A model generated the notes under the pieces. The model was not told the origin of the DNA. It searched no databases and was given only the letters and a program-made list of their open reading frames with translations. Positions 1-64,000 of a DNA stretch of 64,000 nt are shown here, piece after piece. The translations under genes were made by a program, and so were the position numbers. The stretch is from Candidatus Tantalella remota. Lineage in GTDB: Bacteria > Omnitrophota > Gorgyraeia > Tantalellales > Tantalellaceae. How positions within the stretch are numbered: position 1 is the first letter of the stretch; every line of letters starts with the position of its first letter. Location of the stretch: the NCBI GenBank assembly GCA_030765685.1, contig JAVCCB010000041.1, positions 75,549 to 139,548 of the forward strand, written 5' to 3'.

Positions 1-8095: not shown

Positions 8096-9808
8096 CTAGG
8101 TTGCGCGCATTACCTCTTCAAGTGTCGTAAGCCCCTTGGCGAACTTAATCATCGCGTTATCCCGCAGTTTTCTTACCCCTTTTTTTGCGATGTATTCCCT
8201 GATATCATTTTCCGAGGCTTTCGAGTTTATCATTTCTTTTATTTTGTCGTCGATCAAAAGCGTCTCCAGCGTACCCAGCCTCCCCCGGTACCCCGTATCG
8301 TTACATTTTTTACACCCCTTGCCTTTGTAGAACTTGTCTACGTCTTTGACTTCGGGATATTTTTTTCTTATCTCATCTATCACTTCCTTCGGAATATCGG
8401 TCTCGGTCTTGCAATGCGGACATATCCTCCTTAAAAGCCTTTGCGCGCAGGCCATTACGAGGCTTGAAGCGACAAGGAACGGCTCTATCCCCATATTGAC
8501 AAGACGAGTTATCGCTCCTATCGAGTCGTTGGTGTGCAGCGTACTCAGCACCATCTGCCCCGTCAAGGAAGCTTTGATAGCAATATCAGCTGTCTCAAAA
8601 TCCCGTATTTCCCCGACCATTATGATATCAGGGCTCTGCCTGAGTATAGCTCTCAGTCCATTCGAAAAATCAAGGCCTATCTCGGGATGCACCGCTATCT
8701 GGGTTATACCGGCCACCTGGTACTCGACCGGATCCTCCACCGTGATAATGTTGCGTTCAGGGACATTCATCTCATTGAGTACCGAATAAAGGGTCGTAGA
8801 TTTACCACTCCCGGTGGGGCCGGTAACGAGAATTATGCCGAAAGGTTTCGACAAGGCTTCCTTAAAATCATCAAGAGGCCCGGGCAGAAACCCCAGCGTC
8901 TCAAGACCTACTGAAAGATTGCTTTTATCCAGCGCGCGCAGGACCATTTTATTACCGTAGGTTATCGGCAACGCCGACACCCTGAAATCAACCTCTTTCT
9001 TATCCATCTTTATCCTGAACCGCCCGTCCTGCGGTATCCTATTCTCGGTAATATCCATATTGGACATTATCTTAAGGCGCGTGAGAACAGAGTTCTGGTT
9101 CTTCGACGGAAGGTTGAACACATCGTGAAGTTCTCCGTCGATACGGTATCTTATCTTAAGGTTCTTTTCCTGAGGCTCTATGTGAATATCGCTCGCGCGA
9201 CGTTTTAGAGCTTCCCCTATTATCAGGTTGACCATCTTTACTATGGGCGCCGTTTTGCTTTGCTTGGCGATCTCCATAAGGTCCTGCCCCTCTGACTTCC
9301 CTATAACCTCGACATCCGTGCCTTCCTCTTCTTCCTCAAGAACAATAGAAGTAAAATCTTCCTCTTCATTGTTCTCATAAAAAGAGTTAAGCGCGTCCTG
9401 CAATTCTCTCCGCGTGGACAGTACAAGATGGACGTCACATCCCGTTACCGTCCTAACGTCATCAAGCGCAACTATGTCAGCGGGGTCTGATACTACAAGC
9501 GTCAGGCTTTTCCCCTTTTCCGCCAAGGGCACTACGACATACCTACGAGCAAGTTTTTCCGGCAAAAGGTTTACGGTATGAGCTTCCAGGTTAACCCTTG
9601 ACATATCTATCGGCGGGATCCCCAACTCACGGCTCAACACCTCCAAAAGGTCCGAGTCGGCGATTACCCCCTTTTCAACAAGCAGGTTGATAATATCGCC
9701 TTCGCCTTTGCTCTCGGCATCCTTGAGCGCCCCCTTAAGCTGCCGGACGTTTACCAAACCGCTGCCTTCAAGCGCTTTAAGGATCCTGGTTTTTATAGAT
9801 GGTCCCAT
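8096..9808 (-). CDS. pilB: PilB/GspE-family assembly ATPase, paralog 1
   Basis: 570 aa; N-terminal GSPII_E_N-like region, Walker A GPTGSGKSTTLYS, Asp/His boxes, tetracysteine CPHC...CKKC zinc motif. Confidence 0.85.
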   Translation of the reverse strand: MGPSIKTRILKALEGSGLVNVRQLKGALKDAESKGEGDIINLLVEKGVIADSDLLEVLSRELGIPPIDMSRVNLEAHTVNLLPEKLARRYVVVPLAEKGKSLTLVVSDPADIVALDDVRTVTGCDVHLVLSTRRELQDALNSFYENNEEEDFTSIVLEEEEEGTDVEVIGKSEGQDLMEIAKQSKTAPIVKMVNLIIGEALKRRASDIHIEPQEKNLKIRYRIDGELHDVFNLPSKNQNSVLTRLKIMSNMDITENRIPQDGRFRIKMDKKEVDFRVSALPITYGNKMVLRALDKSNLSVGLETLGFLPGPLDDFKEALSKPFGIILVTGPTGSGKSTTLYSVLNEMNVPERNIITVEDPVEYQVAGITQIAVHPEIGLDFSNGLRAILRQSPDIIMVGEIRDFETADIAIKASLTGQMVLSTLHTNDSIGAITRLVNMGIEPFLVASSLVMACAQRLLRRICPHCKTETDIPKEVIDEIRKKYPEVKDVDKFYKGKGCKKCNDTGYRGRLGTLETLLIDDKIKEMINSKASENDIREYIAKKGVRKLRDNAMIKFAKGLTTLEEVMRAT

Positions 9809-9815
9809 TCCTGAT

Positions 9816-11543
9816 CTACTCCATTACCCTATCGTCGATAGTCGTTCTAAGCACTTCCTCGAGGGAAGTGACCCCTTCAACAACGTTCTCTATACCGTTC
9901 TCTCTTAACGTTTTCATTCCCTCGTCCCTCGCGATTTTCTTTATTTCGTTTCCCTGCGCGCGTTCAAATATAAGTTCCTTGATACCCGGGGTCAGCTCTA
10001 TGCATTCCATTATCCCCATCCTACCCATATATCCCGTGTTGGAGCACCGATTGCATCCGCCGGGCCTGTATATCTTAGCCTTTTTCCCTTTTTGGTCAAA
10101 AAGCCCGTACTTTTCGGTGATCTCTTTCGTGGGAGCATAGGGCTCCCTGCACTCCGTACAGAGTTTTCGGAGCAAGCGCTGTGAGGCTATCAGCTCAACG
10201 GACGCCGCTATCAGAAAGGGTTCGACCCCCATGTTCATCATCCTTACAATGGACTCTGAAGCGGTGTTTGTATGAAGCGTGCTGAGCACAAGATGTCCGG
10301 TAAGCGCCGATTTTATAGCTACGTCCAGCGTATCATAATCCCGTATTTCCCCTACCATGATGATGTCCGGATCCTGCCGGAGTATGGACCGCAGACAGCT
10401 CGCGAACGTCAGATCTATGTCGTTGTTTATCGACACCTGATTTATCCCGGGAAGTTCATATTCAACCGGGTCTTCTACGGTCACCAGGTTCTTTCCCGGA
10501 TCATCCACATGTTTCAGTATGGAATAAAGAGTGGTCGTTTTCCCGCAACCGGTAGGCCCGCACGCAAGGATCATTCCGTGTGGCTTTTTACCGGCTTTCT
10601 TCATTTTGTCTATGTCACGTTCATGGAATCCGAGAGCGTCGATATCTATCCTGGCCTGACCCTTATCCAAAACCCTGAGCGCTACCTTCTCCCCGAAACT
10701 GGCAGGCACCACGGATATCCTGAAATCCACCTTACGGTTATCCATTTTTATCCTGAACCTGCCGTCCTGCGGCAGGCGGCGTTCGGCTATATCGAGATCC
10801 GACATGACCTTGAGCCTGGATATAAGCGCATGGTGAAATTTCCTCGGAGGATTGTATCTTTCGACAAGCACCCCGTCTATCCTGTACCTTACCCTGGAAT
10901 TCGATTCCATGGGTTCTATCAGTATATCGCTGGCCCGCTCTTTGACCGCGCGGCTTACGATCATATTCGTAAGCTTTACCACCGGTGCTTCTTCCGTTAT
11001 TCTCAAGAGTTCCCCGGAAGACACCTCCTCCTCGCCATCACCGGAGACCATCTCCATCGAAGCGCTTTTTATATCATCGACGATTTCGCTTATCTCTTCG
11101 TCCGCGGAAGCCTCGTAGTATCTTTGTATGGCTTCTTGCATACCGTCTTCGGTCACGATCACGGGACTGATCTCCAGGTTGGTCATGACCTTAAGATCGT
11201 CCAAAGCAAACACGTTCAGAGGATCGACCATAGCGACGGTCAGCTGCCTTCCGACGCGGGATATCGGAAGCGCGTGATACGAAGCGGCTATTCTTTTTGG
11301 GATAAGCCCTACGATCTCATCGTCAACCTTCAACCTGGAAAGGTCCAGTGGCGGAATGCCTATTTCCTGGCTGAAAAGCGTAAGAAGATCCTCTTTTTTA
11401 AGAGCTCCCGTCCCTATCAGGATCTCCGCGAGACTGCCGCCTCTCTGAGCGTGTATCTCCCGTGCCTTATTGAGGTCCTCTTCCAAAAGAACTTTTCTCT
11501 GCACCAGAAGATCACATGTCTTTTTCGTAAGCGTAAGCGCCAT
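9816..11543 (-). CDS. PilB/GspE-family assembly ATPase, paralog 2
   Basis: 575 aa; Walker A GPTGCGKTTTLYS, tetracysteine CTEC...CNRC, collinear with paralog 1 but clearly diverged. Confidence 0.85.
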   Translation of the reverse strand: MALTLTKKTCDLLVQRKVLLEEDLNKAREIHAQRGGSLAEILIGTGALKKEDLLTLFSQEIGIPPLDLSRLKVDDEIVGLIPKRIAASYHALPISRVGRQLTVAMVDPLNVFALDDLKVMTNLEISPVIVTEDGMQEAIQRYYEASADEEISEIVDDIKSASMEMVSGDGEEEVSSGELLRITEEAPVVKLTNMIVSRAVKERASDILIEPMESNSRVRYRIDGVLVERYNPPRKFHHALISRLKVMSDLDIAERRLPQDGRFRIKMDNRKVDFRISVVPASFGEKVALRVLDKGQARIDIDALGFHERDIDKMKKAGKKPHGMILACGPTGCGKTTTLYSILKHVDDPGKNLVTVEDPVEYELPGINQVSINNDIDLTFASCLRSILRQDPDIIMVGEIRDYDTLDVAIKSALTGHLVLSTLHTNTASESIVRMMNMGVEPFLIAASVELIASQRLLRKLCTECREPYAPTKEITEKYGLFDQKGKKAKIYRPGGCNRCSNTGYMGRMGIMECIELTPGIKELIFERAQGNEIKKIARDEGMKTLRENGIENVVEGVTSLEEVLRTTIDDRVME

Positions 11544-11552
11544 AGATCATTC

Positions 11553-12002
11553 TCACTTGCCCGCCGGCTTATACAGCTTATTCAGAGCTTCGTGAATAGC
11601 TGTGACCGTACATATGAATACATGGATTTTTTTCTTGCTCATCATCTCCACGTCCTCGATGGCTTTTTCATTAAGCGGGTTTGACATCGCCACTGTCAGC
11701 ATGTCACCGATAACGTCAATAGGAAGTATGCTGTACTGCCGAGCGACGTTCTCCGGGACGACCCTTGCCATCTCCTTCTTAAACTCGTACTGCTCAAGCG
11801 GTAGGAACGGGAACCCGTACTGCATCGTAAGGGCATGGACTATGTCGTCTTCTTTGACATACCCCAACTTGATAAGTATCTCACCCAGCAGGCCACCTTC
11901 ATGTCTTTGAAAATCCAAAGCGCGCTGCAGCTGCTCAGTTGTTATGACTTCGCTGGATACCAGTATTTCTCCGAGTTTTTTACCTATGCGTTTTATCGGC
12001 AT
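11553..12002 (-). CDS. standalone MshEN (GspE N-terminal) domain protein, putative c-di-GMP receptor
   Basis: 149 aa with two tandem 24-residue MshEN motifs: KLGEILVSSEVITTEQLQRALDFQ and LLGEILIKLGYVKEDDIVHALTMQ (pattern RLGxxLLxxGxIxxxxLxxALxxQ). No ATPase domain. Confidence 0.6.
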   Translation of the reverse strand: MPIKRIGKKLGEILVSSEVITTEQLQRALDFQRHEGGLLGEILIKLGYVKEDDIVHALTMQYGFPFLPLEQYEFKKEMARVVPENVARQYSILPIDVIGDMLTVAMSNPLNEKAIEDVEMMSKKKIHVFICTVTAIHEALNKLYKPAGK

Positions 12003-12035
12003 TATCTTTCTCCCGCTTTTTGTTTATCAGACTCC

Positions 12036-13097
12036 TCATCCAAGCAGTTTCTCAAGCTCTTCTATGTCCCCCGACCTCGCCAGCGCCTCCTCTACAGAAA
12101 CAACACCCGCCTTATAAAGTTCTGAAAGCGACTGGTTCATCGTACGCATCCCGTATTTCTGGGACGTCTGTATTATCGAATATATCTGATGCTCTTTCGC
12201 GTCCCGTATCATACTCCTGATAGCCGGCGTGGCCACGAGCACCTCTGACGCCAGTATCCTGCCCGGCTTGTCCTTAAATGGAAGCAGTTGCTGGGACAAT
12301 ATCCCAAGCAGAACGAACGACAGCTGTGCCCTTATCTGCTTCTGCTGGTGGGCTGGAAATACGTCTACCATCCTATTTATCGATTGCGTACTGTCGGACG
12401 TGTGCAGTGTCCCCAGCACCAGGTGTCCCGTATCGGCTATAACGAGCGCCTGCTGTATCGTATCAAGGTCGCGTAGCTCTCCTATCAGTATCACGTCCGG
12501 ATCCTGCCTTAAAACGTGCCTCAGGGCCTTTCCAAAAGACCGGGTGTCTTCTATGAGCTGTCTCTGGTCGATAATGGCTTTTTTATTCGCGTGAACAAAT
12601 TCTATCGGGTCCTCGACCGTCACGATGTGGCAGCTTCGATTCGCGTTTATCTCGTCCACCATAGCGGCAAGCGTCGTAGATTTCCCGCTTCCGGTAGCAC
12701 CCGTGACCAAAACCAGCCCTTTCTGTGCCCTGCAGAAACTCCTCACTATGTCGGCGGGTAATCCGCATTCCTCTATCGTCAGTATCTTCAGCGGTATGAG
12801 ACGTATCGCGCAGCCGATATTACCGCGCTGAAGAAAAAGGTTACCCCTGTACCTGCCTACATCTTCTATGGTAAAAGAAAAATCGAGTTCCATTTCATAT
12901 TCAAATTTTTTGACCTCTTCCGCGTTTATGAACCCGTAAACTATTTTCTGCACCTCCTCTGCCGAAAGCGCCCCACCTTCGAGACGAACAAGTTCGTTGT
13001 CTATCCGGTAATGCATCGGAGAATTAGCGCTTATGTGAAGATCTGACGCCCTTTTCTCGACCATATCGATAAGTATTTTTTTGATGTCCTCTCTCAT
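12036..13097 (-). CDS. pilT: PilT twitching-motility (retraction) ATPase
   Basis: 353 aa; Walker A GATGSGKSTTLAAM, HLVLGTLHT His box, PilT-typical length, no N-terminal extension. Confidence 0.85.
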   Translation of the reverse strand: MREDIKKILIDMVEKRASDLHISANSPMHYRIDNELVRLEGGALSAEEVQKIVYGFINAEEVKKFEYEMELDFSFTIEDVGRYRGNLFLQRGNIGCAIRLIPLKILTIEECGLPADIVRSFCRAQKGLVLVTGATGSGKSTTLAAMVDEINANRSCHIVTVEDPIEFVHANKKAIIDQRQLIEDTRSFGKALRHVLRQDPDVILIGELRDLDTIQQALVIADTGHLVLGTLHTSDSTQSINRMVDVFPAHQQKQIRAQLSFVLLGILSQQLLPFKDKPGRILASEVLVATPAIRSMIRDAKEHQIYSIIQTSQKYGMRTMNQSLSELYKAGVVSVEEALARSGDIEELEKLLG

Positions 13098-13133
13098 GGC
13101 ATTGTCCTTTTCTTTTTAGGTTTTACAAACCGT

Positions 13134-14549
13134 TTACATCCAGCCCACGACCCTGTTCCGTCCGTCCTCGCGAGCTTTTTTCATATAACTCCTGGCTTTC
13201 TCTATTATCTCCTTGCCGGTAGCTCCGTCTATCGGGTTCTCACCCACCCCTATGCTCGCGGTCACCCGGTCGCCTTCGGAGGCCGAGATCTCGAGTTCTT
13301 CTATGATCTTTCGCAAGTTCTCCGCCAACTCCATACTTTCCCTCTTGTTCATCTCCGGCAGCAAGATCCCGAATTCGTATTCTTCAAAACGCGCTATTTT
13401 CCCGATGGGCGGCAAAACCTTGGCCAGCATGTCCGATATGTGCTTTATTACCTGCTGGGACTTTGACAGGCCATAGTCATCGGAATACCGGTCAAAATTA
13501 TCCAGGCCCAGGACCACCAGAGAACAGGGCCTCTGATAATATACCGCCCTGTTGATCTCGTCTTCCAGGCGATCCTGCAAATACGAAAGCGTATAAAGCC
13601 CCGTCAGCGTATCGACGACTTCCAGGTCTTTCACCTTTTCGAATGCCTGCGATGTCTGGTATCCGAGAACCAGTTCCTTCTCAAAAGCACGAAGAACCTC
13701 TATATCCTCCGTACTGAAAGTAGCGGACGCGGTGTAATTGGCCAGCACCATGACTCCTATGACACTGTTGTGAAGTTTTAGGGGGAACATAACCATGTTC
13801 ATGCCGCCAAATTTATCTTTAAGTTCTTTCTGCCACGGCTTCTTTGTCGGGCGCGTATCCACCAGCAGGTATTCGTTGCGAACGAACAGTTTTTCTATGT
13901 CCCCAAGCTCTCCCTCTATCCGTGATACCGGGACTTCTTTTTCGCAATTATCACAGAAAGACCTCATGGAATACTTGCCCCCCTTTTCCTTCATAAAAAT
14001 CGCGCAGAATCCTCCGTACAATTCGCCGGCTATCCTGTCCGCGGCAAAACTGGTTATCTCATTAAAATCGGCGCCGGTGGAGATCAGGTCCCCCAGTCTC
14101 ATAAGATTCGTAAGGGTCAGGACCTTCTTATGCACCCTCGCATTCAAGACGGCAGTCTTACGGCTGTAAGCCTGCAACTCGCCGATGTAGTTTCGCATCT
14201 TACCCGTCATAGTGTTGACCGCGCTGGCAATGTCCCCCAGCTCGTCCTCTCTCATCACCATTATCTTGGAATCATACTGACCCTCAGCGATTATCTTTGT
14301 CTCAAGCGCGAGGTTGATGATCGGGTTCACTATTTCCTTCATCAAAATGTATCCCGCATAAGACACCCAGAGGACGAACATGACGATCGCCGTTACCTGG
14401 AACGTGCTGGCCGGGGATCCGGGAAATATGTAATAAGTCACAAGATACGCTATTACGAGCAGCGGTATGATGGACATCAAAGAAAAAGCCAAAAGTAGTT
14501 TATACTTAAGGCTTTTTGTCCCGACCGAAAGATATTGTAGTAAACCCAT
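13134..14549 (-). CDS. membrane HAMP-GAF-GGDEF-like protein with degenerate active site
   Basis: Two N-terminal TM helices, a HAMP-like linker, and a C-terminal GGDEF fold (LDNFDRYSDDYG...). The catalytic RYGGEEF position reads RFEEYEF, and no RxxD I-site sits upstream. Confidence 0.7.
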   Translation of the reverse strand: MGLLQYLSVGTKSLKYKLLLAFSLMSIIPLLVIAYLVTYYIFPGSPASTFQVTAIVMFVLWVSYAGYILMKEIVNPIINLALETKIIAEGQYDSKIMVMREDELGDIASAVNTMTGKMRNYIGELQAYSRKTAVLNARVHKKVLTLTNLMRLGDLISTGADFNEITSFAADRIAGELYGGFCAIFMKEKGGKYSMRSFCDNCEKEVPVSRIEGELGDIEKLFVRNEYLLVDTRPTKKPWQKELKDKFGGMNMVMFPLKLHNSVIGVMVLANYTASATFSTEDIEVLRAFEKELVLGYQTSQAFEKVKDLEVVDTLTGLYTLSYLQDRLEDEINRAVYYQRPCSLVVLGLDNFDRYSDDYGLSKSQQVIKHISDMLAKVLPPIGKIARFEEYEFGILLPEMNKRESMELAENLRKIIEELEISASEGDRVTASIGVGENPIDGATGKEIIEKARSYMKKAREDGRNRVVGWM

Positions 14550-14752
14550 AAGGTCCTCCTGAACTATAAAAGTTGTTTATTTAGTATTGAAGATGATAAT
14601 AACAATAATACATGACGTATAGGTAAAAGTCAAAATAGTGGCCATAGTAAAAATAAGACTAATAACCTAAGGGGGTGATCAAGGTTGGGGCTTGGGTGTT
14701 GGGTCTTGGGTATTGAGGGTAGCCTCTGTTGACCGCCAACCACCACAGAAGT

Positions 14753-14922
14753 AAAATCGTCATCCCCGCATGTTCTTAGCGGGGATCCAATAAAAGTCCA
14801 CTTCTATTTGATCCCGGATATTCACCTTCCGCCTTCGCCAAGCTGTTCAGGTTTTATCGGGCTACGGCGGACTTTGTCGCCAAGGCTATGGCGAACAGGT
14901 CGGCGAATTCCGGGATGACGTT
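14753..14922. repeat. MITE-like repeat family B, copy 1 (TIR CGTCATCCCCG / CGGGATGACG with internal hairpin)
   Basis: AATCGTCATCCCCGCATGTTCTTAGCGGGGATCC...CCTTCGCCAAGC...GGCGAACAGGTCGGCGAATTCCGGGATGACG; about 165 bp; homologous copy at 17067-17225. Confidence 0.6.
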
Positions 14923-15023
14923 CTCTCCCAATACCCGGTACTCGATACCCGGTACTTATCCCTGATGACTGGGTACTGATGACTGATCACTGACCGGTCA
15001 AGACTGGACCGTCAGCTTCCGTT

Positions 15024-15213
15024 GAAATCCAAATGACAAAATCCAAATGACAAATGAAATCCAAAATCCAAATAACAAAACGTGCAAAGACAAAAAAACA
15101 ATGCTATTAAGAGAAAGGTATGAAGTACAAACAAGGCAAAAAAAAGAAACTAGCATTTTGGATTTAATGATCTGGGCTTATTTTGGATTTTGGGCTTTGG
15201 TTTTGGGATTTAA
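15024..15213. repeat. repeat family A, copy 2 (inverted orientation, with about 100 bp of internal sequence)
   Basis: AAATCCAAATGACAAAATCCAAATGACAAATGAAATCCAAAA ... TTTTGGATTTTGGGCTTTGGTTTTGGGATTT. Confidence 0.6.
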
Positions 15214-15224
15214 CCAGCGTCTGA

Positions 15225-16976
15225 TCACTTATCATACAAACCGCTCGCTTCAAGCTCTGAGAGGAGATACTCTTTATCCACTTCCACAATAATGTGATCC
15301 CAGGGCAGAACGTCTTCCTTCGAATAAGTGCGGCACGCATATTCCGTCATGTCCACTCCCTCAGAGTCAAACGCTTCTTTCCATATATTGATGTTGAAAC
15401 TTTCATTCCACCCGTCCATCCTGGCGCCTTTTTGCCACGCGCGGTATATGATGTCCGAGATCTCGCGCCCCCCTCTCGATATACACGCTTCCAAAAGCGC
15501 CTGGTCAAGGTCATGAAATTCGACTTTTACCTTTTTCGAGGATCCGGACCTTAGAACATCTTTTGTCCGCGACATGCCTTCCGGGTCTTTCATCCCGATC
15601 CACTGCAGGGGCGTATGCGGTTTCGGGATAAACGGGTTGACGCTGACGCGTATCTCAGCGGCACCGCCGGAAGATACTTTTTTCTTGAGCGCGGATATCT
15701 CTTTTCCGAGAGCAACTATTTTCCCTGCCTCATCTTCCGGCTCACCGGGAAACCCTACCATAAAATAAAGTTTCAGCCTTCTCCAGCCGTGACTGAAAGC
15801 CAGAGAAGCTGACTTGCAAAGCACCTGGGTATCTATTTTTTTACCGATAGCTTCTCTCACCTCACCTGAGGCCGCTTCCGGCGCAAAAGTCAGTCCGGTC
15901 TTGCGTATCGCTGATATCATCTCAGGAAGTTCGTAAAAAGCCTCATCCACCCGCAGCGACGGTATCGACAGCGCTACTCCTTCACCGGAAAAATCCTTGT
16001 TAAGAGCCTTGATCAACTCCGCCAGACGCGGATAATTAACACTGGAGAGCGACAGAAGAGCTATACTTTCATAGCCCGTCAGCTCGTATGTCTTCCTGCA
16101 TATATCCCTCACACGCTCGGGCGTCCTTACCCGAACAGGACGATTTACTATTCCCGCCTGGCAAAAGCGGCATCTGTTGGGACACCCCCGCATGATCTCC
16201 ACGGCGATCCTGTCATGGACGACCCTGACCAGGGGAACTATCTGCTTTTCAGGATAATACGCGTTCTCCAGAGACGCAATCGATACCTTTCGTATCTTAT
16301 CCGGGATCCCGTCCTCAACAGCTTCCAGTCCCATAAATTTACCTTCCGCTTGTATAGCCCGGTAAAAACGCGGCACATACACTCCCTCCAAAAGCGAAAG
16401 CTCTTTCAGTATCTCGTTCCTGTCGTCAGTTCTTTCTTTGGCTTTCCTGTACGCTTCGATAAACACGGGTAAAGCTTCCTCGGCGTCACCGATAAGAAAA
16501 GCGTCCACGAACGCGCTCATAGGTTCAGGATTCGATGCGCAGGCGCCTCCCGCGATAACAAGCGGTTCTTCGTTACCCCTGTCCTTTGACAGGACGGTGA
16601 CCCCTCCGAGCGAGAGCATGTCCAAAACGTTCGTATACGTCAACTCATACGAAAGGCTGAACCCCACAATATCGAACTTGTCCATGTCCGTCCTTGATTC
16701 AAGACTGAACAGCTTCAGGCGGTTCTCGATAAGCTCTCCCCTCATATCCTCCCACGGCATAAACACCCGTTCACATACGATTTTCTCCTGTTCATTTAAG
16801 AGATGATACAAAAGACGCAGCCCCAGATAGCTCATCCCCACTTCGTACGAGTCGGGATACGCGATAAGCACCGAAGTCCTGTCCGGAGAGAATCCCTTGC
16901 GTACGCTGTTGGTCTCTTCGCCTATATAGCGTCCCGGCTTTTGTATTTTATGCAATATGTCTTGGATAGTATTCAT
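15225..16976 (-). CDS. B12-binding-like / radical SAM domain protein (TIGR03960-like)
   Basis: 583 aa; N-terminal B12-binding-like region, CPNRCRFCQAG (CxxxCxxC radical-SAM cluster motif). Confidence 0.7.
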   Translation of the reverse strand: MNTIQDILHKIQKPGRYIGEETNSVRKGFSPDRTSVLIAYPDSYEVGMSYLGLRLLYHLLNEQEKIVCERVFMPWEDMRGELIENRLKLFSLESRTDMDKFDIVGFSLSYELTYTNVLDMLSLGGVTVLSKDRGNEEPLVIAGGACASNPEPMSAFVDAFLIGDAEEALPVFIEAYRKAKERTDDRNEILKELSLLEGVYVPRFYRAIQAEGKFMGLEAVEDGIPDKIRKVSIASLENAYYPEKQIVPLVRVVHDRIAVEIMRGCPNRCRFCQAGIVNRPVRVRTPERVRDICRKTYELTGYESIALLSLSSVNYPRLAELIKALNKDFSGEGVALSIPSLRVDEAFYELPEMISAIRKTGLTFAPEAASGEVREAIGKKIDTQVLCKSASLAFSHGWRRLKLYFMVGFPGEPEDEAGKIVALGKEISALKKKVSSGGAAEIRVSVNPFIPKPHTPLQWIGMKDPEGMSRTKDVLRSGSSKKVKVEFHDLDQALLEACISRGGREISDIIYRAWQKGARMDGWNESFNINIWKEAFDSEGVDMTEYACRTYSKEDVLPWDHIIVEVDKEYLLSELEASGLYDK

Positions 16977-17066
16977 AATTTTTAGCGTTTAGCGTATAGC
17001 TAGCTTGATCTCCTTGTTCGCATTTCGTGTATCGTTGAATAAAAATTAAAAATCAAAGTAAAAATG

Positions 17067-17225
17067 GAAATCGTCATCCCCGCATGCTCTAAGCGGGGAT
17101 CTCGTAAAAATGTCCACTTTTATGTGATCCAGGATATCCACTATCCTCCTTCGTTAAAACTTCCTCCTTCGCCAAGGCTACGGCGGACAGGTCGGCGGAC
17201 AGGAAGCGGATTCCGGGATGACGTC
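17067..17225. repeat. repeat family B, copy 2
   Basis: AATCGTCATCCCCGCATGCTCTAAGCGGGGATC...CCTTCGCCAAGGCTACGGCGGACAGGTCGGCGG...GATTCCGGGATGACG. Confidence 0.6.
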
Positions 17226-17429
17226 TTGATTCCCGCTGGAGTTTATCCTGTACCGAACTTGTTCTGGTACAGGGCGGGAATGACGCTCGAGTCCGCCCCT
17301 ATCCTCCGGACATCCTCTGTCCCTGATATCCCGATCCCCTGATATCCCGGTACCCGGTACTCAATACCCGGTACTGCTCACTCCTGCTCCCCGTTCACAA
17401 TTCCCTATTCCCAATTCTCAATTCCCCGC

Positions 17430-18527
17430 TTACCTCCTCGCCTGCCTCCCGATACTGAGAAGAAAGCCAATACCGATAAGTGTCGCGATAGTGTTAGAAC
17501 CTCCGTAACTTATCATAGGAAGCGGCAGTCCGACAACGGGCATTATGCCTATTGTCATCGATATATTAACGAACATCTGAAAAGCTATAAGAGTTATCAC
17601 CCCGGTCGCGATGGCTCTGCCGTATATATTGTCGGCCGCGTCGATAACCCTTATCCCCCGGGCTATCAGTATCGCGAAAAGGCTTATAAGAAATATCGCG
17701 CCAAGAAAACCCCATTCCTCTCCTATAACAGAAAAAATAAAATCCGTATGCCTTTCAGGCAGGAACTTGAGATAGCTCTGCGTGCCGTTAAGCCATCCTT
17801 TACCAAAAAGTCCTCCCGACCCTATAGCTATCTTCGACTGTATTATTGTATATCCCGCGCCCAGCGGATCGATATTGGGATTTATGAATACCATAAGCCT
17901 GCTCTTCTGATAATCCTTGAGAAGCCCCCAAAAAACAGGCATACTGGCCACGACACCCGCCGCCGTAAGTAACATATATCTTATCTTCGCGCCGCATATG
18001 AACAAAATGGAAAAAAGTATCGGCGCCAGGACAAGCGCGGTTCCAAGATCTGGCTGCAGGAATATCAACGCCGCCGCGGGCATCACGATAAGTATCGCGC
18101 CGAGATATGTTTTAAGGCTTCTCATCTTTTCCCGTCTCTCTCCAACAAAAGCCGCGAGAGCCAGGATAACCGTTATCTTAACGAACTCCGAAGGCTGCAG
18201 GGATACCGGCCCCACGGCTATCCATCGTCTTGCCCCGTAACGTTCACCTCCGAAAAATAAAAGAAATAAAAGAGCGGCAAGGTTGAGAGCGTATAAAAGA
18301 TACGCGAAATTAAGGACCTTGAGGTAATTGGAATTCGCTATCAAAAAGAGAAATACAAATCCGACAAAGATCCAGATCCCCTGCCGCATCACCAGCGAAC
18401 TGAGATCTCCCCCTTCGTCTCCCCTGTCAAGAGTAGCGCTGTACGCGAAAAGAATACTGCAAAGAGCTATCAACATGACCGTTGATACCATTACTTTATC
18501 CAGCATCCCTCGTCTTGCGAAAATCAT
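17430..18527 (-). CDS. rodA: RodA (SEDS family peptidoglycan glycosyltransferase)
   Basis: 365 aa polytopic FtsW/RodA/SpoVE family, directly downstream of mrdA. Confidence 0.85.
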   Translation of the reverse strand: MIFARRGMLDKVMVSTVMLIALCSILFAYSATLDRGDEGGDLSSLVMRQGIWIFVGFVFLFLIANSNYLKVLNFAYLLYALNLAALLFLLFFGGERYGARRWIAVGPVSLQPSEFVKITVILALAAFVGERREKMRSLKTYLGAILIVMPAAALIFLQPDLGTALVLAPILFSILFICGAKIRYMLLTAAGVVASMPVFWGLLKDYQKSRLMVFINPNIDPLGAGYTIIQSKIAIGSGGLFGKGWLNGTQSYLKFLPERHTDFIFSVIGEEWGFLGAIFLISLFAILIARGIRVIDAADNIYGRAIATGVITLIAFQMFVNISMTIGIMPVVGLPLPMISYGGSNTIATLIGIGFLLSIGRQARR

Positions 18528-18787
18528 AATTTTATCGCTTTTTCAGTATTTAGTATTTTGTATTTAGTATTCAGTTGACCGGTTCCCTGATGGCTATCAC
18601 CGTTCACTGTTTACAGTTTACCGTTCACTCTTTCCCAGCATCCCTCTTTTTGAAAAAATCATAGTTTTACTTCCCGACTAACCCGATACCCAGTACTCGG
18701 TACTCGGTACTCGGTACTCGATACCATTCGCCATTCCCTATTCCCGAATTTCCTATATTTTTTCCTTTTTCCTTTTTCCTTTTTCCT

Positions 18788-20518
18788 TCACTCCCTCTCC
18801 CCCAGTAACCCCAAGTCATAAGCCTTCTGTATTACCTTACCCCCCGTACCGGCGGCATAATAACCGCCTTTGCCCCCGTATTCGTCGAAAATCACAACCG
18901 TTATCCGGGTATCTTCGAACGGAGCGAACCCGGCGAACCATCCATGATTTTTGCTCTTCGACGTCTGCGCCGTCCCCGTCTTACCCGCGACGACCACGTC
19001 TTTAAGCTTCGCCTTCATGCCGGTTCCCCTGCGGTCATTAACAACTTTTTTTAACCCTTCTCTTACTATCTCTATCGTCTCCGGAGATATGTCCAGGCCT
19101 ACTCTCTCTTCGTCCGCCACCGGTACTCCTCCGACCTCGCTCACCAGATACGGCGTGACCAACGCTCCTCCGTTGGCGAAAACCGACATCATCCTCGCCA
19201 CCTGTAAAGGAGAAGTGATAAGATACCCCTGGCCCACGGCATAGTTCAAGGTCTCTCCCTTGTACCACTTTTCTTTAAACCTTTTCTTTTTCCATTCCGA
19301 CGACGGCAGGTTGCCTGAGACCTCTCCCGGAACATCGATACCGGTTCTCGAGCCTATGCCGAACTTTTCCGCGTATTTCGCGATATTGTCCACGCCAAGA
19401 AGCATCCCCAACCTCCAGAAAAACACGTTGCACGAATTTTTTATCGCTTCCTTCAGGCTTTGCTCGCCATGCCCGTCTTTTTTCCAGCAGTGAAAAGTCC
19501 TTCTCCCGAGTTTTAGACTCCCGGAACAGGAAAAAACCGTTTCCGGCGTAACAACTCCTTCCTCCAAAGCCGCTGATGCCACTACCACCTTAAAAACCGA
19601 ACCGGGAGGATACGCGCCGGATATCGCCCTGTTCAAGAGCGGATATTCGTTATCATAAAGGATCTGTTTTACTTCTTCATTCCTTCTGGAGTCTATAAAA
19701 ATAGCGGGATCATACGTGGGCGAACTTGCCATTGCCAGTATGGCTCCGGTATAAGGATCCATAACTACTATCGCACCGCGCTTATCGGTCAAAAGTCCGT
19801 CGCAAAACTTCTGGAGATCGATATCTATCGTCAGTTGCACATCTTTACCCGGAACCGGTTCTTTGAGCCCCAGGATCGTAGCTTCCTGGCCCCGGTAATC
19901 CACCTCTACCTGCTTTCCTCCATGTGAGCCCCTGAGATAATCATCATACTGTTTCTCTATGCCAGAGCGACCCACGAGGTCGTTAATCCGGTATCCGTAA
20001 TGTTTGAGCCTGTTAAATTCAGACCTGTTGAGAAGTCCCAAATATCCCAGCATGTTCGCGGCTGTCGTCCCGTAAATATATTCTCTTTTGGCTGAGACTT
20101 CCAGCAAAAGTCCCGGATGGTCCATACTCGCCTCTTCGACGTGAATAGCGTTCTCTACTCCCACATCAGAGGCTATGGTAACCGGCCTGTAGGCCTGCCC
20201 ACGACCTTTTTTGATCTTCTCGAGGAGTTCTTCTCTAGGAGTATCCAAAAGGCGGCTTACATCTTCGGCCAGCGACTCGACATCCTTTATTCTGCTGTAT
20301 ATGACCGACACATTGAAGCTCAGGACATCTTTCACCAGGGCCCTGCCGCTTGAGTCAAATATTGTCCCTCTCGGCGCCATCAGGGGAACCACCTTAAGCC
20401 TGTTCCCTTCGGACATCGTCCTGAACCTTTCATACATAAACAGCTGTGTGCGGCAAAGACTGCCCACAAGAACGATCATGCAAAATGCCAGTATCAGTGT
20501 GAAAACGCGTATTCGCAT
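18788..20518 (-). CDS. mrdA: penicillin-binding protein 2 (elongasome transpeptidase)
   Basis: 576 aa; N-terminal TM anchor plus PBP dimerisation domain, SVFK (SxxK), SxN and KTGT motifs; between mreD and rodA. Confidence 0.85.
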   Translation of the reverse strand: MRIRVFTLILAFCMIVLVGSLCRTQLFMYERFRTMSEGNRLKVVPLMAPRGTIFDSSGRALVKDVLSFNVSVIYSRIKDVESLAEDVSRLLDTPREELLEKIKKGRGQAYRPVTIASDVGVENAIHVEEASMDHPGLLLEVSAKREYIYGTTAANMLGYLGLLNRSEFNRLKHYGYRINDLVGRSGIEKQYDDYLRGSHGGKQVEVDYRGQEATILGLKEPVPGKDVQLTIDIDLQKFCDGLLTDKRGAIVVMDPYTGAILAMASSPTYDPAIFIDSRRNEEVKQILYDNEYPLLNRAISGAYPPGSVFKVVVASAALEEGVVTPETVFSCSGSLKLGRRTFHCWKKDGHGEQSLKEAIKNSCNVFFWRLGMLLGVDNIAKYAEKFGIGSRTGIDVPGEVSGNLPSSEWKKKRFKEKWYKGETLNYAVGQGYLITSPLQVARMMSVFANGGALVTPYLVSEVGGVPVADEERVGLDISPETIEIVREGLKKVVNDRRGTGMKAKLKDVVVAGKTGTAQTSKSKNHGWFAGFAPFEDTRITVVIFDEYGGKGGYYAAGTGGKVIQKAYDLGLLGERE

Positions 20519-20532
20519 AAAACCTTTACGGG

Positions 20533-21018
20533 TTATTCTTCAGGATACATGAATTCTTTTAGCAGGATAAAAACGAACGGTGAAACAAAAACGGTCACCA
20601 CCAGAGGTTTCCAACTGCCCGTCAGCACAAAATATATACTTACGTCATTGCCGCTTAAGAAGTTCAAGAACAATGTATGGACCGAAACTACCGCGAACAC
20701 CCCCAAAGCCGTGATAAATATCTGGGCAGCCGGATTCTGTTTGTAGAACAGAGTCGACACCATAGCCGCTGCGGCCCCCAACCCGGGAAAAAGAAAGATA
20801 TCCACGACAAATGTTTCCGGCGAAAAAAATCCCCGGAGCACCCCCGCTACCAATCCTGTAACCGCCCCCGTAAACGGACCTGCAAATATACCCACGAAGA
20901 CGACCACCAGAAGTATCAAGTCGGGCATCCACCCGAGATGCCCTACAAAAGCCACCTGGAGCATGACCGATATCACCAGCGCCACTAAAAGATACAGATA
21001 CCTTTTCATTTTAAACAC
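20533..21018 (-). CDS. mreD: MreD rod-shape protein
   Basis: 161 aa, 5 TM segments, follows mreC with a 13-bp overlap. Confidence 0.6.
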   Translation of the reverse strand: MFKMKRYLYLLVALVISVMLQVAFVGHLGWMPDLILLVVVFVGIFAGPFTGAVTGLVAGVLRGFFSPETFVVDIFLFPGLGAAAAMVSTLFYKQNPAAQIFITALGVFAVVSVHTLFLNFLSGNDVSIYFVLTGSWKPLVVTVFVSPFVFILLKEFMYPEE

Positions 21019-21782
21019 AACACTTCTTCCTGGTCGAAAGAATTCGCGGAGGGTCTGACTACGGCATATTGATACAACCCGGTCCTGCTTTTTCCGACTG
21101 ATTCTATTTTGCCTATCGTGATACCTTTAGGAAAAGACCGGCTGAACCCCGAAGATATGACTACCTCTCCTTCGGTGACCTCGGCATCCAGCGGGAGATA
21201 AAGCATCCTGCACGATCCTTTTCCGGCGCCGGTTATTATACCATGGACGCGGGTATGCTTCAGCATGCCCCCGGCCTTAAAACTTGGGTGAGTTATAAGC
21301 ATAACGGAACTTGAGCTCTCGTCCGCTTCTACGACCTTTCCGAGCAGGCCCTCAGCTGAACACACAGCCGTGCCTTTCCCCACGCCGTCAGCGGTCCCCT
21401 TATTTATTATGAACGAACCGATCCAGTCGTTGGGGTTCCTCGCTGTTATCTCCGCAGAGACCGCGTCGAACCGCGCCTTTTCCTCGAACCGAAGCAGAGC
21501 GCGAAGCCGCCTGTTCTCCTTGTGCAGTTCTTTAAGCTGCCCCACCTCAAGCGTAAGCTCTCCGACATTGCTCTTGAGCAGCCGGTTCTCGTCCAGAAGC
21601 TTCTGCTTGCTGTGAAAATAGTCGCCGATTCCTGCGAATATCTTAGATGGGGACAAAATAGCTTTTACTGAAATATTGTGGATTCCTGATGAAAGGGATG
21701 GTACAAAAAATAGAATAGACGCCGTTAAGGCGATGAGGATTACAAATATCCAAGTTCTGTTTTTGATAAGGATTCTAGGCAC
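21006..21782 (-). CDS. mreC: MreC rod-shape protein
   Basis: 258 aa, N-terminal TM plus coiled coil, beta-rich C-terminal domain; between mreB and mreD. Confidence 0.75.
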   Translation of the reverse strand: MPRILIKNRTWIFVILIALTASILFFVPSLSSGIHNISVKAILSPSKIFAGIGDYFHSKQKLLDENRLLKSNVGELTLEVGQLKELHKENRRLRALLRFEEKARFDAVSAEITARNPNDWIGSFIINKGTADGVGKGTAVCSAEGLLGKVVEADESSSSVMLITHPSFKAGGMLKHTRVHGIITGAGKGSCRMLYLPLDAEVTEGEVVISSGFSRSFPKGITIGKIESVGKSRTGLYQYAVVRPSANSFDQEEVLCLK

Positions 21783-21797
21783 ATCGAACAGCTATCT

Positions 21798-22859
21798 TTA
21801 TTTCTGGAGTTTAGGAGCGACTGTCAGTTTTTTCAAATACCTCAGCTCGCTCAACACTTTTCCGGTTCCAAGCGCTACAGCCGTAAGCGGATCGTCCGCA
21901 ATATGGACAGGCAGCCCTGTTTCTTCCGAAACAAGTTTGTCCAGGCCGCGGAGAAGAGCCCCTCCGCCGGCCAGGATCACACCCTTTTCGATAAGGTCCG
22001 CTGACAATTCCGGCGGTGTCCTTTCGAGGGTTATCCTTGCGGCTTCTACGATCTGCGCTATAGGTTCGCAAAGCGCTTCTCTTATTTCTTCACTCGTCAC
22101 ATTTATCATTTTAGGCAGGCCTGCTACCAGGTCCCGTCCTCTTACATCCATCGTTAACTCTTCTTCGAGGGGATAACTCGACCCTATCCTTATTTTTATC
22201 TCTTCCGCCGTACGCTCACCTATCATGAGGTTGTAGGTCCTTTTGAGATAATTGATAATAGAGTCATCCATCTCATCTCCACCGATACGTATCGATTTGG
22301 AAAATACCACACCCGCCAGAGATATTACAGCCATCTCTGTAGTACCGCCGCCGATATCTATGATCATATTACCCGACGGTTCCTGTATCGGGAGCCCGAC
22401 CCCTATCGAAGCGGCTACCGGTTCCTCGATCATATATACTTCCCTGGCACCCGCGTGAAGCGCCGAATCTTTGACGGCCCGTTTCTCGACTTCCGTGATC
22501 CCGGACGGAATAGCTATAACGACTCTGGGACGCACCAGCCTACGGGAGTTGTGGACTTTCTTTATGAAATATCTGAGCATGCTCTCTGTGATCTCGAAAT
22601 CCGCGATGACACCGTCACGCATGGGCCTTATTGCTATGATGTTACCCGGAGTCCTTCCGAGCATCCGCTTGGCTTCTTCGCCCACGGCAAGGACATTCGA
22701 CGTGCCCGCTTCTATAGCGACCACTGACGGCTCACACAGAACGATCCCTTCGTTCTTCAGATAAACGAGGGTTGACGCTGTACCCAGATCTATCCCCATA
22801 TCGCTTGAGAACATTCCGAGGATGCTGTCTAATGCTTTTAATAACTGCTGACGTATCAT
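21798..22859 (-). CDS. mreB: MreB actin homolog; true start probably at M16, coordinate 22814
   Basis: [35 protein letters not shown] motifs typical of MreB. Confidence 0.9.
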
Positions 22860-23063
22860 AGTTTTATGCTCTATTTTTGTTTTGCTGTTTTAAAAAGGTG
22901 AGTTACTTATATGTATACATTAAGTTGTAAAAATAGTAACAGAATAGAATATCTTTGTCAAACATTTTTTGAACGACAAGTCTTCACTTTCACGCTAAAA
23001 TATACGTCGAAAATGGCTATTGTGAGTATGTACCCATAAGTCTGGGCAATTACTGTGCTCCGA

Positions 23064-24356
23064 TCAACCGGTCAGCTTTTCAACATCATCCATAAAACCC
23101 GGATAGGAGGTATCCGCGCACGCGGTGTCGGCTATACAACTCTCGCCTTCCGCGGCTAAAGCCGCTATGGCCATGCTCATCGCCACCCGGTGGTCGCCGT
23201 AAGAGTCGAAAGCTACCGCTCTGGCCGCTCCGGGATCGCCATGCACCACCATACTGTCACCGGACTCTTCGACCTGTATCCCCATCAGTCTCAGATTATC
23301 CGACATGCTTTTTATCCTGTCGGTCTCTTTGACTTTGAGCTCGCCCACCCCGCTGAATACAGTTTCGCCCTCAGCGAATGCCGCCGCCACCGCTATAACC
23401 GGTATTTCATCTATCAAAAGCGGGACTTCTTCAGGGCGGACCACGGTTCCCTTAAGATCGGAATACCGTACTTCGACATCGGCTACCGGTTCCAGACCTT
23501 CTGTCACATCAAGTATTTCTATAGACGCTCCCATGCGTTTCAGGACGTCCACTATGCCGGACCTCGTCGGATTTATACCCACGTTCCGGAGGACCAGCCG
23601 CGAACCTTTTACCAGAAGCGCTCCCACCATAAAAAATGCCGCGCTGGAAATATCCCCGGGGACTTCCATATCCTTCGCTTCCAGTTCCTTAAACCCTTTT
23701 ATGCGTGTCGTAAGGCCGTCTCTTTCGATGTCGGCAGAAAGGTATTCCAGCATACGTTCGGTATGATCCCTGGACTGAAAAGGTTCCGTGACAGAAGTCT
23801 CACCATCGACGTACATGCCCGCGGCAAGCACACATGACTTTACCTGGGCGCTGGCAACGGAAAGTACGTGCCGGGTGCCCCTGAGGGGAGAATTCCTGCC
23901 GTTAATGCGCAAAGGAGCCCTCCCGTCACCTCCGTCATCCTCTATGTCGGCTCCCATAATAGACAACGGCTCTATCACACGCCCCATGGGCCGCGATGAG
24001 AGTGACTCGTCGCCGGTAAGTACGGTAGAAAATGTCTGGCCTGCCAAGACCCCGGATATTATGCGCATGGTAGTCCCTGAATTCCCCAGATAAAGGTCTC
24101 CTTTGGGAGATGTTAACCCCCTCAGCCCCTTGCCTTCGACGGTCAATCCTCCGTCTGTCTGTGTTATTTTCACACCCATAGCCCGAAAAGCATCTACGGT
24201 CCGCAGGCAGTCTTCTCCAAAAAGAAAGTTATTTACGCGGCAGTTCCCGCCCGAGAGAGAGCCGAACATAACAGCCCTGTGTGAGATGCTTTTATCCGGA
24301 GGAACCATTATCTCGCCGGTCAAACCTTTTTCCGCTTTTTTAATTTTCCAATCCAT
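23064..24356 (-). CDS. aroA: 3-phosphoshikimate 1-carboxyvinyltransferase (EPSP synthase)
   Basis: 430 aa; KSISHRAVMFGSL and LGNSGTTMR motifs. Confidence 0.9.
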   Translation of the reverse strand: MDWKIKKAEKGLTGEIMVPPDKSISHRAVMFGSLSGGNCRVNNFLFGEDCLRTVDAFRAMGVKITQTDGGLTVEGKGLRGLTSPKGDLYLGNSGTTMRIISGVLAGQTFSTVLTGDESLSSRPMGRVIEPLSIMGADIEDDGGDGRAPLRINGRNSPLRGTRHVLSVASAQVKSCVLAAGMYVDGETSVTEPFQSRDHTERMLEYLSADIERDGLTTRIKGFKELEAKDMEVPGDISSAAFFMVGALLVKGSRLVLRNVGINPTRSGIVDVLKRMGASIEILDVTEGLEPVADVEVRYSDLKGTVVRPEEVPLLIDEIPVIAVAAAFAEGETVFSGVGELKVKETDRIKSMSDNLRLMGIQVEESGDSMVVHGDPGAARAVAFDSYGDHRVAMSMAIAALAAEGESCIADTACADTSYPGFMDDVEKLTG

Positions 24357-24433
24357 CTCGTCATATCCTTGTTAGCAAATAGTCTATCATAATCGTGCTC
24401 TATATTCCAGAATGCTGGGTATCGATAGTATTT

Positions 24434-24555
24434 AAATCCAAAAACCAAAGCCCAAAATCCAAAAGAATCCTAAAAATCCAAAACCCAAAGACGCCCTGTT
24501 TTGGATTTTGTCATTTGGATTTCATTTGTCATTTGGATTTTGACATTTGTCATTC
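24434..24555. repeat. repeat family A, copy 3
   Basis: AAATCCAAAAACCAAAGCCCAAAATCCAAAAG...TTTTGGATTTTGTCATTTGGATTTCATTTGTCATTTGGATTTTGACATTTGTCATTC, nearly identical to copy 1. Confidence 0.6.
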
Positions 24556-24625
24556 AACAAGCGTTTTTTCGTTTGCCGTCCGCAGAGCTCACGACGAGCA
24601 AGCTCTCAAACCTATGACCTGTCAG

Positions 24626-25543
24626 CTATGAGCTATCAGCTGTTTTCAATTTCTTAATAAACTCCCTCATATCCTCCGGCATGGGAGCGACAAATTCCAT
24701 CTGTTTACCTGTACCTGGATGTCGAAAACTGAGCTTTTCCGCGTGAAGCGCCTGCCGGGGCATCTGCCGGTCTCCGCCATAGGTCATATCTCCCACTACC
24801 GGGTGTCCCAAGTGTAGCATATGGAGACGTATCTGATGCGTCCTGCCCGTCTCAAGATCCAGGGCAAGCAATGTGAACTTCTCGAACCTTTCCAGAACGT
24901 GGTATACGGTTTTCGCGTGCCTTCCCTTCTCGTGGTCCACATCCATCTTTCTTCTGTCGGTAGAGTGCCTCGCTATAGGGACTTCTACGACCCCGTTGTC
25001 CATCTCGACCCGCCCCTTAACGATGGCAAGGTAACGCTTGTTTACCTCCCTGTCATGAAACTGTTTGGCAAGAGACCGCATGGCCTTGTCATTCTTCGCG
25101 ACCACGATAACACCCGTAGTATCCTTGTCCAGCCTGTGAACTATACCGGGCCTGACTTTATCGTCCGAGTCGGGAAGCGTTCCACAGTGATGTAAGAGCG
25201 CTCCCGCGAGCGTCCCCTGTTTGTTCCCGGCTCCGGGATGAACAACCATATCCGCAGACTTGTTGACGACTATCAGACATTCGTCCTCGAAAAGGATATC
25301 AACCGGTATGTCTTCAGGCTCGAGGTGACTTGCCTCCGGCGGCGGAAGCTCCATAAAGACCTTGTCCCCCTCCCGGGCGGAATAGTTAGGTTTGACCTCT
25401 TTATCGTTGACCTTGACGAACCCGTCATCCATAAGGGTTTTTACCAAAGTACGCGAATAGCCCTCGCCCAGCCTGAGCGTTATAAACTTGTCTATACGCT
25501 GCCCTACGTCTTCGGGTTCTACTGTAAATTCTCGTTCTTCCAT
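24626..25543 (-). CDS. RluA-family 23S rRNA pseudouridine synthase (RluD-like)
   Basis: 305 aa; S4-like N-terminus, catalytic HRLDKDTTGVIVVAKN. Confidence 0.8.
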   Translation of the reverse strand: MEEREFTVEPEDVGQRIDKFITLRLGEGYSRTLVKTLMDDGFVKVNDKEVKPNYSAREGDKVFMELPPPEASHLEPEDIPVDILFEDECLIVVNKSADMVVHPGAGNKQGTLAGALLHHCGTLPDSDDKVRPGIVHRLDKDTTGVIVVAKNDKAMRSLAKQFHDREVNKRYLAIVKGRVEMDNGVVEVPIARHSTDRRKMDVDHEKGRHAKTVYHVLERFEKFTLLALDLETGRTHQIRLHMLHLGHPVVGDMTYGGDRQMPRQALHAEKLSFRHPGTGKQMEFVAPMPEDMREFIKKLKTADSS

Positions 25544-25591
25544 ATTAGTGTTCCCTGTTCGCTATTTGCCATGTAAACGACAACCGAAATT

Positions 25592-25870
25592 AAAGTAAAA
25601 AGTAAAAAGGATAAAGGAAAAAGGATAGGTTTCTTGTTGGACATACAGCCCTTTCCAATATTTTTTCCCTGCGCCTTCGGCTTGCGGATCCTGCGTCGCT
25701 TTTCTCTTAAGGATGTTATCCCTACCGAGCAGCGCGAGCGGCGGAATCAAACACGCCGTCTTTGCGAGGAGCGACTTGTCCGCCGTAGCCTTGGCGAAGG
25801 CGGAAGCGACGAAGCAATCTCATCCAGCACTACCTATACCTTTTCCTTTTTACTTGTTCCTTTTTCCTTA
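25592..25870. repeat. MITE-like repeat family C, copy 1 (TIR AAAGTAAAAAGTAAAAAGGATAAAGGAAAAAGG)
   Basis: Shares an about 95-bp 5' segment, nearly identical, with 61979-62127. The inverted right end reads CCTTTTCCTTTTTACTTGTTCCTTTTTCC. An internal CGCCGTAGCCTTGGCGAAGG is the reverse complement of the family-B core CCTTCGCCAAGGCTACGGCG. Confidence 0.6.
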
Positions 25871-25880
25871 ACTCTGTTTA

Positions 25881-26615
25881 CTATTTTCTCTTACTAAGCA
25901 CCCAATATAATACTATCCCCACGACCAGCATACCCGCACTTATCCACTGCGACAGGGTAAGTCCCGCGTATCCGACCAGCTCGTCGCCCCTGAAAATATC
26001 CATAATAAACCGGAAAACAGAGTAAAGCATCAAGTACAGACAAAAGACCTGACCCTGGAATTTCTTCTTCTCGCGAGCGATAAGAAGAACGGTAAAGATA
26101 AATGTAAGCGCCAAAGTCGAATAGACTTGCGTGGGTATCCTCATCACTGTTTCCGTAGGAAACACCACCCCTACTCCGCAAGTAGTGACCCGACCGTAAC
26201 AGCAGCCATTAAGAAAACAACCGATCCTTCCCAGAGCCTGCCCCAGAGTGATATACGGGGCTATCAGGTCCGCCAGAGGCCAAATAGGCAGCCTTCTTAT
26301 CCGGGCAACCAGAATAACCGCCAGAGCCCCCCCGACGAAAGCCCCCTGAAAAGCCAGGCCTCCTTCATGAAGCATAAAGATCCTTACGGGCGCGGCCGAA
26401 AACTGTTCCCAGTTGATCGCGACGAACAGGAGCCTTCCTCCCGCCAGGCCGCCGGCCAGCATCGCTATCATGCAGTCAAACACTTTTTCGCGGGCAAGCC
26501 CTACTCCCCGAGCTCCGCGAAGTATCATCATAGTGCAGACAAAAAACGCTATCGCCACAAAAAGACCGTAAGAATACAGCGTAATTGGCCCCATCTGTAA
26601 GATTATTCTATGCAT
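25881..26615 (-). CDS. lgt: prolipoprotein diacylglyceryl transferase
   Basis: 244 aa polytopic; LYSYGLFVAIAF N-terminus and an Lgt signature region. Confidence 0.85.
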   Translation of the reverse strand: MHRIILQMGPITLYSYGLFVAIAFFVCTMMILRGARGVGLAREKVFDCMIAMLAGGLAGGRLLFVAINWEQFSAAPVRIFMLHEGGLAFQGAFVGGALAVILVARIRRLPIWPLADLIAPYITLGQALGRIGCFLNGCCYGRVTTCGVGVVFPTETVMRIPTQVYSTLALTFIFTVLLIAREKKKFQGQVFCLYLMLYSVFRFIMDIFRGDELVGYAGLTLSQWISAGMLVVGIVLYWVLSKRK

Positions 26616-26650
26616 GGTTAGTATTCAGTATGTAGTATTTAGTAAAAAGG

Positions 26651-26802
26651 GAAATCGTCATCCCCGCATGTGACCGAGGGGCAAAGGCCCCCGAGAAAAC
26701 CGAAGGTTCCCCGTAATGAAATTAAATGCATGTAGGGAAATTCCGAATACCAAAGGGCTTCGGCCTCTACATGGAGCGTCATCCCCGCGTAAGCGGGGAT
26801 CC
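26651..26802. repeat. repeat family B, copy 3 (two hairpin modules in direct orientation)
   Basis: GAAATCGTCATCCCCGCATGTGACCGAGGGG ... GAGCGTCATCCCCGCGTAAGCGGGGATCC. Confidence 0.5.
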
Positions 26803-26877
26803 AGCAAAAAATGACCCCTTCTACTTTTTCCTTTTTCCTTAATTCTGTTCCCAGTTTACAGTTTACTGTTTCCTAAT

Positions 26878-27417
26878 TTATCGCCTACTCCGCACTAACA
26901 TTCCCCACGCCAGCATGAGCGCGCCAATAGTTATAAAGCTGTCCGCGACATTAAAAACCGGCCATACCCGGAAATCTATAAAATCTATCACGTATCCCAC
27001 CCTGAGCCTGTCCGTGAGATTCCCAAGTGTGCCTCCCAGAACAAAACAAAGGGCGATTATCTCCGTATTATTCAGAAGCGCCCTCCTCCAGACAAGAAAG
27101 AACAGGACAAACCCTGCCGCTATAACTGCCGCGACCACGAACAAATGCGGATAACTGCTGAATATGCCGAAAGCTGCGCCTGTGTTTCGTACAAGGGTTA
27201 TGTGCAGTATATTGTTAAGTACCGGAATGCTGGACCCCTGCTGAAAAGTTCCCGTTATCCAGAACTTCATCAGCTGGTCCAGGCAATAGACGAGGAATAC
27301 TATTACAAGATCGAATCTTACCTGCCGTTGGATTTTTCTTCTTCTTCCTGGCATTTGATACAACGTTTCGCCTGAGGCTGGAATTTCATGCGCTGTTTTG
27401 TTATGCGCACGCCGCAC
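26878..27417 (-). CDS. lspA: lipoprotein signal peptidase II; start probably at M22 (27354)
   Basis: VRNTGAAFG and FNVADSFITIGA motifs. As drawn in the ORF track it overlaps the upstream gene by 100 bp. Confidence 0.8.
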   Translation of the reverse strand: MRRAHNKTAHEIPASGETLYQMPGRRRKIQRQVRFDLVIVFLVYCLDQLMKFWITGTFQQGSSIPVLNNILHITLVRNTGAAFGIFSSYPHLFVVAAVIAAGFVLFFLVWRRALLNNTEIIALCFVLGGTLGNLTDRLRVGYVIDFIDFRVWPVFNVADSFITIGALMLAWGMLVRSRR

Positions 27418-27737
27418 ATATCACACTGGCCGTAAGAGCCTTCGTCTATACGCTTGATCGCCTCATCAAGGGCGAATAATCTTTCTCTTTCTCCTTCGGC
27501 CAATTCAAGGGAAAATTCCCTGTCATAAAGGTCCGTAGCCATATCGGCCATATGAAAAGAATAACCAGAAAGGTCACCCGAAGCGTCTTTAAATGATTTC
27601 TTAAAGGAATCCCCCTGCAAACTGATGTTGTCTTGGAGGATCTGCGCCTTCTTTTCAATAAGTTTTTCTCTTATCTCAACAAGTTCCTTCTTATTGTAGG
27701 GGTTTTTACCGTTGTCCGTTTTTTTACTCTTTACCAT
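27318..27737 (-). CDS. DksA/TraR-family C4 zinc-finger protein
   Basis: 139 aa; coiled-coil N-terminus, C-terminal CDMCGVRITKQRMKFQPQAKRCIKCQ (CxxC-17-CxxC). Confidence 0.7.
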   Translation of the reverse strand: MVKSKKTDNGKNPYNKKELVEIREKLIEKKAQILQDNISLQGDSFKKSFKDASGDLSGYSFHMADMATDLYDREFSLELAEGERERLFALDEAIKRIDEGSYGQCDMCGVRITKQRMKFQPQAKRCIKCQEEEEKSNGR

Positions 27738-30531
27738 TACAGCTCCTTTCAGATATCACATTATAGCATCTATCACACAAATCGGGCGCATCTTTATTTT
27801 TGCCTACGGTCTCGCTGTAGCTCCAACATCTCTGGCATTTTTCGCCCGATGCTTTTTTTATGCCGATCTTAAGAGGCATCGACAGAACGTCTTCCATATC
27901 CGCTTCCGGTTCTTCTACCACAGAGGCTTGCGACACCTTAAATAGAAGCGGGAAAAGTCCTATATTCGCGTTAACAAAATCCCGCATCTTATCCTCGGTG
28001 GCATAAACCGTAATACCGGCCTCAAGAGAGCTTCCTATCATGCCTTTTTCACGCTTCAACTCCAGCAGCTTCATCACACCGCCGCGAAGATCAAGAATAT
28101 CGCTCCACTTCGCGTCAAGCTCTTTGTCTGCCCATCCGGACATCTCTTTTTCCGTATCCGGCCAGTCGGACATATGCACACTGTCTTCTTTGCCCGGAAC
28201 ATTCATCTCCTGCCAGACCTCTTCCGAGGTAAACGAGAGTATCGGCGCCATCATCCGTACCAAAGTGTGCAGTATCCTGAAAATGACCGTCTGCGCCGAC
28301 CTTCTCTCCTTATCACCCGGTGTCAGAATATACAATACGTCCTTCAAAACGTCAAGATAAAAAGCGCTTACCTCATAAACACAGAAATTGTATACCGCCC
28401 GGTATACCTTATAGAACTCCCATCTCCCGTAATCCGAACTGACCTGGTCAACAAGAGCCGACAGCCTGGACAACATCCATCTGTTTATCTCGCTCATCTC
28501 TTCCGGGACCACGGAGTCAGTTTCGGGATCAAAATCATTCAGGTTGCTAAGCAGGAATCGGAACGTATTGCGCATCTTCCTGTACCCGTCAGCAAGGCGT
28601 TCCAGGATCTCAGAAGAAAGCTTTATGTCCCCTTCGTAATCGGAGGAGGATACCCATAATCTGAGTATGTCAGCGCCGTATTTTTTCATGACGTCCTGCG
28701 GGCTGATAACATTACCTATGGATTTCGACATCTTCTTGCCTTCTCCATCCACAACGAACCCGTGAGTAAGCACCTTACGATACGGAGGCCGCCCATTCGT
28801 AGCCATCGAGGTTATCAGCGCCGCCTGGAACCATCCCCTGTGCTGATCCGATCCCTCCAGATACAGGTCCGCGGGAAACGAAAGTTCCGGCCTGGCCTCA
28901 AGAACAGCCTTGTGGCTAACTCCCGAGTCAAACCACACGTCCAGGATATCGCTTTCCTTTTCAAATTCTTTCCCTCCGCACTTGCCGCAAACCGCGTCCG
29001 GAGGCATCAGCTCTTTAATATCCTTCTCGAACCATACGTCCGCACCGTTCTCTCTTGTGAGTTCGGCCACTTTCTTTATGATGCTTTCGCTGGTGAACGT
29101 CTCTCCGCATGATAAGCATTGAAAAGCGGGTATCGGAACACCCCAGTACCTCTGCCTGGAAAGACACCAGTCAGGACGCAGCTTGACCATCGCGTCGATC
29201 CGGTCTTTCCCGACCGCGGGTATCCACTCCACATCGTTCGATATTGCCTTCTCCATCTTCGCGCGAAGGTCCTGATGGTCTATGCTCATGAACCACTGTT
29301 CGGTGGCCCTGAATATTATCGCTTTTTTGCACCTCCAGCAGTGCGGATATGAATGCGTTACGTCACTCGCCGTTATTAAAGAACCATCGGACCTCATCTT
29401 CTCGATAATAGCGGCATTTGCCTTAAGGACGAACTGCCCGGCGAATTCACCCGCTTCATCTGTGAACTTCCCGAAAGCGTTCACGGGCATGATCATCGGA
29501 AGACCATATTTCTTTCCGGTAAAATAATCATCCTGACCGTGCCCGGGAGCGGTATGCACGCAGCCCGTGCCTTCTTCGGCGGTAACATAATCGGCCAAAA
29601 CTATACGGGAGGGCCTGTCTATAAAAGGATGTGACGCTTCCTCTATGGTATCCGCTATCTCTTTCCCCTTACTTTTCCTGCCAACCTTATACTCCTCTAT
29701 GCCAAACTTCTCCATAAGCTGCGGAACCAGGCCAGAGGCCATTATCCAAGTCTCACCTCCTGTCTCGACAAAAGAATACTCGAATTCCGGATGCAACGCT
29801 ACCGCCACATTAGCCAGAAGCGTCCACGGCGTGGTCGTCCATATAACGAAATAGGTATCTTTCCCCGCGGACTCCGACTTGAACTTCACAAAAATGGACG
29901 GTGAAGTCTTGTCTTCATATTCGACTTCCGCTTCCGCAAGCGCCGTCTCGCACTTGGAACACCAGTTGACGGGCTTCAGGTCTTTGTATATATACCCTTT
30001 CCCGTAGAGGTCAGCAAGAGCGTACAGTATATCTGATTCGTACCCTTTCGAAAGCGTAAGGTATGGATCGTCCCATTCCCCGAAGATACCCAGCCGTTCG
30101 AACTCAGCCGCCTGTATCTTTACGAATTTCATGGCATAATCATACGCCTTCTTCCTGAACTTCACCTGATCTATATCATGTTTGGTCATCTTAAGTTCTT
30201 TGAACAGCTGATGCTCGACGGGCAAGCCGTGGCAATCCCATCCGGGCACGTACGGCGCGTAGCATCCTTTCATCGCGAAAAATTTCACACACATGTCCTT
30301 GAGTATTTTATTAAGGACATGCCCCATGTGTATATGCCCGTTAGCGTACGGCGGTCCGTCGTGCAGAAGGAACGTCTTGCCCGAGGCCTTGCGTTTATCG
30401 AGGATCTTCCGGTACAGGTCCTCGTCCATCCACTTTTTAAGCATTTCCGGTTCTCTCTGAGGAAGATTGGCCTTCATCGAAAACCCGGTTTTCGGCAGAT
30501 TCAGCGTATCTTTATAATTTTTCTTTTCCAT
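27724..30531 (-). CDS. ileS: isoleucine--tRNA ligase
   Basis: 935 aa; HMGH (PYANGHIHMGHVLN) and KMSKS motifs, C-terminal zinc-binding cysteines. Confidence 0.95.
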   Translation of the reverse strand: MEKKNYKDTLNLPKTGFSMKANLPQREPEMLKKWMDEDLYRKILDKRKASGKTFLLHDGPPYANGHIHMGHVLNKILKDMCVKFFAMKGCYAPYVPGWDCHGLPVEHQLFKELKMTKHDIDQVKFRKKAYDYAMKFVKIQAAEFERLGIFGEWDDPYLTLSKGYESDILYALADLYGKGYIYKDLKPVNWCSKCETALAEAEVEYEDKTSPSIFVKFKSESAGKDTYFVIWTTTPWTLLANVAVALHPEFEYSFVETGGETWIMASGLVPQLMEKFGIEEYKVGRKSKGKEIADTIEEASHPFIDRPSRIVLADYVTAEEGTGCVHTAPGHGQDDYFTGKKYGLPMIMPVNAFGKFTDEAGEFAGQFVLKANAAIIEKMRSDGSLITASDVTHSYPHCWRCKKAIIFRATEQWFMSIDHQDLRAKMEKAISNDVEWIPAVGKDRIDAMVKLRPDWCLSRQRYWGVPIPAFQCLSCGETFTSESIIKKVAELTRENGADVWFEKDIKELMPPDAVCGKCGGKEFEKESDILDVWFDSGVSHKAVLEARPELSFPADLYLEGSDQHRGWFQAALITSMATNGRPPYRKVLTHGFVVDGEGKKMSKSIGNVISPQDVMKKYGADILRLWVSSSDYEGDIKLSSEILERLADGYRKMRNTFRFLLSNLNDFDPETDSVVPEEMSEINRWMLSRLSALVDQVSSDYGRWEFYKVYRAVYNFCVYEVSAFYLDVLKDVLYILTPGDKERRSAQTVIFRILHTLVRMMAPILSFTSEEVWQEMNVPGKEDSVHMSDWPDTEKEMSGWADKELDAKWSDILDLRGGVMKLLELKREKGMIGSSLEAGITVYATEDKMRDFVNANIGLFPLLFKVSQASVVEEPEADMEDVLSMPLKIGIKKASGEKCQRCWSYSETVGKNKDAPDLCDRCYNVISERSCNGKE

Positions 30532-30581
30532 ATTTCCTTATATTTTTTATGTTTACAGTTCACCGTTTACTGTTCACTATT

Positions 30582-31439
30582 TTATATAAACCCCTCTATT
30601 ATCGGTTTCAGTTTCTCCAATGTCTCCTTAGACACATTCTCTTTTTTTGTAACTATAGAATTGTGCAGTGCCTGGCCACAAGAACATGTCCTTTCCTCCG
30701 GCATGTTCTTTATGGTGTTCGCGAGCATCTCTTTAGCGACGGCGACATTCTTATTAAGATTCTCGATGATCATCTCTATGGTAACGACTTCCTCGCCCGT
30801 ACGCCAGCAATCGTAATCCGTTATAAGCGCCATCGTGGAATAACATATACCTGCCTCGCGCGCGAGTCGGGCTTCCGGCATGTTCGTCATACCTATGACG
30901 TCGGCACCCCAGCTTTTATACAGATACGATTCCGCTTTCGTCGAGAACATGGGACCTTCCATATTGACATACGTTCCCCCGTCATGTATCTTTATGTCCA
31001 GCCCTTTATTGCTCGTATATATCTGTTCCTTAAGGTCCTTGCATACGGGGTCGGAAAAAGAGACATGGGCGACTATCCCGTCGCCGAAAAACGTCGTCGG
31101 CCGCCCCTGATTGGTCCGATCGATGAACTGATCTACCAAAAGAACGTCCAGCGGCTTCACTTCTTCCTTAAGGCTTCCGACAGCCGAGACGGATATTATC
31201 CGATCCACCCCCAGAAGCTTAAAACCGTAGATATTTGCTTTGCAGTTGACTTCCGTAGGCAGAAGGCTGTGCGTGCGCTGATGCCTGGGCAAAAACACTA
31301 CTTCTTTTCCCTCGAGTCTGCCTATAACAAAAAGATCCGACGGTTCGCCGAAAGGCGTCTTGACCTTCCGGTCCTCCAGGATCTCAAGCCCTTCTATCGA
31401 ATAAAGCGAGCTCCCTCCGATTATTCCTATTTTGCCCAT
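30582..31439 (-). CDS. mtnP: S-methyl-5'-thioadenosine phosphorylase (PNP family)
   Basis: 285 aa; MGKIGIIGGSSLY N-terminus, PNP/MTAP fold motifs. Confidence 0.8.
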   Translation of the reverse strand: MGKIGIIGGSSLYSIEGLEILEDRKVKTPFGEPSDLFVIGRLEGKEVVFLPRHQRTHSLLPTEVNCKANIYGFKLLGVDRIISVSAVGSLKEEVKPLDVLLVDQFIDRTNQGRPTTFFGDGIVAHVSFSDPVCKDLKEQIYTSNKGLDIKIHDGGTYVNMEGPMFSTKAESYLYKSWGADVIGMTNMPEARLAREAGICYSTMALITDYDCWRTGEEVVTIEMIIENLNKNVAVAKEMLANTIKNMPEERTCSCGQALHNSIVTKKENVSKETLEKLKPIIEGFI

Positions 31440-31479
31440 GTGGGTCTCCTTGATCAGTATTTAGTATCGAGTTCCATTT

Positions 31480-31510
31480 GACGTCATTCCCGCGAAAGCG
31501 GGGATGACGC
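31480..31510. repeat. family B minimal hairpin module (perfect 13-bp stem palindrome)
   Basis: GACGTCATTCCCGC GAAA GCGGGGATGACGC, located between the DUF167 gene and mtnP. Confidence 0.5.
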
Positions 31511-31519
31511 TTCCACCTT

Positions 31520-31741
31520 TCACAACCCTGCTATCTCTAATAATTTATTCCTGCTTGTCGCGCCGGTTACTATTTTTACGTCTGCTTTACGAACTTTGTA
31601 TTTCTTAGCGATCAGTTTTATGACCGCGGCGTTAGCCTTACCCTTGTCCGGGGCGGCTTTTACGTATACTTTGGTGATACCATCCTTTTCAAGGATCTCA
31701 TTCCTTCCCGCCTTGGGGAAAACTTTTACTTCCAGTTTCAT
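31520..31741 (-). CDS. DUF167/YggU-family small protein
   Basis: 73 aa; VKAAPDKGKANAAVIKLIAKKYKV, typical of UPF0235. Confidence 0.7.
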   Translation of the reverse strand: MKLEVKVFPKAGRNEILEKDGITKVYVKAAPDKGKANAAVIKLIAKKYKVRKADVKIVTGATSRNKLLEIAGL

Positions 31742-31790
31742 GTCGCGTATTTTGTATTTAGTATATCGTATTTAGTATTTAGTCAAAAAA

Positions 31791-31910
31791 AAATCGTCAT
31801 CCCGGAATCCCGAGCTAAGCGAGGGATATCCGGGATCACATCAAAATGATATTATTTTCATTTGGTCCCGGGTCGCGTTTGTTTCACTCACTTGCCCGGA
31901 ATGACGTCTT
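31791..31910. repeat. repeat family B, copy 5 (diverged)
   Basis: AAATCGTCATCCCGGAATCCCGAGCTAAGCGAGGGATATCCGGGATCAC ... CCCGGAATGACGTC. Confidence 0.5.
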
Positions 31911-32021
31911 TCTTTTTCCCTTTTCCCTTTTCCCTTAGATCTGTCCCTGATAACCCGATCTCCCGGTACCCGGTACTCGATACCATTCCCTATTCTCTAT
32001 TCCCAATTCCCACCCTAAACG

Positions 32022-32318
32022 CTATCGTAACGCGTACGCGAATTGCGTCAACACGTTCACAAGAAAACTTCTCACAAAACTTAATGCCAGAAACGCTACT
32101 ATAGGAGAAAGATCCATTCCACCCATCTGAAGCGGCAGTTTTCTGAACGGCATAAGTACTGGATCGCTGATCCTGTAAATTATCCGCACTATATCGTTAT
32201 ACGGATCGGCATTAACCCACGAAAGTATGATGCGTATTATCAGTATGAAGTACAATATATTGCAGACAAGTGACACTAGAAGCGCGAGACTGTGAAAAAA
32301 TTCGCTTAATATGAACAT
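32022..32318 (-). CDS. yggT: YggT-family membrane protein
   Basis: 98 aa, two TM segments, adjacent to proC as in ylmG/yggT loci. Confidence 0.6.
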   Translation of the reverse strand: MFILSEFFHSLALLVSLVCNILYFILIIRIILSWVNADPYNDIVRIIYRISDPVLMPFRKLPLQMGGMDLSPIVAFLALSFVRSFLVNVLTQFAYALR

Positions 32319-32319
32319 A

Positions 32320-33159
32320 CTATTCTCCCCGGGACAACTCTCTGGATCGGTCCCTTGCCTTTATAATTGCCGCTTTTATGGCGTCTTTCACGCCTTTATC
32401 CTCAAGTACTGAAAGAGCGGCCTCGGTAGTGCCGCCTTTTGAAGCAACTCTTGAGATCATCTCTCCGTGCGGCACTTTGGAATCCCTCAGTATATTTGCC
32501 GCTCCAAAAAGTGTCTGTGATATAAGTTCCCTGGCCGTTTCCGGGGCAAACCCCATTTCTTCAGCCGCGGCCATCATCGCGTCAGCGAGAAAAAAAAGAT
32601 ATGCCGGCCCGCTGCCCGAAAGTGCCGTCACCTCATCCATGAGAGATTCATCCACATCTACGACCTTGCCTATTCCGCTAAAAATAGCGTTCACTTCTTC
32701 CGTAAGCTTCACGGCGCCGTTAAAAGCTATACCGGTTATGGCTTCGCCCACAAAAGCGCCCATGTTCGGCATTGTCCTCGCTACGGGAGTGCCCTTGCCA
32801 AGCTTGTCCTCTATGGTCTCTATAGTAACACCCGCCATGACGGAAACCACGGTCTGGCTGGTTATATCCCCGCCTATAGCGGATAAAAGTTCTTCAGCGT
32901 TCTGGGGTTTCACGGCTATTATAAGGATATCCGACCCTCTTACCATCTGAGTCAGGACGCCCCGGGAACACCCGGTCTCGTCGGACAACGCATCCATTCT
33001 GGCTGTGTCCTTGTCATACAGGAAAACCGACCCCGCCGGGAGCAACCCATGCTTTACTATCCCCCTGGCGATAGCCCCGCCCATATTCCCGCAGCCAATT
33101 ATTCCTATAATAATGTTATTCATGTGTAAGAAATTAACATAATTAAGGTGGGATGTCAA
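32320..33159 (-). CDS. proC: pyrroline-5-carboxylate reductase; start probably at M13 (33123)
   Basis: IGIIGCGNMGGAIARGI Rossmann motif, ProC-typical C-terminal dimerisation region. Confidence 0.85.
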   Translation of the reverse strand: MTSHLNYVNFLHMNNIIIGIIGCGNMGGAIARGIVKHGLLPAGSVFLYDKDTARMDALSDETGCSRGVLTQMVRGSDILIIAVKPQNAEELLSAIGGDITSQTVVSVMAGVTIETIEDKLGKGTPVARTMPNMGAFVGEAITGIAFNGAVKLTEEVNAIFSGIGKVVDVDESLMDEVTALSGSGPAYLFFLADAMMAAAEEMGFAPETARELISQTLFGAANILRDSKVPHGEMISRVASKGGTTEAALSVLEDKGVKDAIKAAIIKARDRSRELSRGE

Positions 33160-33413
33160 CCGAGGGCTTTAAAACGGGTCTTTGATCTTGGGTGTTAGGT
33201 GTTGGGGACAAAAACCCGGAACCTGGCCCATGTAATTGGATATCAGGCGATTAGGAGACCGGGGTACCAGGAAAAGAGAAAGGTTCGTCCCTGATATCCC
33301 AATAGCCCGATACCCTGATATCCTTAATTTTCGCAACCAGCCAACAGGATACGTGATACCCATAGCAAGTCCTGTACTCAATACCCGATACCCGATACTC
33401 AATACTATCCCGA

Positions 33414-36400
33414 TTATGCCGCTATAAGTGCTTTTCTTGCGGCCATATTGAACTCTTCTATAGCCTCATAGCTCATTCTAGACGCTTCCGGGAGTACCAG
33501 GACTATATGTCTGAGTACTTTTGCTATACCGCTTGCTGTATCCGGAAGGTCCAGATCGCTGCCAAGCATGAGCTTATACTGATTTTTGATGAACCCGACT
33601 ATCGGGCCGTATGTCATATGCATATCTTCTTCGTTCACGTTCTCGGGGATATTCGACGCTGCAAGAGCGATATTTACCATACCCGTGACCCGGAGAAGAT
33701 ATTCCTCCATGTCACCCTTGGGGACTTCAACATCAACATGCCCTTCCCCCTCAAAATCAGGCGCTTTGCAGTAAACCGCTATGAGGGATTCATCGGATCC
33801 TCTATCACTTGAGAACGGTCTAGCTTTTATATCAGCTTTAGACCTTTTATCCAGAATATCCGCGTACTTGCGTATGATACTTACCTGCGACCTGCTTAGT
33901 TTCGACTGGTCATATTTGATAGTGTATGTCCTGTCTTCCTGAAGCTGAGCGTGAAGCAGATCAATCGCCAAAACCGCCGCCTCCTCCGCGTCTTTAGTAG
34001 TCTCGGGGATTCCCGTGGGTGAGCCTTTGAGGTTCTGCATCTCTGATTCAAGTTTCAGAAATCCCCCGAGAGAACCCCCTTCGGGAATAAATAATCCACG
34101 GCTTAACAAAACTTCCTTTATGTCATCATCTAGGATAAGTTTTTTATCAGGGTTTGCCCCTATCTTGATCAAAACTTTCACGGCAGAGAACACCTGCACA
34201 ACCAGACACTCGTCAAAAGAAGCCATGTCTTTGCCAGGATTAGTTTCGCTCAGAAAACCTTCCCTATCCGTTGGCACAGCTAATCGAATGAATCCCGATT
34301 CGCTTGCCATCTCATGTCCGAGCACACCTCGTATACATTTTTTAGCGCTATCATCGTTAGTGTTTTCAATATTACGTATTACCTCTCCGTCCGGATGTGT
34401 CAACATTCCGCCTGAATGATACCAATACGCTATTGTTCCGTCCTGATAGTAAGTCTCTCCCTCCGGATTCCCAACAGGCTCTTTTGGCAACATTTCCCTG
34501 CTAGGGTTCGCACGTCCATATATAAACTTATTGTCTCCATCCAGTTGCATACTAAATATCGCCGCGTCATCCAATGAACGACTTATACTCTCCGAAAGAG
34601 CGTATCTAAAAGGTCTCTCTTTCCCTGAAAGCGTCTCACTCTCGGACTGGACTTTTATATCCGGAAACTCTTTCGGACGAATAGAACCCTTGGGTTTATC
34701 ACCAAAAGAACTGCTCTCTTCACCCGTTCCCTGCCGCGCCTCGGTGCCTTTATCGGGAAGATCCGCAGGTGAACCTTTGGTTTTTTTCTCCTGTTCTTGT
34801 GCTATTTGAAATCCCGCAGTTACTATATTACCGCTTCTGCCGGGTCCCCCTGAAGGAGTGATCTTATGATAATCCGCTCGTCTTATTATCCCCAGGCCCG
34901 CTCCGCTTCCCTTGCCTCTTGTTCCATTGACTCCGTCCCAAAAATCTATGAAATCCTGAATGTGATCCCTGGGCTTAACGCTGGTATCAATAGGACTTCC
35001 CACATCCACGCCGTTGATCTCTATATATTTCTTACCGTTTTCATGTTTATAACGAATAATAAGAAATCCTCCGGAAGAGTACCTCGAGATATTACTTGAG
35101 ATCTCCCATGCCGTCCTTGCCACACCATTCAAAGGATATTCATCCTCAGGGACCAGAGGATCAGTATTGTTGCCAACGCTTCCAAATACCGTGCTTCCGA
35201 TAGCAGTCATTTCTTCTTCTGTAAATCCTATCCGCTCAACAAAATCCTTATTCGGCCTGCCCGACCATATCGTCTTTATACCTGATACGGAAAACCCGGG
35301 TTGTATTCTACGATGTCGTTGGGGAGCGATAAAAACCACCTTTACATCCGGCATCTGTTTGAGCTTCTTGATGGCGGTTCCCAACTGTTCGTCATCGCCT
35401 TCCAATAATGCTTTCCATGATTTGTTTCGTAGATCTAAAAAGTTTTCCTCCCCGGGAACATCCACACCGAATTTTTCTAAAGCTTTTTCCTCGGCGTCCA
35501 TATTTGTCTCTGGAAGACCCCCGGGTGAGCCTTTGGGTTTTTCACCAACAGAAATACTCTCTTCGCCCGTCCCCTGCCGCGCCTCGGTTCCTTTATCAGA
35601 AAGATCCACGGGTGAGCCTTTGGTTTCCCTTCCGTGTTTCCCGGCTAAGACCTTTATTTCAGTTACGGGCTCATCGGTCAACTCGAACGGTTCTTTTTCT
35701 CCGACGATCACCGGGGACTTTACCGTTCTGAGCAAGATCACATCAGACGGAAAATACTTGAGGTCCGTCTCTTCCAGCGGGTCGTCATAACGCCAGGACT
35801 TCATACCGATAGCTGTTTTGTAATTCCAGTCCCCCTTGATGACCACAAGGTCCAGCTCCGCAAACTCCTTTAATATATCCAGCTTTCCCGCCGCGTACAG
35901 GTCTTCACCATCAGTAAAAGCATCCGTGGCGGTCATCTGAAGGGTCCCGCTCCTTAACGCCTCCTCTAGAGTCACAGCAAGCGACATTGTCTCGGAAGTA
36001 TCCGCCATCGTGTTGATAAAATCGATCAAGCCTTCTTTTGTGACATCGCTTATCATAAACGGCATTTTGCGCGTAAAGAGTTTAACAGTCTTACCTTCTT
36101 CAAGTATCCGTGCCGCGATCATAAGGTCTATCAAAAGCTCCCCGTAATTATCCAGGACTATCCCTACTTTATTTTTTCGCTCCAACAGCTTCACTGCCTG
36201 AGACAGATGCTCGCTCTCTTCCTCCCGGGTAAATAATTTTCGAGCTTCTGCTGCTATGTCGACATTCTCGCTTTTAAGCAGCGAGTCGAACCTGTTAAAA
36301 GACGCGCTGAGCTTTAAAAGCTGTGAGGGCGTCAGGGACTCAAAAAGAGATACATGCTCTCTGTACAGACTTAAAGCAAAACCATTCAACCGGTCGCGGG

Positions 36401-39400
36401 CAGCGCCAAAAGGATCTTCCACAAACCTGCCCGCCGAGCCGAATATCTCTGCCATCGCCCGCGGGTACCGGATCTTTCGAGCCGATCCCGTTCTCACCGT
36501 CTCAGCTTCCTCCCTTTTTATCCTGACTATATTCCTCACCACTTCCGCGGTCGTCTCAAGCTCTCCACGCTCGTTCGTCACGACAAAATCGAATTCCCCG
36601 CTGTGCTCCATCTGATCTTTCGCGTTTCGCATACGAACGGTGATCTCTTCTTCTGTCTCAGAGCCTCTCTTTTTTAACCTTGACGTCAGCTCATCCATAC
36701 TCTCGGCTTTTATGAAAATACTTATATTGTTTTTGGGGAACATCTCCCGTATCTGCCTGGCTCCTTCGGGATCGACATTTACTATGATGTCTTTCCCGCC
36801 GGCTATAAGGTCGTCAATATGATCTTTCTCCAGCCCGCAAAACTCTCCCGGGCGCACTTCCACGTCCTGCAGAAAGGCCCCCTCATCTTCCTTTTCCTTA
36901 AAGTTCTCCTTTGACGTGAAAAAATAATGGACTCCGTCTTCCTCCATCTCCCCCGTTTCAAGAGAACGGGGTTTTCTTGTAGTCGTGCTTACCGCCCTCT
37001 CAAGGCCGGGCAGCCTTGCTGTCAGTTTCGCTATAGCCGCGTCCTTACCAGCACCGCTCGGACCCGATACTATAATGATAAGCGGATCCCCGGCCGGATG
37101 ATTAAAAAGTCCTTTTTCCGCCTCTATTCCGGCCATTTCAAACCCTGCCCTTTTAGCTTCATCACCGGCATTTTTACCTATTATCCCGAAAACTACCGAA
37201 AACGTTTTTCTTATGTCCTCCGCCCAGAAATCTTCACCCGTTACCTGAGTGACAATGGGCTCTCTCTCTGTCTCCGGAACCTCGGCGCCCAGCTTCCGCC
37301 TGCAGTATTTGCTTATGGGAAGATGTATGTCGTCGGCAAGAGCCTCCCACATATCCCTGCCGGCATTCGGGTTCTTCGCGGCCTCGTATCTTACGTCCCT
37401 GTTAACATATCCGGGCAACTGACTTAAAACTACCAGATCCTCATGGTAAGTCGCGCTGTTCCTGGCGGCGAAAAATAAAGGAACCCAGTGCCCCTCTTCC
37501 AGGGATATCCGCAGTACTTCCTTCAGGATGGACGGATCTCTGGATACACTTGCCAGGGTACTTAGAACCGCTTCCGGCGTAGAGTTCTCGGGAAAGGCTG
37601 CCTTCCCGGAGTATGCTTCGTCTATAACAGTGCCAAGATCGTATCCGGAGAGGCCTGATATCCTCCTGCCGCATATATCAAGGATACCGGGCAGATAAGA
37701 ATGAAAAACTGCTATGGCTTCAGCGCGAAAACGTTTCAACTCCACCAAAGGAGGCCCCTTGTCACCATTAGCTTCAATATACTCCCCGCCTATGACCCTC
37801 GTCTCTCGCCCGTAGAACCGCTGGACATCGTCACGAAAAGACAGAATAAAGTCATAATAACGGTCCGCGAATTCCCTATCCTTTTCCGTCAAAGGTATAT
37901 CAAGATATTTCAATGTGCCTAAAAAGAACGAGAAATATTTGAACATTCCCGCGTCATGTTTCAGATTGATGTCCGCGTCGCTTACCCCCCGGGTCCGCTC
38001 CTCCGCTATGAGATTACCCATCGCGAAGAAAAGAGCCGTTTCAGCTTTTTTCGAACGGATCTCTACGGGGGATAGGCCAAGAATATCCCCCAGAGAGGCT
38101 TCAGTTCCAAGCGGTGTAGCGTCAAGTATCATCATCCTATCATAAGGATAATCAATAAAGAGTTCACGCATCTCATCTTTTAAACCGTGCCTTACCTGTA
38201 TGGTCTTGCCGGTAACAATCTTTACAGCGTCAAGAAATGGCCCGATACCCGGGTCTTTCCTGCCGGACTCTACGATAAAAAGATCAAGGTCGGAATAAAA
38301 GTTGGATTCCTCACGGGATACGCTGCCGCTTACAAGAACATCCGTCGAAGGCCTCAGGTAGATCTCTTTCAGTTTCAAAAGGACGGCACGGTCCAAAGCA
38401 GCATACTGCCTTCCCGTTTCCCTTCCTTCGGGCCGTCCTGTCTCGAGAGCCCGATCCCTCACCCTTCCTTTTTCTGAAGCATATTGACGGGCACGTCTCG
38501 CGAGATATGGATCCACTTTCGCGGCGATATTTAAAACATTACCGGGATCTACGGCTAAGACCTCGCCCTGTATTATCTTCCGGTACTCTTCGACCGGCAA
38601 AAATATGGGAATGATCCCGCTCGCGTCACTTTTATCCCCTATCATTATTTCGCTGCCGTTATGCATGAAGAACTGCACCTTCCTGAAGTCTCTTTCCGGC
38701 GACTCTTCCAGGAGATCCCGCGCCTTATTGAGAAAATGATTGAAATCCATATCAATACATACATCGCAGAAAGAAGGAGCTGTCTCCATGAAACGGTTTA
38801 TTTTCTTCTTACGACGTTCCATAAGCGATGTTATCGGGCGGTCCTCGTCCCCGATCTCGCCAAGGTCGATCTTGTCAAGATTTATCCCGTCACGGGCCAT
38901 ACAACACAGCGACTGGGTCGAGTTAGCCAGGACTATTATCCTTGTAGCACCTATAAGGCACTCATCAAAATCCTTCTTTGGCGTATAGGTGACTCCGTAC
39001 GGACCTGCTACCCTGAAATCCGAATCTTCATATCTCTCTCTTGCCTCCTTGAACTTTTTCATCGCCGCCTCCAGAAGATGCGGCTTTTCTTTATAGAACC
39101 CCTGATCGAACGTCTTCCTCACCGCTACCCAGTTCACGCCTGCTTTCTTCATTATCCGTATAAAATCTTCCACTTCACTATGGTTCTCAGGCATTATAAG
39201 GAACGTCGCTCCAATAAGCAGCTCCCCATCCCTTCCCAGTTCATGCCTCTTCTGAGAGATCTTTCCGAGGTTTTCCACCAGTCTGTCGAACGTGAATGCG
39301 CGTTTCTTGGGACGATGCACTTTGACCCTTGTCTCATTGGTAGCTGCGTTGACACTCACTCGTATGTGATCCATATACCGGCTTATTACGTCTATTAACC

Positions 39401-41558
39401 GGTCGTTAAGCCCGTCGCCGTTTGTCTCAAGAGTAAGCTTAAATCCCAGGGCATGGGCATGCGACACTATCTTTAGAAAATTCGGGTTCGTAAGCGGCTC
39501 ACCGCCGCCCGTGAACCTCAGGCTTTTTACGCCCATTTGCGCGAAATCGTCCAGCATCTTAATTCCCTTATCCAGGTGAATTATCTTTTCATGGCTTTTC
39601 CGGAAAGGCGCGTCAAAACACATCACACAGTCGTTGTTGCAAAGATTCGAAATATCAATATCCACCCTGACCGGCGCGATCTCACCCGTAACCAGATGTT
39701 TTCTTAAACCCTCAATAAACTCCAGCGGATCTTCGGGACAGAACTTTGACGCGTTGGTCCTGAACAGTGATATCCGTTCGCCGTCAAAAGCGGCCATCCC
39801 GTCCCAGTTATTAAAATCACTCACTACCGACCTGTGACCAGATACAGAATTCTTAGTTTTACGGACAATTTTTTCGATGAGTTCTTTTACTTCTGGACGC
39901 TTATCTTTAGGAATATTGTAACGATGAAGAGGACGTTCCTCTCCCTTTTCTCCGACCTGTAGACGGATTTCACTTACAGACTTTATTAAACCCTTTACTA
40001 AGTCCGCAGAAAAATTCATTATTGTGTCGTTAAATCGATAGTGGCTGGTTTTTTCGGCGGGAACGAATATTCCCAGGTCTTTGAGTATCTCGAATTCCTT
40101 AGCGACTGTTCTTTTAGCGAACGGCCTTATCTCGGTCATTTCGCGGACGGATATCCCCTCCCCGCTTAGCGCCTTAGCAAGAAGCCCTTCATCATCCCTT
40201 ATCATCTCCAGAAGATCCGCGGGTGAACCTTTGGGAACATTCTGATCCAATGTTTCTCTATTTATTTTATTTCGTAAAATCACCATATTCCCCGTCTGTG
40301 AAGCTTTCCGATGTATACTATCCACTTCTTGCATATACCACATTCCTTGTCCAGCCCCACCGCTTGCTGTCACGCCGTATCCGCCCCATGCCGCTTCCAT
40401 ACCATTCGCAACTCTCTCATCATTCGTAACCCATCTCGTGCTCATTGGACCATTTCCCTTATCAACACTGCTGGCCTCAACAAAATCCTGTTCAAACCGG
40501 ATAATTAAAAATCCTTCAATTGCATGTTGCCATATATTTCGAGCTAGTTCTTGTATTGCCACGGCCATTTTATCAGGCCGCTTCATGCCGTGGTCATTCG
40601 TATATACACCGATCATGTCAATTTCTTCATCTGTCAAACCGATTTTTTGAAGTGCCTGGATAGGAGACTCTGTGAATGCGTTAAGGTGCGCTATATCCTT
40701 TAGTCCCAATCTCTCACCCAATCCTGATTTATTACCGGTATTGCGTGCTGAGGAATAAAAAACTTTAGCATTATGGTCTTTTTCCATTATATTAATGATC
40801 TCTCGAATCCTATCTTCATCCCTTTCTTCTTTTCTTACCTCGCTCCACAATTCTTTCCGCAACTCCGAAAATCTCTTTTTTTCGGGCTTCACTTTCTTGC
40901 CGCTAACCTGATAAAACCTCATCCCGCTGTTTCGAGCAAGACGTATCTTCTCATTCCTTCGGCTCGCTTCCCAAAACTCTCCAGTAAAATAATTGTGTTT
41001 GTTGGCGTTAATAACAGGCTCTATTTTATTAAGGAAGATAGCGTCTTCGAACGGAAGCTCGCCGCGCAAAATAACTCCTTCATTAAGAAGTATCAGCCAT
41101 TCGAAAGCCTTAGCGACCGTGTCGTTCACATAAAGGTTCAGGGGAAGTTCGTTAGTACGGGCGGGCGGAAAGTTATTTAATATTACTTCTTTAATACCCT
41201 GGTATCTGAATCTCTCCTTCTTCTTGAGTATCTGCATCAACGCTTCTATGTCCTCGTGAAGAACGGACCGGAGGAATGTTATGTCATCCGCGGCCATATT
41301 CTCATCTATCAGATATTTGCCGGAAGAAAGAAGAAGACATTTAGCGTCGTTATTATCAAGAAGTCTCCTAGCATCGTCGGAATCGGCTAACCTGACATTG
41401 GAATGCCTGTAAAGCTCGGCAAGGACTTTCCTTTTGACAATAGGATTTTGGGCGGCGGGAAGCGTACCAAGACCATAACTGAACGTGTTCAATGAAAACG
41501 TCAGAATAACGATTAATGATATGGTTTTTTTCAGTACTCTCTTCATTTTCCTTCCCAA
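33414..41558 (-). CDS. giant 2714-aa multidomain protein of unknown function (signal anchor, GHKL-like, radical SAM/SPASM-like, GlnE-like nucleotidyltransferase, guanylate kinase, DUF89-like phosphatase, second GHKL-like segment, long C-terminal region)
   Basis: Single stop-free 8145-nt ORF. N-terminus MGRKMKRVLKKTISLIVILTFSLNTFSYG. CNNDCVMC (CxxxCxxC) at aa 640-647 plus downstream cysteine pairs. GSVSREESNFYSDLDLFIV at aa 1078-1096. GPSGAGK...TTTRKPR...EDGVHYFF at aa 1499-1546. VLDNYGE...VIKGDWNYK at aa 1802-1914. Recurrent KGSP linkers. Confidence 0.8.
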   Translation of the reverse strand: MGRKMKRVLKKTISLIVILTFSLNTFSYGLGTLPAAQNPIVKRKVLAELYRHSNVRLADSDDARRLLDNNDAKCLLLSSGKYLIDENMAADDITFLRSVLHEDIEALMQILKKKERFRYQGIKEVILNNFPPARTNELPLNLYVNDTVAKAFEWLILLNEGVILRGELPFEDAIFLNKIEPVINANKHNYFTGEFWEASRRNEKIRLARNSGMRFYQVSGKKVKPEKKRFSELRKELWSEVRKEERDEDRIREIINIMEKDHNAKVFYSSARNTGNKSGLGERLGLKDIAHLNAFTESPIQALQKIGLTDEEIDMIGVYTNDHGMKRPDKMAVAIQELARNIWQHAIEGFLIIRFEQDFVEASSVDKGNGPMSTRWVTNDERVANGMEAAWGGYGVTASGGAGQGMWYMQEVDSIHRKASQTGNMVILRNKINRETLDQNVPKGSPADLLEMIRDDEGLLAKALSGEGISVREMTEIRPFAKRTVAKEFEILKDLGIFVPAEKTSHYRFNDTIMNFSADLVKGLIKSVSEIRLQVGEKGEERPLHRYNIPKDKRPEVKELIEKIVRKTKNSVSGHRSVVSDFNNWDGMAAFDGERISLFRTNASKFCPEDPLEFIEGLRKHLVTGEIAPVRVDIDISNLCNNDCVMCFDAPFRKSHEKIIHLDKGIKMLDDFAQMGVKSLRFTGGGEPLTNPNFLKIVSHAHALGFKLTLETNGDGLNDRLIDVISRYMDHIRVSVNAATNETRVKVHRPKKRAFTFDRLVENLGKISQKRHELGRDGELLIGATFLIMPENHSEVEDFIRIMKKAGVNWVAVRKTFDQGFYKEKPHLLEAAMKKFKEARERYEDSDFRVAGPYGVTYTPKKDFDECLIGATRIIVLANSTQSLCCMARDGINLDKIDLGEIGDEDRPITSLMERRKKKINRFMETAPSFCDVCIDMDFNHFLNKARDLLEESPERDFRKVQFFMHNGSEIMIGDKSDASGIIPIFLPVEEYRKIIQGEVLAVDPGNVLNIAAKVDPYLARRARQYASEKGRVRDRALETGRPEGRETGRQYAALDRAVLLKLKEIYLRPSTDVLVSGSVSREESNFYSDLDLFIVESGRKDPGIGPFLDAVKIVTGKTIQVRHGLKDEMRELFIDYPYDRMMILDATPLGTEASLGDILGLSPVEIRSKKAETALFFAMGNLIAEERTRGVSDADINLKHDAGMFKYFSFFLGTLKYLDIPLTEKDREFADRYYDFILSFRDDVQRFYGRETRVIGGEYIEANGDKGPPLVELKRFRAEAIAVFHSYLPGILDICGRRISGLSGYDLGTVIDEAYSGKAAFPENSTPEAVLSTLASVSRDPSILKEVLRISLEEGHWVPLFFAARNSATYHEDLVVLSQLPGYVNRDVRYEAAKNPNAGRDMWEALADDIHLPISKYCRRKLGAEVPETEREPIVTQVTGEDFWAEDIRKTFSVVFGIIGKNAGDEAKRAGFEMAGIEAEKGLFNHPAGDPLIIIVSGPSGAGKDAAIAKLTARLPGLERAVSTTTRKPRSLETGEMEEDGVHYFFTSKENFKEKEDEGAFLQDVEVRPGEFCGLEKDHIDDLIAGGKDIIVNVDPEGARQIREMFPKNNISIFIKAESMDELTSRLKKRGSETEEEITVRMRNAKDQMEHSGEFDFVVTNERGELETTAEVVRNIVRIKREEAETVRTGSARKIRYPRAMAEIFGSAGRFVEDPFGAARDRLNGFALSLYREHVSLFESLTPSQLLKLSASFNRFDSLLKSENVDIAAEARKLFTREEESEHLSQAVKLLERKNKVGIVLDNYGELLIDLMIAARILEEGKTVKLFTRKMPFMISDVTKEGLIDFINTMADTSETMSLAVTLEEALRSGTLQMTATDAFTDGEDLYAAGKLDILKEFAELDLVVIKGDWNYKTAIGMKSWRYDDPLEETDLKYFPSDVILLRTVKSPVIVGEKEPFELTDEPVTEIKVLAGKHGRETKGSPVDLSDKGTEARQGTGEESISVGEKPKGSPGGLPETNMDAEEKALEKFGVDVPGEENFLDLRNKSWKALLEGDDEQLGTAIKKLKQMPDVKVVFIAPQRHRRIQPGFSVSGIKTIWSGRPNKDFVERIGFTEEEMTAIGSTVFGSVGNNTDPLVPEDEYPLNGVARTAWEISSNISRYSSGGFLIIRYKHENGKKYIEINGVDVGSPIDTSVKPRDHIQDFIDFWDGVNGTRGKGSGAGLGIIRRADYHKITPSGGPGRSGNIVTAGFQIAQEQEKKTKGSPADLPDKGTEARQGTGEESSSFGDKPKGSIRPKEFPDIKVQSESETLSGKERPFRYALSESISRSLDDAAIFSMQLDGDNKFIYGRANPSREMLPKEPVGNPEGETYYQDGTIAYWYHSGGMLTHPDGEVIRNIENTNDDSAKKCIRGVLGHEMASESGFIRLAVPTDREGFLSETNPGKDMASFDECLVVQVFSAVKVLIKIGANPDKKLILDDDIKEVLLSRGLFIPEGGSLGGFLKLESEMQNLKGSPTGIPETTKDAEEAAVLAIDLLHAQLQEDRTYTIKYDQSKLSRSQVSIIRKYADILDKRSKADIKARPFSSDRGSDESLIAVYCKAPDFEGEGHVDVEVPKGDMEEYLLRVTGMVNIALAASNIPENVNEEDMHMTYGPIVGFIKNQYKLMLGSDLDLPDTASGIAKVLRHIVLVLPEASRMSYEAIEEFNMAARKALIAA

Positions 41559-41827
41559 ATGTTAGGCCAACTTTTTAAAAGCATTTAGTAAGTTTGGTTA
41601 AAAAAAGTACACCTCTATCGCATCCCCACTCCTAAGGAAATGCGGCTATGTACTTAGATCAAACCTGCAAATTTTAATGAACAAATGTATTTGCTTCTCT
41701 TGAGAACCTCTATTCCTCACAAAGGGTACTTCTCCCCTATTAGACCATTATAGCAGAAGTAATGGTTAGGTCAAGAAAAAGTTAAATACCTATTGTTTTC
41801 TTAACTTATCCACACCCCTCCTTCAGG

Positions 41828-42019
41828 GACGTTTGTCATTTTAAACCTGGGGCGTAAATAATTTTAATTCTAGACCTGTCCCTCCTGCTATTTTCAAGTC
41901 CTTTTCCACTCCCTAAAGCTTGATAAATATCAATTTTATAGCTAAAAATATGGCTGGGGACAGGCCTAGACACAAAATTAGGGACGGGTCTGGGATTAAA
42001 TCGAGAAACGTCCCTAAAA
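41828..42019. promoter_or_regulatory. array of five GGGAC(A/G)KKTCT-like motifs in both orientations, in the spacer upstream of the giant gene
   Basis: gggacgtttg (41828), agacctgtccc (about 41869-41883, inverted), ggggacaggcctaga (41956), gggacgggtctgg (41981), gaaacgtccc (42004, inverted; overlaps the ftsA stop). The second and third copies form an inverted pair about 85 bp apart. Confidence 0.35.
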
Positions 42020-43066
42020 GTAGCGTTCGATGAAGGAAAGGGCTCTATTTATGCCCCTTTTGAGGAGATTGCCCTCAAGACGGGTTTTCTGCCTGTTTAT
42101 GTGCAGGCAGTCGAGTATGCCGAGGCTTCCTATATATCCGGTCCTGTCCGGAGGAAGGTCCTCAAAAGGACGGGATATACATATGCCGGTTTTTACGGGG
42201 ATAGTAAAACTATGTTCCAACAGTTCCACCATATCGTGCATGAGGGCCCCTCCCCCGACGATAATTATCTTCCTCGCTTTTCCCCACGCGGGCAGGGTGG
42301 TTATCTTCGGGACCAGCTCTTCGAGCTTCTCACCATCAAGGGTGCCGTTATCCCTGATAATATCTCCCGTGCCAGTATTAAAGACCTTGCAGCCGTCAAG
42401 TATGCCTCTGGTAAAGATCATAACTTCCATCATATCCCTGCATATGTCTATCAGCGCCACGCCTGATTCCCTGTCCTCGGGACTCAGCACCCTGTGCGCC
42501 GCGGCAAAACCGGTAAAGACAAAACCCGCCGGCAGAAAACCTGCCTGGGATATACATTTTGACATATTCTTCACGACGGAAGAATCTATGGTAAGGATGT
42601 TGACCCGGGATTCAAGCTTAACGCCCTCAAGGTTACGCGGGTTCTTTATCTCATCTTCCCCGTCCAGGGAAAACCCTTTTACTATCCTGTGAAGGGGCTC
42701 CTTCTCTAGGGGTATCTTCGCGGCGGAGCCGATCTCGACGCACCTTTTAACGTCCCTCTCCGTCACTTCCCTGCCGTATTTTGAAAGGAGCAAAGAACCG
42801 GAAGAAAGCATGAGCTTTACAGAGCTTGAGCTGACCGCGGTATAAACGTCCTCTATCTTTTTGCCGGTCTTTTCCCTGAGCTTATTGAGGGCTCCGGCTA
42901 TAGAATCTGTGGCCATCGCAGCGTCAACGACTATACCCTTGCGAAAGCCCTTGGCATCCACGCGGCAGAACCCGTCAGGGACATAATCACCGTTTTTGGT
43001 CCAACTCGCGCTCACCAGGAATATACCGTGATACCCCGCGTCCATTACCGCAAAATGACCGCCCAT
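42014..43066 (-). CDS. ftsA: cell division protein FtsA (short form, 350 aa)
   Basis: Actin fold with a 1C-subdomain-like insertion, KIIIVGGGALMHDMVELLEHSF, downstream of ftsQ. Confidence 0.8.
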   Translation of the reverse strand: MGGHFAVMDAGYHGIFLVSASWTKNGDYVPDGFCRVDAKGFRKGIVVDAAMATDSIAGALNKLREKTGKKIEDVYTAVSSSSVKLMLSSGSLLLSKYGREVTERDVKRCVEIGSAAKIPLEKEPLHRIVKGFSLDGEDEIKNPRNLEGVKLESRVNILTIDSSVVKNMSKCISQAGFLPAGFVFTGFAAAHRVLSPEDRESGVALIDICRDMMEVMIFTRGILDGCKVFNTGTGDIIRDNGTLDGEKLEELVPKITTLPAWGKARKIIIVGGGALMHDMVELLEHSFTIPVKTGICISRPFEDLPPDRTGYIGSLGILDCLHINRQKTRLEGNLLKRGINRALSFIERYF

Positions 43067-43081
43067 ACGCTGCGTGTGCTC

Positions 43082-43954
43082 CTATTTCTTCTTGAGAGAG
43101 ATGACTGCCGGTGCCCCGAACCTGAGATCGATATATTTTATATCTTCCATCTTCATCTTCGGATCCGACATGACTTTTTTGAGTTCCACGATCTTTTCTG
43201 AAAAATCATCGGTGCCCATTTTAACGATGACACCGGATATCCCGAGGACTATGTTCTTCCTGTCGGAGATATCTATGTACTCGATCTGTTTTTTATACCC
43301 GCTCATCTTCTTGTTAAGACCATCCAGAAGAACAAGAGCCTGGGCCAGCGACCTGTTATCTACCTTATCGCCCCGGGAAGGCGTATTAATGAAAAAGTTC
43401 AACCCTTTTATTTTTACAAGCGTTCCCTTCGTCTGGCCTATCGAGAGGACAATACCCTCAGAATCTATCACGATTCCGCCCGCCGTGTCTATGACGGCTG
43501 CCGGCAGACGGGATATGATGTCCACCTCTATAGTGTCCGGCATCCTTCTGCGCACTTCCACTTTTCGGAGCTGGGGATAATCGCTCTTTATAACGGTGCG
43601 CACCTGTTTAAGGTCCACCTCGAATATATTCCTTCCCTTGTACAGTTTTTTCAGCCTGCTCTCCCCCTTCCAAAAAGAATAGTCCCTGTCCTTATTGACG
43701 ACTATCTCCTTTACAGCAAAAAAACGGCTGTTCGTAAAAAAATACCATATACCATACGTACTACCCGCTATAAGCGCGCCGCAGATGATACCCACGAGTA
43801 TGACCTTAACCGGCAACCCGCTGCCGCGGGAAGCGGATGCTCTCTTTTTTTTCTTCTTTGGCTTCTTTACAGTCCTTCTTTTTGCCACAACGTGTTCTCC
43901 TTTCGACCGTTCAACTTTCCTTGCGGGCCAATGCCCCCAGAAGCATCTTAACAC
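43082..43954 (-). CDS. ftsQ: FtsQ/DivIB (POTRA domain) cell division protein; annotated start overlaps ddl, true start probably internal
   Basis: Basic cytoplasmic N-terminus, single TM, POTRA-like FFAVKEIVVNKDRDYS, between ddl and ftsA. Confidence 0.7.
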   Translation of the reverse strand: MLRCFWGHWPARKVERSKGEHVVAKRRTVKKPKKKKKRASASRGSGLPVKVILVGIICGALIAGSTYGIWYFFTNSRFFAVKEIVVNKDRDYSFWKGESRLKKLYKGRNIFEVDLKQVRTVIKSDYPQLRKVEVRRRMPDTIEVDIISRLPAAVIDTAGGIVIDSEGIVLSIGQTKGTLVKIKGLNFFINTPSRGDKVDNRSLAQALVLLDGLNKKMSGYKKQIEYIDISDRKNIVLGISGVIVKMGTDDFSEKIVELKKVMSDPKMKMEDIKYIDLRFGAPAVISLKKK

Positions 43955-44840
43955 ATAATCCTAAAAAATCCACCCCCGCCGCGCCGGCCGCCATCGGCAG
44001 TAGGCTTCGTTCCGTAAGGCCGGGAATGGTATTGACCTCAAGAACATACACTTTCCCGTCCTCCGACAACCTCATATCGACCCTGGAAAAATCCTCACAC
44101 CCGAGGACGTTATGCGCTTTGAGTCCCGCGTCCTGCGCTTTTAGATAGGCCTCACTCTCCAGTTCAGCGGGAACGACGTATTTGGTATCTCTTGAATGAT
44201 ATTTCGCCTCAAAATCATATATCCCTTCGGCGGGCAGGATCTCAACGACCGGCAGGGCCTTCCCATCGAGCACTCCTACCGTTATCTCTCTGCCCGGGAT
44301 AAACTCTTCTATGATTATATCTTCATCGAACTCCGCAGCGATAGACACAGCTTCGTCCAGCAAGCTTTTCTTCTCCACCACCGACAGGCCGACACTCGAC
44401 CCCTCAAACCTGGGTTTTACGACACACGGCACAGCCGCCTCGACTGGTACCGGATGATCGCGTTTGGCTACCTTATATCCCGGTATGTTCAGCCCCTTTT
44501 CCTCGAAAAGCTTTTTCGAAGCAAGCTTGTCCAAAGCCAGATGGGACGCTTCAGGTCCGGATCCGGTATAAGGCACTCCTTCATCCTCCAGCATCCGCTG
44601 AACGGTCCCGTCCTCCCCGAACCTGCCATGCAACGCTATAAAAACCACGTCTATGCCGGCTTCCTCTACCACGCGCATAAAAGGATCTTCATTTACCTCG
44701 ATAAAAACCGGGTCAAACCCCGCCCCCTCCAAAGCTCCCTGGACAGTTCTTCCGCTTTTAAGGCTTATCTCCCTCTCACTTGAAGGTCCACCGGCAAGAA
44801 TACCTATTTTGTATTGTTTTAGCTTATCAATATCATTCAT
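43911..44840 (-). CDS. ddl: D-alanine--D-alanine ligase
   Basis: 309 aa ATP-grasp; FIALHGRFGEDGTVQ and C-terminal EVNTIPGLT motifs. Confidence 0.9.
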   Translation of the reverse strand: MNDIDKLKQYKIGILAGGPSSEREISLKSGRTVQGALEGAGFDPVFIEVNEDPFMRVVEEAGIDVVFIALHGRFGEDGTVQRMLEDEGVPYTGSGPEASHLALDKLASKKLFEEKGLNIPGYKVAKRDHPVPVEAAVPCVVKPRFEGSSVGLSVVEKKSLLDEAVSIAAEFDEDIIIEEFIPGREITVGVLDGKALPVVEILPAEGIYDFEAKYHSRDTKYVVPAELESEAYLKAQDAGLKAHNVLGCEDFSRVDMRLSEDGKVYVLEVNTIPGLTERSLLPMAAGAAGVDFLGLCVKMLLGALARKES

Positions 44841-44976
44841 GACATACTCTATTTCAAGTTAAGATCAAGATTTAGATTAAGAAAAATTACAGCAGCTAAA
44901 CCTTAACCTCGATCTTAACCTTATTCTCTACAATTTCCTATTCCCTATTCCCCGTTCACAGTTTACAGTTCACTGT

Positions 44977-45894
44977 TCACAATATCCTAATCTCCGACTC
45001 GAGATCTACCGAAAATTTTTCTTTTACTTCCTTCCTTATGTCGTACATAAGAGACATCACGTCAGACGCCTTCGCTCCTCCGGTATTTATAATAAAATTA
45101 GCGTGTTTTTCTGATACTCTGGCTCCCCCGTGAGAGCACCCCTTCATTCCCGCGGCATCTATCAGCTGTCCGGCGGTCTTTCCCGCCCCTTCGGGATTGC
45201 GAAATATGCATCCCAGACTTTTACCATCAAGGGGCTGTTTCTCCATCTTCTCAACAAAATAATTTTTAAGCCTTGATTCAAGCTCCCTGGGGTCCTCTTC
45301 TTCAAACTCGAAAACCGCTTCCGTTATAACATCTTTCTCGTCGCTAAGCGAAGACCAGTGCCAGGCGAAATCTATTTCCCTTTTACCTACCCACCTCGCC
45401 TCCCCGTCCGGATCCATTACTCTGACACGTACAAGCATATTGCTTACCTCCGTACGGTAGGAAGCGTTCATAAACACCGCGCCGCCCACCGTCGCGGGTA
45501 TACCCACAAGACCTTCCAGCCCGGCAAGGCCGTTGCTGCACGTCGTGGAGATGAGATCCGGCAGGGACACCCCCGCCCGTGCCATTACCATCGTATCTCC
45601 CAGGTCCTCTTCCATAAAATACTGGCTGTTAAGTTTGATAAGAACGGTCTCCAGGTCCGCGTCAGGAAAAAGGATGTTACTCCCTCCGCCAACGACCATA
45701 CTTCGTACTCCCCTCTCGGTCAAAAGCCTAATAAGACCGGCTAAGGTCTCTTCGTTCCTCGGCTCTATCCAGACCACTCCGCGGCCTCCGACCTCGATGG
45801 CGCTGCGCGGAGCCAAAGGCTCACCGAAAAATATGATATCCCCGACCTCTCTGCAATACTCCTCAATAGCGTTCCTGTCACTATCCGTTATCAT
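44977..45894 (-). CDS. murB: UDP-N-acetylenolpyruvoylglucosamine reductase
   Basis: 305 aa FAD-binding; GGGSN and C-terminal MurB motifs. Confidence 0.85.
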   Translation of the reverse strand: MITDSDRNAIEEYCREVGDIIFFGEPLAPRSAIEVGGRGVVWIEPRNEETLAGLIRLLTERGVRSMVVGGGSNILFPDADLETVLIKLNSQYFMEEDLGDTMVMARAGVSLPDLISTTCSNGLAGLEGLVGIPATVGGAVFMNASYRTEVSNMLVRVRVMDPDGEARWVGKREIDFAWHWSSLSDEKDVITEAVFEFEEEDPRELESRLKNYFVEKMEKQPLDGKSLGCIFRNPEGAGKTAGQLIDAAGMKGCSHGGARVSEKHANFIINTGGAKASDVMSLMYDIRKEVKEKFSVDLESEIRIL

Positions 45895-47260
45895 TCCTGG
45901 CCTCGTTTATTTCTTTAAGTACGGGAAGCGCTATTTCCCTTATGTCCCCCGCTCCCAGTATAAGTACAGTATCGTTCTCCTTGGCAATTTTTGAGATATA
46001 CCCCGGGATCATGTCCTTTTCGACAAAACCGAACATCTCAAAATCCTTTTTGTCCATCCTTTCCCATATATCGCGTATCCCCACGCCTTCGGTGGGGTCT
46101 TCGTGGGCCGAATAAACATCCGTCATAATAAGAACGTCCGCGTCAGAAAAGCATCCCAGAAAATCTTCCGCCAGATCATTGGTCCTTGAATGGCGGTGCG
46201 GTTGAAAGACCGCCACTACCCGCCCCTTCGTGTACCCCTTCGCGGCGCGTATTACCGCCGCCAGTTCGGTCGGATGATGCGCGTAGTCTTCTATTACCTC
46301 TATGCCCCCGGAACTTCCCACGACGTCGAACCTTCTGCTTACTCCCGGAAAGGTCCGCACCGCGGACGCGATGTCTTCGACCCCGACACCCGCCTCTATG
46401 CTGACGGCGGCGGCACCAAGTATATTCATCAAGTTATGCCTTCCCAAAAGAGAACTTTCTATTCTTCCCAACCTGCTGCCCGCGAAAAACAACTCAAAAG
46501 ATATGGACCCTTCCCAGTTCTGGTCCTCGCATGTCACGTCAAAATCCCCTTCTATGCCGAAACTTGTAGTGCGTGCCCTCGCGCCGTCAACAAGGCCCGA
46601 AAGAACCCGATCCTCTCCGTTATAAAAGATCATCCCGTCGCCGGATACGCGTCCGGCAAACTCACGATACGCGCCATGCAGGTTCTCTATGGTCCCGTAG
46701 TTCTCCATATGCTCGCGTTCAACATTAGTTATCAGGCCATGAGTGCATCCTATCTTTCTGAAGAACCCGTCGCTTTCATCTACTTCAGCCACCAGGATAT
46801 CCTCACCCCCGCACTTCGCGTTACCCCCCATTTCCCGGACCTCTCCGCCCAGGACAAAGGTAGGATTTCTGCCACTCTTTTGCATTATATAAGATATCAG
46901 AGACGACGTTGTCGTCTTTCCGTGGGTACCCGTGACAGCGATAGAGACGGGCGCCTCGCTCATCAAAAGTCTCAGGAGCTCCCCCCTGGTTATGACCTGT
47001 ATATCAAGTTCCCTGGCCTTTATCATCTCCGGATTGGAGTCTCTTATGCAGGAAGACACTACGACAAGGTTGGCATCCTCGGGGATATGACCGGAAGCAT
47101 GCCCTTGAAAAATAGTCACTCCTCTTCCGGCCAGGTCTTCAGTCAGATTGTTGAGTGTGAGATCCGACCCTGACACGGTAGCGCCCTTTTCCACCATGAT
47201 CTGAGCCAAAGCGCTCATACCGATCCCGCCGATCCCTATAAAATGTATCTTCTTTTTCAT
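45881..47260 (-). CDS. murC: UDP-N-acetylmuramate--L-alanine ligase
   Basis: 459 aa; HFIGIGGIGMSALA N-terminus, Mur ligase GTHGKTTT P-loop. Confidence 0.9.
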   Translation of the reverse strand: MKKKIHFIGIGGIGMSALAQIMVEKGATVSGSDLTLNNLTEDLAGRGVTIFQGHASGHIPEDANLVVVSSCIRDSNPEMIKARELDIQVITRGELLRLLMSEAPVSIAVTGTHGKTTTSSLISYIMQKSGRNPTFVLGGEVREMGGNAKCGGEDILVAEVDESDGFFRKIGCTHGLITNVEREHMENYGTIENLHGAYREFAGRVSGDGMIFYNGEDRVLSGLVDGARARTTSFGIEGDFDVTCEDQNWEGSISFELFFAGSRLGRIESSLLGRHNLMNILGAAAVSIEAGVGVEDIASAVRTFPGVSRRFDVVGSSGGIEVIEDYAHHPTELAAVIRAAKGYTKGRVVAVFQPHRHSRTNDLAEDFLGCFSDADVLIMTDVYSAHEDPTEGVGIRDIWERMDKKDFEMFGFVEKDMIPGYISKIAKENDTVLILGAGDIREIALPVLKEINEARNDNG

Positions 47261-47280
47261 AATGGTATTTAATTTTATCA

Positions 47281-47334
47281 GGTTAAGGTTAAGGTTAAGG
47301 TTAAGGTTAAGGTTAAGGTTAAGATACAGCCTCT
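47281..47334. repeat. hexanucleotide microsatellite (GGTTAA)9
   Basis: Nine perfect tandem GGTTAA units between the murC start and murG stop, followed by (CCCTTAT)3. Confidence 0.9.
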
Positions 47335-47364
47335 TCCTATATTTTATCCCTCAACCCTTATCCC

Positions 47365-48492
47365 TTATCCCTTATCCCTATTTTCCACCAACTTCATTAC
47401 TTCTCCCGCAAGCACCTCTGCGGCATCCGGGACACTCAGGGCCCCCGCAGCTTTCGAGAGGCGTTCCCTTTCATCTTCTCTCTCCATCATATTAAGTATA
47501 TCATCATACAGGCTCTCCGGAGTAAGGTCTTTCTCCTCCCGGCATATAGCCGCGCCCTTATCAGCGAAATACTCAGCGTTCGAACGCTGGTTGTTCTTCG
47601 GATTCGGATAAGGCACCAAGATCATGGGTTTCGCGTAATACGCCAGCTCAAACACCGCCGCCGCCCCGGCCCTGCTTATCGCCATATCACTTGCCGCGTA
47701 AGCATCTTCTATTTTTTCAAGGAACGAGAACACTCTGCCCGGGATACCGTTCTCACTGTAAAAAGCCGACACGCTCTGGAGGTCTTTCTTTCCCGTAAGA
47801 TGTATGAACTGCACCCTGAGATCCTTATCCCGCGCGATACGACGCGCGGCTTCAGAGACCGTTCTGTTCAGAAAAGAAGCTCCCTGGCTTCCTCCCATAA
47901 CAAGTATCGTGAACTTTTCCGGGGAAACCCCCAGCGCCCGGGCGGACGCTTCCCTGTCCCGGGACAAAGAACCGGTCCTCAAAGGATTGCCTGAAAATAT
48001 TACTTTTTCCTTATCACAGGAAAACTGTTCCTCCGACCCCTTGAAACTGACGGCTATTTTATCCGCAGCTCGGCACAGGATCCTGTTCGCCCTTCCGGGC
48101 ACAAGGTTCTGCTCGTGTATAAGTAAGGGAATACCGAAGATCTTCGCGGCTCTGGCTATCGCCCCGGAAGAATATCCGCCGAACCCCACCACCGCGTCGG
48201 GCCTCAGCGAGACTATAATACAGAAAGACGCCACCGTATCCATCGCGAGTTTCAGAAAAAACGTAATAACACGCACGGGGGCGAACTTTAAAGGCATGGG
48301 GTTTATCGATAAAAAGAAACACCTGTAGCCGGTTTCTTTCAGGATGTCCCGGTCAAGGCGCCTTTTGCTGGATATGAAACAGATCTCTCCGGCGTTTTTC
48401 TTTTCCAGTTCCGACGCCAGCGCGATAGCCGGGAAAATATGCCCTCCACTTCCACCGGCTGCCAGTATTATCCTTTTATTATGTCCGTTCAT
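47365..48492 (-). CDS. murG: undecaprenyldiphospho-muramoylpentapeptide beta-N-acetylglucosaminyltransferase
   Basis: 375 aa GT28; AAGGSGGHIFPAIALA N-terminus. Confidence 0.85.
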   Translation of the reverse strand: MNGHNKRIILAAGGSGGHIFPAIALASELEKKNAGEICFISSKRRLDRDILKETGYRCFFLSINPMPLKFAPVRVITFFLKLAMDTVASFCIIVSLRPDAVVGFGGYSSGAIARAAKIFGIPLLIHEQNLVPGRANRILCRAADKIAVSFKGSEEQFSCDKEKVIFSGNPLRTGSLSRDREASARALGVSPEKFTILVMGGSQGASFLNRTVSEAARRIARDKDLRVQFIHLTGKKDLQSVSAFYSENGIPGRVFSFLEKIEDAYAASDMAISRAGAAAVFELAYYAKPMILVPYPNPKNNQRSNAEYFADKGAAICREEKDLTPESLYDDILNMMEREDERERLSKAAGALSVPDAAEVLAGEVMKLVENRDKG

Positions 48493-49574
48493 TCAGCGTT
48501 CCTGCTCATATTGAATACAAGGCCCATAGCCGCCATATGCGCTACCAGAGAACTCCCCCCATAGCTTATGAACGGCAACGGCAGCCCTTTCGTCGGCAGA
48601 ACCCCCGTGGAGACTCCGATATTGACTATAACTTCAAATGCTATCATGATCGTTATCCCAAGGACTACGCGGGAAGAGAACTCTTCCTTTATACGGAAAG
48701 ACAGCCTCATGCAAAACCATATCATAATAGCGAAGACAAGCAAAACTGCCGCCGTGCCCAGAAAACCCAGTTCCTCTCCTATTATGGAAAAAATAAAATC
48801 CGTATGCGATTCCGGCAGAAAAAAAAGTTTATGTTTCGACGCGCCGAGCCCCACACCTATTATCCCTCCCGATCCCAGGGCGATAAAAGACTGGATAAGC
48901 TGAAACCCCGCGCCTCTGGGATCTTTCCAGGGATCAAAAAAAGTAAGTATCCTTCTCATCCTGTACGGCGCGCATATGACAGCCAAAACAAGCACCGGTA
49001 TGATGCCAGCGGTAATGGCGGCAAGGTGCAAGGCTCTGGCCCCCGCGGCGAACATCATCACCATCCCTATGAAAAGTATGGAAACCGACGTGCCCATGTC
49101 GGGTTCCAAAAGCACAAGAGCCCCAACGACGCCCGTCACGACCAAAGGCGGCAGAAAACCGTACTTAAGGTTTCGTATCAGGTACCTCTTCCGGGATGTC
49201 AGATCCGCGATATATATAATAACAGCCAGCTTCGCCAGCTCTGACGGCTGAAACCCAAACCCGAGAAAACGAAGCCATCTGCGCGCCCCCCCGACCTGTT
49301 TTCCCACTCCGGGAATAAGTACCACTAAAAGAAGTATGATCGATATCGCAAGTATCGCTTTCGCGGAATGCTGCACCTTCCCCACCGGAACCGACATGCA
49401 CAGTACTGCCACAATAATACCCGCAGCCAGATACACCAGATGCCTCTTCACAAAATGCAAACTGTCTCCCGACGCGTCGTGTGCGTAAAGAGCGCTCGAT
49501 GAATATATCATGACCACTCCTACCATGAGGAGTATCGACATCATGAGAAATACTATCTTGGCATCTTTATTCAT
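48489..49574 (-). CDS. ftsW: FtsW (SEDS family) lipid II flippase/glycosyltransferase
   Basis: 361 aa polytopic FtsW/RodA family, between murD and murG with a 4-bp overlap. Confidence 0.85.
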   Translation of the reverse strand: MNKDAKIVFLMMSILLMVGVVMIYSSSALYAHDASGDSLHFVKRHLVYLAAGIIVAVLCMSVPVGKVQHSAKAILAISIILLLVVLIPGVGKQVGGARRWLRFLGFGFQPSELAKLAVIIYIADLTSRKRYLIRNLKYGFLPPLVVTGVVGALVLLEPDMGTSVSILFIGMVMMFAAGARALHLAAITAGIIPVLVLAVICAPYRMRRILTFFDPWKDPRGAGFQLIQSFIALGSGGIIGVGLGASKHKLFFLPESHTDFIFSIIGEELGFLGTAAVLLVFAIMIWFCMRLSFRIKEEFSSRVVLGITIMIAFEVIVNIGVSTGVLPTKGLPLPFISYGGSSLVAHMAAMGLVFNMSRNAE

Positions 49575-49659
49575 GTTTTATTATAGATTTCGGATTACAG
49601 ATTTCAGATAGGATCTGCCATCTGCAATCTGACATCTGTTATCTGACATCCACTTTGGG

Positions 49660-51012
49660 TTATTTTCCTTGCCCCGCAAGGGCCTTCACTGCTCGCTGGA
49701 AGACTTCTCCCCGTTCCTTATAGTTCCGAAACATATCAAAGCTGGAGCACATAGGCGAAAGTACGACCGCTTCGCCTTTTTGGGCGATAGAAGCCGCCTC
49801 AGTTACAGCTTCCTCAAGAGTCTCTTTCTCTACCACTTTTACTTCCGGAGAAAAGACCTCTCGCATCTTGTCGGCAGCCTCCCCTATGACCACCATCGTC
49901 TCCACCTTACTCTTTACCAGAGGAAGGACCGATAAATAATCGCCGCCTTTATCCCTGCCTCCGGCTATAAGGACGACCTTTTTGTCTATTGATTCAAGCG
50001 CTCTGCGTGTCGCGTCGATGTTCGTGGCCTTCGAGTCATCAATAAACTCGACCCCCCCGATATCTCTGACCTTTTCAAACCTGTGCCTAAGTCCCTCAAA
50101 CGACGTTATCCCCTCTATTATGGCATCGTACTCTACTCCCATGAGGTCCGCCGCCAGCACCGAACACGCGGCATTTTCCAGGTTATGAATACCCTTGATC
50201 GGGATCTCGCTTATTTTCATTACCGCTGTGGGACCGTTTTCCCCGGCAAGAATGATAGCGTCATCCGAGACTGAAGCGTCTCCGCCCTCATAGCTAAAAA
50301 ACTTTTTCCCGCTCTTTATCTTCGCGGCCAAAGAGTCGTCTTTCAGTCCCGAGTACAAAATGGCCCAGTCTTTCTCCGTCTGGTTCTCGAATATCCTGAA
50401 TTTCTCCGCTCTATACCTTTCCAGGTCACCATGCCTTTCATAATGGTCTTCTGCCACATTGAGAAGTATCGCGACACGCGGCCGGAACTGGTCTATCGTC
50501 TCCAGCTGAAAAGAGCTGACCTCAAGAACGACTATGCTGTCTTCGTCGATATTTTCTATCTCTCCGCTAAGGGGGTTGCCTATGTTGCCGCAAACGACCG
50601 TATGTTTTCCGGCCGCGGAAAAGATGTTCCCTATAAGCCTTGTAGTGGTGCTTTTTCCGTTGGTACCGGTCACCGCCACTATAGGAGCTCTGCAATAAAG
50701 AGATCCCAATTCCATCTCCCCTATGACAGGAATACCTTTTTCGGAGGCGGAAGATAACGGCAGCGCCCCGGGATCGATCCCCGGCGACGTCACGACAAGG
50801 TCGACTCCCGCGACGAACTCTCCGGTATGCCCTCCCAGTTCGACTTCGGCTCCCTGGCGTATAAGCTTTTCCGCCCGCCCGCGCAGCTCTTTGTTGTCGG
50901 CGGCATCTGTCACTCTGACATTCGCCCCCTCACGAAGAAGCAGCTCGGCAGCGGACTGTCCGCTTACCCCGAGACCCGCTACAAGTATAGTTTTACCCTT
51001 AATATCCGGCAT
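49660..51012 (-). CDS. murD: UDP-N-acetylmuramoylalanine--D-glutamate ligase
   Basis: 450 aa; N-terminal Rossmann GLGVSGQS, P-loop GTNGKSTTT. Confidence 0.9.
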   Translation of the reverse strand: MPDIKGKTILVAGLGVSGQSAAELLLREGANVRVTDAADNKELRGRAEKLIRQGAEVELGGHTGEFVAGVDLVVTSPGIDPGALPLSSASEKGIPVIGEMELGSLYCRAPIVAVTGTNGKSTTTRLIGNIFSAAGKHTVVCGNIGNPLSGEIENIDEDSIVVLEVSSFQLETIDQFRPRVAILLNVAEDHYERHGDLERYRAEKFRIFENQTEKDWAILYSGLKDDSLAAKIKSGKKFFSYEGGDASVSDDAIILAGENGPTAVMKISEIPIKGIHNLENAACSVLAADLMGVEYDAIIEGITSFEGLRHRFEKVRDIGGVEFIDDSKATNIDATRRALESIDKKVVLIAGGRDKGGDYLSVLPLVKSKVETMVVIGEAADKMREVFSPEVKVVEKETLEEAVTEAASIAQKGEAVVLSPMCSSFDMFRNYKERGEVFQRAVKALAGQGK

Positions 51013-51035
51013 ATATAAGATTTTTACTTTCTGGT

Positions 51036-52124
51036 CTACCGTACCTTCAGTGTCGTCATGCTTAAGAGAGCGAGAATAGCAGCTATTATCCAGAAACGGA
51101 TGGTGATCTTAGACTCATGCCATCCCTTTACCTGGAAATGGTGATGTATCGGAGACATGAGAAAAAGTCTTTTTTTCCTCATCTTGAATGATAGAACCTG
51201 CAATATGACCGAAAGCGATTCAACGACAAGCACCCCTCCGGTTATCACCAGCAGTACCTCTTTTTTAATTAGAACACTTATTATCGCTATAGTTCCGCCA
51301 AGCGCCAGAGATCCGGTATCGCCCATAAAGACGCTGGCGGGATGGCTGTTGAACCAGAGAAAACCGAGACCGGCGCCCGCGAGTGCCGCACAGAACACCG
51401 TAAGCTCTCCCGCGCCCGGTAGGTAAAATACCTGCAGATACTTCGCCAAAGTCGCATTGCCCGTGACATAACTGACGACGGCATAGGTCAGGGAGATAAA
51501 TACCACACACCCCACAGCGAGCCCGTCCAGCCCGTCGGTAAGGTTCACCGCGTTGGAAGCGCCCACTATCACCACAAGAACAAAAAGTATGTAGAACATC
51601 CCCAGGTTTACCACCGCGTTCTTCATGAACGGAACGTACAGGCCGGAGCCTATGGCATTGTTCTTTATCACAAAGATACCGATAATCAGGGCAAGCACCA
51701 CCTGCCCCGCGAGTTTTGTCACACCCGCGATGCCCTTGGCGCTTTTGTTCTTGAGTTTTATATAATCGTCAATAAATCCGATAACGCCGAGCCATACCAT
51801 ACCCGCCATTACCATTATCACATAGTCATTATCGATACGGCACCACAAGAGAGCCGAAACCAGCACCGCTATCAGGATGAGGATCCCCCCCATAGTGGGA
51901 GTGCCTTCTTTGTGCTTGAGCAGATGGGATATACCGTCCACGTGCTCCTTTCGCACGTACTGGCCGATATTGAGTTTCCTCAGTCTTCTTATTATCGGGG
52001 GCCCGAAGATCACGCAGATAAGAAAAGAAGTGACCGCCGCCATGCTGGCGCGGAAAGTGATATATCTGAAAACGTTAAACCCGAACCAGAGTTCCCTCAG
52101 CGGGTACAGGACATAGTAAAACAC
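51036..52124 (-). CDS. mraY: phospho-N-acetylmuramoyl-pentapeptide transferase
   Basis: 362 aa polytopic; NAVNLTDGLDGLA and HHHF motifs. Confidence 0.9.
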   Translation of the reverse strand: MFYYVLYPLRELWFGFNVFRYITFRASMAAVTSFLICVIFGPPIIRRLRKLNIGQYVRKEHVDGISHLLKHKEGTPTMGGILILIAVLVSALLWCRIDNDYVIMVMAGMVWLGVIGFIDDYIKLKNKSAKGIAGVTKLAGQVVLALIIGIFVIKNNAIGSGLYVPFMKNAVVNLGMFYILFVLVVIVGASNAVNLTDGLDGLAVGCVVFISLTYAVVSYVTGNATLAKYLQVFYLPGAGELTVFCAALAGAGLGFLWFNSHPASVFMGDTGSLALGGTIAIISVLIKKEVLLVITGGVLVVESLSVILQVLSFKMRKKRLFLMSPIHHHFQVKGWHESKITIRFWIIAAILALLSMTTLKVR

Positions 52125-53473
52125 TTGAGTACTTCCTCCATCCTGGTTCCCCTGGAACCTTTTAAAAGCACAAGCGCGCCCCTGCCGGCCAGGTCACGCA
52201 CAATTTCCGCGGCGTCTTCATGGCTCTGAACGCACAGGGCCCTGTCTTTTCCCATTCCTGACTCGATGGCTCCGTAAGCTATATATCTTGCTTTCGCGCC
52301 CATCGCCACAAGAAGGTCTATCCCCTTTCCGGCGATACTCCTTCCTATCATCCTGTGAAACTCATCGCTTTTGCTTCCCAGCTCAAGCATATCTCCGGCA
52401 ACCACCACTTTTTTCCCTTCGCTGGGAGTCGTCTGCAACATACTCAGCGCGCTCTCAAAGGAATCGGGATTCGCGTTATACGCGTCGTTGATAAACCATA
52501 CCCCTTCCGACTCCACTCTCTCGAGACGGCCTTCCGACAGTGTCACCGTCTCAAGGGCTTTTCGTATCTCCTCGTATTCGAGGCCAAAATTCTCGGCAAC
52601 GGCAATAGCCGCCACAGCATTATGGACATTATGCACACCGTCCAGGGGCAGTAAATATCTTTTTTCGTTCAGGGTAAACTCATACCCGCCTCCAAACTTT
52701 GTTACGTCGTTTATCCTGTAATCGGATCCGCTCTCCGCGCCGAAATACCTGCGCGCCACTCCGCGCACGGACGCTCTCTTAAGAAAAGGGTCGTCCCTGT
52801 TCAAAAACGCTAGCCCTGTACCCGGCAAAGCTTTAAGAAGGCTGACCTTCTCCAGAAAAACACCTTCTCTGTCTCCAAAAAATTTCAGATGCCCGTCCCC
52901 TATATTCGTGATGACAGCCATGTTCGGACTCGCGGTCTCGGCCAGCTTCGCTATTTCTCCGGGATGGTTCGTCCCCACCTCCATTACGACGACCTCGTGA
53001 AAAGATTCCAACTCAAAGAACGTAAGGCTTACTCCTATTATGTTGTTATAGGACTTCCTGCTCTTAAGCACCTTGTACCTTGACAAAAGTATATGCGCCA
53101 GCATCTCCTTTACGGTAGTCTTGCCATTGGTCCCGGTTATGCATATCACCGGTATCCCTGAACGCTTTCTTAATTCGGCGGCTATCCGGGCCATGGCCTC
53201 GGTGGTGTCCTCGACGCGGATAACGTGGTTCACGCTGGCTCTGCAAGCTTCATTAGCCGGTCTGTCAGCTATTATCCCGGACGCTCCCCGCTCAGCGGCG
53301 TCTCTTATGAAATCATGCCCTCTGTAATTCCTGCCCTCTAAGGCTATAAAAAACTCTCCCGGCTTGATCGTCCGGGAATCCGTGGAAAAACCGCATACGG
53401 TCATATCTATATCCTTAGAAAAGATCTGCCCGCCGGTTATCTCAGCTATCTCTCTTACTGTAAGTTTTTCCAT
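52097..53473 (-). CDS. murF: UDP-N-acetylmuramoyl-tripeptide--D-alanyl-D-alanine ligase
   Basis: 458 aa Mur ligase; GTNGKTT P-loop. Confidence 0.85.
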   Translation of the reverse strand: MEKLTVREIAEITGGQIFSKDIDMTVCGFSTDSRTIKPGEFFIALEGRNYRGHDFIRDAAERGASGIIADRPANEACRASVNHVIRVEDTTEAMARIAAELRKRSGIPVICITGTNGKTTVKEMLAHILLSRYKVLKSRKSYNNIIGVSLTFFELESFHEVVVMEVGTNHPGEIAKLAETASPNMAVITNIGDGHLKFFGDREGVFLEKVSLLKALPGTGLAFLNRDDPFLKRASVRGVARRYFGAESGSDYRINDVTKFGGGYEFTLNEKRYLLPLDGVHNVHNAVAAIAVAENFGLEYEEIRKALETVTLSEGRLERVESEGVWFINDAYNANPDSFESALSMLQTTPSEGKKVVVAGDMLELGSKSDEFHRMIGRSIAGKGIDLLVAMGAKARYIAYGAIESGMGKDRALCVQSHEDAAEIVRDLAGRGALVLLKGSRGTRMEEVLKCFTMSCTR

Positions 53474-53493
53474 TTTACTTCCTGAATAACAGC

Positions 53494-54948
53494 TTAATAT
53501 CCCATGTCACGCAGGATCGCGCCTGCCGTTTCTTTGTCATCAAAATGAAGAACTTCATCGCCTATTATCTGATAATCTTCATGCCCCTTGCCCGCGATTA
53601 TCACGATGTCTCCGGCGCCGGCTGAAGATAAAGCTTCTCCAATAGCATTTTTTCTTTCCTCTATTATACTATAGTTGGTTTTATCCGACACTCCCTTTTC
53701 TATCTCATCCAGGATGTCTCCGGGGTCCTCGGACCTGGGATTATCGCTCGTAAGTATGACCTTATCGCACAACAAAACGGCTATCCTGCCCATCTGGGGC
53801 CTTTTTGTCCTGTCCCGGTCTCCCCCGCATCCGAACACGCAGATAAGCCTGCCCTCGGCCAGAGGCCTAAGGCAGCCGAGAACGTTCTCCAACGCGTCAG
53901 GAGTATGGGCATAATCCACGAATACCCTAAAAGGCGCCTCTGAAGCAACGGCATCAAGCCGGCCCGGCACAGTACCTCTTCTTTCCAGCCCCTTCCTCAC
54001 GGCATCCATCGGAATGCCTGTACTCAGGACGGCTGCCGCTCCCGCGAGCATATTATATACGTTATGCCGCCCTATGAGAACGCTTTTAATAACAATATTT
54101 TCCCCGTATTCTGAGACAAGCGTGAACTCCGTCCCCGTGTCTCTCAGCACCGCGTCTTCCGCCCGGACATCCGCATGTCCACTCATCCCGAAGGTAACTA
54201 CATCCTCGAGATCCAGCGTCTTAACGAGTCCCGCTACCCTGGGATCGTCCGCGTTCAGCACAGCCGACCCCCCCGGCTTAAGGTTGCCGAAGATCATTGC
54301 TTTGTCTCTGAGATAACTTTCCATGTCCCCGTGATAATCAAGGTGTTCCGGGGTTATATTCGTGAACACGGCACAGTCCAGCGATATCCCAGAGATCCTT
54401 TTCTGCGACAACGCGTGGCTTGAGACTTCCACAACAGCCGCTTGTTTCCCGTCGGATACCATCTCCGAAAGAAACCAGTTTATCCTCAGAAGATCCGGCG
54501 TAGTCATCACCGAACGTTCCAGGTCGTCACCGCGAGACCTGTTGAAAACCGTGCTGATAATACCGCCAGATACGCCGTTACTCGCAAGTATGCTGTCTAT
54601 CAAAAATACCGTGGTAGTCTTACCGTTCGTGCCCGTGACGCCATAGACCGTAAGAGATCCCGACGGATCGTCAAAAACATGTTTTGCCGCAGTCGCGAGA
54701 GCTTCACTCGTATCTTCCACGATCCTTATCTTTTGCCGGCATTCATCTTCCATGCCAGCAGGTTCCCTTTCGCAGATGACCAGGGACGCTTTCTTATCAA
54801 GCGCTTCCTTAATATAGTCATGGCCGTCGCTCGAGGTCCCTTTTATCGCTACAAAAACATCCCCATCACCGACGGATCTCGAATCGGTCTTTATATTGTC
54901 CCTGGTGAACATTTCCTCTTTTAGCAGTTCTTCCATACTGATCTTCAT
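53494..54948 (-). CDS. murE: UDP-N-acetylmuramoyl-L-alanyl-D-glutamate--2,6-diaminopimelate ligase
   Basis: 484 aa; GVTGTNGKTTT; DNPR motif in the C-terminal domain, consistent with meso-DAP specificity. Confidence 0.9.
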   Translation of the reverse strand: MKISMEELLKEEMFTRDNIKTDSRSVGDGDVFVAIKGTSSDGHDYIKEALDKKASLVICEREPAGMEDECRQKIRIVEDTSEALATAAKHVFDDPSGSLTVYGVTGTNGKTTTVFLIDSILASNGVSGGIISTVFNRSRGDDLERSVMTTPDLLRINWFLSEMVSDGKQAAVVEVSSHALSQKRISGISLDCAVFTNITPEHLDYHGDMESYLRDKAMIFGNLKPGGSAVLNADDPRVAGLVKTLDLEDVVTFGMSGHADVRAEDAVLRDTGTEFTLVSEYGENIVIKSVLIGRHNVYNMLAGAAAVLSTGIPMDAVRKGLERRGTVPGRLDAVASEAPFRVFVDYAHTPDALENVLGCLRPLAEGRLICVFGCGGDRDRTKRPQMGRIAVLLCDKVILTSDNPRSEDPGDILDEIEKGVSDKTNYSIIEERKNAIGEALSSAGAGDIVIIAGKGHEDYQIIGDEVLHFDDKETAGAILRDMGY

Positions 54949-54955
54949 CTTAAGT

Positions 54956-56644
54956 TTATCTATCGTTTTGTTCCCGAGGTGAGGGCTTTACCCCCAAATA
55001 CTGCAGGGTCCTCTCCGCTATTCTCCTGAACGCGGGCCCTGCCACACTGCCTCCGAAATATACGGGATGGGGGTCCCTGGCTATTACGACCACGCATATC
55101 CGGGGATCCTCTTCCGGGGCAAACCCTATAAACGTGGCGTAATATTTATTGTCATAATACCCGCCCGCCGGGTTCACCATCTGAGCCGTCCCCGTTTTAC
55201 CGCATACCGCGTATTTCCGGGACTTCGCCCTCCTCCCGGTGCCATCGGTAACGACCCTTCTTAATATCTTAATCATCTTATCACATGTTTCCTCATCGAG
55301 TACCTTTCTTTTCTGCACAGGTCCGAAACTCTCGATGACATCGCCTTCCCAGTTTGTAACACTATCTACGACATAAGGCTTCATCAGGTACCCACCGTTG
55401 GCGATCACGCTTATCGCGGAAGCCAGCTGGACCGGAGTGACCGCTATCCCCTGCCCCATGGGTATCGTCGTTATATCGCTCCGTGACCATCTCGACGGAG
55501 GCCTGCTTATCCCGGCAACCTCTCCGGGAAGATCTATACCGGTCTTACTGCCAAACCCGAACCCTTCAATATACTCGTATAATTTGTCTTCACCAAGATC
55601 CTGCGCGACCTTTACCGTTCCGATATTGCTCGACTTAGCTATCACGTCTATAAAGGAAAGATTCCCATAACTGTGATAATCGTGCAAGACCCTTCCCCCG
55701 ACGCGATATTCGCCGTTCTCACAATCGAATTCATCCTCGAGTTGGACCGTGCCTTCGTTAAGCGCCGCGCTCGCGGCCACGATCTTGAACACACTGCCGG
55801 GCTCGTAAATGCTGCTCACGGCGGAATTCTTCATAATGTCCCTTGGAGTATTCGAAAAATCGTTCAGGTCGTAATCGGGGTAGCTGGCCATTGCCAGTAT
55901 TTCCCCAGTATGGGGGTCCATCACCACGGCGGTAGCGCCAGAAGCGTTATACTTGACTGCCATCTTCCGGATCTCTTCCTCCGCTACGTACTGTATAACA
56001 CCGTCGATCGTAAGCAACAGGTTATGGCCGTTTTCAGCCGGAACCGATTTCGCGTCATTGAACATCACCGTGCGCCTTTTCGCGTCCCTCACCAGATGGC
56101 GCCACCCGGGTGTCCCCTTAAGCTTATCGTCAAAGACCATCTCCAACCCTTCGAGCCCGTTATTGTCCATCCCGGCGAACCCCACGATATGTGACGCCGT
56201 ATTATCGCTCGGGTAGCTCCTCCGGCTTTCCGTGAGAAAATGCACGCCCGTAAGCTTCTCTGCCCGGATCTCCCTGACGGAATCCTCGTCTATCTTCCGT
56301 TTTATCCAGATAAAGGATTTATCCCTTCCCAGTTTTTTCTGAAGACCGGCCTTGTCCAGGTTTAGTATCCCCCCGAGGATCTCGGCGGTGGTTTCTTTCT
56401 GCTTTATGCTACGCGGATCCGCGTAAACGCTCAGTACGTCGAGATTTATCGCGAGCGGTTCTTTTCGCCTGTCAAAGATGGTACCCCTGCGCGCTTCGAC
56501 TTTCAGGACCTTATTGTGCTGGTCCTGGGCCATCTCTGCGAAATTATCGAATTGAAGTACTTGGAGGAAGAAGAGCCTGATAAGAAGAGATACCAAGGCG
56601 GCTATGAGTAAGAAAAAAAGAAGATACTGACGGGCCCTGAACAT
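54956..56644 (-). CDS. ftsI: FtsI / PBP3 septal transpeptidase
   Basis: 562 aa; N-terminal TM, PBP dimerisation domain, SVFK, SSN and KTGT motifs. Confidence 0.85.
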   Translation of the reverse strand: MFRARQYLLFFLLIAALVSLLIRLFFLQVLQFDNFAEMAQDQHNKVLKVEARRGTIFDRRKEPLAINLDVLSVYADPRSIKQKETTAEILGGILNLDKAGLQKKLGRDKSFIWIKRKIDEDSVREIRAEKLTGVHFLTESRRSYPSDNTASHIVGFAGMDNNGLEGLEMVFDDKLKGTPGWRHLVRDAKRRTVMFNDAKSVPAENGHNLLLTIDGVIQYVAEEEIRKMAVKYNASGATAVVMDPHTGEILAMASYPDYDLNDFSNTPRDIMKNSAVSSIYEPGSVFKIVAASAALNEGTVQLEDEFDCENGEYRVGGRVLHDYHSYGNLSFIDVIAKSSNIGTVKVAQDLGEDKLYEYIEGFGFGSKTGIDLPGEVAGISRPPSRWSRSDITTIPMGQGIAVTPVQLASAISVIANGGYLMKPYVVDSVTNWEGDVIESFGPVQKRKVLDEETCDKMIKILRRVVTDGTGRRAKSRKYAVCGKTGTAQMVNPAGGYYDNKYYATFIGFAPEEDPRICVVVIARDPHPVYFGGSVAGPAFRRIAERTLQYLGVKPSPREQNDR

Positions 56645-56675
56645 TGTCCCTCTCTATAGTTTTTTAGGTATTAGA

Positions 56676-57035
56676 TCATTTATTAGTTCTAGCTTCGGCT
56701 TCTTCGGTAAAAAAGCCGAATATCCTGCCGACCAGACTTTTCCGCGGGAGGGGACCGGCGCTTCCCGACATGGCGGCGGACACCCTCACGGATACATCAT
56801 TTATCCTGGCAAACTCTATATTCTCATCATTCAGAGAGGCAAGGAGATATGTGGGAGATTCCAATTTTGACAGGTTGTACATCAGTCTTGAGTTCTGATC
56901 GACGAGATATGACAGATACTTCCTGTTCTTCTGGAGCCCATACTCCTCCTTCACTATCTCCACCTTCTGGTGGACATATCCTACCGCCATGACCGTGATG
57001 ATAACGCCTGCCAGAACAGGCCTGTAAACCCTCAT
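56676..57035 (-). CDS. ftsL: FtsL-like small bitopic division protein
   Basis: 119 aa, one TM (VLAGVIITVMAVGYV) followed by a coiled-coil-like region; positioned between rsmH and ftsI. Confidence 0.5.
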   Translation of the reverse strand: MRVYRPVLAGVIITVMAVGYVHQKVEIVKEEYGLQKNRKYLSYLVDQNSRLMYNLSKLESPTYLLASLNDENIEFARINDVSVRVSAAMSGSAGPLPRKSLVGRIFGFFTEEAEARTNK

Positions 57036-57916
57036 GTTTTCCTTTCAGCAACACGCATTTTCGCGCTTCTCGCGCGAGGATTTTCCCGGATCTCCTCAGC
57101 GTCCGGAGTGACAGGTTTCCTGGTAATTATTTCGAGGCTTCCCTCGGATGCCTCTTCCCTGAAAATATTCTTTATTATCCTGTCCTCAAGCGAATGAAAA
57201 GATATCACACATACCCTTCCTCCGGGAGAAAGGTACCGCACGACATCCCTGACCGCTTTCGCGATAGATGACAGCTCATCGTTAACGTATATCCGGAGCG
57301 CCTGAAACGTCCTGGTCGCCGGATGCAACCTTTGTTTCCTGTACTTCGCCCCTACCGCCTTCATCACTATATCTTTAAGCTGCCCCGTGGTCTCTATCCG
57401 CTGTTTCCTTCGCGCCACGCAGATACCTGCGGCTACGAGCTTCGCGTGTCTTTCCTCACCGTACTCTTTCAGGATATCCGTAAGTTTTTCCCTGCCGAAC
57501 CGGTTTACCACCTCGCTTGCCGTGAGCTGCGCGCCGCAATCGAACCTCATGTCCAGCGGGCCATCCCTCAAAAAACTGAACCCCCTGTCCGCCTCGTCTA
57601 TCTGAAAAGATGATATGCCAAGATCGAACAACGCTCCGTCCAGCTTATCTATATTCACGGCCTTCAGGACTTCGTCTATTTTTCCAAAATTTTTATGCAC
57701 CAGCACCGCCGCCTCGCCAAAACGCGCGAGATATACGCGGCATCTTTCTATGGCCTCGGTGTCAGCGTCGGTCCCTATAAGAGTTCCGTCTGGTACTATT
57801 CGTTGTAGGATAGCTTCCGCGTGGCCCCCGCCGCCCAATGTCGCGTCGAGGATGATGTCTCCGGCCTCAGGATCAAGATGATCGATCGCTTTTTTTAAGA
57901 GGACCGGAAGATGCAA
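57032..57916 (-). CDS. rsmH: 16S rRNA (cytosine1402-N4)-methyltransferase RsmH/MraW
   Basis: HLPVLLKKAIDHL..., DATLGGGGHAE SAM-binding motif. Confidence 0.9.
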   Translation of the reverse strand: MHLPVLLKKAIDHLDPEAGDIILDATLGGGGHAEAILQRIVPDGTLIGTDADTEAIERCRVYLARFGEAAVLVHKNFGKIDEVLKAVNIDKLDGALFDLGISSFQIDEADRGFSFLRDGPLDMRFDCGAQLTASEVVNRFGREKLTDILKEYGEERHAKLVAAGICVARRKQRIETTGQLKDIVMKAVGAKYRKQRLHPATRTFQALRIYVNDELSSIAKAVRDVVRYLSPGGRVCVISFHSLEDRIIKNIFREEASEGSLEIITRKPVTPDAEEIRENPRARSAKMRVAERKT

Positions 57917-57932
57917 GAGGGTTCCTTTCGGG

Positions 57933-58118
57933 TCACTGTTCCCGCCTGAAGACCTTTTTCATCAAGGTCACCTGGTTCTCGTAAAGTTTACTGTAGGCGG
58001 ATATCGTGTCTTTTTTTGGTGCGAGCTTTTTGCTGATAGTAATGTTCTCATTCTCCTCGGGCTTTTTCTTCCCGTAGATCGACCCTCCCACATTACATGG
58101 CTGAATATGCTTTTTCAT
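57933..58118 (-). CDS. hypothetical small basic protein (61 aa) in the mraZ-rsmH spacer
   Basis: ORF MKKHIQPCNVGGSIYGKKK... with a GGGAGC Shine-Dalgarno-like sequence upstream; no recognisable family. Confidence 0.2.
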   Translation of the reverse strand: MKKHIQPCNVGGSIYGKKKPEENENITISKKLAPKKDTISAYSKLYENQVTLMKKVFRREQ

Positions 58119-58379
58119 AATGCTCCCGCGACAAACTGGCGGCTGACCGCCGTCATGTATCTGCTACACACAATCTTTTATTTTTAAATAAGTCTTCCTA
58201 CCCATTTCCGACGACGACACAACATACCTCTTCACTCCAAGATGGGATGTCCCGGCCGGAAGAGCTCTTGCTTTTTTTACCCGCTCTACCATGTTCACAC
58301 AATTGATAAACTCGACTTGTTTCTTATGGTATTTGATAGCGTATCTTCTGTACATCTCTACCCCCCGTCAAAATATCTG

Positions 58380-58817
58380 TTAACCCTCCATTAATCCCTC
58401 GGCGATCTCCTCGTACTGCTCTCTCGAAGACCCATAGAATTCCTGCCACTTCGCTTTGTCCCATATCTCTATCCTGTTAGAGATGCCGATGATCATAATA
58501 CTCTTTGAAAGTGACGCGTGCTCTTTAAGATAATCCGGTACCACTACCCTCCATTGTTTATCAGGTATTACCTCGACCGCTCCCCCGAAAAACTGCCGCT
58601 GGAATTTCCTGGCTGCTTCTTTTGTAAAAGACATAGTCTTGAACCTGTTCTCCTGCGATTTCCACTCACTCTCCGGAAACATAAAAAGACACTCGTCAAG
58701 ACCGCGTGTAAGGTAGAATTTTTCCATGCTCATATCCGTAATGATCTCACGGAACCGCGCCGGTATTATCACGCGGTTTTTCTTATCGAGCTTATGTATA
58801 TACTCACCGTAAAACAT
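58380..58817 (-). CDS. mraZ: transcriptional regulator MraZ
   Basis: 145 aa; duplicated MraZ half-domains (DKKNRVIIPARFRE and PDKQWRVVVPDYLKE). Confidence 0.85.
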   Translation of the reverse strand: MFYGEYIHKLDKKNRVIIPARFREIITDMSMEKFYLTRGLDECLFMFPESEWKSQENRFKTMSFTKEAARKFQRQFFGGAVEVIPDKQWRVVVPDYLKEHASLSKSIMIIGISNRIEIWDKAKWQEFYGSSREQYEEIAEGLMEG

Positions 58818-59174
58818 TTTTTCTCAACCTTTCACGAAACTCTTTTCAACAAAAATATGTTACTCCACTTCACTCCACTTTCTTCCACTTTCAATAACAG
58901 AGTATACACAAAAACCCACCCTTTGTCAAATGGTTGTGCAACCCATTTTAAACTTTTTTAGAAAGTGCGCATTATATAGCAATATAGGGGAATATTAGCA
59001 CATCATATAGTGCTAACAATTAGAAAGATTTTTGGGAATTGAGAATAGGGAATCGGGAATAGATAACAGGTCACGACTTACGTCAGATGCTCGTTGGCAT
59101 TTAACCCGGTCATTTCTAACCTGGTTATTTTCATGGGGGGTGACTTGATGAAAGATAAAGGCAGGTTCGCATTT

Positions 59175-59283
59175 AAAATCCAAATGTCAAAATCCAAATG
59201 ACAAAAACCAAAAGTAGTGTTTCTTTTGGGTTTTGGATTTTTGAGATTCTTTTGGATTTTGGGCTTAGGATTTTGGATTTAAT
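59175..59283. repeat. repeat family A, copy 4
   Basis: AAAATCCAAATGTCAAAATCCAAATGACAAA ... TTTTGGATTTTGGGCTTAGGATTTTGGATTT. Confidence 0.6.
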
Positions 59284-59310
59284 AGCGGGGTATGTACTGG
59301 CTCGCGAATA

Positions 59311-59748
59311 CTACCAATACAGTTTTTCAAAACGCTCGGAGTATCTCTTGATCCATTCTTTCGACGCTTCCTGCAGCGTCATCTCTTTGCCGAGCTGCAA
59401 AGAACGCAAAACGCGATACTCTTCTATCAGATAGATCTGTTCTATAAGTTTTACTTTGAACGCGTCGGCATAAGTCGTGAACGAAACACCTACAGAAAAC
59501 AACCCTGTCGCGTCGTCTTTTACGCAATATTCTACTTTAGCTTTTATGTTGAAGACTTTATCGTAAAGCGGCATCTGGAGTTTTATCACGGCTTTCTCAG
59601 GCACGTCCTTCTTGGCCATGAACATGAGTCCCCCCTCCGAGAAGTTGACCGTCTCGGTCTTCTCGAACTCCTCGTCCTCTGACACCTGGAATTCAAGCGG
59701 GTTGACGAGAAGGTGTCGTATGAAACGCCTTCTTTCTTTCTCTGACAT
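59311..59748 (-). CDS. PilZ-domain protein (putative c-di-GMP effector)
   Basis: ERRRFIRH (RxxxR) followed about 25 residues later by NFSEGGLMF ((D/N)xSxxG), the two PilZ c-di-GMP-binding motifs. Confidence 0.6.
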   Translation of the reverse strand: MSEKERRRFIRHLLVNPLEFQVSEDEEFEKTETVNFSEGGLMFMAKKDVPEKAVIKLQMPLYDKVFNIKAKVEYCVKDDATGLFSVGVSFTTYADAFKVKLIEQIYLIEEYRVLRSLQLGKEMTLQEASKEWIKRYSERFEKLYW

Positions 59749-59850
59749 ATTGTTCCTCTGGTAAAAATAACGACCGTTGCGGAAAGCAAAGCAACCATAA
59801 GTTCAAATAACTATGGCCTGAAGATCTTTTGCGACTGAACACCTGGGATA

Positions 59851-60192
59851 CTATATCAGGTTGGCCTCTTTGAGATCTTTTTCCAGTGCGTCTATAGCTT
59901 CCTTGAGCTTGGGGAAAAGTCTAACGTTTACGTTTATACCTTTTCCCGTTGGCACCTTGTCATCCCCCTGGGGAGGTTGAGTCCAGATCCTGATGTCTAT
60001 TACATCGTTTCCCTGGTATTCAGATATGCGGACTTTTACATCCTGGTATTTGTTTTTCTCGAATACCGCCACATCTCTTTCCATACGAGCCCCCTTGTTT
60101 AACAAAACCTCTGCCCCACTTTTTCCATCCCGGCAGATCTGCTTAGCACTAATATGTTTATTTATATATATGAATATTATAGTAAAAGTCAT
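59851..60192 (-). CDS. PC4-like (YdbC-family) ssDNA-binding protein; start probably at MERDVAV (60084)
   Basis: VFEKNKYQDVKVRISEYQGNDVIDIRIW resembles the bacterial transcriptional coactivator p15/PC4 fold family. Confidence 0.45.
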   Translation of the reverse strand: MTFTIIFIYINKHISAKQICRDGKSGAEVLLNKGARMERDVAVFEKNKYQDVKVRISEYQGNDVIDIRIWTQPPQGDDKVPTGKGINVNVRLFPKLKEAIDALEKDLKEANLI

Positions 60193-60355
60193 AAAAATGC
60201 AAAAAAAATGTGGTTATTTTTTATGACCCTGAAAAATATAAGAAAACGGCCGGCCTAATCCAGGTCTTTTTTTCTGAATATTCCCCTAAAGCAAAAAACA
60301 ACCAAAGTGAATATCAGCACCCAGGAAAGAGATATGAAGATCCATCCGAATATCG

Positions 60356-61981
60356 TCATTGTTCAGACCTCGCAGTTTTGCCACCACCAGAGCCCGCGCT
60401 CTTTTTTTTCCAGGCTATCTTCACCATAACGGTAAGCACCAGGAACAGCAGCCAAAGCCCCACCCTCGTAGCCAGTATGTACGGCCTGTTAGCGTCTGTC
60501 ACATTATCCATCCTTATAACAGGCAGCCATTCCTGAAAGAACCACGCGGTAAGGATCACCAGAAGAAAAACAGGTGTAACATATTTTATTATGTGTTTGT
60601 AAATTCCCGGGATCTTCATGTCCGCCCCGTGATGGACCTCTTCCCAGGCCTTATTTATCCCGAATATCCATCCGAACAAGATCACTTCAAGCGTGGCAAA
60701 AACAACCAGACAAAAAGTTCCGCCCCAGAAATCCAGCTCGTCTACCACCCCTTTCCCCAGAAAGAAGATGGCACCGTTACACAGGACAAAAGTCACCATC
60801 CCGAATATCTTGACCGCCTTCTGTCTGGAAATATTAAACTCATCCTCAAGAAAAGCTATAGCCGGCTGCGCCATAGAAACAGACGAGGTCACGCCGGCGA
60901 GAAATAGCAGTCCGAACCAAAGAAATCCGAGGAACTCGGAAAAGGGCATTTTTCCGAAAATCAAAGGCATGGTAACGAACCCCAGATTGAAAGCACCCGA
61001 ATTCGCGAGAGCCCCCATGGACGCGGCTCCAAAAAAAACAAACGCGGCCGGTATGATGATACTCCCCCCCAGAATGACTTCCGCCGTTTCGTTCATACTT
61101 ACTGCAGTGAGTCCCGACAACACAACGTCGTCCCCTTTTTTAAGATAACTCGCGTAGGTCAATATCACGCCCATTCCCACGCTGAGTGTGAAAAATATCT
61201 GGCCGGTGGCCGCCAGCCATACTTTCGCGTTTAAAAGCTGAGAAAAATCGGGGTTCCATAAATACCCGAGTCCGTTGACTATATTCCAGTCCGGACGCGC
61301 GGGGTCGGGGGTCCCTAAAGTAAGCACACGAATCGCGAGTATCACCCCGAACAGGAGAAGCGTAGGCAGCGCGAACTTACAGAACTTTTCGATACCTCCC
61401 CTTATCCCTCGGCTGAGAACGACCATGTTCAGGGCGAAAGTTATCAGGAAAAATATATATGCTGGTACGATGCTGGAAAAATACTGGTTCTTCTCTAGGC
61501 CCTGAAACCCGCGCAGAAAGGCCTGCATAGAAGATTGGTCGACTATGCTACTGTATTTCTGCGTCAGGGAAAAAAAGCTGTATGCCAGCGTCCACGATTC
61601 AATGTAGGTGTAATATATCATTATCACCAGCGGTCCGAAGATGCCTACGACACCGAAATATTTTATAAACCTGTTCTTTTCTCTCAAGCTGTGAAAAACT
61701 CCCGGAGCTGAAGAATGCTCCAGCCCGCCACCGTATCTGCCGATGGACCACTCTATCCACATAAGGGGTATACCGACAAGAAGAAGCGCCACAAAATAAG
61801 GGATCATAAAAGCACCGCCGCCGTTTCTGGCTGCCTGTACCGGAAACCTCAAAAAATTACCCAGACCGACCGCCGACCCCGCGACCGCCATTATCATCCC
61901 GATGCGCGACCCCCATGAATCTCTTATGCGTTTACCCATATCTCCTCGTAGTCCGGTAACTCGCCCACAAACCTCAATCAA
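60356..61981 (-). CDS. sodium-dependent transporter, SNF/NSS family; start probably at M15 (61939)
   Basis: AVAGSAVGLGNFLRFP and IEWSIGRYGG motifs, 11-12 TM segments. Confidence 0.8.
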   Translation of the reverse strand: MIEVCGRVTGLRGDMGKRIRDSWGSRIGMIMAVAGSAVGLGNFLRFPVQAARNGGGAFMIPYFVALLLVGIPLMWIEWSIGRYGGGLEHSSAPGVFHSLREKNRFIKYFGVVGIFGPLVIMIYYTYIESWTLAYSFFSLTQKYSSIVDQSSMQAFLRGFQGLEKNQYFSSIVPAYIFFLITFALNMVVLSRGIRGGIEKFCKFALPTLLLFGVILAIRVLTLGTPDPARPDWNIVNGLGYLWNPDFSQLLNAKVWLAATGQIFFTLSVGMGVILTYASYLKKGDDVVLSGLTAVSMNETAEVILGGSIIIPAAFVFFGAASMGALANSGAFNLGFVTMPLIFGKMPFSEFLGFLWFGLLFLAGVTSSVSMAQPAIAFLEDEFNISRQKAVKIFGMVTFVLCNGAIFFLGKGVVDELDFWGGTFCLVVFATLEVILFGWIFGINKAWEEVHHGADMKIPGIYKHIIKYVTPVFLLVILTAWFFQEWLPVIRMDNVTDANRPYILATRVGLWLLFLVLTVMVKIAWKKKSAGSGGGKTARSEQ

Positions 61982-62127
61982 AGTAAAAAGTAAAAAGGAT
62001 AAAGGAAAAAGGATAGGTTTTTTGTTGGATATACAGACCCTTCTGATATTTTTTCGCTGCGCCTTCGGCTTGCGGATCCTGCGTCGCTTCGCGCCTGGTT
62101 TTCCCTTTTACTTTTTCCTTTTTCCTT
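61979..62127. repeat. repeat family C, copy 2 (internally deleted)
   Basis: AAAGTAAAAAGTAAAAAGGATAAAGGAAAAAGGATAGGTTTTTTGTTGGATATACAGACCC...GCGCCTTCGGCTTGCGGATCCTGCGTCGCTT...CTTTTACTTTTTCCTTTTTCC. Confidence 0.6.
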
Positions 62128-62364
62128 GCCGTCTAATCCCCGGTATCCCCTCCGGGGCCCTCTCACCTTGTCATTCCGAGCGAGGCCAAAGGCCGAGTCG
62201 AGGAATCTTTTCTAGATCCTTCGTCTCACTCGTTTCGCTTCGCCTTTGGCTTCGCGACTCCTTCTATGCTCACCTTCCTGGCTTGCACGATGTTGCTCGT
62301 TCGCTCAGGATAAAATTCGCCCATATGACTTATGTCGCTTCTCTCCATAAGTCATGGCCTCATT

Positions 62365-62628
62365 TCACTTCAGTCTAACAAACAGCCTTCCCCAATTCTT
62401 GGAATCCTTATCAACTCTGTCGTAAAGATCCTTATTCCTCTCCAGGAACTTAAGAACTCTTTTCTTAAGCTGGCCTGACCCTTTTCCGGGTATTATCTCG
62501 ACCAGCTTTACCCGACTGTCACGCGCATCTATCAAAACGTCACGAAGAGACCGTTCTATCTCGTGATGCTTGTTGAAAATATCATGCAGATCGAGCTTTA
62601 ATTTCTTCATTTTCTGTTCACAGTTCAC
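62365..62628 (-). CDS. Smr-domain protein
   Basis: LDLHD...VEIIPGKGSGQLKKRVLKFL matches the Smr (small MutS-related) LDLHG/GKG core. Confidence 0.65.
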   Translation of the reverse strand: MNCEQKMKKLKLDLHDIFNKHHEIERSLRDVLIDARDSRVKLVEIIPGKGSGQLKKRVLKFLERNKDLYDRVDKDSKNWGRLFVRLK

Positions 62629-62641
62629 AGTTTACTGTTCC

Positions 62642-63052
62642 CTATTCCTCCGCACCCACAGACCGGCGTAATGCCTTCTTCTGGGACTGTTTCCTCTTTC
62701 CCTCTAACATCTTCTCTTTAGCCCGTTTAGACCGCTTTCGCTTCTGGCGGCGCACCTTTTCTATCCTTTTCCTCTCCTCCGACTCCCTGCCGAGGACCAT
62801 TCTTTCGATCTTCCCCAAAAGCGTGCGTCTGGCGATAAAACGGTTTAATGACTGCGATCTTTCCCGTCCGCATTTTACCTCTACTCCGGTGGGACGATGT
62901 TTAAGATATACACAAGTCGCGACCTTGTTAACATTCTGCCCTCCCCGACCTGAGGAACGGATAAACCTCTCGGTAATATCCTTCTCCTTTACGCCAAGAG
63001 AGCTCATATTGTCTTTTAAATGTTTTTCTTTAAGGGGGGTTACGTTGAACAT
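62642..63052 (-). CDS. arfB: ArfB-type peptidyl-tRNA hydrolase (GGQ domain plus basic tail)
   Basis: 136 aa; SSGRGGQNVNKV GGQ motif, lysine/arginine-rich C-terminal tail. Confidence 0.7.
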   Translation of the reverse strand: MFNVTPLKEKHLKDNMSSLGVKEKDITERFIRSSGRGGQNVNKVATCVYLKHRPTGVEVKCGRERSQSLNRFIARRTLLGKIERMVLGRESEERKRIEKVRRQKRKRSKRAKEKMLEGKRKQSQKKALRRSVGAEE

Positions 63053-63178
63053 AAGACGCTCAAAAAAAAGGTTGAGACCAAGGTGAGCTTAACCTCATCC
63101 TCAACCTCAACCTTGATCTAATATCACTTTTTAAGAAAGGTGAACAACAGATCGTCCACCAGAAGAACACTCCTGGCC

Positions 63179-64000
63179 TCAGATCTCCAATACGGAATCC
63201 ACGGTACCAAAAACATTGGTCTCAGCCCTGCTGCTGTCCGGATCCGGCATCCATTCGTCATCCACGAGGAACTTATACCTGTACTTGCCCTTTTCGAGGT
63301 TAAGGTGACCTGACCACTGGCCGTTCTCAAGTTTTGAAAGCCTGTTGGCTTCCGATTTCTCCCAGTCGTTGAACTCACCGAGGACGTATACTGATCCCGC
63401 TTCGGGCGCGTGAAGAAAGAACTCGCGCACCACCATGTCCGTCTCTTTCGTCTCTACGGTAAGGATCTCGCTGGTGAGGTTGTAAAAGTCCAGCGCGGCC
63501 GTACATTTCGGGTCATATTCAAATATGGTCTTGCCGTCCTTGGCTGCTTCCCTGAGCCTGACGCTCGAACGTATCTTGGTCGGGAGAAGATAGGGGCCGA
63601 GTTTCTGCTGGGCGTCTTTTTCAAAACTTTTCGCGAAATTCGAACGCTGATCGTAGATATTCATGACAAAGTATACGGCAGGATCTCTTCCAGTCTCCGC
63701 GTTAAGCAGGCTGGTCACGCGGTACACGCTGTTTATCCCGTTAAATGAAAAATAGCTAAGGTCCATCGGGACCAAAATAAGGTTAGCGGCATACATCGCG
63801 TTGAGCGTGAGAAATCCAAAGCTCGGGGGTGAGTCTATGATAACGTATTCGTATTTCTGGAAGAACGGATCGGACAATGTGCGGGACAAAAGAGCCGCCG
63901 CGCCGTTCATGTTGCCCAGGTTTATTTCCGCGGCGCTCAGCATCATGTTCGCGGGAATAAAGGAAAAGTTATCCCTATCTTCTATAACTAACTCCTCACA
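63179..64000 (-). CDS. ParA/MinD-like ATPase (C-terminal part) fused to a CBM48/AMPK-beta glycogen-binding domain; gene continues beyond the window end
   Basis: YVIIDSPPSFGFLTLNAMYAANLILVPM (ParA deviant Walker B region), then VYVLGEFNDWEKS...GKYRYKFLVDDEWMPDP (CBM48-like). The reading frame stays open upstream of the first in-window ATG at 63946. Confidence 0.6.
   Translation of the reverse strand, partial: CEELVIEDRDNFSFIPANMMLSAAEINLGNMNGAAALLSRTLSDPFFQKYEYVIIDSPPSFGFLTLNAMYAANLILVPMDLSYFSFNGINSVYRVTSLLNAETGRDPAVYFVMNIYDQRSNFAKSFEKDAQQKLGPYLLPTKIRSSVRLREAAKDGKTIFEYDPKCTAALDFYNLTSEILTVETKETDMVVREFFLHAPEAGSVYVLGEFNDWEKSEANRLSKLENGQWSGHLNLEKGKYRYKFLVDDEWMPDPDSSRAETNVFGTVDSVLEI

What the first reader, a model, noticed from the sequence alone, without database searches (positions are those of the whole stretch)
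8096..11543. Two tandem, diverged PilB/GspE-family assembly ATPases within one pilus locus
Seen in sequence: two full-length GspE-family ATPases (570 and 575 aa) sit head to tail between pilC and pilT. Each has N-terminal GSPII_E_N-like domains, a Walker A and a tetracysteine motif. They differ substantially in sequence (GPTGSGKSTT versus GPTGCGKTTT; CPHC..CKKC versus CTEC..CNRC). A type IVa pilus normally needs one PilB. A second paralog could power a distinct filament (for example a Com-type or T2SS-like pseudopilus using the same platform). It could also form a hetero-hexamer or act as a regulatory paralog.
Basis: partly seen in the sequence, partly recalled or inferred. Interest (0 to 1): 0.5.

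Follow-up and report, generated by a model that had tools for sequence, protein, structure and literature searches.

The report
Paired pilus-assembly motors in Omnitrophota
This uncultured Omnitrophota bacterium, like 19 related genomes checked, encodes two old, diverged but intact pilus-assembly motor ATPases side by side in front of a single pilus platform gene, plus a small separate protein that probably senses the signal molecule c-di-GMP; this arrangement could be used to test whether two assembly motors share one pilus machine.

Summary
Two full-length PilB-type ATPases sit head to tail on the minus strand: PilBa (9816-11543, 575 aa) and PilBb (8096-9808, 570 aa). They are 43% identical.

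The pair is not a recent duplication. All 20 Omnitrophota loci examined have one PilBa and one PilBb ortholog. These form two clades (bootstrap 85 and 86). Both genes are under strong purifying selection (dN/dS 0.07 and 0.03).

Both keep every catalytic motif and resemble T4aP PilB more than GspE. Only one PilC and one PilMNO(P)Q set lie in the window.

Each paralog carries its own derived changes at residues that are nearly invariant in other PilB-type ATPases. One example is the first His-box histidine, which is Gln in PilBb.

Both ATPase N-domains have lost the Gly11/Gly40 c-di-GMP determinants. In one relative this protein is fused to PilBa. The neighbouring GGDEF protein is degenerate.

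Best reading: two extension motors serve one type IVa pilus machine, with c-di-GMP sensing moved to a separate protein. Whether the ring is mixed or separate is unresolved.

The closest precedent is Acinetobacter baylyi PilB/TfpB. I rate this a new variant of a known kind, interest about 0.55.

The parts
9816..11543 (-). PilBa, the upstream PilB-type extension ATPase (575 aa; N1D-N2D-CTD)
   Evidence: It matches Pfam T2SSE and MshEN. TIGR02538 PilB scores 654 bits against a cutoff of 675.65. Its best solved relative is Geobacter PilB at 551 bits. It belongs to clade A, with 20 sequences and bootstrap 85. Derived changes are the 'ASDIH' His replaced by F/L in 20/20 loci, Cys before GPTG, and HTND changed to HT(T/N)T.
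8096..9808 (-). PilBb, the downstream PilB-type extension ATPase (570 aa), starting 7 nt after the PilBa stop
   Evidence: It matches Pfam T2SSE and MshEN. TIGR02538 scores 631 bits. Geobacter PilB scores 528 bits. It belongs to clade B, with 20 sequences and bootstrap 86. Derived changes are the first His-box histidine (G. metallireducens H413) replaced by Gln in 18/20 loci, RQDPD changed to RQSPD in 19/20, and GKT changed to GKS. A GGAG sits 10 nt upstream of the ATG, inside the PilBa 3' end.
11553..12002 (-). Stand-alone MshEN protein (149 aa), a predicted c-di-GMP receptor; its stop is 9 nt before the PilBa start
   Evidence: The NCBIfam c-di-GMP motif model NF053729 scores 68.5 bits against a cutoff of 38. 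G11, G40 and Q61 are invariant and Q32 is present in 24/25 orthologs. Solved relatives include the PilF N-domains and MshE 5HTL. dN/dS is 0.03. It is fused to PilBa in L023/P0245. NCBI annotates it as a hypothetical protein.
12036..13097 (-). PilT retraction ATPase
   Evidence: TIGR01420 scores 453 bits against a cutoff of 319.
13134..14549 (-). HAMP-GAF-GGDEF protein with a degenerate active site (RFEEYEF instead of RxGG[DE]EF)
   Evidence: It matches Pfam GGDEF, HAMP and GAF. No GG[DE]EF motif is present here or in the five true orthologs next to the same cluster.
6862..8082 (-). PilC platform protein; the only one in the window, starting 13 nt after the PilBb stop
   Evidence: Pfam T2SSF matches twice. 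tblastn finds no second PilC or PilM in the 64 kb.
5854..6702 (-). Two pilin genes (6349-6702 and 5854-6183) with N-terminal methylation motifs
   Evidence: Both match Pfam N_methyl. They are 52% identical to each other.
593..3305 (-). PilM (2280-3305), PilN (1589-2260), PilO (960-1592) and a PilP/T2SSB-like gene (593-1039)
   Evidence: Pfam matches PilM_2 and PilO, with weak matches to PilN and T2SSB.
1..532 (-). N-terminus of a secretin-like protein (probable PilQ) that runs off the window start
   Evidence: The translation shows a signal peptide and an N0-like segment. The identity is inferred from the sequence pattern and gene position and was not tested with an HMM.

Best explanation
The locus encodes one type IVa pilus machine: PilT, PilC, two pilins, PilMNO(P) and PilQ. 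It is equipped with two different, catalytically competent PilB-type extension ATPases. The two arose by an old duplication and have been kept as an adjacent, co-transcribed pair across the sampled Omnitrophota.

Inferred mechanism: both motors dock on the same PilC/PilM platform and divide the work of pilus extension. This is comparable to initiation versus processive extension, as proposed for TfpB and PilB in Acinetobacter baylyi. They may work as two kinds of homohexamer or as a mixed ring. PilBb is a kinetically or cooperatively altered subunit, because it has changed the first His-box histidine, which was His in every sequence outside clade B in this sample, and the Asp of RQDPD.

Both ATPases have lost the glycines needed for c-di-GMP binding in their own N-terminal MshEN domains. 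That input is inferred to come in trans from the small stand-alone MshEN protein encoded immediately upstream, which most likely binds PilBa.

Shown here: gene content, the age and retention of the pair, motif states, purifying selection, and the MshEN-PilBa fusion. Inferred: both motors act on the same machine, the division of labour, and regulation in trans.
For: - **Retention:** the order MshEN-PilBa-PilBb-(second MshEN)-PilC is found in 19 further Omnitrophota loci. PilBa and PilBb form separate clades with one copy per genome and matching sub-topologies.
- **Sister clades:** A and B are sisters, with nothing else inside, among 207 core units from 149 representative proteins.
- **Selection:** dN/dS is 0.07 for PilBa, 0.03 for PilBb and 0.03 for MshEN.
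- **Catalytic residues:** the Walker A Lys, Asp-box Glu, catalytic Glu, both Arg fingers, H420 and the four Cys are conserved in at least 29/30 sequences of each clade.
- **PilB-like, not GspE-like:** both rank PilB above GspE in NCBIfam and against solved structures.
- **One platform:** there is a single PilC/PilM in the window, and spacers from the GGDEF gene through pilC are 7-36 nt. The PilBa-PilBb spacer is 14 nt or less, or an overlap, in 13 of 19 related loci.
- **Clade-specific changes at conserved sites:** H413 is His in 123/123 other representatives but Gln in 24/30 of clade B. The D of RQDPD is Ser in 28/30 of clade B. The 'ASDIH' His is F/L in 20/20 loci for PilBa.
- **c-di-GMP determinants:** G11 is kept in 0/18 and 0/18 ATPase N-domains, and G40 in 2/18 and 0/18. 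The stand-alone MshEN keeps both in 25/25. G11 and G40 mutants abolish binding (PMC5013675).
- **Links between MshEN and PilBa:** L023 has MshEN fused to PilBa in the same gene order. L019 has an MshEN gene directly upstream of a PilBa that lacks its N1D.
- **Precedent:** A. baylyi uses two extension motors on one pilus (PMC8213720).
Against: - No experiment or interaction prediction was possible.
- Only 64 kb of the genome was seen, so a second PilC or secretin elsewhere cannot be excluded.
- The 19 related loci were retrieved with PilBa peptides, so '20 of 20' is conditional on PilBa being present.
- Support for A and B being each other's closest relatives is modest: bootstrap 70 with 44 sequences, and 18 with 207 units.
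- The stand-alone MshEN lacks Arg9 and Arg38 (present in 2/25 and 0/25), and no active diguanylate cyclase lies in the operon. c-di-GMP binding is therefore plausible but unproven.
- The curated c-di-GMP-motif HMM still matches most ATPase N-domains at E below 0.01. The loss of binding rests on specific residues, not on loss of the fold.
Confidence: 0.6

Rival explanations
1. The two paralogs form an obligate mixed ring, for example A3B3. Complementary degeneration after duplication made each subunit dependent on the other, so the motor is a hetero-hexamer.
For: - The pair co-occurs strictly one-to-one and adjacent, often with overlapping or very short spacers that suggest coupled translation.
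- Derived substitutions at otherwise invariant sites are split between the paralogs. PilBa changes lie in the N2D 'ASDIH' and after the His box. PilBb changes lie in the CTD at H413 and RQDPD.
- H413 lies at the closed contact between packing units, around T411 (PMC5424180).
- Fourteen representatives of about 1000 aa are covalently fused double-core PilB proteins. They arose independently, which shows that two cores per building block is a recurring solution. Their C-terminal half also changes the RQDPD Asp, to Asn in 62%.
Against: - To my knowledge no hetero-hexamer has been demonstrated in the PilT-like ATPase family, and the 2024 review still poses it as an open question (PMC11656802).
- By my own recollection, PilT and PilU are separate rings.
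- No PilBa-PilBb fusion was found inside the Omnitrophota clades.
- No multimer prediction or co-variation analysis could be run.
Confidence: 0.25
2. One paralog powers a different filament or secretion function. Examples are a pseudopilus for protein secretion, DNA uptake, or assembly of a different pilin. It would use either the same platform or one encoded elsewhere in the genome.
For: - Two pilin genes only 52% identical lie in the locus.
- In most known cases, multiple PilB homologs serve separate machines, as in V. cholerae, C. perfringens and Saccharibacteria.
- Omnitrophota often carry additional Tad systems (PMC10066038).
Against: - In those precedents each ATPase has its own PilC. 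Here the two ATPases share an operon with a single PilC in 20 loci.
- Neither paralog reaches the GspE, ComGA or TfpB model cutoffs, and both rank PilB first.
- The two are each other's closest relatives.
Confidence: 0.12
3. The pair is a simple redundant or recent duplication, or one copy is a decaying or catalytically dead regulatory paralog.
For: None beyond the bare fact of duplication. The H413Q change could in principle lower PilBb activity.
Against: - The paralogs are 43% identical, and the two clades predate the divergence of the sampled Omnitrophota.
- dN/dS is 0.03-0.07.
- All catalytic residues are conserved in both clades.
- Within-clade conservation is equal, at 0.67 for both N2D and CTD.
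Confidence: 0.03

Closest known systems
Acinetobacter baylyi PilB plus TfpB (two extension motors for one T4aP; Ellison et al. 2021, PMC8213720)
   Same: Two PilB-family ATPases serve a single type IVa pilus machine. Both are active and non-redundant. Whether they form mixed or separate rings is an open question.
   Different: TfpB is as distant from PilB as GspE or MshE is. The Omnitrophota pair are sister paralogs in tandem in one operon. Neither is a TfpB ortholog: NF053534 scores 447 and 444 bits against a cutoff of 850. The A. baylyi system has the CpiA inhibitor, whereas this one has a stand-alone MshEN protein.
PilT/PilU paralogous retraction ATPases
   Same: These are diverged paralogous motors of the same family. 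The accessory motor works best when coupled to the primary one (review PMC11656802). By my own recollection, pilT and pilU are adjacent in Pseudomonas aeruginosa.
   Different: They are retraction motors, not extension motors, and they lack N1D/MshEN domains and the Zn-binding cysteines.
Thermus thermophilus PilF (one ATPase with three GSPII/MshEN-type N-domains)
   Same: Several MshEN-type modules are associated with one extension motor. The stand-alone MshEN here matches the PilF N-domains best, at 144 bits.
   Different: In PilF the modules are all in one polypeptide and there is one ATPase core. Here three to four MshEN-type modules are spread over separate genes and two ATPase cores.
Xanthomonas/Pseudomonas FimX-PilZ-PilB
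   Same: A PilB that does not itself sense c-di-GMP is controlled through a separate c-di-GMP receptor protein. A degenerate GGDEF-family protein is part of that circuit (PMC8389850; summary in PMC12943098).
   Different: The receptor there is the FimX EAL domain acting through a PilZ adaptor. Here the candidate receptor is an MshEN domain protein, and its binding partner has not been tested.
Vibrio cholerae MshE and Myxococcus xanthus PilB (cis MshEN c-di-GMP control)
   Same: They share the MshEN-N2D-CTD architecture and the same 24-residue tandem motif family (PMC5013675).
   Different: In those proteins the binding motif is intact in the ATPase itself. Here it is degenerate in both ATPases and intact only in the separate small protein.
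Saccharibacteria or Clostridium perfringens PilB1/PilB2
   Same: Two PilB paralogs are present in one small or host-associated bacterium.
   Different: Each of those has its own PilC and alignment proteins in a separate locus, and they build distinct pili. Here the two share one operon and one PilC.

Membership tests
T4aP extension ATPase PilB (TIGR02538) | N1D (MshEN/T2SSE_N), N2D and CTD architecture | tested here: met
   Pfam MshEN at residues 62-147 and T2SSE at 183-568 in both proteins.
T4aP extension ATPase PilB (TIGR02538) | Walker A, Asp box, atypical Walker B with catalytic Glu, His box, two Arg fingers and the tetracysteine motif | tested here: met
   All are conserved in both clades. 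The one exception is the first His-box histidine, which is Gln in 24/30 of clade B; the gamma-phosphate His (H420) is kept.
T4aP extension ATPase PilB (TIGR02538) | Score above the curated equivalog cutoff | tested here: not met
   The scores are 654.1 and 630.7 bits against a cutoff of 675.65. It is the best-scoring model for both, but NCBI names them only as GspE/PulE family.
T4aP extension ATPase PilB (TIGR02538) | Genomic context with pilC, pilMNOPQ, pilins and pilT | tested here: met
T4aP extension ATPase PilB (TIGR02538) | Powers pilus extension | not testable with these tools
   This needs genetics or biochemistry.
T2SS ATPase GspE (TIGR02533) | Score above cutoff and a gsp context (GspC, D, F-M) | tested here: not met
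   The scores are 589.7 and 605.3 bits against a cutoff of 630.25. Solved GspE structures score 406 and 423 bits, against 551 and 528 for PilB. The gene context is pil-type.
TfpB accessory extension ATPase (NF053534) | Orthology to Acinetobacter TfpB | tested here: not met
   The scores are 443.6 and 447.1 bits against a cutoff of 850.
MshEN c-di-GMP receptor domain (Wang et al. 2016) | Tandem 24-residue motifs with Gly11 and Gly40 (essential) and Gln32 and Gln61, in the stand-alone 149-aa protein | tested here: met
   G11, G40 and Q61 are kept in 25/25 and Q32 in 24/25. The hydrophobic positions are conserved. NF053729 scores 68.5 bits against a cutoff of 38. Arg9 and Arg38 are not conserved, but their mutation costs less than 5-fold in binding.
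MshEN c-di-GMP receptor domain (Wang et al. 2016) | The same motif in the N-domains of PilBa and PilBb | tested here: not met
   G11 is kept in 0/18 and 0/18, G40 in 2/18 and 0/18, and Q61 in 0/18 and 0/18. The window N-domains score 29.3 and 18 bits, below the cutoff of 38. The fold is retained.
MshEN c-di-GMP receptor domain (Wang et al. 2016) | Actual c-di-GMP binding | not testable with these tools
   This needs ITC or DRaCALA.
Diguanylate cyclase (GGDEF) | GG[DE]EF active-site motif | tested here: not met
   The window protein has RFEEYEF. The five orthologs have RFGDH[EQT]F, RCGDHEF or YCQKGEF.
Dual extension-motor T4aP (A. baylyi type) | Two PilB-family ATPases and one set of machine genes | tested here: inconclusive
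   This holds within the 64-kb window and within 20 loci. The rest of the genome was not seen.
Dual extension-motor T4aP (A. baylyi type) | Both motors required for normal piliation | not testable with these tools
   This needs genetics. The organism is uncultured.

The most novel reading that the evidence does not exclude
Omnitrophota pili would be driven by an obligate hetero-hexameric PilB ring of alternating PilBa and PilBb. In this ring, complementary loss of otherwise invariant residues (the 'ASDIH' His in PilBa; H413 and the RQDPD Asp in PilBb) has locked the two paralogs together. A detachable MshEN subunit would supply c-di-GMP control. To my knowledge this would be the first hetero-oligomeric motor reported in the PilT-like ATPase superfamily.
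Probability: 0.25. Interest if true: 0.8.

Novelty: new variant of a known kind. Interest (0 to 1): 0.55.

Why it matters
Pilus extension was long thought to need one PilB. The only studied exception is A. baylyi PilB/TfpB, and it left open whether two extension ATPases form mixed rings or take turns on the platform (PMC11656802).

The Omnitrophota pair is an independent case conserved across the sampled genomes. Its two motors are sister paralogs, encoded together, and marked by distinct substitutions at nearly invariant sites. This makes the question testable with recombinant proteins.

The locus also shows an MshEN c-di-GMP sensor that exists as a free-standing subunit, and in one relative as a fusion to PilBa. 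This offers a way to study how the poorly understood N1D controls PilB.

Type IVa pili are among the traits proposed to underlie the host-dependent or predatory lifestyle of these ultra-small bacteria (PMC10066038).

Tried and rejected
1. **Recent duplication:** rejected by the phylogeny.
2. **Pseudo-ATPase:** rejected by motif conservation.
3. **GspE, ComGA or TfpB identity:** rejected by model scores and PDB ranking.
4. **Neighbouring GGDEF protein as a diguanylate cyclase feeding the MshEN protein:** rejected, because the active site is degenerate in the window protein and its five orthologs.
5. **Curated c-di-GMP-motif HMM to separate binding from non-binding N-domains at group level:** not discriminating. 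It matched 15/18, 18/18 and 25/25 at E below 0.01. I used residue-level determinants instead.
6. **Fused double-core PilB proteins as fusions of PilBa with PilBb:** rejected. Their two halves are each other's closest relatives in a separate clade with bootstrap 100.
7. **c-di-GMP riboswitch or other known RNA in the operon or its gaps:** none found at gathering thresholds, nor at E below 1.
8. **Promoter and terminator scans:** not informative, as the counts were near shuffle expectation.
9. **First bootstrap attempt with Biopython:** timed out and was replaced by a numpy implementation.
10. **Literature searches for an Omnitrophota PilB pair:** nothing found.
11. **Taxon names for the fused family and for the representatives inside clades A and B:** mostly unavailable.
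Full report
**Observation.** On the minus strand, ORF 9816-11543 encodes a 575-aa protein (here PilBa). ORF 8096-9808 encodes a 570-aa protein (here PilBb). They are 43% identical over 536 residues, E 3e-168. Both match Pfam T2SSE and MshEN/T2SSE_N. The gene next to PilBa is not pilT but a 149-aa gene (11553-12002), and pilT lies beyond it.

**The locus.** All genes are on the minus strand. Reading in the direction of transcription:
- HAMP-GAF-GGDEF protein, 13134-14549
- PilT, 12036-13097
- stand-alone MshEN protein, 11553-12002
- PilBa, then PilBb
- PilC, 6862-8082
- two pilins, 6349-6702 and 5854-6183
- a multi-TM/TPR protein, 3947-5845
- PilM, PilN, PilO and a PilP-like gene, 593-3305
- the start of a secretin-like protein that runs off the window

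Spacers from the GGDEF gene through pilC are 36, 33, 9, 7 and 13 nt. A GGAG lies 10 nt upstream of the PilBb start, inside the end of PilBa. This fits one transcript with coupled translation, which is an inference. tblastn with the locus proteins finds no second PilC or PilM anywhere in the 64 kb.

**Source organism.** PilBb and the small MshEN protein are 100% identical to proteins of an NCBI MAG named Candidatus Tantalella remota, on a 151-kb contig. There they are annotated 'GspE/PulE family protein' and 'hypothetical protein'. All named close homologs are Omnitrophota.

**Age and retention of the pair.** A scan of one genome per species with PilBa peptides returned 22 loci. Nineteen of them cluster with the window and were treated as Omnitrophota. 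Several carry automatic Planctomycetales or 'uncultured bacterium' labels. Each of the 19 holds one PilBa-like and one PilBb-like gene, adjacent and in the same order, followed by PilC. Where the upstream DNA is present, they are preceded by a small MshEN gene. Six loci have a second small MshEN gene between PilBb and PilC.

In a neighbour-joining tree with 200 bootstraps:
- The PilBa sequences form one clade of 20 (support 85) and the PilBb sequences another clade of 20 (support 86).
- Each clade has one sequence per genome, and the internal groupings match.
- The two clades are sisters (support 70), with single-copy Acidobacteriota PilB outside.

I then added 149 representatives from a profile search of 1.84 billion proteins and split the proteins into ATPase core units. 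Clade A (26 units) and clade B (30 units) remain sisters with nothing else inside, but support is weak at 18.

Between the window and its 91-96% identical relative L001, dN/dS is 0.07 for PilBa, 0.03 for PilBb, 0.03 for the MshEN protein and 0.06 for PilC. Conservation within each clade is equal, at 0.67 identity in N2D and CTD. A versus B within one genome is 0.47-0.49, and 0.33 in the N1D.

Retention is also supported indirectly. At least 31 contig lengths are shared between the top-120 PilBb hits and the top-120 MshEN hits, which implies co-location on further contigs. This is my reading of the two tables.

**What kind of ATPases.** For both paralogs the best NCBIfam model is PilB (654 and 631 bits, just under the 675.65 cutoff). 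GspE follows (590 and 605, under its cutoff of 630). TfpB (444 and 447 against 850) and ComGA score far below their cutoffs. Against solved structures both rank Geobacter PilB first (551 and 528 bits), then M. xanthus PilB, then PilF, then GspE (406 and 423).

The following are conserved in at least 29/30 sequences of each clade (residue roles from PMC5424180):
- Walker A Lys
- Asp-box Glu
- catalytic Glu
- Arg fingers R271 and R286
- the gamma-phosphate His H420
- all four Zn cysteines

Neither paralog is a dead enzyme and neither is a GspE, ComGA or TfpB ortholog.

**Paralog-specific signatures.** I compared each clade with 123 other PilB-type representatives at sites that are at least 85% conserved among them.

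| Paralog | Site | State in the paralog | State in others |
|---|---|---|---|
| PilBb | first His-box histidine (G. metallireducens H413) | Gln in 24/30 (18/20 loci) | His in 123/123 others, 28/28 fused halves, 26/26 clade A |
| PilBb | Asp of RQDPD | Ser in 28/30 | Asp in 95% |
| PilBa | His of the N2D 'ASDIH' motif | F/L in 20/20 loci | His in 99% |
| PilBa | Thr before GPTG | Cys | Thr in 89% |
| PilBa | HTND | usually HTTT | Asn in 98% at the first changed site |

In G. metallireducens PilB, H413 and H420 sandwich T411 at the closed contact between packing units. The authors suggested the His box mediates inter-chain cooperativity. The inference is that PilBb is a subunit with altered coupling, not an inactive one. 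The changes are split between N2D in PilBa and CTD in PilBb. This is the pattern expected if the two had become mutually dependent, but it does not prove it.

**c-di-GMP sensing.** Wang et al. showed that MshEN binds c-di-GMP through two 24-residue motifs. G11 and G40 substitutions abolish binding, whereas Arg9 and Gln32 changes cost less than 5-fold (PMC5013675). The states in the three groups are as follows.

| Residue | Stand-alone MshEN | PilBa N-domain | PilBb N-domain |
|---|---|---|---|
| G11 | 25/25 | 0/18 (Q/K/C) | 0/18 (I/L) |
| G40 | 25/25 | 2/18 | 0/18 (D/E) |
| Q61 | 25/25 | 0/18 | 0/18 |
| Q32 | 24/25 | 11/18 | 11/18 |

The hydrophobic positions are conserved in the stand-alone proteins, and their numbering coincides with V. 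cholerae MshE. The Acidobacteriota outgroup PilBs keep perfect motifs. The curated motif model scores 68.5 bits for the window's small protein, against a cutoff of 38. It scores 29.3 and 18 bits for the two ATPase N-domains.

Two caveats apply. The small proteins lack Arg9 and Arg38. The HMM still recognises most ATPase N-domains at E below 0.01, so the fold persists.

**Links between the small MshEN protein and PilBa.**
- In contig L023 it is fused through a low-complexity linker to a full PilBa (765 aa). PilBb follows 7 nt later, then PilC.
- In L019 PilBa has no N1D at all. It starts at its own ATG with a Shine-Dalgarno sequence, 5 nt after an MshEN gene. The PilBb of that locus has lost the MshEN_N subdomain.
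- The stand-alone proteins form their own clade (support 57), with a well-supported second type (support 98). They are not fragments of the neighbouring genes.

**The GGDEF neighbour.** I first took this protein for a diguanylate cyclase. It has RFEEYEF in place of RxGG[DE]EF. The five orthologs next to the same cluster have RFGDH[EQT]F, RCGDHEF or YCQKGEF. It is a conserved degenerate GGDEF protein with an unknown role, possibly a receptor or scaffold comparable to FimX. No riboswitch or other Rfam family is present.

**Independent parallels.** Fourteen of the 149 representatives are proteins of about 1000 aa. Their layout is N1D-N2D-CTD, a linker, then N2D-CTD, with both Walker A motifs intact. 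Thirteen form their own clade (support 100) in which the N and C halves are each other's relatives. One more, P0242, duplicated separately (support 92). One such cluster recurs on several contigs. These are independent duplications, not fusions of PilBa with PilBb. They show that two PilB cores per building block has evolved repeatedly. Their C-terminal half also changes the RQDPD Asp, to Asn in 62%.

**Mechanism.** The best-supported reading is one type IVa pilus machine served by two distinct, active extension ATPases, with c-di-GMP input supplied in trans by the small MshEN protein acting on PilBa.

Ring composition is unresolved. I put about 0.25 on a mixed ring. That leaves roughly 0.35 of the 0.6 for two kinds of homohexamer sharing the platform. 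The latter view is informed by PilB/TfpB, where each motor has a distinct, non-interchangeable role (PMC8213720), and by PilT/PilU dependence (PMC11656802). A role for one paralog in a separate filament system encoded elsewhere cannot be excluded from 64 kb, but the shared operon and single PilC in 20 loci argue against it.

**Novelty.** Full-text searches combining Omnitrophota with PilB or type IV pili found no description of this pair or of the stand-alone MshEN protein. The main Omnitrophota survey reports that T4aP genes are widespread in the phylum but never mentions PilB or c-di-GMP. Using two extension motors for one pilus is known from A. baylyi. Here it has an independent origin, a tandem sister-paralog arrangement, distinctive active-site-adjacent substitutions and a detached sensor domain. 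I rate it a new variant of a known kind.

Noticed in passing
P0241, P0243, P0246-P0261, P0278 (representative proteins); L024:5187-8225: A family of PilB proteins of about 1000 aa has two complete ATPase cores in one chain (N1D-N2D-CTD, linker, N2D-CTD). Thirteen cluster representatives form their own clade, and P0242 is a separate case. They arose by duplications independent of the Omnitrophota pair. The taxon is unknown, and the one locus seen has no pil neighbours.
   Followed up: partly
L023:8001-10298: A 765-aa protein consists of a canonical MshEN domain, a low-complexity linker and a full PilBa, followed by PilBb and PilC. It is a natural fusion of the stand-alone MshEN gene with PilBa.
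   Followed up: partly
L019:6282-9583: In this early-branching relative, PilBa has no N1D (408 aa, with its own SD and ATG 5 nt after an MshEN gene). PilBb lacks the MshEN_N subdomain. Both keep the first His-box histidine.
   Followed up: partly
window 13134-14549, and orthologs in L003, L004, L007, L009, L017: This is a conserved HAMP-GAF-GGDEF protein whose GGDEF motif is degenerate (RFEEYEF, RFGDHxF). It is not a cyclase, and its function is unknown.
   Followed up: partly
window 3947-5845: A 632-aa protein starts 8 nt after the second pilin gene. It has a long multi-TM N-terminal region with no Pfam match, plus C-terminal TPR repeats. It might be a pilin-modifying glycosyltransferase of the GT-C type.
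   Followed up: no
window 33414-41558: A giant 2714-aa ORF combines radical SAM, guanylate kinase and ARMT1-like phosphatase domains.
   Followed up: no
window 3306-3946: A 641-nt gap between the TPR gene and pilM has no convincing ORF and no Rfam match.
   Followed up: partly
L002, L004, L006, L009, L017, L018 (between PilBb and PilC): A second, distinct type of stand-alone MshEN gene (clade support 98) is present in 6 of 20 loci and absent from the window.
   Followed up: partly
P0244, P0252, P0260: These PilB-type ATPases carry three or four tandem MshEN-type N-domains, as PilF does. P0244, from Nitrospirota, also has C-terminal zinc-ribbon repeats.
   Followed up: no

Follow-up and report, generated by a model that had tools for sequence, protein, structure and literature searches.

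A free-standing MshEN-domain protein as a candidate c-di-GMP sensor subunit of the type IV pilus extension machinery in Omnitrophota

In V. cholerae MshE, c-di-GMP is bound by an MshEN domain that forms the N terminus of the ATPase and combines a two-sub-domain fold with two 24-residue motifs, a 5-residue spacer between them, and a Gly/Leu/Gln set of ligand-contact residues (5HTL; PMC5013675). In this domain (VcMshEN), G11L abolishes c-di-GMP binding and G40I weakens it 72-fold (supplement of PMC5013675). The GSPII-B module of T. thermophilus PilF (8PDK), a covalent part of an ATPase that also carries the non-binding module GSPII-A, has no arginine at these positions, with Lys in motif I (K167) and Leu in motif II (L196). 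It binds c-di-GMP with a KD of 6 nM, the highest affinity measured for an MshEN-type domain, and a hydrophobic residue at the first position of the motif has been proposed to predict very high affinity (PMC11731258).

Other arrangements have been described. Cthe_1107 is a (MshEN)2-T2SSE ATPase, and P. aeruginosa PA3740 is an MshEN-type receptor with a binding motif but without an ATPase (both Wang 2016 Suppl. Table 4; PMC5013675). In Xanthomonas, separate proteins bring c-di-GMP control to a motif-less PilB: an adaptor with a PilZ fold, which does not itself bind c-di-GMP, forms a ternary complex with the PilB N-domain and FimX, a degenerate GGDEF-EAL protein whose EAL domain is the sensor (7LKM/7LKO; PMC8389850). 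How the signal passes from MshEN to the ATPase is open, as a 2024 review of PilB calls the contribution of the N1D "poorly understood" (PMC11656802) and for the authors of the PilF work the mechanism is still "the subject of future studies" (PMC11731258).

Here we analyze a stand-alone MshEN protein from a pilus locus of Ca. Tantalella remota (Omnitrophota), encoded within a 64-kb stretch of DNA (the window). MshEN receptors themselves are already known, but in the searchable literature on stand-alone MshEN, on PA3740, and on pili or c-di-GMP in Omnitrophota we met no account of this family.

A stand-alone MshEN protein in a pilus locus

The initial annotation of this DNA described a protein made essentially only of an MshEN domain and wedged between pilB and pilT. 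Both statements hold: the gene lies between pilT and a full-length pilB (Table 1), and Pfam, NCBIfam, and Foldseek all place its product in MshEN and not in an unrelated fold. The 149-aa protein, whose ATG start codon closely follows a Shine-Dalgarno-like GGGAGA box, consists of an MshEN_N four-helix bundle followed by a T2SSE_N1/ND1 sub-domain. It matches Pfam MshEN (PF05157; E 3.3e-19, 69.1 bits, cutoff 23.1) and the NCBIfam model NF053729, "c-di-GMP_motif" (68.5 bits, cutoff 38); residues 9-61 cover profile positions 1-53 of 53, and the 53-residue module is therefore present. Sequence matches in the PDB are as strong as E 3e-41, and together these scores far exceed chance expectation. The AlphaFold (AF2) model (pLDDT 89.5) has helices at residues 10-16, 22-35, 39-45, and 51-62, then an alpha/beta unit. 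Its top Foldseek match is V. cholerae MshEN with c-di-GMP (5HTL; TM 0.79/0.84, rmsd 2.2 Å), and the fold matches include PilF GSPII-B (TM 0.73/0.77), a PilB-N/PilZ complex and, for ND1, the N1 domain of EpsE/GspE complexed with EpsL/GspL (2BH1, 4PHT).

Pfam detected neither the T2SSE ATPase core (PF00437) nor a PilZ domain in the 149-aa protein, the fold being that of MshEN, and TIGR02538 aligned over profile positions 1-137 only, with 80.8 bits against a cutoff of 675.65. The protein is confirmed as a complete MshEN domain and nothing else.

Table 1. Features of the pilus locus and of the PilZ gene (positions in the window)
Feature	Position	Strand	Evidence
Stand-alone MshEN protein, 149 aa, ATG start	11553..12002	minus	ORF, Pfam, NCBIfam, AF2
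c-di-GMP motif I, residues 9-32, KLGEILVSSEVITTEQLQRALDFQ	11907..11978	minus	Aligned without gaps to VcMshEN R9-Q32
c-di-GMP motif II, residues 38-61, LLGEILIKLGYVKEDDIVHALTMQ	11820..11891	minus	Alignment to VcMshEN
Linker and T2SSE_N1/ND1 sub-domain, residues 62-147	11562..11819	minus	Pfam match, residues 62-147
Proximal PilB, 575 aa, full-length extension ATPase	9816..11543	minus	TIGR02538, 654 bits
Distal PilB, 570 aa, second extension-type ATPase	8096..9808	minus	TIGR02538, 631 bits
PilC platform protein, 406 aa	6862..8082	minus	Pfam T2SSF, E 7.5e-66
Two pilin-like genes downstream of pilC, 117 and 109 aa	5854..6702	minus	N_methyl motif, synteny
PilM, 341 aa, actin-like platform protein	2280..3305	minus	Pfam PilM_2, E 1.2e-48
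PilT retraction ATPase, 353 aa	12036..13097	minus	TIGR01420, 453 bits (cutoff 319)
Membrane-anchored HAMP-GAF-GGDEF protein	13134..14549	minus	Pfam GGDEF, 1.4e-28; HAMP; GAF
Unlinked PilZ-domain protein	59311..59748	minus	Pfam PilZ, E 7.6e-9

The proximal pilB begins 9 nt past the MshEN stop codon. In the window the two genes are in the same frame, with one stop codon and these 9 nt between them. The GGDEF gene is likely the first of the operon. A promoter-like site lies ahead of it at 14633-14605, which is weak evidence; the scan returned 19 promoter-like sites where 12.4 +/- 3.5 were expected; the terminator scan found no convincing internal terminator. Both scans are weakly consistent with a single operon starting at the GGDEF gene.

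Ligand-contact residues in the stand-alone protein and in the neighboring PilBs

Over residues 1-66 the protein aligns with V. cholerae MshEN without gaps and with identical numbering, and its two 24-residue motifs are likewise separated by five residues (RHEGG). Five positions, G11, Q32, G40, G47, and Q61, are invariant in all 80 species-level orthologs. Conservation reaches at least 95% at L10, L14, L25, L38, L43, I54, and L58, and L10, G11, L14, L25, L29, and Q32 of motif I are kept in at least 92%. The leucine clusters of the binding motif (L10, L25, L29, L39, L54, and L58) are complete except that L54 is Ile, a conservative replacement.

The motifs had been called intact. This is right for the glycines and glutamines, and the motif model was passed, but the word slightly overstates the case, as K9, E18, L38, and I54 stand where the strict 2016 consensus has R, G, R, and L. 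The arginine that this consensus places at the first motif position (R9, R38) is thus missing from both motifs. Family members have K or Q at position 9 and, in 78 of 80 orthologs, L at position 38; I54 is invariant, and position 18 varies. K9 and L38 satisfy the extended consensus (R/K/L)LGxx... that was derived from PilF GSPII-B (Neissner et al. 2024); family members with Q9 lie beyond even this. Alignment over about 80 species bears out the conserved Leu, Gly, and Gln positions, with Arg replaced by Lys and Leu as in GSPII-B, whose motif II is one residue shorter. Relative to V. cholerae MshEN, the replacements are R9 to K, R38 to L, L54 to I, and D108 to N. The last concerns the guanine-contacting Asp of the C-terminal sub-domain (D108 in MshEN, D266 in PilF), which is Asn in 74 of 79 orthologs. 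We count this substitution, and the deviation of position 9 (K or Q), E18, and I54 from the published consensus, against the predicted binding of c-di-GMP.

The two PilBs present a different picture. The proximal PilB has a degenerate MshEN_N motif (NF053729, 25.1 bits), and in the window it carries C, A, and E in place of G11, G40, and Q61. Among the residues listed for its 70 orthologs, C, Q, T, or M replaces G11, and Q61 is mostly E or G. In the distal PilB, G11 is replaced by L, I, V, or T, G40 by I or K, and Q61 by E. Across PilB N-domains the replacement of G40 is mostly S, or else I or K, and the motif-I Gln (Q32) is kept in 36 of 70 proximal and 12 of 62 distal PilBs. Over four loci, NF053729 scored 61-69 bits for the stand-alone protein and 25-41 bits for the proximal PilB; it gave no match to the distal PilB, in the window or in the three other loci, and thus no detectable c-di-GMP motif. 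Both neighboring PilBs have therefore largely lost the ligand-contact residues, with the motif glycines and the motif-II Gln gone. Some proximal PilBs may, judging from sequence, retain residual binding, since in a few species their scores (41.0 and 36.3 bits) come close to the cutoff of the motif model.

The PilB N-domains keep the fold without G11, G40, and Q61, so folding does not depend on these residues, and the fact that they never vary in the stand-alone protein speaks for ligand binding. By analogy with characterized MshEN domains, the stand-alone protein probably binds c-di-GMP, and because its motif is the Lys/Leu variant, a high affinity, in the nanomolar range, is probable.

Distribution, synteny, and selection

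The stand-alone family, with proteins of about 146-150 aa, is present in 423 species-representative genomes. In three protein searches and a cluster look-up, all named relatives among the best 80-150 matches listed were Omnitrophota. Titles in a genome scan named Omnitrophota as well as MAGs labelled Planctomycetia/Planctomycetales and, once, Deltaproteobacteria, all with the same locus. Among the matches listed, the family is so far known only from Omnitrophota.

Its position is constant. The MshEN gene lies immediately 5′ of pilB-pilB-pilC in all 77 loci with downstream sequence, at a median distance of 14 nt and with overlap in some loci, and pilC is syntenic wherever enough downstream sequence is available. 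The order MshEN-pilB-pilB-pilC holds whether the upstream gene is GGDEF, pilT, or REC, so that in the Omnitrophota loci examined the stand-alone MshEN is fixed upstream of pilB-pilB-pilC.

Could the gene be a non-functional remnant, such as a piece of pilB left by truncation or frameshift, or else an artefact of ORF calling? In databases the name "type IV pilus assembly protein PilB" is frequent among family members (others are "hypothetical protein"), and one Paenibacillus reference strain is known to carry such a truncated pilB fragment. The name is wrong, however, because the ATPase core is absent and the protein ends at residue 149. Across hundreds of clusters the family keeps to a uniform length of about 145-152 aa, and with a dN/dS of about 0.05 (median 0.045, maximum 0.11) the gene is under very strong purifying selection. 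Mean pairwise identity of the stand-alone protein (58.5%) comes near that of the ATPase cores (62-65%) and is far higher than that of the PilB N-domains (37-45%). In addition, the gaps of 33 and 9 nt to its neighbors leave no room for remnants of an ATPase. The identity of about 30% (29-31%) to the PilB N-termini of the same genome is not that of a recent copy, and we rejected a recent duplication of the PilB N terminus. Programmed read-through or recent fission was likewise discarded, as the MshEN-pilB gap modulo 3 is distributed as by chance (27/24/26 over 77 loci), and this lack of frame bias argues against a read-through fusion. These conservation data effectively refute a remnant. The "MshEN-encoding pilB fragment" of Paenibacillus was considered as an analogue and set aside as a deletion remnant. 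P0210 (723 aa, with an N terminus 46% identical) has the length expected of a Rosetta-stone fusion of MshEN and PilB but contains no PilB; in its sequence MshEN is accompanied by a PilZ-like segment, a TM helix, and a large extracellular region.

The position next to pilT raises another possibility, that MshEN is an N-terminal domain supplied in trans to PilT, a docking and c-di-GMP-sensing module that would control retraction. In the window the MshEN gene lies 33 nt downstream of pilT, and by Pfam and NCBIfam PilT has no N1/MshEN domain of its own. Yet pilT is absent between the GGDEF gene and the MshEN gene in 23 of 79 loci (29%), including that of Ca. Velamenicoccus archaeovorus, and from the REC-linked variant, while MshEN stays beside pilB. 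We therefore consider control of PilT very improbable. A trans-acting sensor or adaptor for both extension and retraction ATPases had been proposed in the initial annotation; loss of the PilB motifs, selection, and synteny support its extension half, and the link to PilT is not conserved.

A probable sensor acting in trans on pilus extension

The explanation that we favor, and hold to be probable, is that the free-standing MshEN protein is a c-di-GMP receptor and works as a regulatory subunit in its own right within the type IV pilus extension machinery (PilB/PilC) of Omnitrophota. The N-terminal four-helix bundle would bind one c-di-GMP between the two 24-residue motifs, and binding would reorient the C-terminal ND1 sub-domain, as in PilF GSPII-B. 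ND1 would then dock on the motor or platform, where either PilM/PilC or the N-terminal domains of both PilB paralogs, or all of these, would receive it. In solved complexes of homologous ATPases, ND1 is the sub-domain that docks on GspL/PilM (PMC8389850), and PilM is its most likely docking partner here. Pilus extension could in this way be coupled to c-di-GMP for two PilBs that no longer bind the nucleotide themselves. For the stand-alone protein we infer ligand binding, affinity, partner, and sign of regulation alike; as to the sign, the analogy of MshE, PilF, and M. xanthus PilB favors activation of extension.

The arrangement would be a split (MshEN)2-T2SSE architecture, in which the sensing domain is its own polypeptide encoded just upstream of pilB. 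Fused ATPases of this type (Cthe_1107, P0142, and P0184) have the same order of intact MshEN, degenerate MshEN, and T2SSE core; in P0142 and P0184 the intact ATPase-distal and degenerate ATPase-proximal MshEN lie in one polypeptide. Unlike these, the Omnitrophota system consists of two polypeptides, and since the fused ATPases share only about 34-35% N-terminal identity with the stand-alone protein, they are an architectural analogue and not a demonstrated ancestor. The Omnitrophota module resembles GSPII-B in being one of several MshEN modules per ATPase, beside a non-binding one, but it has its own gene and would serve two ATPase paralogs. It also differs from V. cholerae MshEN in being a separate polypeptide. 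PA3740, which we compared by description only, has a highly diverged T2SSE_N1 and belongs to beta/gamma-proteobacteria, whereas the Omnitrophota ND1 is canonical (Pfam 69 bits); PA3740 is not placed in a pilB operon in the literature examined, while the Omnitrophota gene is fixed upstream of pilB-pilB-pilC.

If a conserved sensor is indeed separate from motors that lack the site, signal transfer becomes directly testable, as the parts can be purified, titrated, and mutated independently, and a natural split system would show whether docking in trans suffices or covalent linkage is needed. A functional name would also become available for a family annotated as "hypothetical protein" or wrongly as "PilB," and a likely nanomolar c-di-GMP receptor, by analogy, would be added to an ultra-small, partly predatory or host-dependent phylum whose pili probably play a central part in attachment to hosts.

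A diffusible, high-affinity MshEN subunit, detached phylum-wide and shared by two PilBs (with two such subunits, or a REC partner, in some lineages), might also select the motor that engages the single PilM/PilC platform, and thereby the pilin or the function of the pilus. We regard this reading as tentative and rather doubtful. If it were true, MshEN would signal by docking to partners and not by intramolecular allostery.

It is also conceivable that the protein acts as a c-di-GMP-gated decoy or brake, its free ND1 and the PilB N-domains competing for one docking site on PilM/PilC. It could thereby inhibit motor engagement or determine which PilB (or PilT) occupies the platform, and c-di-GMP would start or stop this competition. 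The GspL/PilM-binding module is ND1, which is complete and canonical in the protein and shares a structural core with both PilBs (L14, L43, P65, P83, G99, P109, and A114), and two PilB paralogs and PilT must share one platform; synteny and conservation speak equally for competition and for a sensor subunit. However, ND1 is only about 33% identical to either PilB, and P68, D96, E116, E119, and F129 never vary within the stand-alone family and occur in neither PilB, the acidic residues among them (D96, E116, and E119) suggesting a different, non-competing interface. Moreover, c-di-GMP bound to MshEN-type domains promotes pilus function in every characterized case (PMC11656802, PMC11731258). Competition of this kind, in either form, therefore appears unlikely.

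Finally, MshEN may be the output partner of the degenerate HAMP-GAF-GGDEF protein in a membrane-tethered complex, similar to FimX-PilZ, that recruits or localizes PilB, with MshEN supplying the c-di-GMP site missing from the dead GGDEF domain. In almost all canonical loci MshEN has the GGDEF gene upstream, either adjacent or beyond pilT, and that this gene is retained although its signature is dead and hypervariable implies that its role is not catalytic. The Xanthomonas ternary complex is a precedent in which one of the separate proteins also has a degenerate GGDEF domain, and the PilB-N/PilZ complex is among the fold matches. Unlike the Xanthomonas adaptor, the separate Omnitrophota protein itself has the MshEN fold and a predicted ligand site, and its resemblance to PilZ adaptors is functional only. 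Against such a partnership, one Omnitrophota sub-lineage has REC in the place of GGDEF and retains MshEN-pilB-pilB-pilC. The GGDEF protein also evolves fast (mean identity 37%, compared with 58.5% for MshEN), unlike a tightly co-evolving obligate partner. A dedicated GGDEF partnership, and with it a MshEN site that makes good the dead domain, seems distinctly improbable to us; it is compatible with the sensor-subunit explanation and does not exclude it.

Where might the ligand come from? The GGDEF protein and a PilZ protein had been noted as c-di-GMP-related genes nearby, and both are real. However, the signature of the former is EEYEF, a degenerate active site, with no RxxD I-site, and across 62 orthologs the signature is hypervariable and degenerate almost everywhere, so that this neighbor is, from its sequence, not a plausible source of c-di-GMP. 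The 64-kb window yielded no diguanylate cyclase whose active site is intact, and we count this, together with the degenerate adjacent GGDEF, against a c-di-GMP sensor. The unlinked PilZ protein is intact, with both RxxxR (RRFIR, residues 7-11) and [D/N]xSxxG (NFSEGG, residues 35-40), which is evidence that the organism uses c-di-GMP.

A short, conserved MshEN protein in the pilus operon

The initial annotation had placed a 149-residue protein consisting only of an MshEN domain between pilB and pilT, and the open reading frame lies exactly there, with both neighbors at close range (see table). Several independent tests agree on its identity. PF05157 (MshEN, Pfam) covers residues 62–147 (E 3.3e-19), and NF053729, the 53-residue c-di-GMP-binding module of NCBIfam, spans residues 9–61 end to end (68.5 bits versus a cutoff of 38). 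Vibrio cholerae MshEN (VcMshEN) aligns without gaps to residues 1–66, so that residue numbers coincide. An AlphaFold2 model based on 34 family members (pLDDT 89.5) has a four-helix bundle and, after it, an alpha/beta unit, and its first Foldseek match in the PDB was MshEN bound to c-di-GMP (5HTL; TM 0.79/0.84, rmsd 2.2 Å). Ranked below it were the T. thermophilus PilF GSPII domains, followed by the X. citri PilB-N/PilZ complex and XpsE-N, with weaker matches to EpsE/GspE N1 domains complexed with EpsL/GspL. A profile search of the protein for an ATPase domain found none, and TIGR02538 aligned through profile positions 1–137 only (80.8 bits; cutoff 675). The MshEN assignment made from sequence is thus confirmed by Pfam as well as by NF053729 and Foldseek.

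Features of the window relevant to the stand-alone MshEN, with the giant ORF discussed at the end
Feature	Position	Strand	Remarks
Stand-alone MshEN, 149 aa	11553..12002	-	ORF, ATG start, GGGAGA box just upstream
PilT	12036..13097	-	stand-alone MshEN begins 33 nt downstream
Proximal PilB, full-length	9816..11543	-	9 nt downstream of stand-alone MshEN
Distal (second) PilB, full-length	8096..9808	-	after proximal PilB
PilC	6862..8082	-	after distal PilB
Two pilin genes	after PilC	-	profile search and sequence
HAMP-GAF-GGDEF protein, membrane-anchored	13134..14549	-	precedes PilT
PilM	2280..3305	-	profile search
PilZ protein, stand-alone	59311..59748	-	profile search; RRFIR and NFSEGG
Radical-SAM protein, Radical_SAM_N2 / B12-binding-like N terminus	15225-16976	-	profile search
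Single 2714-aa ORF	33414-41558	-	profile search

The exact sequence appears in databases under Candidatus Tantalella remota, annotated as a hypothetical protein. Its best 120 relatives are 136–210 residues long (mostly 146–150) and 63–80% identical, and those named are from Omnitrophota. When one representative genome from each GTDB species was scanned, 423 had a confirmed relative; the best 80 comprise Omnitrophota MAGs, a number of them under the title "uncultured Planctomycetia", and Ca. Velamenicoccus archaeovorus LiM, whose genome is complete. Remoter short forms (40–50% identity) among the matches listed are also from Omnitrophota where named; among the best-scoring matches listed, the stand-alone family is confined to this phylum. 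Many GTDB-representative MAGs with the "uncultured Planctomycetia" title and one titled "Deltaproteobacteria" (loci L008, L010, L013, L022, L032 and others) carry an Omnitrophota-type locus with an MshEN 50–95% identical; these are probably mislabelled Omnitrophota genomes.

Could the protein be a fragment of pilB? For 30 informative pairs, the median dN/dS was 0.045 (maximum 0.11), and mean pairwise identity across species was 58.5%, compared with 61.5% for PilT, 62–65% for the PilB ATPase cores, 45% and 37% for the PilB N-domains and 37% for the GGDEF neighbor. Since the family is short and uniform in length, with low dN/dS and conservation like that of the ATPase cores, the stand-alone MshEN is a functional gene and no pilB fragment. 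That it is a remnant is so improbable that we regard this reading as excluded.

Ligand-contacting residues of the stand-alone protein and of the co-encoded PilBs

The two 24-residue strings that the initial annotation had called intact c-di-GMP motifs are residues 9–32 (motif I) and 38–61 (motif II). The window protein departs from the strict consensus of Wang et al. (2016; PMC5013675) at four positions: K9 (for R), E18 (for G), L38 (for R) and I54 (for L). Position 18 makes no ligand contact and varies in the stand-alone family (G/K/E/D/N), and I54 is invariant across it. Lys and Leu at the first positions of motifs I and II are exactly the pair found in PilF GSPII-B (K167, L196), a domain whose KD for c-di-GMP, 6 nM, is ~83-fold lower than that of MshEN; its authors, who widened the consensus to (R/K/L)LG..., proposed that very high affinity can be predicted from a hydrophobic residue at the first motif position (PMC11731258). 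Half of the family has Q9, and in 74 of 79 orthologs the guanine-contacting Asp of the MshEN and PilF C-terminal sub-domain (position 108) is replaced by Asn. Leaving aside I54, N108 and Q9, "intact" is a fair label for the ligand-contacting residues, if not for the strict 2016 consensus.

We aligned 80 stand-alone proteins and, from their own loci, the N-domains of the two PilBs (70 proximal, 62 distal). G11, Q32, G40 and Q61 are present in all 80 stand-alone proteins, and L10, L14, L25, L38, L43, I54 and L58 are at least 95% conserved. Of the Arg, Leu, Gly and Gln positions to which the initial annotation had pointed, Gly, Gln and Leu therefore hold, except that position 54 is Ile, and the Arg positions 9 and 38 are Lys and Leu. 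In proximal PilB, G11 is most commonly replaced by C, Q, T or M, Q32 is kept in 36/70, position 40 is S in 55/70 and G in 9/70, and Q61 is mostly E or G. In distal PilB, L, I, V or T is commonest at position 11, Q32 is kept in 12/62, position 40 is I or K (G in 10/62) and Q61 is E in 45/62. Substitutions at two of these positions have been measured in VcMshEN: with G11L, binding is lost, and with G40I it is 72-fold weaker (supplement of PMC5013675). In four loci, NF053729 scored 61–69 bits with the stand-alone protein and 25–41 with proximal PilB, and did not match distal PilB.

As the PilB N-domains keep the fold without the motif residues, selection for ligand binding best explains why the stand-alone MshEN conserves these residues absolutely; sensing appears to have passed from the motors to a separate subunit. 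At only 29–31% identity to the N-domain of either co-encoded PilB, the protein represents an old, separate lineage. Residues invariant in the stand-alone family and missing from both PilBs comprise a ligand-site set (G11, L38, G40, I54, T59 and Q61) and, in the C-terminal T2SSE_N1 sub-domain (ND1; with its linker, residues 62–147), P68, D96, E116, E119 and F129, which are candidates for a partner surface. The tandem pair of full-length PilBs, both without the c-di-GMP motif, is conserved phylum-wide; the two N-domains show 35% identity, and one PilC is common to the two extension motors.

Synteny across Omnitrophota

The gene order in canonical loci is rodA, radical-SAM, GGDEF, [pilT], MshEN, proximal pilB, distal pilB, pilC and pilins. 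In each of the 77 loci whose sequence extends downstream, proximal pilB directly follows MshEN (median gap 14 nt, at times with overlap). No pilT separates MshEN from GGDEF in 23 of 79 loci, Ca. Velamenicoccus included. One sub-lineage has the order REC, MshEN, pilB, pilB, pilC in another genomic neighborhood (L088:6489-12051 and L089:3519-9042). Given these two variants, the invariant association is with pilB-pilB-pilC, not with pilT or GGDEF. Thus, of the placement between pilB and pilT, only adjacency to pilB extends to every related pilus locus with downstream sequence, and the possibility that the protein serves as an N-domain for PilT, disfavored by this synteny, is very unlikely.

In the REC sub-lineage, a stand-alone REC response regulator stands where GGDEF and pilT would be, and MshEN extends 8 nt into pilB. 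In another sub-lineage, a second stand-alone MshEN of 154 residues, with G11, Q32, G40 and Q61 intact, lies between distal pilB and pilC (contig of P0214, ENA ERZ27297570; L090:1498-1962); the canonical copy upstream of proximal pilB is also present. The radical-SAM gene is kept between rodA and GGDEF in most loci, physically linking the mreCD-PBP2-rodA cell-shape cluster to the pilus operon.

A possible role in c-di-GMP signaling

If the stand-alone MshEN binds c-di-GMP, what do its neighbors contribute? The GGDEF protein is degenerate, as first noted: its signature is EEYEF in the window and is hypervariable over 62 orthologs (FDFDEF and LEDGVF are further examples; one listed signature reads GGDEF), and the RxxD I-site is absent. 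As a lead, a hand alignment to PleD suggests that metal- and guanine-binding residues are presumably lost. Because the signature is degenerate and there is no I-site, the protein is predicted not to be a c-di-GMP source; its role is probably scaffolding or sensory. It is syntenic in nearly all Omnitrophota loci (L001–L087) despite the hypervariable signature, and looks like a conserved non-catalytic GGDEF protein. That the stand-alone MshEN is its obligate partner, in a FimX-like arrangement, is rather unlikely, if compatible with a sensor role.

The PilZ protein noted in the initial annotation has intact RxxxR and NxSxxG motifs, which indicates that Candidatus Tantalella remota uses c-di-GMP; no active diguanylate cyclase was identified within the 64-kb window. 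The PilZ gene lies just upstream of mraZ-rsmH, the head of an apparent cell-division (dcw) cluster, a position that makes a c-di-GMP link to division possible.

MshEN_N binds one c-di-GMP (PMC5013675), and in PilF GSPII-B the C-terminal sub-domain tilts towards its N-terminal counterpart upon ligand binding (PMC11731258). GspE/EpsE dock on GspL/EpsL, which are PilM homologues, via ND1 (PMC8389850), and when MshE, PilF or M. xanthus PilB can no longer bind c-di-GMP, pilus-dependent functions are weakened (PMC11656802, PMC11731258). Combining this background with our data, we consider it probable that the stand-alone MshEN is a trans-acting c-di-GMP sensor subunit for the PilB/PilC extension machinery. 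By docking on the PilB N-domains and/or PilM/PilC, it would make pilus extension by the two PilBs, which lack the motif, responsive to c-di-GMP. A c-di-GMP-gated decoy that competes for PilM is also conceivable, at lower probability. As a sensor subunit, the stand-alone MshEN together with PilB would be the split equivalent of the known (MshEN)2-T2SSE architecture; in two fused relatives, database proteins P0142 and P0184, the distal MshEN is intact and the proximal one degenerate.

Neither the MshEN domain and its ligand nor the regulation of PilB by c-di-GMP is new. A motif-less PilB under c-di-GMP control in trans is known from the Xanthomonas PilZ-FimX system (PMC8389850), and ATPase-less MshEN proteins, namely PA3740 and MshEN_N-only proteins, have been catalogued (PMC5013675). 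In the searchable literature, we found no plain stand-alone MshEN that combines three properties of the present one: it occupies a fixed place upstream of pilB-pilB-pilC in all Omnitrophota loci examined, its K/L motif is of the putative high-affinity type, and it is paired with PilBs whose own sites have been lost.

K/L-type MshEN domains also occur fused to other modules: a DnaA-like AAA+ module (P0186), a REC domain (P0193), and a PilZ-like segment, a TM helix and a large extracellular region (P0210); in P0204, the MshEN domain forms the C terminus of a coiled-coil membrane protein. Several of these architectures are absent from the 2016 list. Finally, the 2714-aa ORF of the window is predicted to encode an unusual giant multidomain protein, with Radical_SAM (residues 636–801), guanylate kinase (1495–1678) and ARMT1-like damage-control phosphatase (1659–1955) domains that span a minority of its length.

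Follow-up and report, generated by a model that had tools for sequence, protein, structure and literature searches.

The window analysed here is a stretch of 64,000 nucleotides from Candidatus Tantalella remota, and all of the features considered lie on its reverse strand (Table 1). The gene of interest is the first of a type IVa (T4a) pilus motor operon, in which it is followed by pilT, a small MshEN gene, two pilB genes, pilC and pilins. Its 471-codon frame opens with ATG, preceded 5 nt upstream by the Shine-Dalgarno sequence AGGAGG. The two PilB-type ATPases encoded further along reach 456 and 450 bits against T2SSE, and 654 and 631 bits against TIGR02538. No other GGDEF domain was found in the 64-kb window when all six frames were searched with the family and canonical HMMs.

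The earlier note had described a membrane-anchored HAMP-GAF protein ending in a GGDEF fold, and this layout holds, with a GAF-like domain between HAMP and the GGDEF fold. In the AF2 model (mean pLDDT 85.8 for the whole protein), residues 14-41 and 49-88 form a transmembrane hairpin, with no periplasmic sensor domain between the two helices. The HAMP profile match comes directly after the second helix and appears as a helix-loop-helix in the model, where a continuous helix spans residues 103-157. The GAF match (PF01590, residues 181-289) falls slightly under the cut-off in the query (21.6 versus 22.4 bits), but it is well above it in positional orthologues (47 bits in P0095, 38.8 bits in P0107). 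The region also has alpha/beta GAF-type topology in the model, and Foldseek aligns the GAF and GGDEF parts to Dcsbis (4zmu) and phytochrome-DGC (5llw). The C-terminal domain matches PF00990 over residues 312-466 (E 1.4e-28, 100.1 bits versus a cut-off of 23.8) as well as TIGR00254 (92.3 versus 37.4 bits), and its model superposes on 3ign (TM score 0.91, rmsd 2.2 Å), GcbC 5euh (0.91) and WspR 3i5b (0.86). Profile searches of the 471-residue protein returned no EAL, REC or PAS domain, and the chain stops five residues past the GGDEF domain. A GdpP-like degenerate GGDEF assignment (PF24898) was also considered and set aside, being a weak cross-match in some orthologues and absent in the query.

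Table 1. Features of the locus, with positions in the window and the evidence for each.
Feature	Position	Strand	Evidence
Predicted pseudo-diguanylate cyclase gene, TM-HAMP-GAF-GGDEF-like, 471 aa	13134..14549	-	ORF list, RBS, domain matches, AF2 model
Membrane hairpin, aa ~14-70, two TM helices, ~7-residue loop	14340..14510	-	AF2 model, TM conservation
HAMP, aa 69-119	14193..14345	-	PF00672, 30.6 bits vs cut-off 25
Signalling helix/coiled-coil linker, aa 120-160	14070..14192	-	model helix, identity
GAF-like domain, aa 161-300	13650..14069	-	PF01590, model topology, Foldseek
Degenerate GGDEF-fold domain, aa 312-466	13152..13616	-	PF00990, TIGR00254, Foldseek, dN/dS
Lost guanine-contact residues, Ser356 + Gln365	13455..13484	-	alignments, family column counts
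I-site position, PPIG for RxxD, aa 380-383	13401..13412	-	alignments to 3ign, PleD
Degenerate signature, EEYEF for GG[D/E]EF, aa 389-393	13371..13385	-	alignment to 3ign, 5llw, 6zxb
Promoter-like site, TTGACT-17-TATTAT, ~55 nt upstream of start codon	14605..14633	-	10/12 positions, weak evidence
pilT retraction ATPase	12036..13097	-	TIGR01420, 453 bits; 36 bp downstream of the GGDEF-like gene
Stand-alone MshEN protein, 149 aa	11553..12002	-	PF05157, E 3e-19; NF053729, 68.5 bits
Two tandem PilB-type extension ATPases, 575 + 570 aa	8096..11543	-	T2SSE, TIGR02538
Rest of T4a pilus cluster	960..8082	-	Pfam matches
pilC	6862-8082	-	Pfam
Two pilins	6349-6702, 5854-6183	-	Pfam
TPR protein	3947-5845	-	Pfam
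pilM	2280-3305	-	Pfam
ORF in pilN position, no assignment	1589-2260	-	gene order
pilO	960-1592	-	Pfam

Loss of nucleotide-contact residues

In the GGDEF signature, the glycines make room for phosphates, and acidic replacements should repel nucleotides. When the query was aligned to PDB sequences with phmmer, its RFEEYEF fell against RYGGEEF, RWGGEEF and RFGGEEF of 3ign, 5llw and 6zxb, which bears out the EEYEF reading given earlier: both glycines are replaced by Glu, and the next Glu by Tyr. This third signature position (PleD Glu370) is Tyr391, while the metal ligand D327 is kept as Asp350. The RxxD I-site, also reported as missing in the earlier note, is P380-P-I-G383 in place of PleD R359xxD362. 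Comparison with PleD and the PDB sequences confirmed these substitutions and added others, with N335, D344 and K332 of PleD replaced by Ser356, Gln365 and Asp353 (PDB alignments and a PleD alignment of an orthologue of the query).

The claim that the domain is catalytically inactive is even better founded than first argued, because both guanine-contact residues are lost in addition to the signature and the I-site. On these residues, the domain is most likely inactive, having given up GTP binding, c-di-GMP synthesis and also c-di-GMP binding at the classical I-site. It had further been suggested that such domains act as receptors or scaffolds. The second half of this suggestion, a scaffold or relay, would fit the query better than a receptor of the usual I-site kind, given PPIG at that position.

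A sequencing error behind the motif is excluded, since at least four substitutions are required to reach GGEEF from the codons of EEYEF (GAA GAA TAC GAA TTC), and an independent assembly (GCA_964624805.1) carries a 92%-identical orthologue in which the signature reads EDHEF. Even at this identity, the two proteins differ over the three variable signature positions. Between the same two genes, dN/dS is 0.053 overall and 0.062 in the GGDEF domain at a dS of 0.86, so the gene is under purifying selection.

An Omnitrophota family in the pilus operon

The query is representative of a previously undescribed family of positional orthologues that extends across the Omnitrophota, defined in the present analysis as 189 full-length sequences of about 470 residues. 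At least 296 species genomes encode the family. Degeneracy is family-wide. Signature and I-site are both lost in 159 of the 189 members, and none has the canonical Asn in the Asn335 column (0/189). A GGDEF-like signature is kept in 16/189 and RxxD in 14/189; for instance, the deep relative P0239 has RPID at canonical RxxD spacing together with a dead signature. Other positions have fared better, with Asp350 (PleD D327) kept in 150/189 and Glu392 in 120/189, and mostly Lys or Arg at the positions of PleD K442 and R446. Fitch parsimony requires at least eight changes in the signature, and 12 separate all-degenerate clades result if its loss is irreversible. The signature has been lost by many different paths, which means that selection is maintaining something other than catalysis.

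Family-specific residues in the same domain are close to invariant: C342 (189/189), N401 (171/189), K402 (183/189), E437 (176/189), N438 (177/189), and P439 and D441 (189/189 each). They belong to three motifs, namely Cys342, Pro398-Glu399-x-Asn401-Lys402 and Glu437-Asn438-Pro-x-Asp-Gly, which take the forms QRPC[SAG], PE-x-NK[RK] and ENP[IL]DG. All three are present in the query (YYQRPCS, PEMNKRE and GENPIDG), as are P29, Y35 and G66 of the membrane region, and the family-specific motifs are missing from the true diguanylate cyclases (DGCs) at the bottom of the similarity list. By segment, the signalling helix is the best conserved, with a mean pairwise identity of 0.69 in the close clade; mean identity is 0.54 in the GGDEF domain versus 0.42 in GAF and 0.49 in the transmembrane region. 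Conservation of single transmembrane residues is unusually high across the family (P29 in 182/189, G66 in 185/189, Y35 in 150/189).

One clade of 16-18 orthologues spells the signature GGDEF, SGDEF or AGDEF and has a conserved Arg/Glu at the guanine-contact positions, which co-occurs with GGDEF-like signatures in 17/18 and 18/18 cases. The same pair is also found in members of this clade with the dead signatures SGKEF, SGNEF, SGFEF and DWDEF. The idea that Arg/Glu takes over guanine recognition, and so would mark active enzymes, was downgraded for this reason, and the pair may be structural, as it is retained alongside clearly dead signatures. The MshEN motifs of PilB score higher in the GGDEF-spelling clade (17.6 and 17.9 of 22 positions) than in the others (16.2 and 14.3), with Mann-Whitney p values of 1e-4 and 2e-5 that are raw and ignore phylogeny, and this correlation is a lead only.

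Altogether, the family is a natural experiment that shows the evolution of a pseudoenzyme with unusual clarity. The same positional orthologue exists with the I-site only, with a GGDEF-spelling signature or in a doubly dead form, and the doubly dead majority is under strong purifying selection. In databases, members of the family are labelled 'diguanylate cyclase'. This public label is almost certainly wrong for these proteins and would inflate c-di-GMP censuses of the phylum.

The earlier note had placed the gene beside pilT at the edge of the pilus locus, with an MshEN protein as a neighbour. This linkage is conserved across the phylum and is no local accident: pilT is immediately downstream at 74 of 77 informative loci, as it is 36 bp away here, and the small MshEN gene follows pilT at 67 of 68. 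Spacing to the downstream pilus genes is typically 10-60 bp, and the gene order of the window is repeated from mreB to pilin in four distant genomes (L001-L004). At three deep-branching loci (L060, L078 and L086), pilT is missing from its position and GGDEF-like gene-MshEN-pilB-pilB is retained, with a 4-bp overlap between the first two genes in L086. Since these deep branches drop pilT and keep the remaining module, MshEN-pilB-pilB rather than pilT is the constant partner. Upstream neighbours are fairly conserved too, with rodA at 44/52 and a radical SAM (rSAM) gene at 53/67 informative loci. Gene order is, of course, an association and not a mechanism.

Between the GGDEF-like gene and pilT, the scan found no terminator-like site; in these terminator and promoter scans, site counts for the region were not above shuffle expectation. 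On its other side, the gene is parted from the rSAM gene by a 675-bp spacer that holds a repeat-element insertion and the promoter-like site, and that owes its length to the MITE/REP-like insertion. The possibility that this spacer holds a c-di-GMP riboswitch or another known RNA was considered and rejected, as Rfam gave no match at the gathering threshold anywhere in the window and none at E<=1 in 14450-15300.

The stand-alone MshEN protein has 20 of the 22 constrained positions of the tandem 24-residue motif, scored with the relaxed tandem motif of Wang et al. 2016, and the exact five-residue spacer (RHEGG). The 149-residue protein has one mismatch per motif and is therefore not matched by the strict MshEN regular expression or by the full relaxed one. 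Its score against the c-di-GMP motif model NF053729 is well above the cut-off of 38 bits, it aligns to the c-di-GMP domains of MshE (5htl) and PilF, and its counterparts keep 19-21 of the 22 positions in all clades. The MshEN motifs in the PilB N-domains are weaker (14/22 and 13/22 in the window). From its motifs, the stand-alone protein probably acts as the operon's c-di-GMP receptor.

Proposed role and alternative readings

Omnitrophota form an ultra-small, essentially uncultured phylum. Type IVa pili are nearly universal among its members, with a presumed role in attachment to host or prey cells (PMC10066038). As the sole obvious signal-input protein of the motor operon, and one conserved phylum-wide, the GGDEF-like protein is a natural entry point to Omnitrophota pilus control. 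The features for nucleotide binding are lost and yet the gene is conserved at the head of the operon, which makes a non-enzymatic pilus regulator the most likely role. More specifically, we consider it fairly probable that the protein is a pseudo-cyclase that receives a signal at the membrane or in its GAF domain and relays it to the pilus motor by touching other proteins, and that c-di-GMP is sensed by the MshEN protein instead.

The role is suggested by gene order and selection, and partner and direction of signal flow are likewise proposed here. The protein would be a membrane-anchored dimer built as transmembrane hairpin, HAMP, coiled coil, GAF and dead GGDEF fold. The conserved hairpin could pick up a signal within the membrane, possibly by touching PilC or the PilMNO platform, or the GAF domain could sense one instead. 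The signal would then pass through HAMP and the highly conserved signalling helix, the route used by active HAMP/GAF-GGDEF enzymes, and rearrange the two GGDEF-like domains or alter the surface that they expose instead of switching catalysis. The likeliest partners of these domains would be the stand-alone MshEN protein, PilB or both, and PilT would be another candidate; engaging them would bias pilus extension against retraction, while the c-di-GMP input of the operon would enter through MshEN. GGDEF domains are known to serve as protein-contact modules, as shown by PdeB-HubP (PMC9061725) and the E. coli GGDEF/EAL interactome (PMC5635695), and FimX-PilZ-PilB provides such a precedent in pilus control (PMC11656802, PMC5595344).

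A bolder version, which we regard as possible but rather doubtful, is that the GGDEF fold has been repurposed for a role independent of c-di-GMP, with the family invariants forming a site for a new partner or ligand. Together with MshEN, the protein would then constitute an unrecognised two-protein module that gates PilB versus PilT by integrating a membrane signal and c-di-GMP in the ultra-small, host-attaching Omnitrophota. Relatedly, the GGDEF-spelling clade with Arg/Glu might make or sense a non-canonical nucleotide.

Alternatively, the GGDEF-like domain could still bind a nucleotide as a receptor, be it c-di-GMP, GTP/ppGpp, ATP or another dinucleotide. The pocket would be a non-canonical one built from the family invariants, distinct from the A-site and the I-site, and binding to it would control engagement of the motor. 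This appears unlikely, although several observations are in its favour. Polar residues that are both invariant in the family and specific to it are still present at 25% identity, and Asp350, Glu392 and the basic residues at the positions of PleD K442 and R446 are frequently retained. The canonically spaced RxxD of the P0239 type implies c-di-GMP reception at some point in the history of the family, and some orthologues have cross-matches to the GdpP-type degenerate GGDEF model. However, these matches are far weaker than those to PF00990 and do not extend to the query, in which the known guanine and I-site contact residues are all gone. Acidic residues in place of both glycines should, from established structural knowledge of GGDEF domains, repel nucleotides. 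Most of the family motifs also sit at structurally conserved GGDEF positions (LPxT, xPxDG), so a pocket is not required to explain them.

A service to the upstream cell-wall cluster (mreBCD-PBP2-rodA) or to the TIGR03960 radical-SAM gene, with pilus adjacency but no functional coupling, is improbable. The frequent upstream presence of rodA and the rSAM gene would agree with such a role, as would the mreB-to-pilin order of the four distant genomes. The linkage to the pilus genes is nevertheless tighter, given the counts for pilT and MshEN, the operon-like spacing and the overlap with MshEN in L086. Moreover, five loci (L086, L078, L041, L080 and L082) have lost the rodA/rSAM neighbourhood and kept the downstream pilus genes, and in the window the long spacer, with its repeat insertion and promoter-like site, sets the gene apart from the rSAM gene.

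Residual diguanylate (or other nucleotidyl) cyclase activity, as a local source of c-di-GMP for the MshEN domains, is very improbable. Some non-GGDEF signatures, AGDEF and SGDEF, have been reported as active in other bacteria. These spellings recur in the Arg/Glu clade, in which the PilB MshEN motifs are also better, and the query itself keeps Asp350 as metal ligand and Glu392. Against this, both glycines are replaced, as are Asn335, Asp344 and Lys332, and a Tyr occupies the acidic metal-ligand position. The variable signature positions differ even at 92% identity, and the Arg/Glu pair, being shared with clearly dead members of the clade, is perhaps structural. Lastly, an assembly artefact or a decaying pseudogene, for which the unusual motif itself speaks and nothing further, is practically ruled out by the intact frame with its good ribosome-binding site, the number of changes needed, the equally degenerate independent assembly, the low dN/dS at substantial dS and a degeneracy common to most of the family.

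Comparison with known systems

The relay by a pseudo-cyclase proposed here would most likely make the family an uncharacterised variant of a known theme. In FimX, a signalling protein of Pseudomonas and Xanthomonas, the GGDEF domain is likewise dead, and control of the T4 pilus motor is exerted through protein-protein contact, as is proposed for the query. It acts on PilB either directly or via PilZ, and in Xanthomonas PilZ, a small adaptor of the c-di-GMP family, bridges FimX and PilB (PMC11656802, PMC5595344). The FimX-PilZ-PilB chain is formally similar to the proposed chain from the GGDEF-like protein through MshEN to PilB. However, FimX is a soluble REC-PAS-GGDEF-EAL protein in which both the GGDEF and the EAL domain are degenerate; it senses c-di-GMP by its EAL domain, and its GDSIF signature is thought to retain GTP binding. 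Unlike FimX, the query is membrane-anchored, has HAMP and GAF domains in place of EAL, REC or PAS, lacks any known nucleotide site and has its gene within the motor operon. Kinship between the two is at the level of the GGDEF domain only, and they are not orthologues.

PelD of Pseudomonas aeruginosa is another close parallel. It is the c-di-GMP receptor of the Pel secretion machine, with a TM-GAF-degenerate GGDEF architecture. Like the query, it is membrane-anchored and encoded inside the operon of the machine it controls, and it has been listed among receptors derived from inactivated enzymes (PMC12448109). PelD has no HAMP domain, controls polysaccharide export rather than pili and binds c-di-GMP at an intact RxxD I-site, where the query has PPIG. 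The I-site receptors as a class (PelD, PopA and SgmT) have RxxD five residues upstream of the signature, a motif that the query lacks. Its deep relative P0239, with RPID and a dead signature, is in a PelD-like state.

The best structural matches to the GAF-helix-GGDEF part are active cyclases, namely Dcsbis (PA2771, 4zmu), the phytochrome-DGC (5llw) and DgcB (6ttr), which share the dimeric signalling-helix input logic with the query. These proteins are genuine enzymes: they have GGEEF, Asn335 and Asp344, and in most cases RxxD as well, and the query has none of these. Docking that is independent of c-di-GMP synthesis is exemplified by PdeB-HubP in Shewanella (PMC9061725) and by the E. coli interactome (PMC5635695), although these cases involve other architectures, partners and phyla, and none lies within a pilus motor operon.

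As for MshEN, the stand-alone protein resembles the MshEN domains of V. cholerae MshE, T. thermophilus PilF and M. xanthus PilB in its tandem motif and spacer, with Lys/Leu rather than Arg/Arg as first motif residues and the motif-1 turn Gly replaced by Glu. In contrast to those N-terminal domains, it is a free-standing protein of 149 residues encoded between pilT and pilB, with predicted binding of c-di-GMP.

The degenerate GGDEF protein and its fold

A dimer-type signalling architecture, in which a TM hairpin, HAMP domain, signalling helix and GAF domain end in a GGDEF fold, is supported for the protein encoded next to pilT. Profile searches place HAMP at aa 69-119 (30.6 bits, cut-off 25) and GGDEF at aa 312-466 (PF00990, 100.1 bits, cut-off 23.8; TIGR00254, 92.3 bits), with a borderline GAF match at aa 181-289 (21.6 bits, cut-off 22.4); in positional orthologues the GAF domain is unambiguous (38.8-47 bits). 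An AlphaFold2 model, with a 64-sequence family alignment as input (mean pLDDT 85.8), has N-terminal helices at aa 14-41 and 49-88 joined by a loop of ~7 residues, a long helix (aa 103-157), an alpha/beta GAF-type domain and a C-terminal domain that superposes on 3ign (TM 0.91, rmsd 2.2 A), GcbC (TM 0.91) and WspR (TM 0.86). The PF00990 score and these superpositions bear out the GGDEF fold proposed in the earlier note.

That note had also described a signature mutated to EEYEF and no RxxD I-site, which is correct and, if anything, understated. In phmmer alignments to PDB sequences, RFEEYEF is aligned with RYGGEEF, RWGGEEF and RFGGEEF, and these alignments, with one of an orthologue to PleD, reveal four further losses: PleD Asn335 is replaced by Ser356, Asp344 by Gln365, Lys332 by Asp353 and the I-site R359xxD362 by PPIG. 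The fold lacks every known nucleotide contact, and none of the tests for an active cyclase came out in the protein's favour.

Sequencing error, raised in the earlier note, and gene decay are both ruled out: the codons GAA GAA TAC GAA TTC are such that GGEEF could be restored only with at least 4 substitutions, the nearest orthologue (92% identical, independent assembly) reads EDHEF, and dN/dS between the two is low (Nei-Gojobori; 0.053 for the whole gene, 0.062 for the GGDEF domain, dS 0.86). Strong purifying selection on the GGDEF-fold domain is supported. Mean pairwise identity in the close clade is highest in the signalling helix (0.69), followed by GGDEF (0.54), TM (0.49) and GAF (0.42).

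Features in and around the start of the pilus operon
Feature	Position	Strand	Remarks
Tandem full-length PilB-type extension ATPases	8096-9808, 9816-11543	-	570 and 575 aa
Stand-alone MshEN-domain protein	11553-12002	-	149 aa; near-canonical tandem c-di-GMP motif
Degenerate GGDEF protein	13134-14549	-	471 aa; ATG start preceded by AGGAGG
MITE/REP-like element, ~170 nt	14758-14920, 17072-17223		partial copies 26656-26791, ~31495-31509
Short tandem repeats of TGAAATCCAAA(A/T)	15023-15079, 15155-15204		between radical-SAM stop codon and MITE-like element
B12-binding radical-SAM protein, TIGR03960 family	15225-16976	-	627 bits

The family and the history of its signature

Full-length relatives, each of roughly 470 aa, numbered about 110 in a word-indexed search; those named are nearly all Candidatus Omnitrophota and annotated 'diguanylate cyclase'. 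Another 90 or so full-length representatives, the most distant at 24% identity, came from an exhaustive profile search. Within the close clade, signature positions 1-3 vary freely (FDYDEF, SDDGEF, FGEKEF and others), and EF and the upstream PP[VI]GK[VI]AR are fixed. Among 189 full-length members counted by column, none has Asn at the PleD Asn335 column, 16 carry [GSA]G[DE]EF, 14 carry RxxD and 159 lack both. Near-invariant residues (numbered as in the 471-aa protein) are Cys342, Pro439 and Asp441 (189/189 each), Gly442 (188/189), Lys402 (183/189), Glu399 (182/189), Asn438 (177/189), Glu437 (176/189) and Asn401 (171/189), together with Pro29 (182/189) and Gly66 (185/189) in the membrane hairpin. 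The canonical cyclases that end the hit list (K / ND / D / RxxD / RYGGEEF) lack the family motifs. By these counts and family-specific residues, the protein is typical of a GGDEF-like family that stands apart from the cyclases and is, as a rule, doubly degenerate. Since the guanine-binding Asn is missing throughout and signature and I-site are jointly missing from those 159, the name 'diguanylate cyclase' in public records (e.g. P0005, P0008, P0035 and P0040) is a systematic over-annotation.

Much longer relatives (P0172, P0196, P0217, P0225, P0263 and P0264; 1274-3094 aa) are each hit by the family profile at 7-12 separate places and so contain GAF/GGDEF-like modules in repeated form, with a possible relationship to the giant GGDEF-containing proteins reported for Omnitrophota (bioRxiv 10.1101/2023.11.21.568195).

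In a neighbour-joining tree of 83 positional orthologues, GGDEF-like signatures are confined to one clade, whose members also have Arg in place of Asn335 and Glu in place of Asp344; every other clade is fully degenerate. Within that one clade the signature was lost again several times (SGKEF, SGNEF, SGFEF, GVDEF, DWDEF, AGDKF) with Arg/Glu kept. Fitch parsimony gives at least 8 changes of signature state, and there are 12 separate all-degenerate clades if loss is irreversible. It follows that catalysis is not what selection maintains in the family. Nor does the Arg/Glu pair prove a non-canonical active site, since members with a dead signature keep it too.

The pilus operon and its c-di-GMP side

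Membership of the protein in a conserved operon with the pilus motor is supported. In the window, pilT lies 36 bp downstream of its gene in the same orientation, and after pilT come likewise oriented genes for the MshEN protein, two PilB-type ATPases, PilC, two pilins, a TPR protein, PilM, an unassigned product in the pilN position and PilO, which agrees with the placement beside pilT and MshEN noted earlier. A scan of the window found no terminator-like site between the gene and pilT. The start codon is preceded, at a distance of about 55 nt, by a TTGACT-17-TATTAT site, and Rfam families, including c-di-GMP riboswitches, had no match in the upstream spacer or the window. This spacer measures 675 bp, against about 60-115 bp in orthologous loci, because a MITE/REP-like element has inserted. 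The element has terminal inverted repeats (CGTCATCCCCGCAT ... ATTCCGGGATGACG), is present in the intergenic region on either side of the radical-SAM gene and, as RNA, has strong structure (-73.2 kcal/mol, z = -5.5). The nearby short tandem repeats have inverted partners about 110-135 nt away.

The order mreBCD-PBP2-rodA-(rSAM)-GGDEF-pilT-MshEN-pilB-pilB-pilC-pilin is common to four distant genomes examined, one of which carries a 34%-identical orthologue. Relatives were found in 296 species-representative genomes, and the best 80 loci all belong to Omnitrophota MAGs. Among the informative cases in these 80, pilT is immediately downstream in 74/77 and the small MshEN gene follows pilT in 67/68; rodA is upstream in 44/52, and the TIGR03960 radical-SAM gene lies upstream, between rodA and the pilus operon, in 53/67. 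The tandem PilB-type pair is conserved throughout the phylum. Some operon contigs (L006, L011-L013, L018 and others, from binchicken co-assemblies) are titled 'uncultured Planctomycetia bacterium', which looks like a placeholder or misclassification for contigs with an Omnitrophota-specific operon.

Three deep lineages, L060, L078 (a complete chromosome) and L086, have the order GGDEF-MshEN-pilB-pilB with no pilT between; in L086 (8001-9766) the stop codon of the GGDEF-like gene (protein P0239) overlaps the MshEN start by 4 bp. Because these loci keep that order, the MshEN/PilB module is the invariant associate and pilT a frequent but dispensable insertion.

The motif published by Wang et al. 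2016 (PMC5013675) served to score the MshEN domains: the stand-alone protein has 20/22 of its constrained positions (KLGEILVSSEVITTEQLQRALDFQ, spacer RHEGG, LLGEILIKLGYVKEDDIVHALTMQ), and the two PilB N-termini in the window only 14/22 and 13/22. The stand-alone protein also matches the NCBIfam c-di-GMP motif model (68.5 bits, cut-off 38), aligns to MshE (5htl) and to the c-di-GMP domains of PilF, and retains 19-21/22 positions in every clade. Genomes with degenerate signatures have lower PilB MshEN scores, in a comparison uncorrected for phylogeny. A window-wide search found no further GGDEF-type domain encoded in the 64 kb. The stand-alone protein may serve the pilus motor as a detached c-di-GMP adaptor.

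Proposed mode of action and known systems

For the degenerate GGDEF protein we infer a role as scaffold or conformational relay. It would take its signal from the GAF domain or from the membrane hairpin, where an invariant Pro, Tyr and Gly point to specific contacts within the membrane; the signal would pass along the signalling helix and change how the GGDEF-like domains are presented to MshEN, PilB or PilT. The main rival, a less probable one, is that the family invariants form a non-canonical ligand site. GGDEF domains serve as docking modules in PdeB-HubP (PMC9061725), the E. coli interactome (PMC5635695) and FimX-PilZ-PilB (PMC11656802, PMC5595344). Nearly all Omnitrophota are reported to have T4a pili, which are implicated in attachment to hosts (PMC10066038). 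In literature searches, neither this GGDEF-like family nor control of Omnitrophota pili by c-di-GMP was found described. Doubly dead throughout the phylum, embedded in the operon and partnered by a stand-alone MshEN protein, the protein is a well-defined experimental target.

Degenerate GGDEF proteins are common. Functionally closest is FimX, which likewise has a dead GGDEF domain and controls the T4P motor by contact, by way of a small adaptor; its defining EAL, REC and PAS domains are absent here. PelD is closest in architecture, as a TM-GAF-dead GGDEF protein within the operon of the machine it controls, but its defining RxxD is missing. An I-site receptor with a dead signature is the classical state of PelD and PopA and recurs in deep members such as P0239 (canonical-spacing RPID-x3-R-x-EEDTL, with EEDTL as the dead signature), whereas the clade studied here has lost the I-site as well. 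The protein is of a known kind, the degenerate-GGDEF signalling protein coupled to an envelope machine, and current concepts are not overturned.

Follow-up and report, generated by a model that had tools for sequence, protein, structure and literature searches.

The window analysed here, a 64,000-nt stretch of DNA from Candidatus Tantalella remota (Omnitrophota), revealed on its minus strand a single stop-free reading frame (33414..41558), which comprises 2,714 codons when counted from a TTG, as in the open reading frame (ORF) listing of the window. The ATG at position 41546, preceded by GGAAGG, is likely the start codon and more plausible than the TTG. The resulting product of 2,710 aa matched exactly GenBank entry MDP8298988.1, which is assigned to the same organism. 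All residue numbers given below are counted from this ATG; those of an earlier sequence-only reading of the same DNA are higher by four. A near-consensus promoter of the sigma70 type precedes the gene (Table 1), which probably has its own transcription start, while the leader gave no match in Rfam, was of ordinary stability, and revealed no riboswitch or other structured element. The neighbouring genes in the window belong to the housekeeping set (dcw, proC, and ileS). Both the ORF listing and the identity to MDP8298988.1 agree with the sequence-only reading in that one giant minus-strand ORF is present, and all motifs quoted there (CNNDCVMC, GGGEP, GSVSREESNFYSDLDLFIV, GPSGAGK, TTTRKPR, DNYGE, KGDWNYK, and a cysteine pattern) were located in the translation. 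Profile searches on the modules it had proposed were significant for the radical-SAM, guanylate kinase, and DUF89 domains and remained sub-threshold for the nucleotidyltransferase and the HATPase-like segments.

Table 1. Features of the giant gene and its promoter, listed in the direction of transcription (positions refer to the window)
Feature	Residues (aa)	Position	Strand	Remarks
Near-consensus sigma70-type promoter, TTGACC-16-TG-TATAAT		41747..41774	-	11/12 matches, about 200 nt 5' of the ATG
Sec-type signal peptide	1-25	41472..41546	-	n-region MKRVLKK, h-region ISLIVILTFSL (about 11 aa), c-region NTFSYG
N-terminal cap (NTD)	26-229	40860..41471	-	LATLPASQNP-type motif, SSGKYL, HEDIEALMQI, NKHNYFTGEFW
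HATPase-like module 1	230-437	40236..40859	-	paralogue of module 2; HATPase_c_2 below cutoff; GC3 0.365
'KGSPADLL' module	438-565	39852..40235	-	winged-helix-like
Radical-SAM module, including a conserved N-terminal extension and an auxiliary region with five Cys	566-960	38667..39851	-	Pfam Radical_SAM
Putative pol-beta-type nucleotidyltransferase and long helical region	961-1485	37092..38666	-	SGSV-R-x2-SN-x2-SD-x-D at 1073-1088
Guanylate kinase domain	1486-1675	36522..37091	-	Pfam match; apparently inserted into conserved cassette
DUF89/ARMT1-like metal-dependent phosphatase domain	1676-1976	35619..36521	-	Pfam match
Low-complexity KGSP linker repeats	1977-2040	35427..35618	-	overlaps first arm (35527-35626) of 100-nt direct repeat
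HATPase-like module 2	2041-2260	34767..35426	-	HATPase_c below cutoff; between 100-nt direct repeats
Module without detectable relatives	2261-2500	34047..34766	-	profile and phmmer comparisons empty
C-terminal cap (CTD)	2501-2710	33417..34046	-	GEGHVD, LRVTGMVNIALAASNIP, IEEFN...ARKALIAA-COOH

The radical-SAM domain proposed by the sequence-only reading was borne out by Pfam Radical_SAM (PF04055; E 1.2e-16, 61.7 bits at a gathering cutoff of 29.5) and by the presence of both the cluster motif (CNNDCVMC, 636–643) and a GGE-type SAM motif (GGGEP, 680–684), which are also conserved in two homologues, P0041 and P0160. The nearest PDB entries were viperin, DesII, and BlsE (2e-8 to 3e-6), with only the core covered, and a model for tungsten-cofactor radical-SAM maturases scored 86 bits, above the viperin model. 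Five cysteines follow (C-x17-CC-x44-CxxC at 863–930), which are conserved in three homologues. Thus, the cysteine pattern behind the suggested SPASM/twitch-like auxiliary cluster holds, while Pfam SPASM gave no match and NCBIfam models of the SPASM family matched only partially and far below their cutoffs.

The adjoining region carries GSVSREESNFYSDLDLFIV at aa 1074–1092 and displays the signature hG[GS]-x9-13-D-h-[DE]-h with downstream acidic residues (SGSVSREESNFYSDLDLFIV). This signature, together with D137 and D143 of alignment A5, is invariant in three homologues. The GlnE/GlnD-like nucleotidyltransferase read from it is a putative one that retains the pol-beta signature, while Pfam NTP_transf_2 (PF01909) stayed sub-threshold (E 0.01–0.036, 14.9–16.6 bits at a cutoff of 21) and PDB searches with the single sequence or a 3-sequence profile yielded no match. 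Stand-alone versions of this region were not encountered in the metagenome scan either. The guanylate kinase domain was confirmed by Guanylate_kin (PF00625; E 3.1e-31, 108.9 bits, cutoff 25.2), the P-loop GPSGAGK (GxxGxGK, 1495–1501), and TTTRKPR at 1521–1527; since NCBIfam guanyl_kin (TIGR03263) reached 155 bits and thus fell narrowly under its cutoff of 160.45, orthology to the housekeeping Gmk is not asserted. Equally well founded is the DUF89/ARMT1 domain (PF01937; E 1.2e-33, 117 bits, cutoff 25), which possesses the metal-site motifs DNxGE and KGDxNY as DNYGE (1799–1803) and KGDWNYK (1904–1910) and is 46–47% identical to its counterparts in P0041 and P0160.

Of the two GHKL-like segments that had been suggested, HATPase-like module 1 proved paralogous to aa 2104–2240 of the second (phmmer 3e-5), while the scores for HATPase_c_2 (E 0.015, 15.7 bits, cutoff 27.4) and HATPase_c (E 0.047, 14.6 bits, cutoff 26.4) lay below threshold and a PDB profile search returned no match to either. 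The 'KGSPADLL' module, which had no match in Pfam and looks like a winged helix, is repeated in other long Omnitrophota proteins, namely three times in P0008 and twice each in P0012 and P0161.

Comparison with P0041 and P0160 revealed that residues 566–1485 and 1662–1976 are collinear with both homologues at 45–51% identity, with all catalytic motifs conserved, so that the core of the protein is a conserved cassette of radical SAM (with its five cysteines), putative nucleotidyltransferase, helical region, and DUF89. The guanylate kinase is missing at its position in both, appearing as a gap in the collinearity, and is by all appearances a lineage-specific insertion into the cassette; P0160 harbors an adenosine deaminase in its place. 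This homologue is uncapped and also begins with a signal-like peptide. No synteny was detected between the loci of the cassette homologues and the window. While the central cassette displays host-like codon usage, the guanylate kinase, the two HATPase-like modules, the winged-helix-like module, and the unmatched segment are add-ons with a different codon composition. The sequence-only reading had assigned the whole domain set to one megaenzyme that modifies nucleotides or metabolites. As a single dedicated pathway this did not hold, as only the four cassette elements are conserved as a unit. What survives is a modular, enzyme-rich gene with an export-type N-terminus and a core that is plausibly nucleotide-directed, with viperin, DesII, and BlsE as nearest structures and guanylate kinase or adenosine deaminase as accessories.

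Direct DNA repeats of 100 nt (35527–35626 and 34684–34783; 86% identity, blastn E 1e-28) flank HATPase-like module 2, and further linker copies of 24 nt (96%) and 53 nt (77%) were identified at other junctions. These copies of KGSP-linker coding DNA at module junctions, with identities of 77–96%, suggest that modules may be shuffled by recombination.

A different picture emerged at the two ends of the protein, whose conservation the sequence-only reading had overlooked. BLAST comparison of the protein with 15 long Omnitrophota proteins of unrelated Pfam content showed that only aa 1–220 and 2519–2710 are common to them. With the protein's own NTD and CTD as query, an exhaustive phmmer run over 1.84 billion representatives resulted in 357 hits at E<=1e-3, 124 of them at E<=1e-30, with lengths of up to 5,727 aa; a word-index search with the NTD alignment recovered only three fragments. 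The search for related giant genes, recommended at the outset, thus led to a family comprising no fewer than 357 sequence clusters, which belong almost throughout to Omnitrophota (nine of the 11 GTDB loci lie in Omnitrophota MAGs). The NTD was N-terminal and the CTD C-terminal, with a tail of at most 13 aa, in all 60 two-cap proteins, and the cargo enclosed in these complete members ranged from 28 to 5,291 aa. A further 35 members contained 67 Pfam families, mostly with one occurrence each, so that the cargo consists of dozens of unrelated cytoplasmic-type enzymes; beyond the signal peptide, it revealed no convincing transmembrane segment. The smallest members, of about 670 aa in a family range of roughly 0.65 to 5.7 kaa, comprise signal peptide, NTD, a methyltransferase, and CTD, and no protein above 6 kaa was found among the best 150 cap matches.

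The hydrophobic N-terminal segment noted earlier is real and conserved throughout the capped family, the same n-h-c layout being displayed by 89 of 91 complete N-termini; in our protein, cleavage is predicted before LGTLPAAQNP. Its N-terminal cap agrees with the family in possessing the signal peptide, the L-A-x-L-P-A-S-Q-N-P motif, and an NTD of about 200 aa at the extreme N-terminus, and its C-terminal cap is a CTD of about 200 aa closing on the family pattern A-[KR]-x-A-L-[ITV]-[AS]-A, here ARKALIAA. Leucine at position -4 was found in 88 of 92 family C-termini and alanine at -1 in 82. The NTD is predominantly helical and includes a small sheet, and the CTD has an alpha/beta fold; neither domain had a match in Pfam, a sequence match in PDB profile searches, or a significant fold match. 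With respect to Pfam, the sequence-only reading was thus correct in finding no match for the last 400 aa, but the last 210 aa or so form a strongly conserved family domain. Altogether, every complete member follows one plan, namely a Sec-type signal with a near-invariant LATLPASQNP, a helical NTD of about 200 aa, one to many enzyme domains, and an alpha/beta CTD of about 200 aa. The caps define the family and the payload is interchangeable, to the point of being almost arbitrary, and we propose the name capped enzyme carriers for this Omnitrophota-specific family.

Among the window and 13 family loci, no flanking ORF occurs at more than one, so that there is no conserved partner gene and the position next to ftsA, to which attention had been drawn, is not a family trait. 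As no family member was found on viral contigs, a mobile or viral origin was dropped. A lipoprotein N-terminus was rejected for want of a lipobox; a cysteine before YG is common in the family and missing in our protein and others. P0052, considered as a cargo-less ancestral member, is probably a remnant, since its frame contains a TGA and its C-terminus is degenerate. For the NTD, a zincin-like fold as in the N-terminal (PA-binding) domain of anthrax LF was likewise discarded, as a significant structural match combined with a conserved HExxH or equivalent was not obtained.

Based on these features, we lean slightly towards regarding the protein as a Sec-exported modular enzyme carrier, akin to the reported multi-enzyme giant proteins of Omnitrophota. 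The signal peptide would direct the unfolded chain across the cytoplasmic membrane, and the two caps would then provide a common handling for any payload, be it secretion, surface attachment, or docking, while modules could be duplicated or swapped through recombination at the recurrent linker sequence. The substrate of the cassette might be a purine nucleotide or some phosphorylated metabolite related to it, with the kinase supplying the substrate, the radical-SAM enzyme performing radical chemistry, the nucleotidyltransferase transferring an NMP, and the DUF89 domain carrying out a dephosphorylation; this substrate proposal is built on weak radical-SAM similarities that cover the core only. 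Since the cargo enzymes depend on ATP, SAM, reductant, and Fe-S assembly, they would most likely act in the cytoplasm of a host or prey cell, or at an energised interface, and not in the free periplasm. Export of the giant protein is itself something that we infer from its N-terminus. A Sec-exported radical-SAM enzyme and ATP-dependent kinases would meet no obvious cofactors outside the cytoplasm, and no twin-arginine (Tat) motif was found in the family N-termini, so that either the idea of host delivery or that of export may be wrong.

In a bolder version, which we consider unlikely, the caps would be a universal adaptor, by which these nanobacteria export almost every kind of cytoplasmic enzyme, Fe-S radical-SAM enzymes and ATP-dependent kinases among them, and bring it into host or prey cells, in which the cofactors are available. 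Payloads would be re-assorted by recombination at shared linkers, and the ALxAA-COOH end might in addition be a degron, through which copies that stay behind in the cytoplasm of the producer are removed. If true, this would be a new, Omnitrophota-specific system of Sec-dependent effector delivery and metabolic hijacking.

The protein could instead stay at home as a cytoplasmic, membrane-tethered metabolon with an uncleaved anchor, or without any export, in which a fused line of nucleotide metabolism works in the producer and the caps oligomerise or form a scaffold. Every cargo enzyme is of a cytoplasmic type in need of ATP, SAM, or Fe-S, the catalytic motifs are kept under selection, a Tat motif is absent, the central cassette shares the codon usage of the host, and a 2026 preprint (10.64898/2026.06.07.730766) places nearly half of the long Omnitrophota proteins in a cytoplasm-facing, membrane-anchored position. 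However, the h-region of only about 11–13 residues, the positive n-region, and the small residues at -3/-1 form the layout of a cleavable signal, which predicts the N-terminus inside and the body outside; no further transmembrane helices would return the body, and the uncapped P0160 starts with a signal-like peptide as well. On balance, we regard such a metabolon as possible and rather unlikely. An effector like the MARTX toxins or the polymorphic toxins, whose termini would form or engage a translocation device so that the variable enzymes enter a host or prey cell, perhaps after proteolytic release at the linkers, seems quite improbable to us. MARTX toxins of Vibrio and relatives are secreted as very large single chains, whose conserved N- and C-terminal parts surround a mosaic of strain-variable effector domains, and conserved ends around variable enzymes in one large chain are what our protein shares with them. 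The MARTX ends are built of long glycine-rich repeats, a dedicated T1SS is encoded nearby, a Sec signal is absent, and a cysteine protease domain frees the effectors; Pfam and gene context revealed no glycine-rich terminal repeats, cysteine protease domain, or adjacent T1SS in our protein or its neighbours.

A role in defence, raised as an alternative by the sequence-only reading, would most concretely be that of an anti-phage enzyme of the type of prokaryotic viperin (pVip) with a nucleotide kinase, producing a chain-terminating ddh-nucleotide. PADLOC models indeed matched at E 1.2e-19, the best being 'viperins associated with kinases', viperins are among the nearest solved structures of the radical-SAM core, and a nucleotide kinase resides in the same polypeptide. 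These matches are confined to the generic radical-SAM core (positions 8–137 of 262 in the PADLOC model and 7–151 of 281 in the NCBIfam model, the latter with 60 bits against a cutoff of 180) and are outscored by the tungsten-cofactor maturase model, so that a full-length match above cutoff, including the viperin-specific C-terminal half, was not obtained and the defence alternative failed. The module also carries the conserved five-cysteine auxiliary region, which viperins are not known to possess. Moreover, the kinase is apparently a lineage-specific insertion that both cassette homologues lack, the neighbourhood is one of housekeeping genes and no defence island, and a signal peptide is unexpected in an intracellular defence enzyme; we thus consider this assignment very improbable. 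Least credible of all is an artefact in which ordinary genes were joined through a faulty assembly or through the loss of stop codons to sequencing errors. It could draw on the MAG origin of the gene, with the exact protein on one contig only, on the mosaic codon composition, and on at least one relative (P0013 in L001) that is split over two ORFs. Against it, a single frame begins and ends with the expected family caps, the same plan recurs in 60 independent proteins from many samples, and the cassette order is repeated in two independently assembled homologues, while a stop-free stretch of 8.1 kb at about 47% GC does not arise by chance and a simple join would not place AT-richer modules to either side of the centre. 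The reading frame represents a single, genuine gene of Candidatus Tantalella remota; as precisely this gene has been seen on one MAG contig only, the insertions specific to it rest on one assembly.

Omnitrophota are abundant, uncultured, ultra-small bacteria that are thought to live on other cells, and their long multi-enzyme proteins, with cytoplasmic-looking enzymes and an extracellular topology, are a recognised puzzle. The capped enzyme carriers are a previously undescribed family of these tiny host-dependent bacteria, in which a fixed head and tail surround almost freely variable enzymes. Since members of about 670 aa keep the same caps as those of 5.7 kaa, constructs of ordinary size, in place of 100-kaa proteins, are sufficient for tests of localisation, processing, and cap function. 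Both caps represent conserved domains without a Pfam model or a significant structural relative, the linker repeats offer a concrete candidate mechanism for domain shuffling, and radical SAM, nucleotidyltransferase, and DUF89 form a conserved three-enzyme unit that is linked to purine-handling enzymes.

Giant multi-enzyme proteins have been reported from Omnitrophota as 'Archaeovorins' (West-Roberts et al. 2023, bioRxiv 10.1101/2023.11.21.568195) and as class 1 'multi-enzyme metabolic clusters' (Nielsen & Lui 2026, bioRxiv 10.64898/2026.06.07.730766), so that the claim of a combination belonging to no described system needs to be narrowed: long multi-enzyme proteins with signal peptides were on record, while no description of the capped family as such was encountered in the open-access literature searched, and no mention of the cap domains was found in either preprint. 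Our protein and its family share with them the phylum and the joining of many unrelated enzyme Pfams in one chain (radical SAM, methyltransferase, GT1, PPDK_N, NUDIX, HATPase_c, HEAT, and kinases), as well as the signal peptide, which, or else TM helices, most of them carry. They also share the paradox that enzymes of a cytoplasmic type are predicted to lie outside the cell. In contrast, the proteins of both preprints extend to at least 10–30 kaa, usually have many TM helices, and are mostly sequence-unique, whereas the capped family spans about 0.65 to 5.7 kaa (2,710 aa in our case), has cargo without TM helices, and has a pair of conserved domains at its termini as the defining feature. In PANK4-type fusions, which Huang and co-workers are said to have described in 2016, a kinase fold is reportedly followed directly, within the same polypeptide, by a DUF89 metal-dependent phosphatase. 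The same order of kinase and DUF89 is seen here, but the guanylate kinase appears to have been inserted into an older radical-SAM–nucleotidyltransferase–DUF89 cassette, and the conserved partners of DUF89 are the radical-SAM and nucleotidyltransferase modules. Finally, T9SS cargo also combines a signal peptide with a conserved C-terminal sorting domain (PMC4804311). While that domain is a beta-sandwich of about 80–100 aa confined to Bacteroidota, the CTD of the capped family is an alpha/beta domain of about 200 aa that is paired with an equally conserved NTD.

Listing the open reading frames of the window revealed one minus-strand frame without any stop (33414..41558; 2,714 codons counted from TTG), as the sequence-only reading had described, and all motifs quoted in that reading are present. 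The ATG at 41546, preceded by GGAAGG, is more likely to be the start than the TTG; its 2,710-aa product is identical to GenBank MDP8298988.1 ('ARMT1-like domain-containing protein'), derived from a MAG of Candidatus Tantalella remota. This member of the Omnitrophota ferments anaerobically and comes from Ace Lake in Antarctica (PMC8542988). Residues are numbered from this ATG, i.e., four lower than in the earlier reading.

A search with the whole query resulted in 15 further long proteins, 1.5-4.2 kaa in size, in Omnitrophota MAGs and metagenomes; their precomputed Pfam content was wholly unlike that of the query (GT1, PPDK/PEP-utilisers, B12-rSAM, NUDIX, HD, deaminases, PHP, methyltransferases, ROK, adenylate kinases, and HEAT). 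BLAST similarity was common only to aa 1-220 and aa 2519-2710 (41-61% identity), while two of the 15 additionally shared a module of about 120 aa, 'KGSPADLL'. An exhaustive phmmer search with the two query ends against 1.84 billion cluster representatives yielded 357 matching proteins at E<=1e-3, of which 262 reached E<=1e-10 and 124 reached E<=1e-30, with lengths of up to 5,727 aa. HMMs of both ends, scored against 161 retrieved sequences, detected both caps, an N-terminal (NTD) and a C-terminal domain (CTD), in 60 proteins. In all 60, the NTD begins within the first residues and the CTD finishes <=13 residues from the C-terminus, and the cargo between them spans a continuous range of lengths, 28-5,291 aa. 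At the short end, intact members of ~670 aa consist of signal peptide, NTD, class I methyltransferase, and CTD. Pfam scans covering 45 members detected methyltransferases, rSAM, PRTase+HAD, histidine phosphatase+PHP+AAA_28, metallophosphoesterases, GT20, hexokinase, HPr, PPDK_N, adenylate kinase, AAA_5, and WD40; 35 of these members held 67 families, most of which occurred once. These searches show a capped family with an extremely variable enzyme payload. The plan reaches beyond the 60 proteins, since many 'NTD-only' proteins carry a divergent tail still ending in ...L-[ITV]-[AS]-A and several 'CTD-only' proteins open with a signal peptide followed by an N-domain that has diverged.

In 89 of 91 complete N-termini, a positive n-region is followed by an h-region of about 11-13 residues and a polar c-region ending in C-Y-G, after which comes a near-invariant L-A-T-L-P-A-S-Q-N-P. 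The predicted layout is that of a cleavable Sec signal, not a 20-residue anchor; neither a twin-arginine motif nor a lipobox was seen in these 91 N-termini, and no convincing TM segment was found in the cargo over ~100,000 residues of capped proteins. The C-terminal consensus is A-[KR]-x-A-L-[ITV]-[AS]-A-COOH (L at -4 in 88/92, A at -1 in 82/92). Neither cap has a Pfam match or a strong NCBIfam match, and the confident AlphaFold models built from family alignments (NTD pLDDT 83; CTD pLDDT 84, pTM 0.83) revealed no significant structural relative. The HEDIE motif of the NTD was rejected as a catalytic metal site because it is missing from divergent members.

Some members depart from this plan. 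P0052 (L017 1-1268; JGI 3300017989, Ga0180432_10106563) is cargo-less, with 28 aa linking NTD and CTD; an in-frame TGA lies precisely between its signal peptide and NTD and its C-terminus is degenerate, so that it probably represents a remnant in decay. At L001 10001-22893 (JGI 3300033143), a 2,693-aa NTD ORF (P0013) and a 1,608-aa ORF finishing in a perfect CTD share a 16-nt overlap, which is either a true split into two genes or the product of a frameshift or of a sequencing error. One open frame at L013 449-6526 (GCA_043823005.1, JBDRBG010000129.1) holds two same-frame NTD copies about 1,800 aa apart, and P0016 carries its NTD at aa 448-680 instead of the N-terminus; both may be fused tandem family genes. 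Apart from these members, the long, signal-bearing P0161 (1,467 aa, Omnitrophica MAG) combines repeated ~95-aa units with a pair of KGSP/wHTH modules. Over its final ~60 residues (...FILSAA) it shows a weak match to the last part of the CTD profile (domain E 0.09), which hints at a possible wider superfamily of C-terminal tails.

With respect to the query payload, Pfam searches bore out three modules proposed from sequence alone, namely Radical_SAM (1.2e-16), Guanylate_kin (3.1e-31), and ARMT1-like/DUF89 (1.2e-33). The proposed nucleotidyltransferase (NTase) is less firmly backed: its classic G-S-x10-D-x-D signature is present and invariant across three homologues, but NTP_transf_2 stayed below its cutoff (E 0.01-0.036) and single-sequence and profile queries against PDB sequences gave no match. 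The two HATPase-like modules are paralogous (3e-5) and match the HATPase_c clan below threshold (E 0.015 and 0.047), and a PDB profile search gave no supporting match. The rSAM module is, as judged from such comparisons, not assignable to any subfamily; its best NCBIfam match was a tungsten-cofactor maturase model (86 bits vs. a cutoff of 380), and its nearest solved structures were viperin, DesII, and BlsE (2e-8 to 3e-6), enzymes whose substrates are nucleotides or nucleotide-linked sugars. A viperin-type defence reading was rejected, as the viperin model, like that of MoaA, matches in the core only.

Searching with the cargo alone revealed two closer relatives, P0041 (1,643 aa, both caps) and P0160 (MFH1846360.1; 1,863 aa, a signal-like N-terminus of its own, no caps, an extra adenosine deaminase). 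Both are collinear with query aa 566-1485 (N-extension, rSAM, 5-Cys region, NTase, and helical region) and aa 1662-1976 (DUF89) at 45-51% identity and keep all of the CxxxCxxC, GGE, C-x17-CC-x44-CxxC, NTase, DNYGE, and KGDWNYK motifs. The alignment shows rSAM-NTase-DUF89 to be a conserved, putative three-enzyme unit. The interval separating the collinear blocks is occupied by the guanylate kinase (aa 1486-1675), which is therefore a lineage-specific insertion. Because both enzymes attached to the cassette, this kinase and the deaminase of P0160, handle purines, the cassette would act on a purine nucleotide or on a phosphorylated metabolite akin to one. Further long multi-enzyme genes lie close by on the Omnitrophota contigs around P0041 and P0160 (L015/L016), encoding 3,100 aa (AAA/ClpB-like + M50), 2,084 aa (PPDK_N), and 1,309 aa (carbamoyltransferase), and a secretin gene is located on L016 about 3 kb upstream of P0160.

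The peptide K-G-S-P-[AV]-D-L was found at five query junctions (aa 439, 1976, 2005, 2257, and 2507) and also opens the wHTH-like module that recurs in P0008, P0012, and P0161. DNA repeats lie at module boundaries (Table), and codon composition is mosaic, with a GC3 of 0.51-0.57 in the rSAM-NTase-Gmk-DUF89 block, resembling adjacent housekeeping genes (0.57), 0.49-0.51 in the caps, and 0.37-0.42 in the HATPase-like, wHTH, and unknown modules. Linker peptide, repeats, and codon mosaic taken together show a modular gene assembled by insertion or duplication at a common linker sequence, for which recombination at that sequence would be the mechanism.

Table. Features in and around the giant gene (window coordinates).
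Feature	Position	Strand	Remarks
Direct repeat, 100 nt	35527-35626 and 34684-34783		86% identity (blastn E 1e-28); flanks HATPase-like module 2 on both sides
Repeat copy, 24 nt	40211-40234		96% identity; HATPase-like-1/wHTH junction
Repeat copy, 53 nt	33982-34034		77% identity; just ahead of CTD
dcw cluster, murC-murB-ddl-ftsQ-ftsA-like	42014-47260		terminates at giant gene
proC-PNP-ileS-lspA-lgt-rluD-aroA-mreB-PBP2-rodA			after giant gene
Near-consensus sigma70 promoter	41774-41747		200 nt upstream of giant gene, in 455-bp spacer
AGGGAC/GTCCCT units	41822-41847, 41863-41883, 41980-42000, 41993-42018		alternating orientation
PilB- and PilT-type T2SS/T4P ATPases	9816-11543, 12036-13097	minus	
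HAMP-GGDEF protein	13134-14549	minus	
Second radical-SAM protein	15225-16976	minus	stand-alone; Radical_SAM_N2 domain

When one genome of each GTDB species was scanned with a pattern, 11 family loci were found, nine in Omnitrophota MAGs and the others, both possibly mis-binned, in a MAG labelled 'Planctomycetia' and on a contig of 3.4 kb assigned to Nanoarchaeota; the viral contigs searched held none. There is no dedicated cis partner, since no flanking ORF is common to any two family loci or to the window. The giant gene lies within a long co-directional housekeeping run, and its leader revealed neither a riboswitch nor unusual structure. Adjacency to the ftsA-like gene, a point raised by the sequence-only reading, is incidental, because the neighbourhoods of P0041 and P0160 are unrelated to that of the window. 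The ftsA-like ORF is short (350 aa; sole match the SHS2_FTSA insert domain), and ftsZ was undetected in the 64 kb by tblastn with an approximate E. coli FtsZ core and a GGGTG[ST]G signature scan. Between it and the giant gene (41822-42018), just upstream of the promoter, four copies of a ~20-26-nt unit holding AGGGAC/GTCCCT (arms 75-86% alike; hexamer 4 in 190 bp vs. 34 in 64 kb) may form an operator array. Four further genes of note lie downstream on the same strand (9816-16976).

An assembly artefact as the origin of the giant gene is very unlikely, because HMMs of both ends recover the same architecture family-wide and the cassette is collinear in homologues; the gene is real. From the terminal features we infer that capped proteins would be exported by Sec and that both caps may share a common handling role. 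Cargo types such as radical-SAM enzymes, kinases, hexokinase, and HPr depend on cytoplasmic cofactors, and the same paradox was raised for far larger Omnitrophota proteins (10.64898/2026.06.07.730766; 10.1101/2023.11.21.568195). Since Omnitrophota are described as ultra-small, host-dependent or predatory (PMC10066038), delivery into a host cell would be the most economical solution. The main rival reading of the family is a tethered metabolon facing the cytoplasm.

In the open-access literature searched, we found no report of a capped family of proteins measuring 0.65-5.7 kaa, of the two conserved but unannotated domains and the motifs at its termini, of a conserved rSAM-NTase-DUF89 cassette, or of linker repeats as evidence for shuffling. 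Signal-bearing multi-enzyme long proteins of Omnitrophota are an already reported phenomenon, and the query protein is already in GenBank under a generic name; the main reason for interest is that the small capped members open the Omnitrophota 'exported cytoplasmic enzymes' puzzle to experiment.
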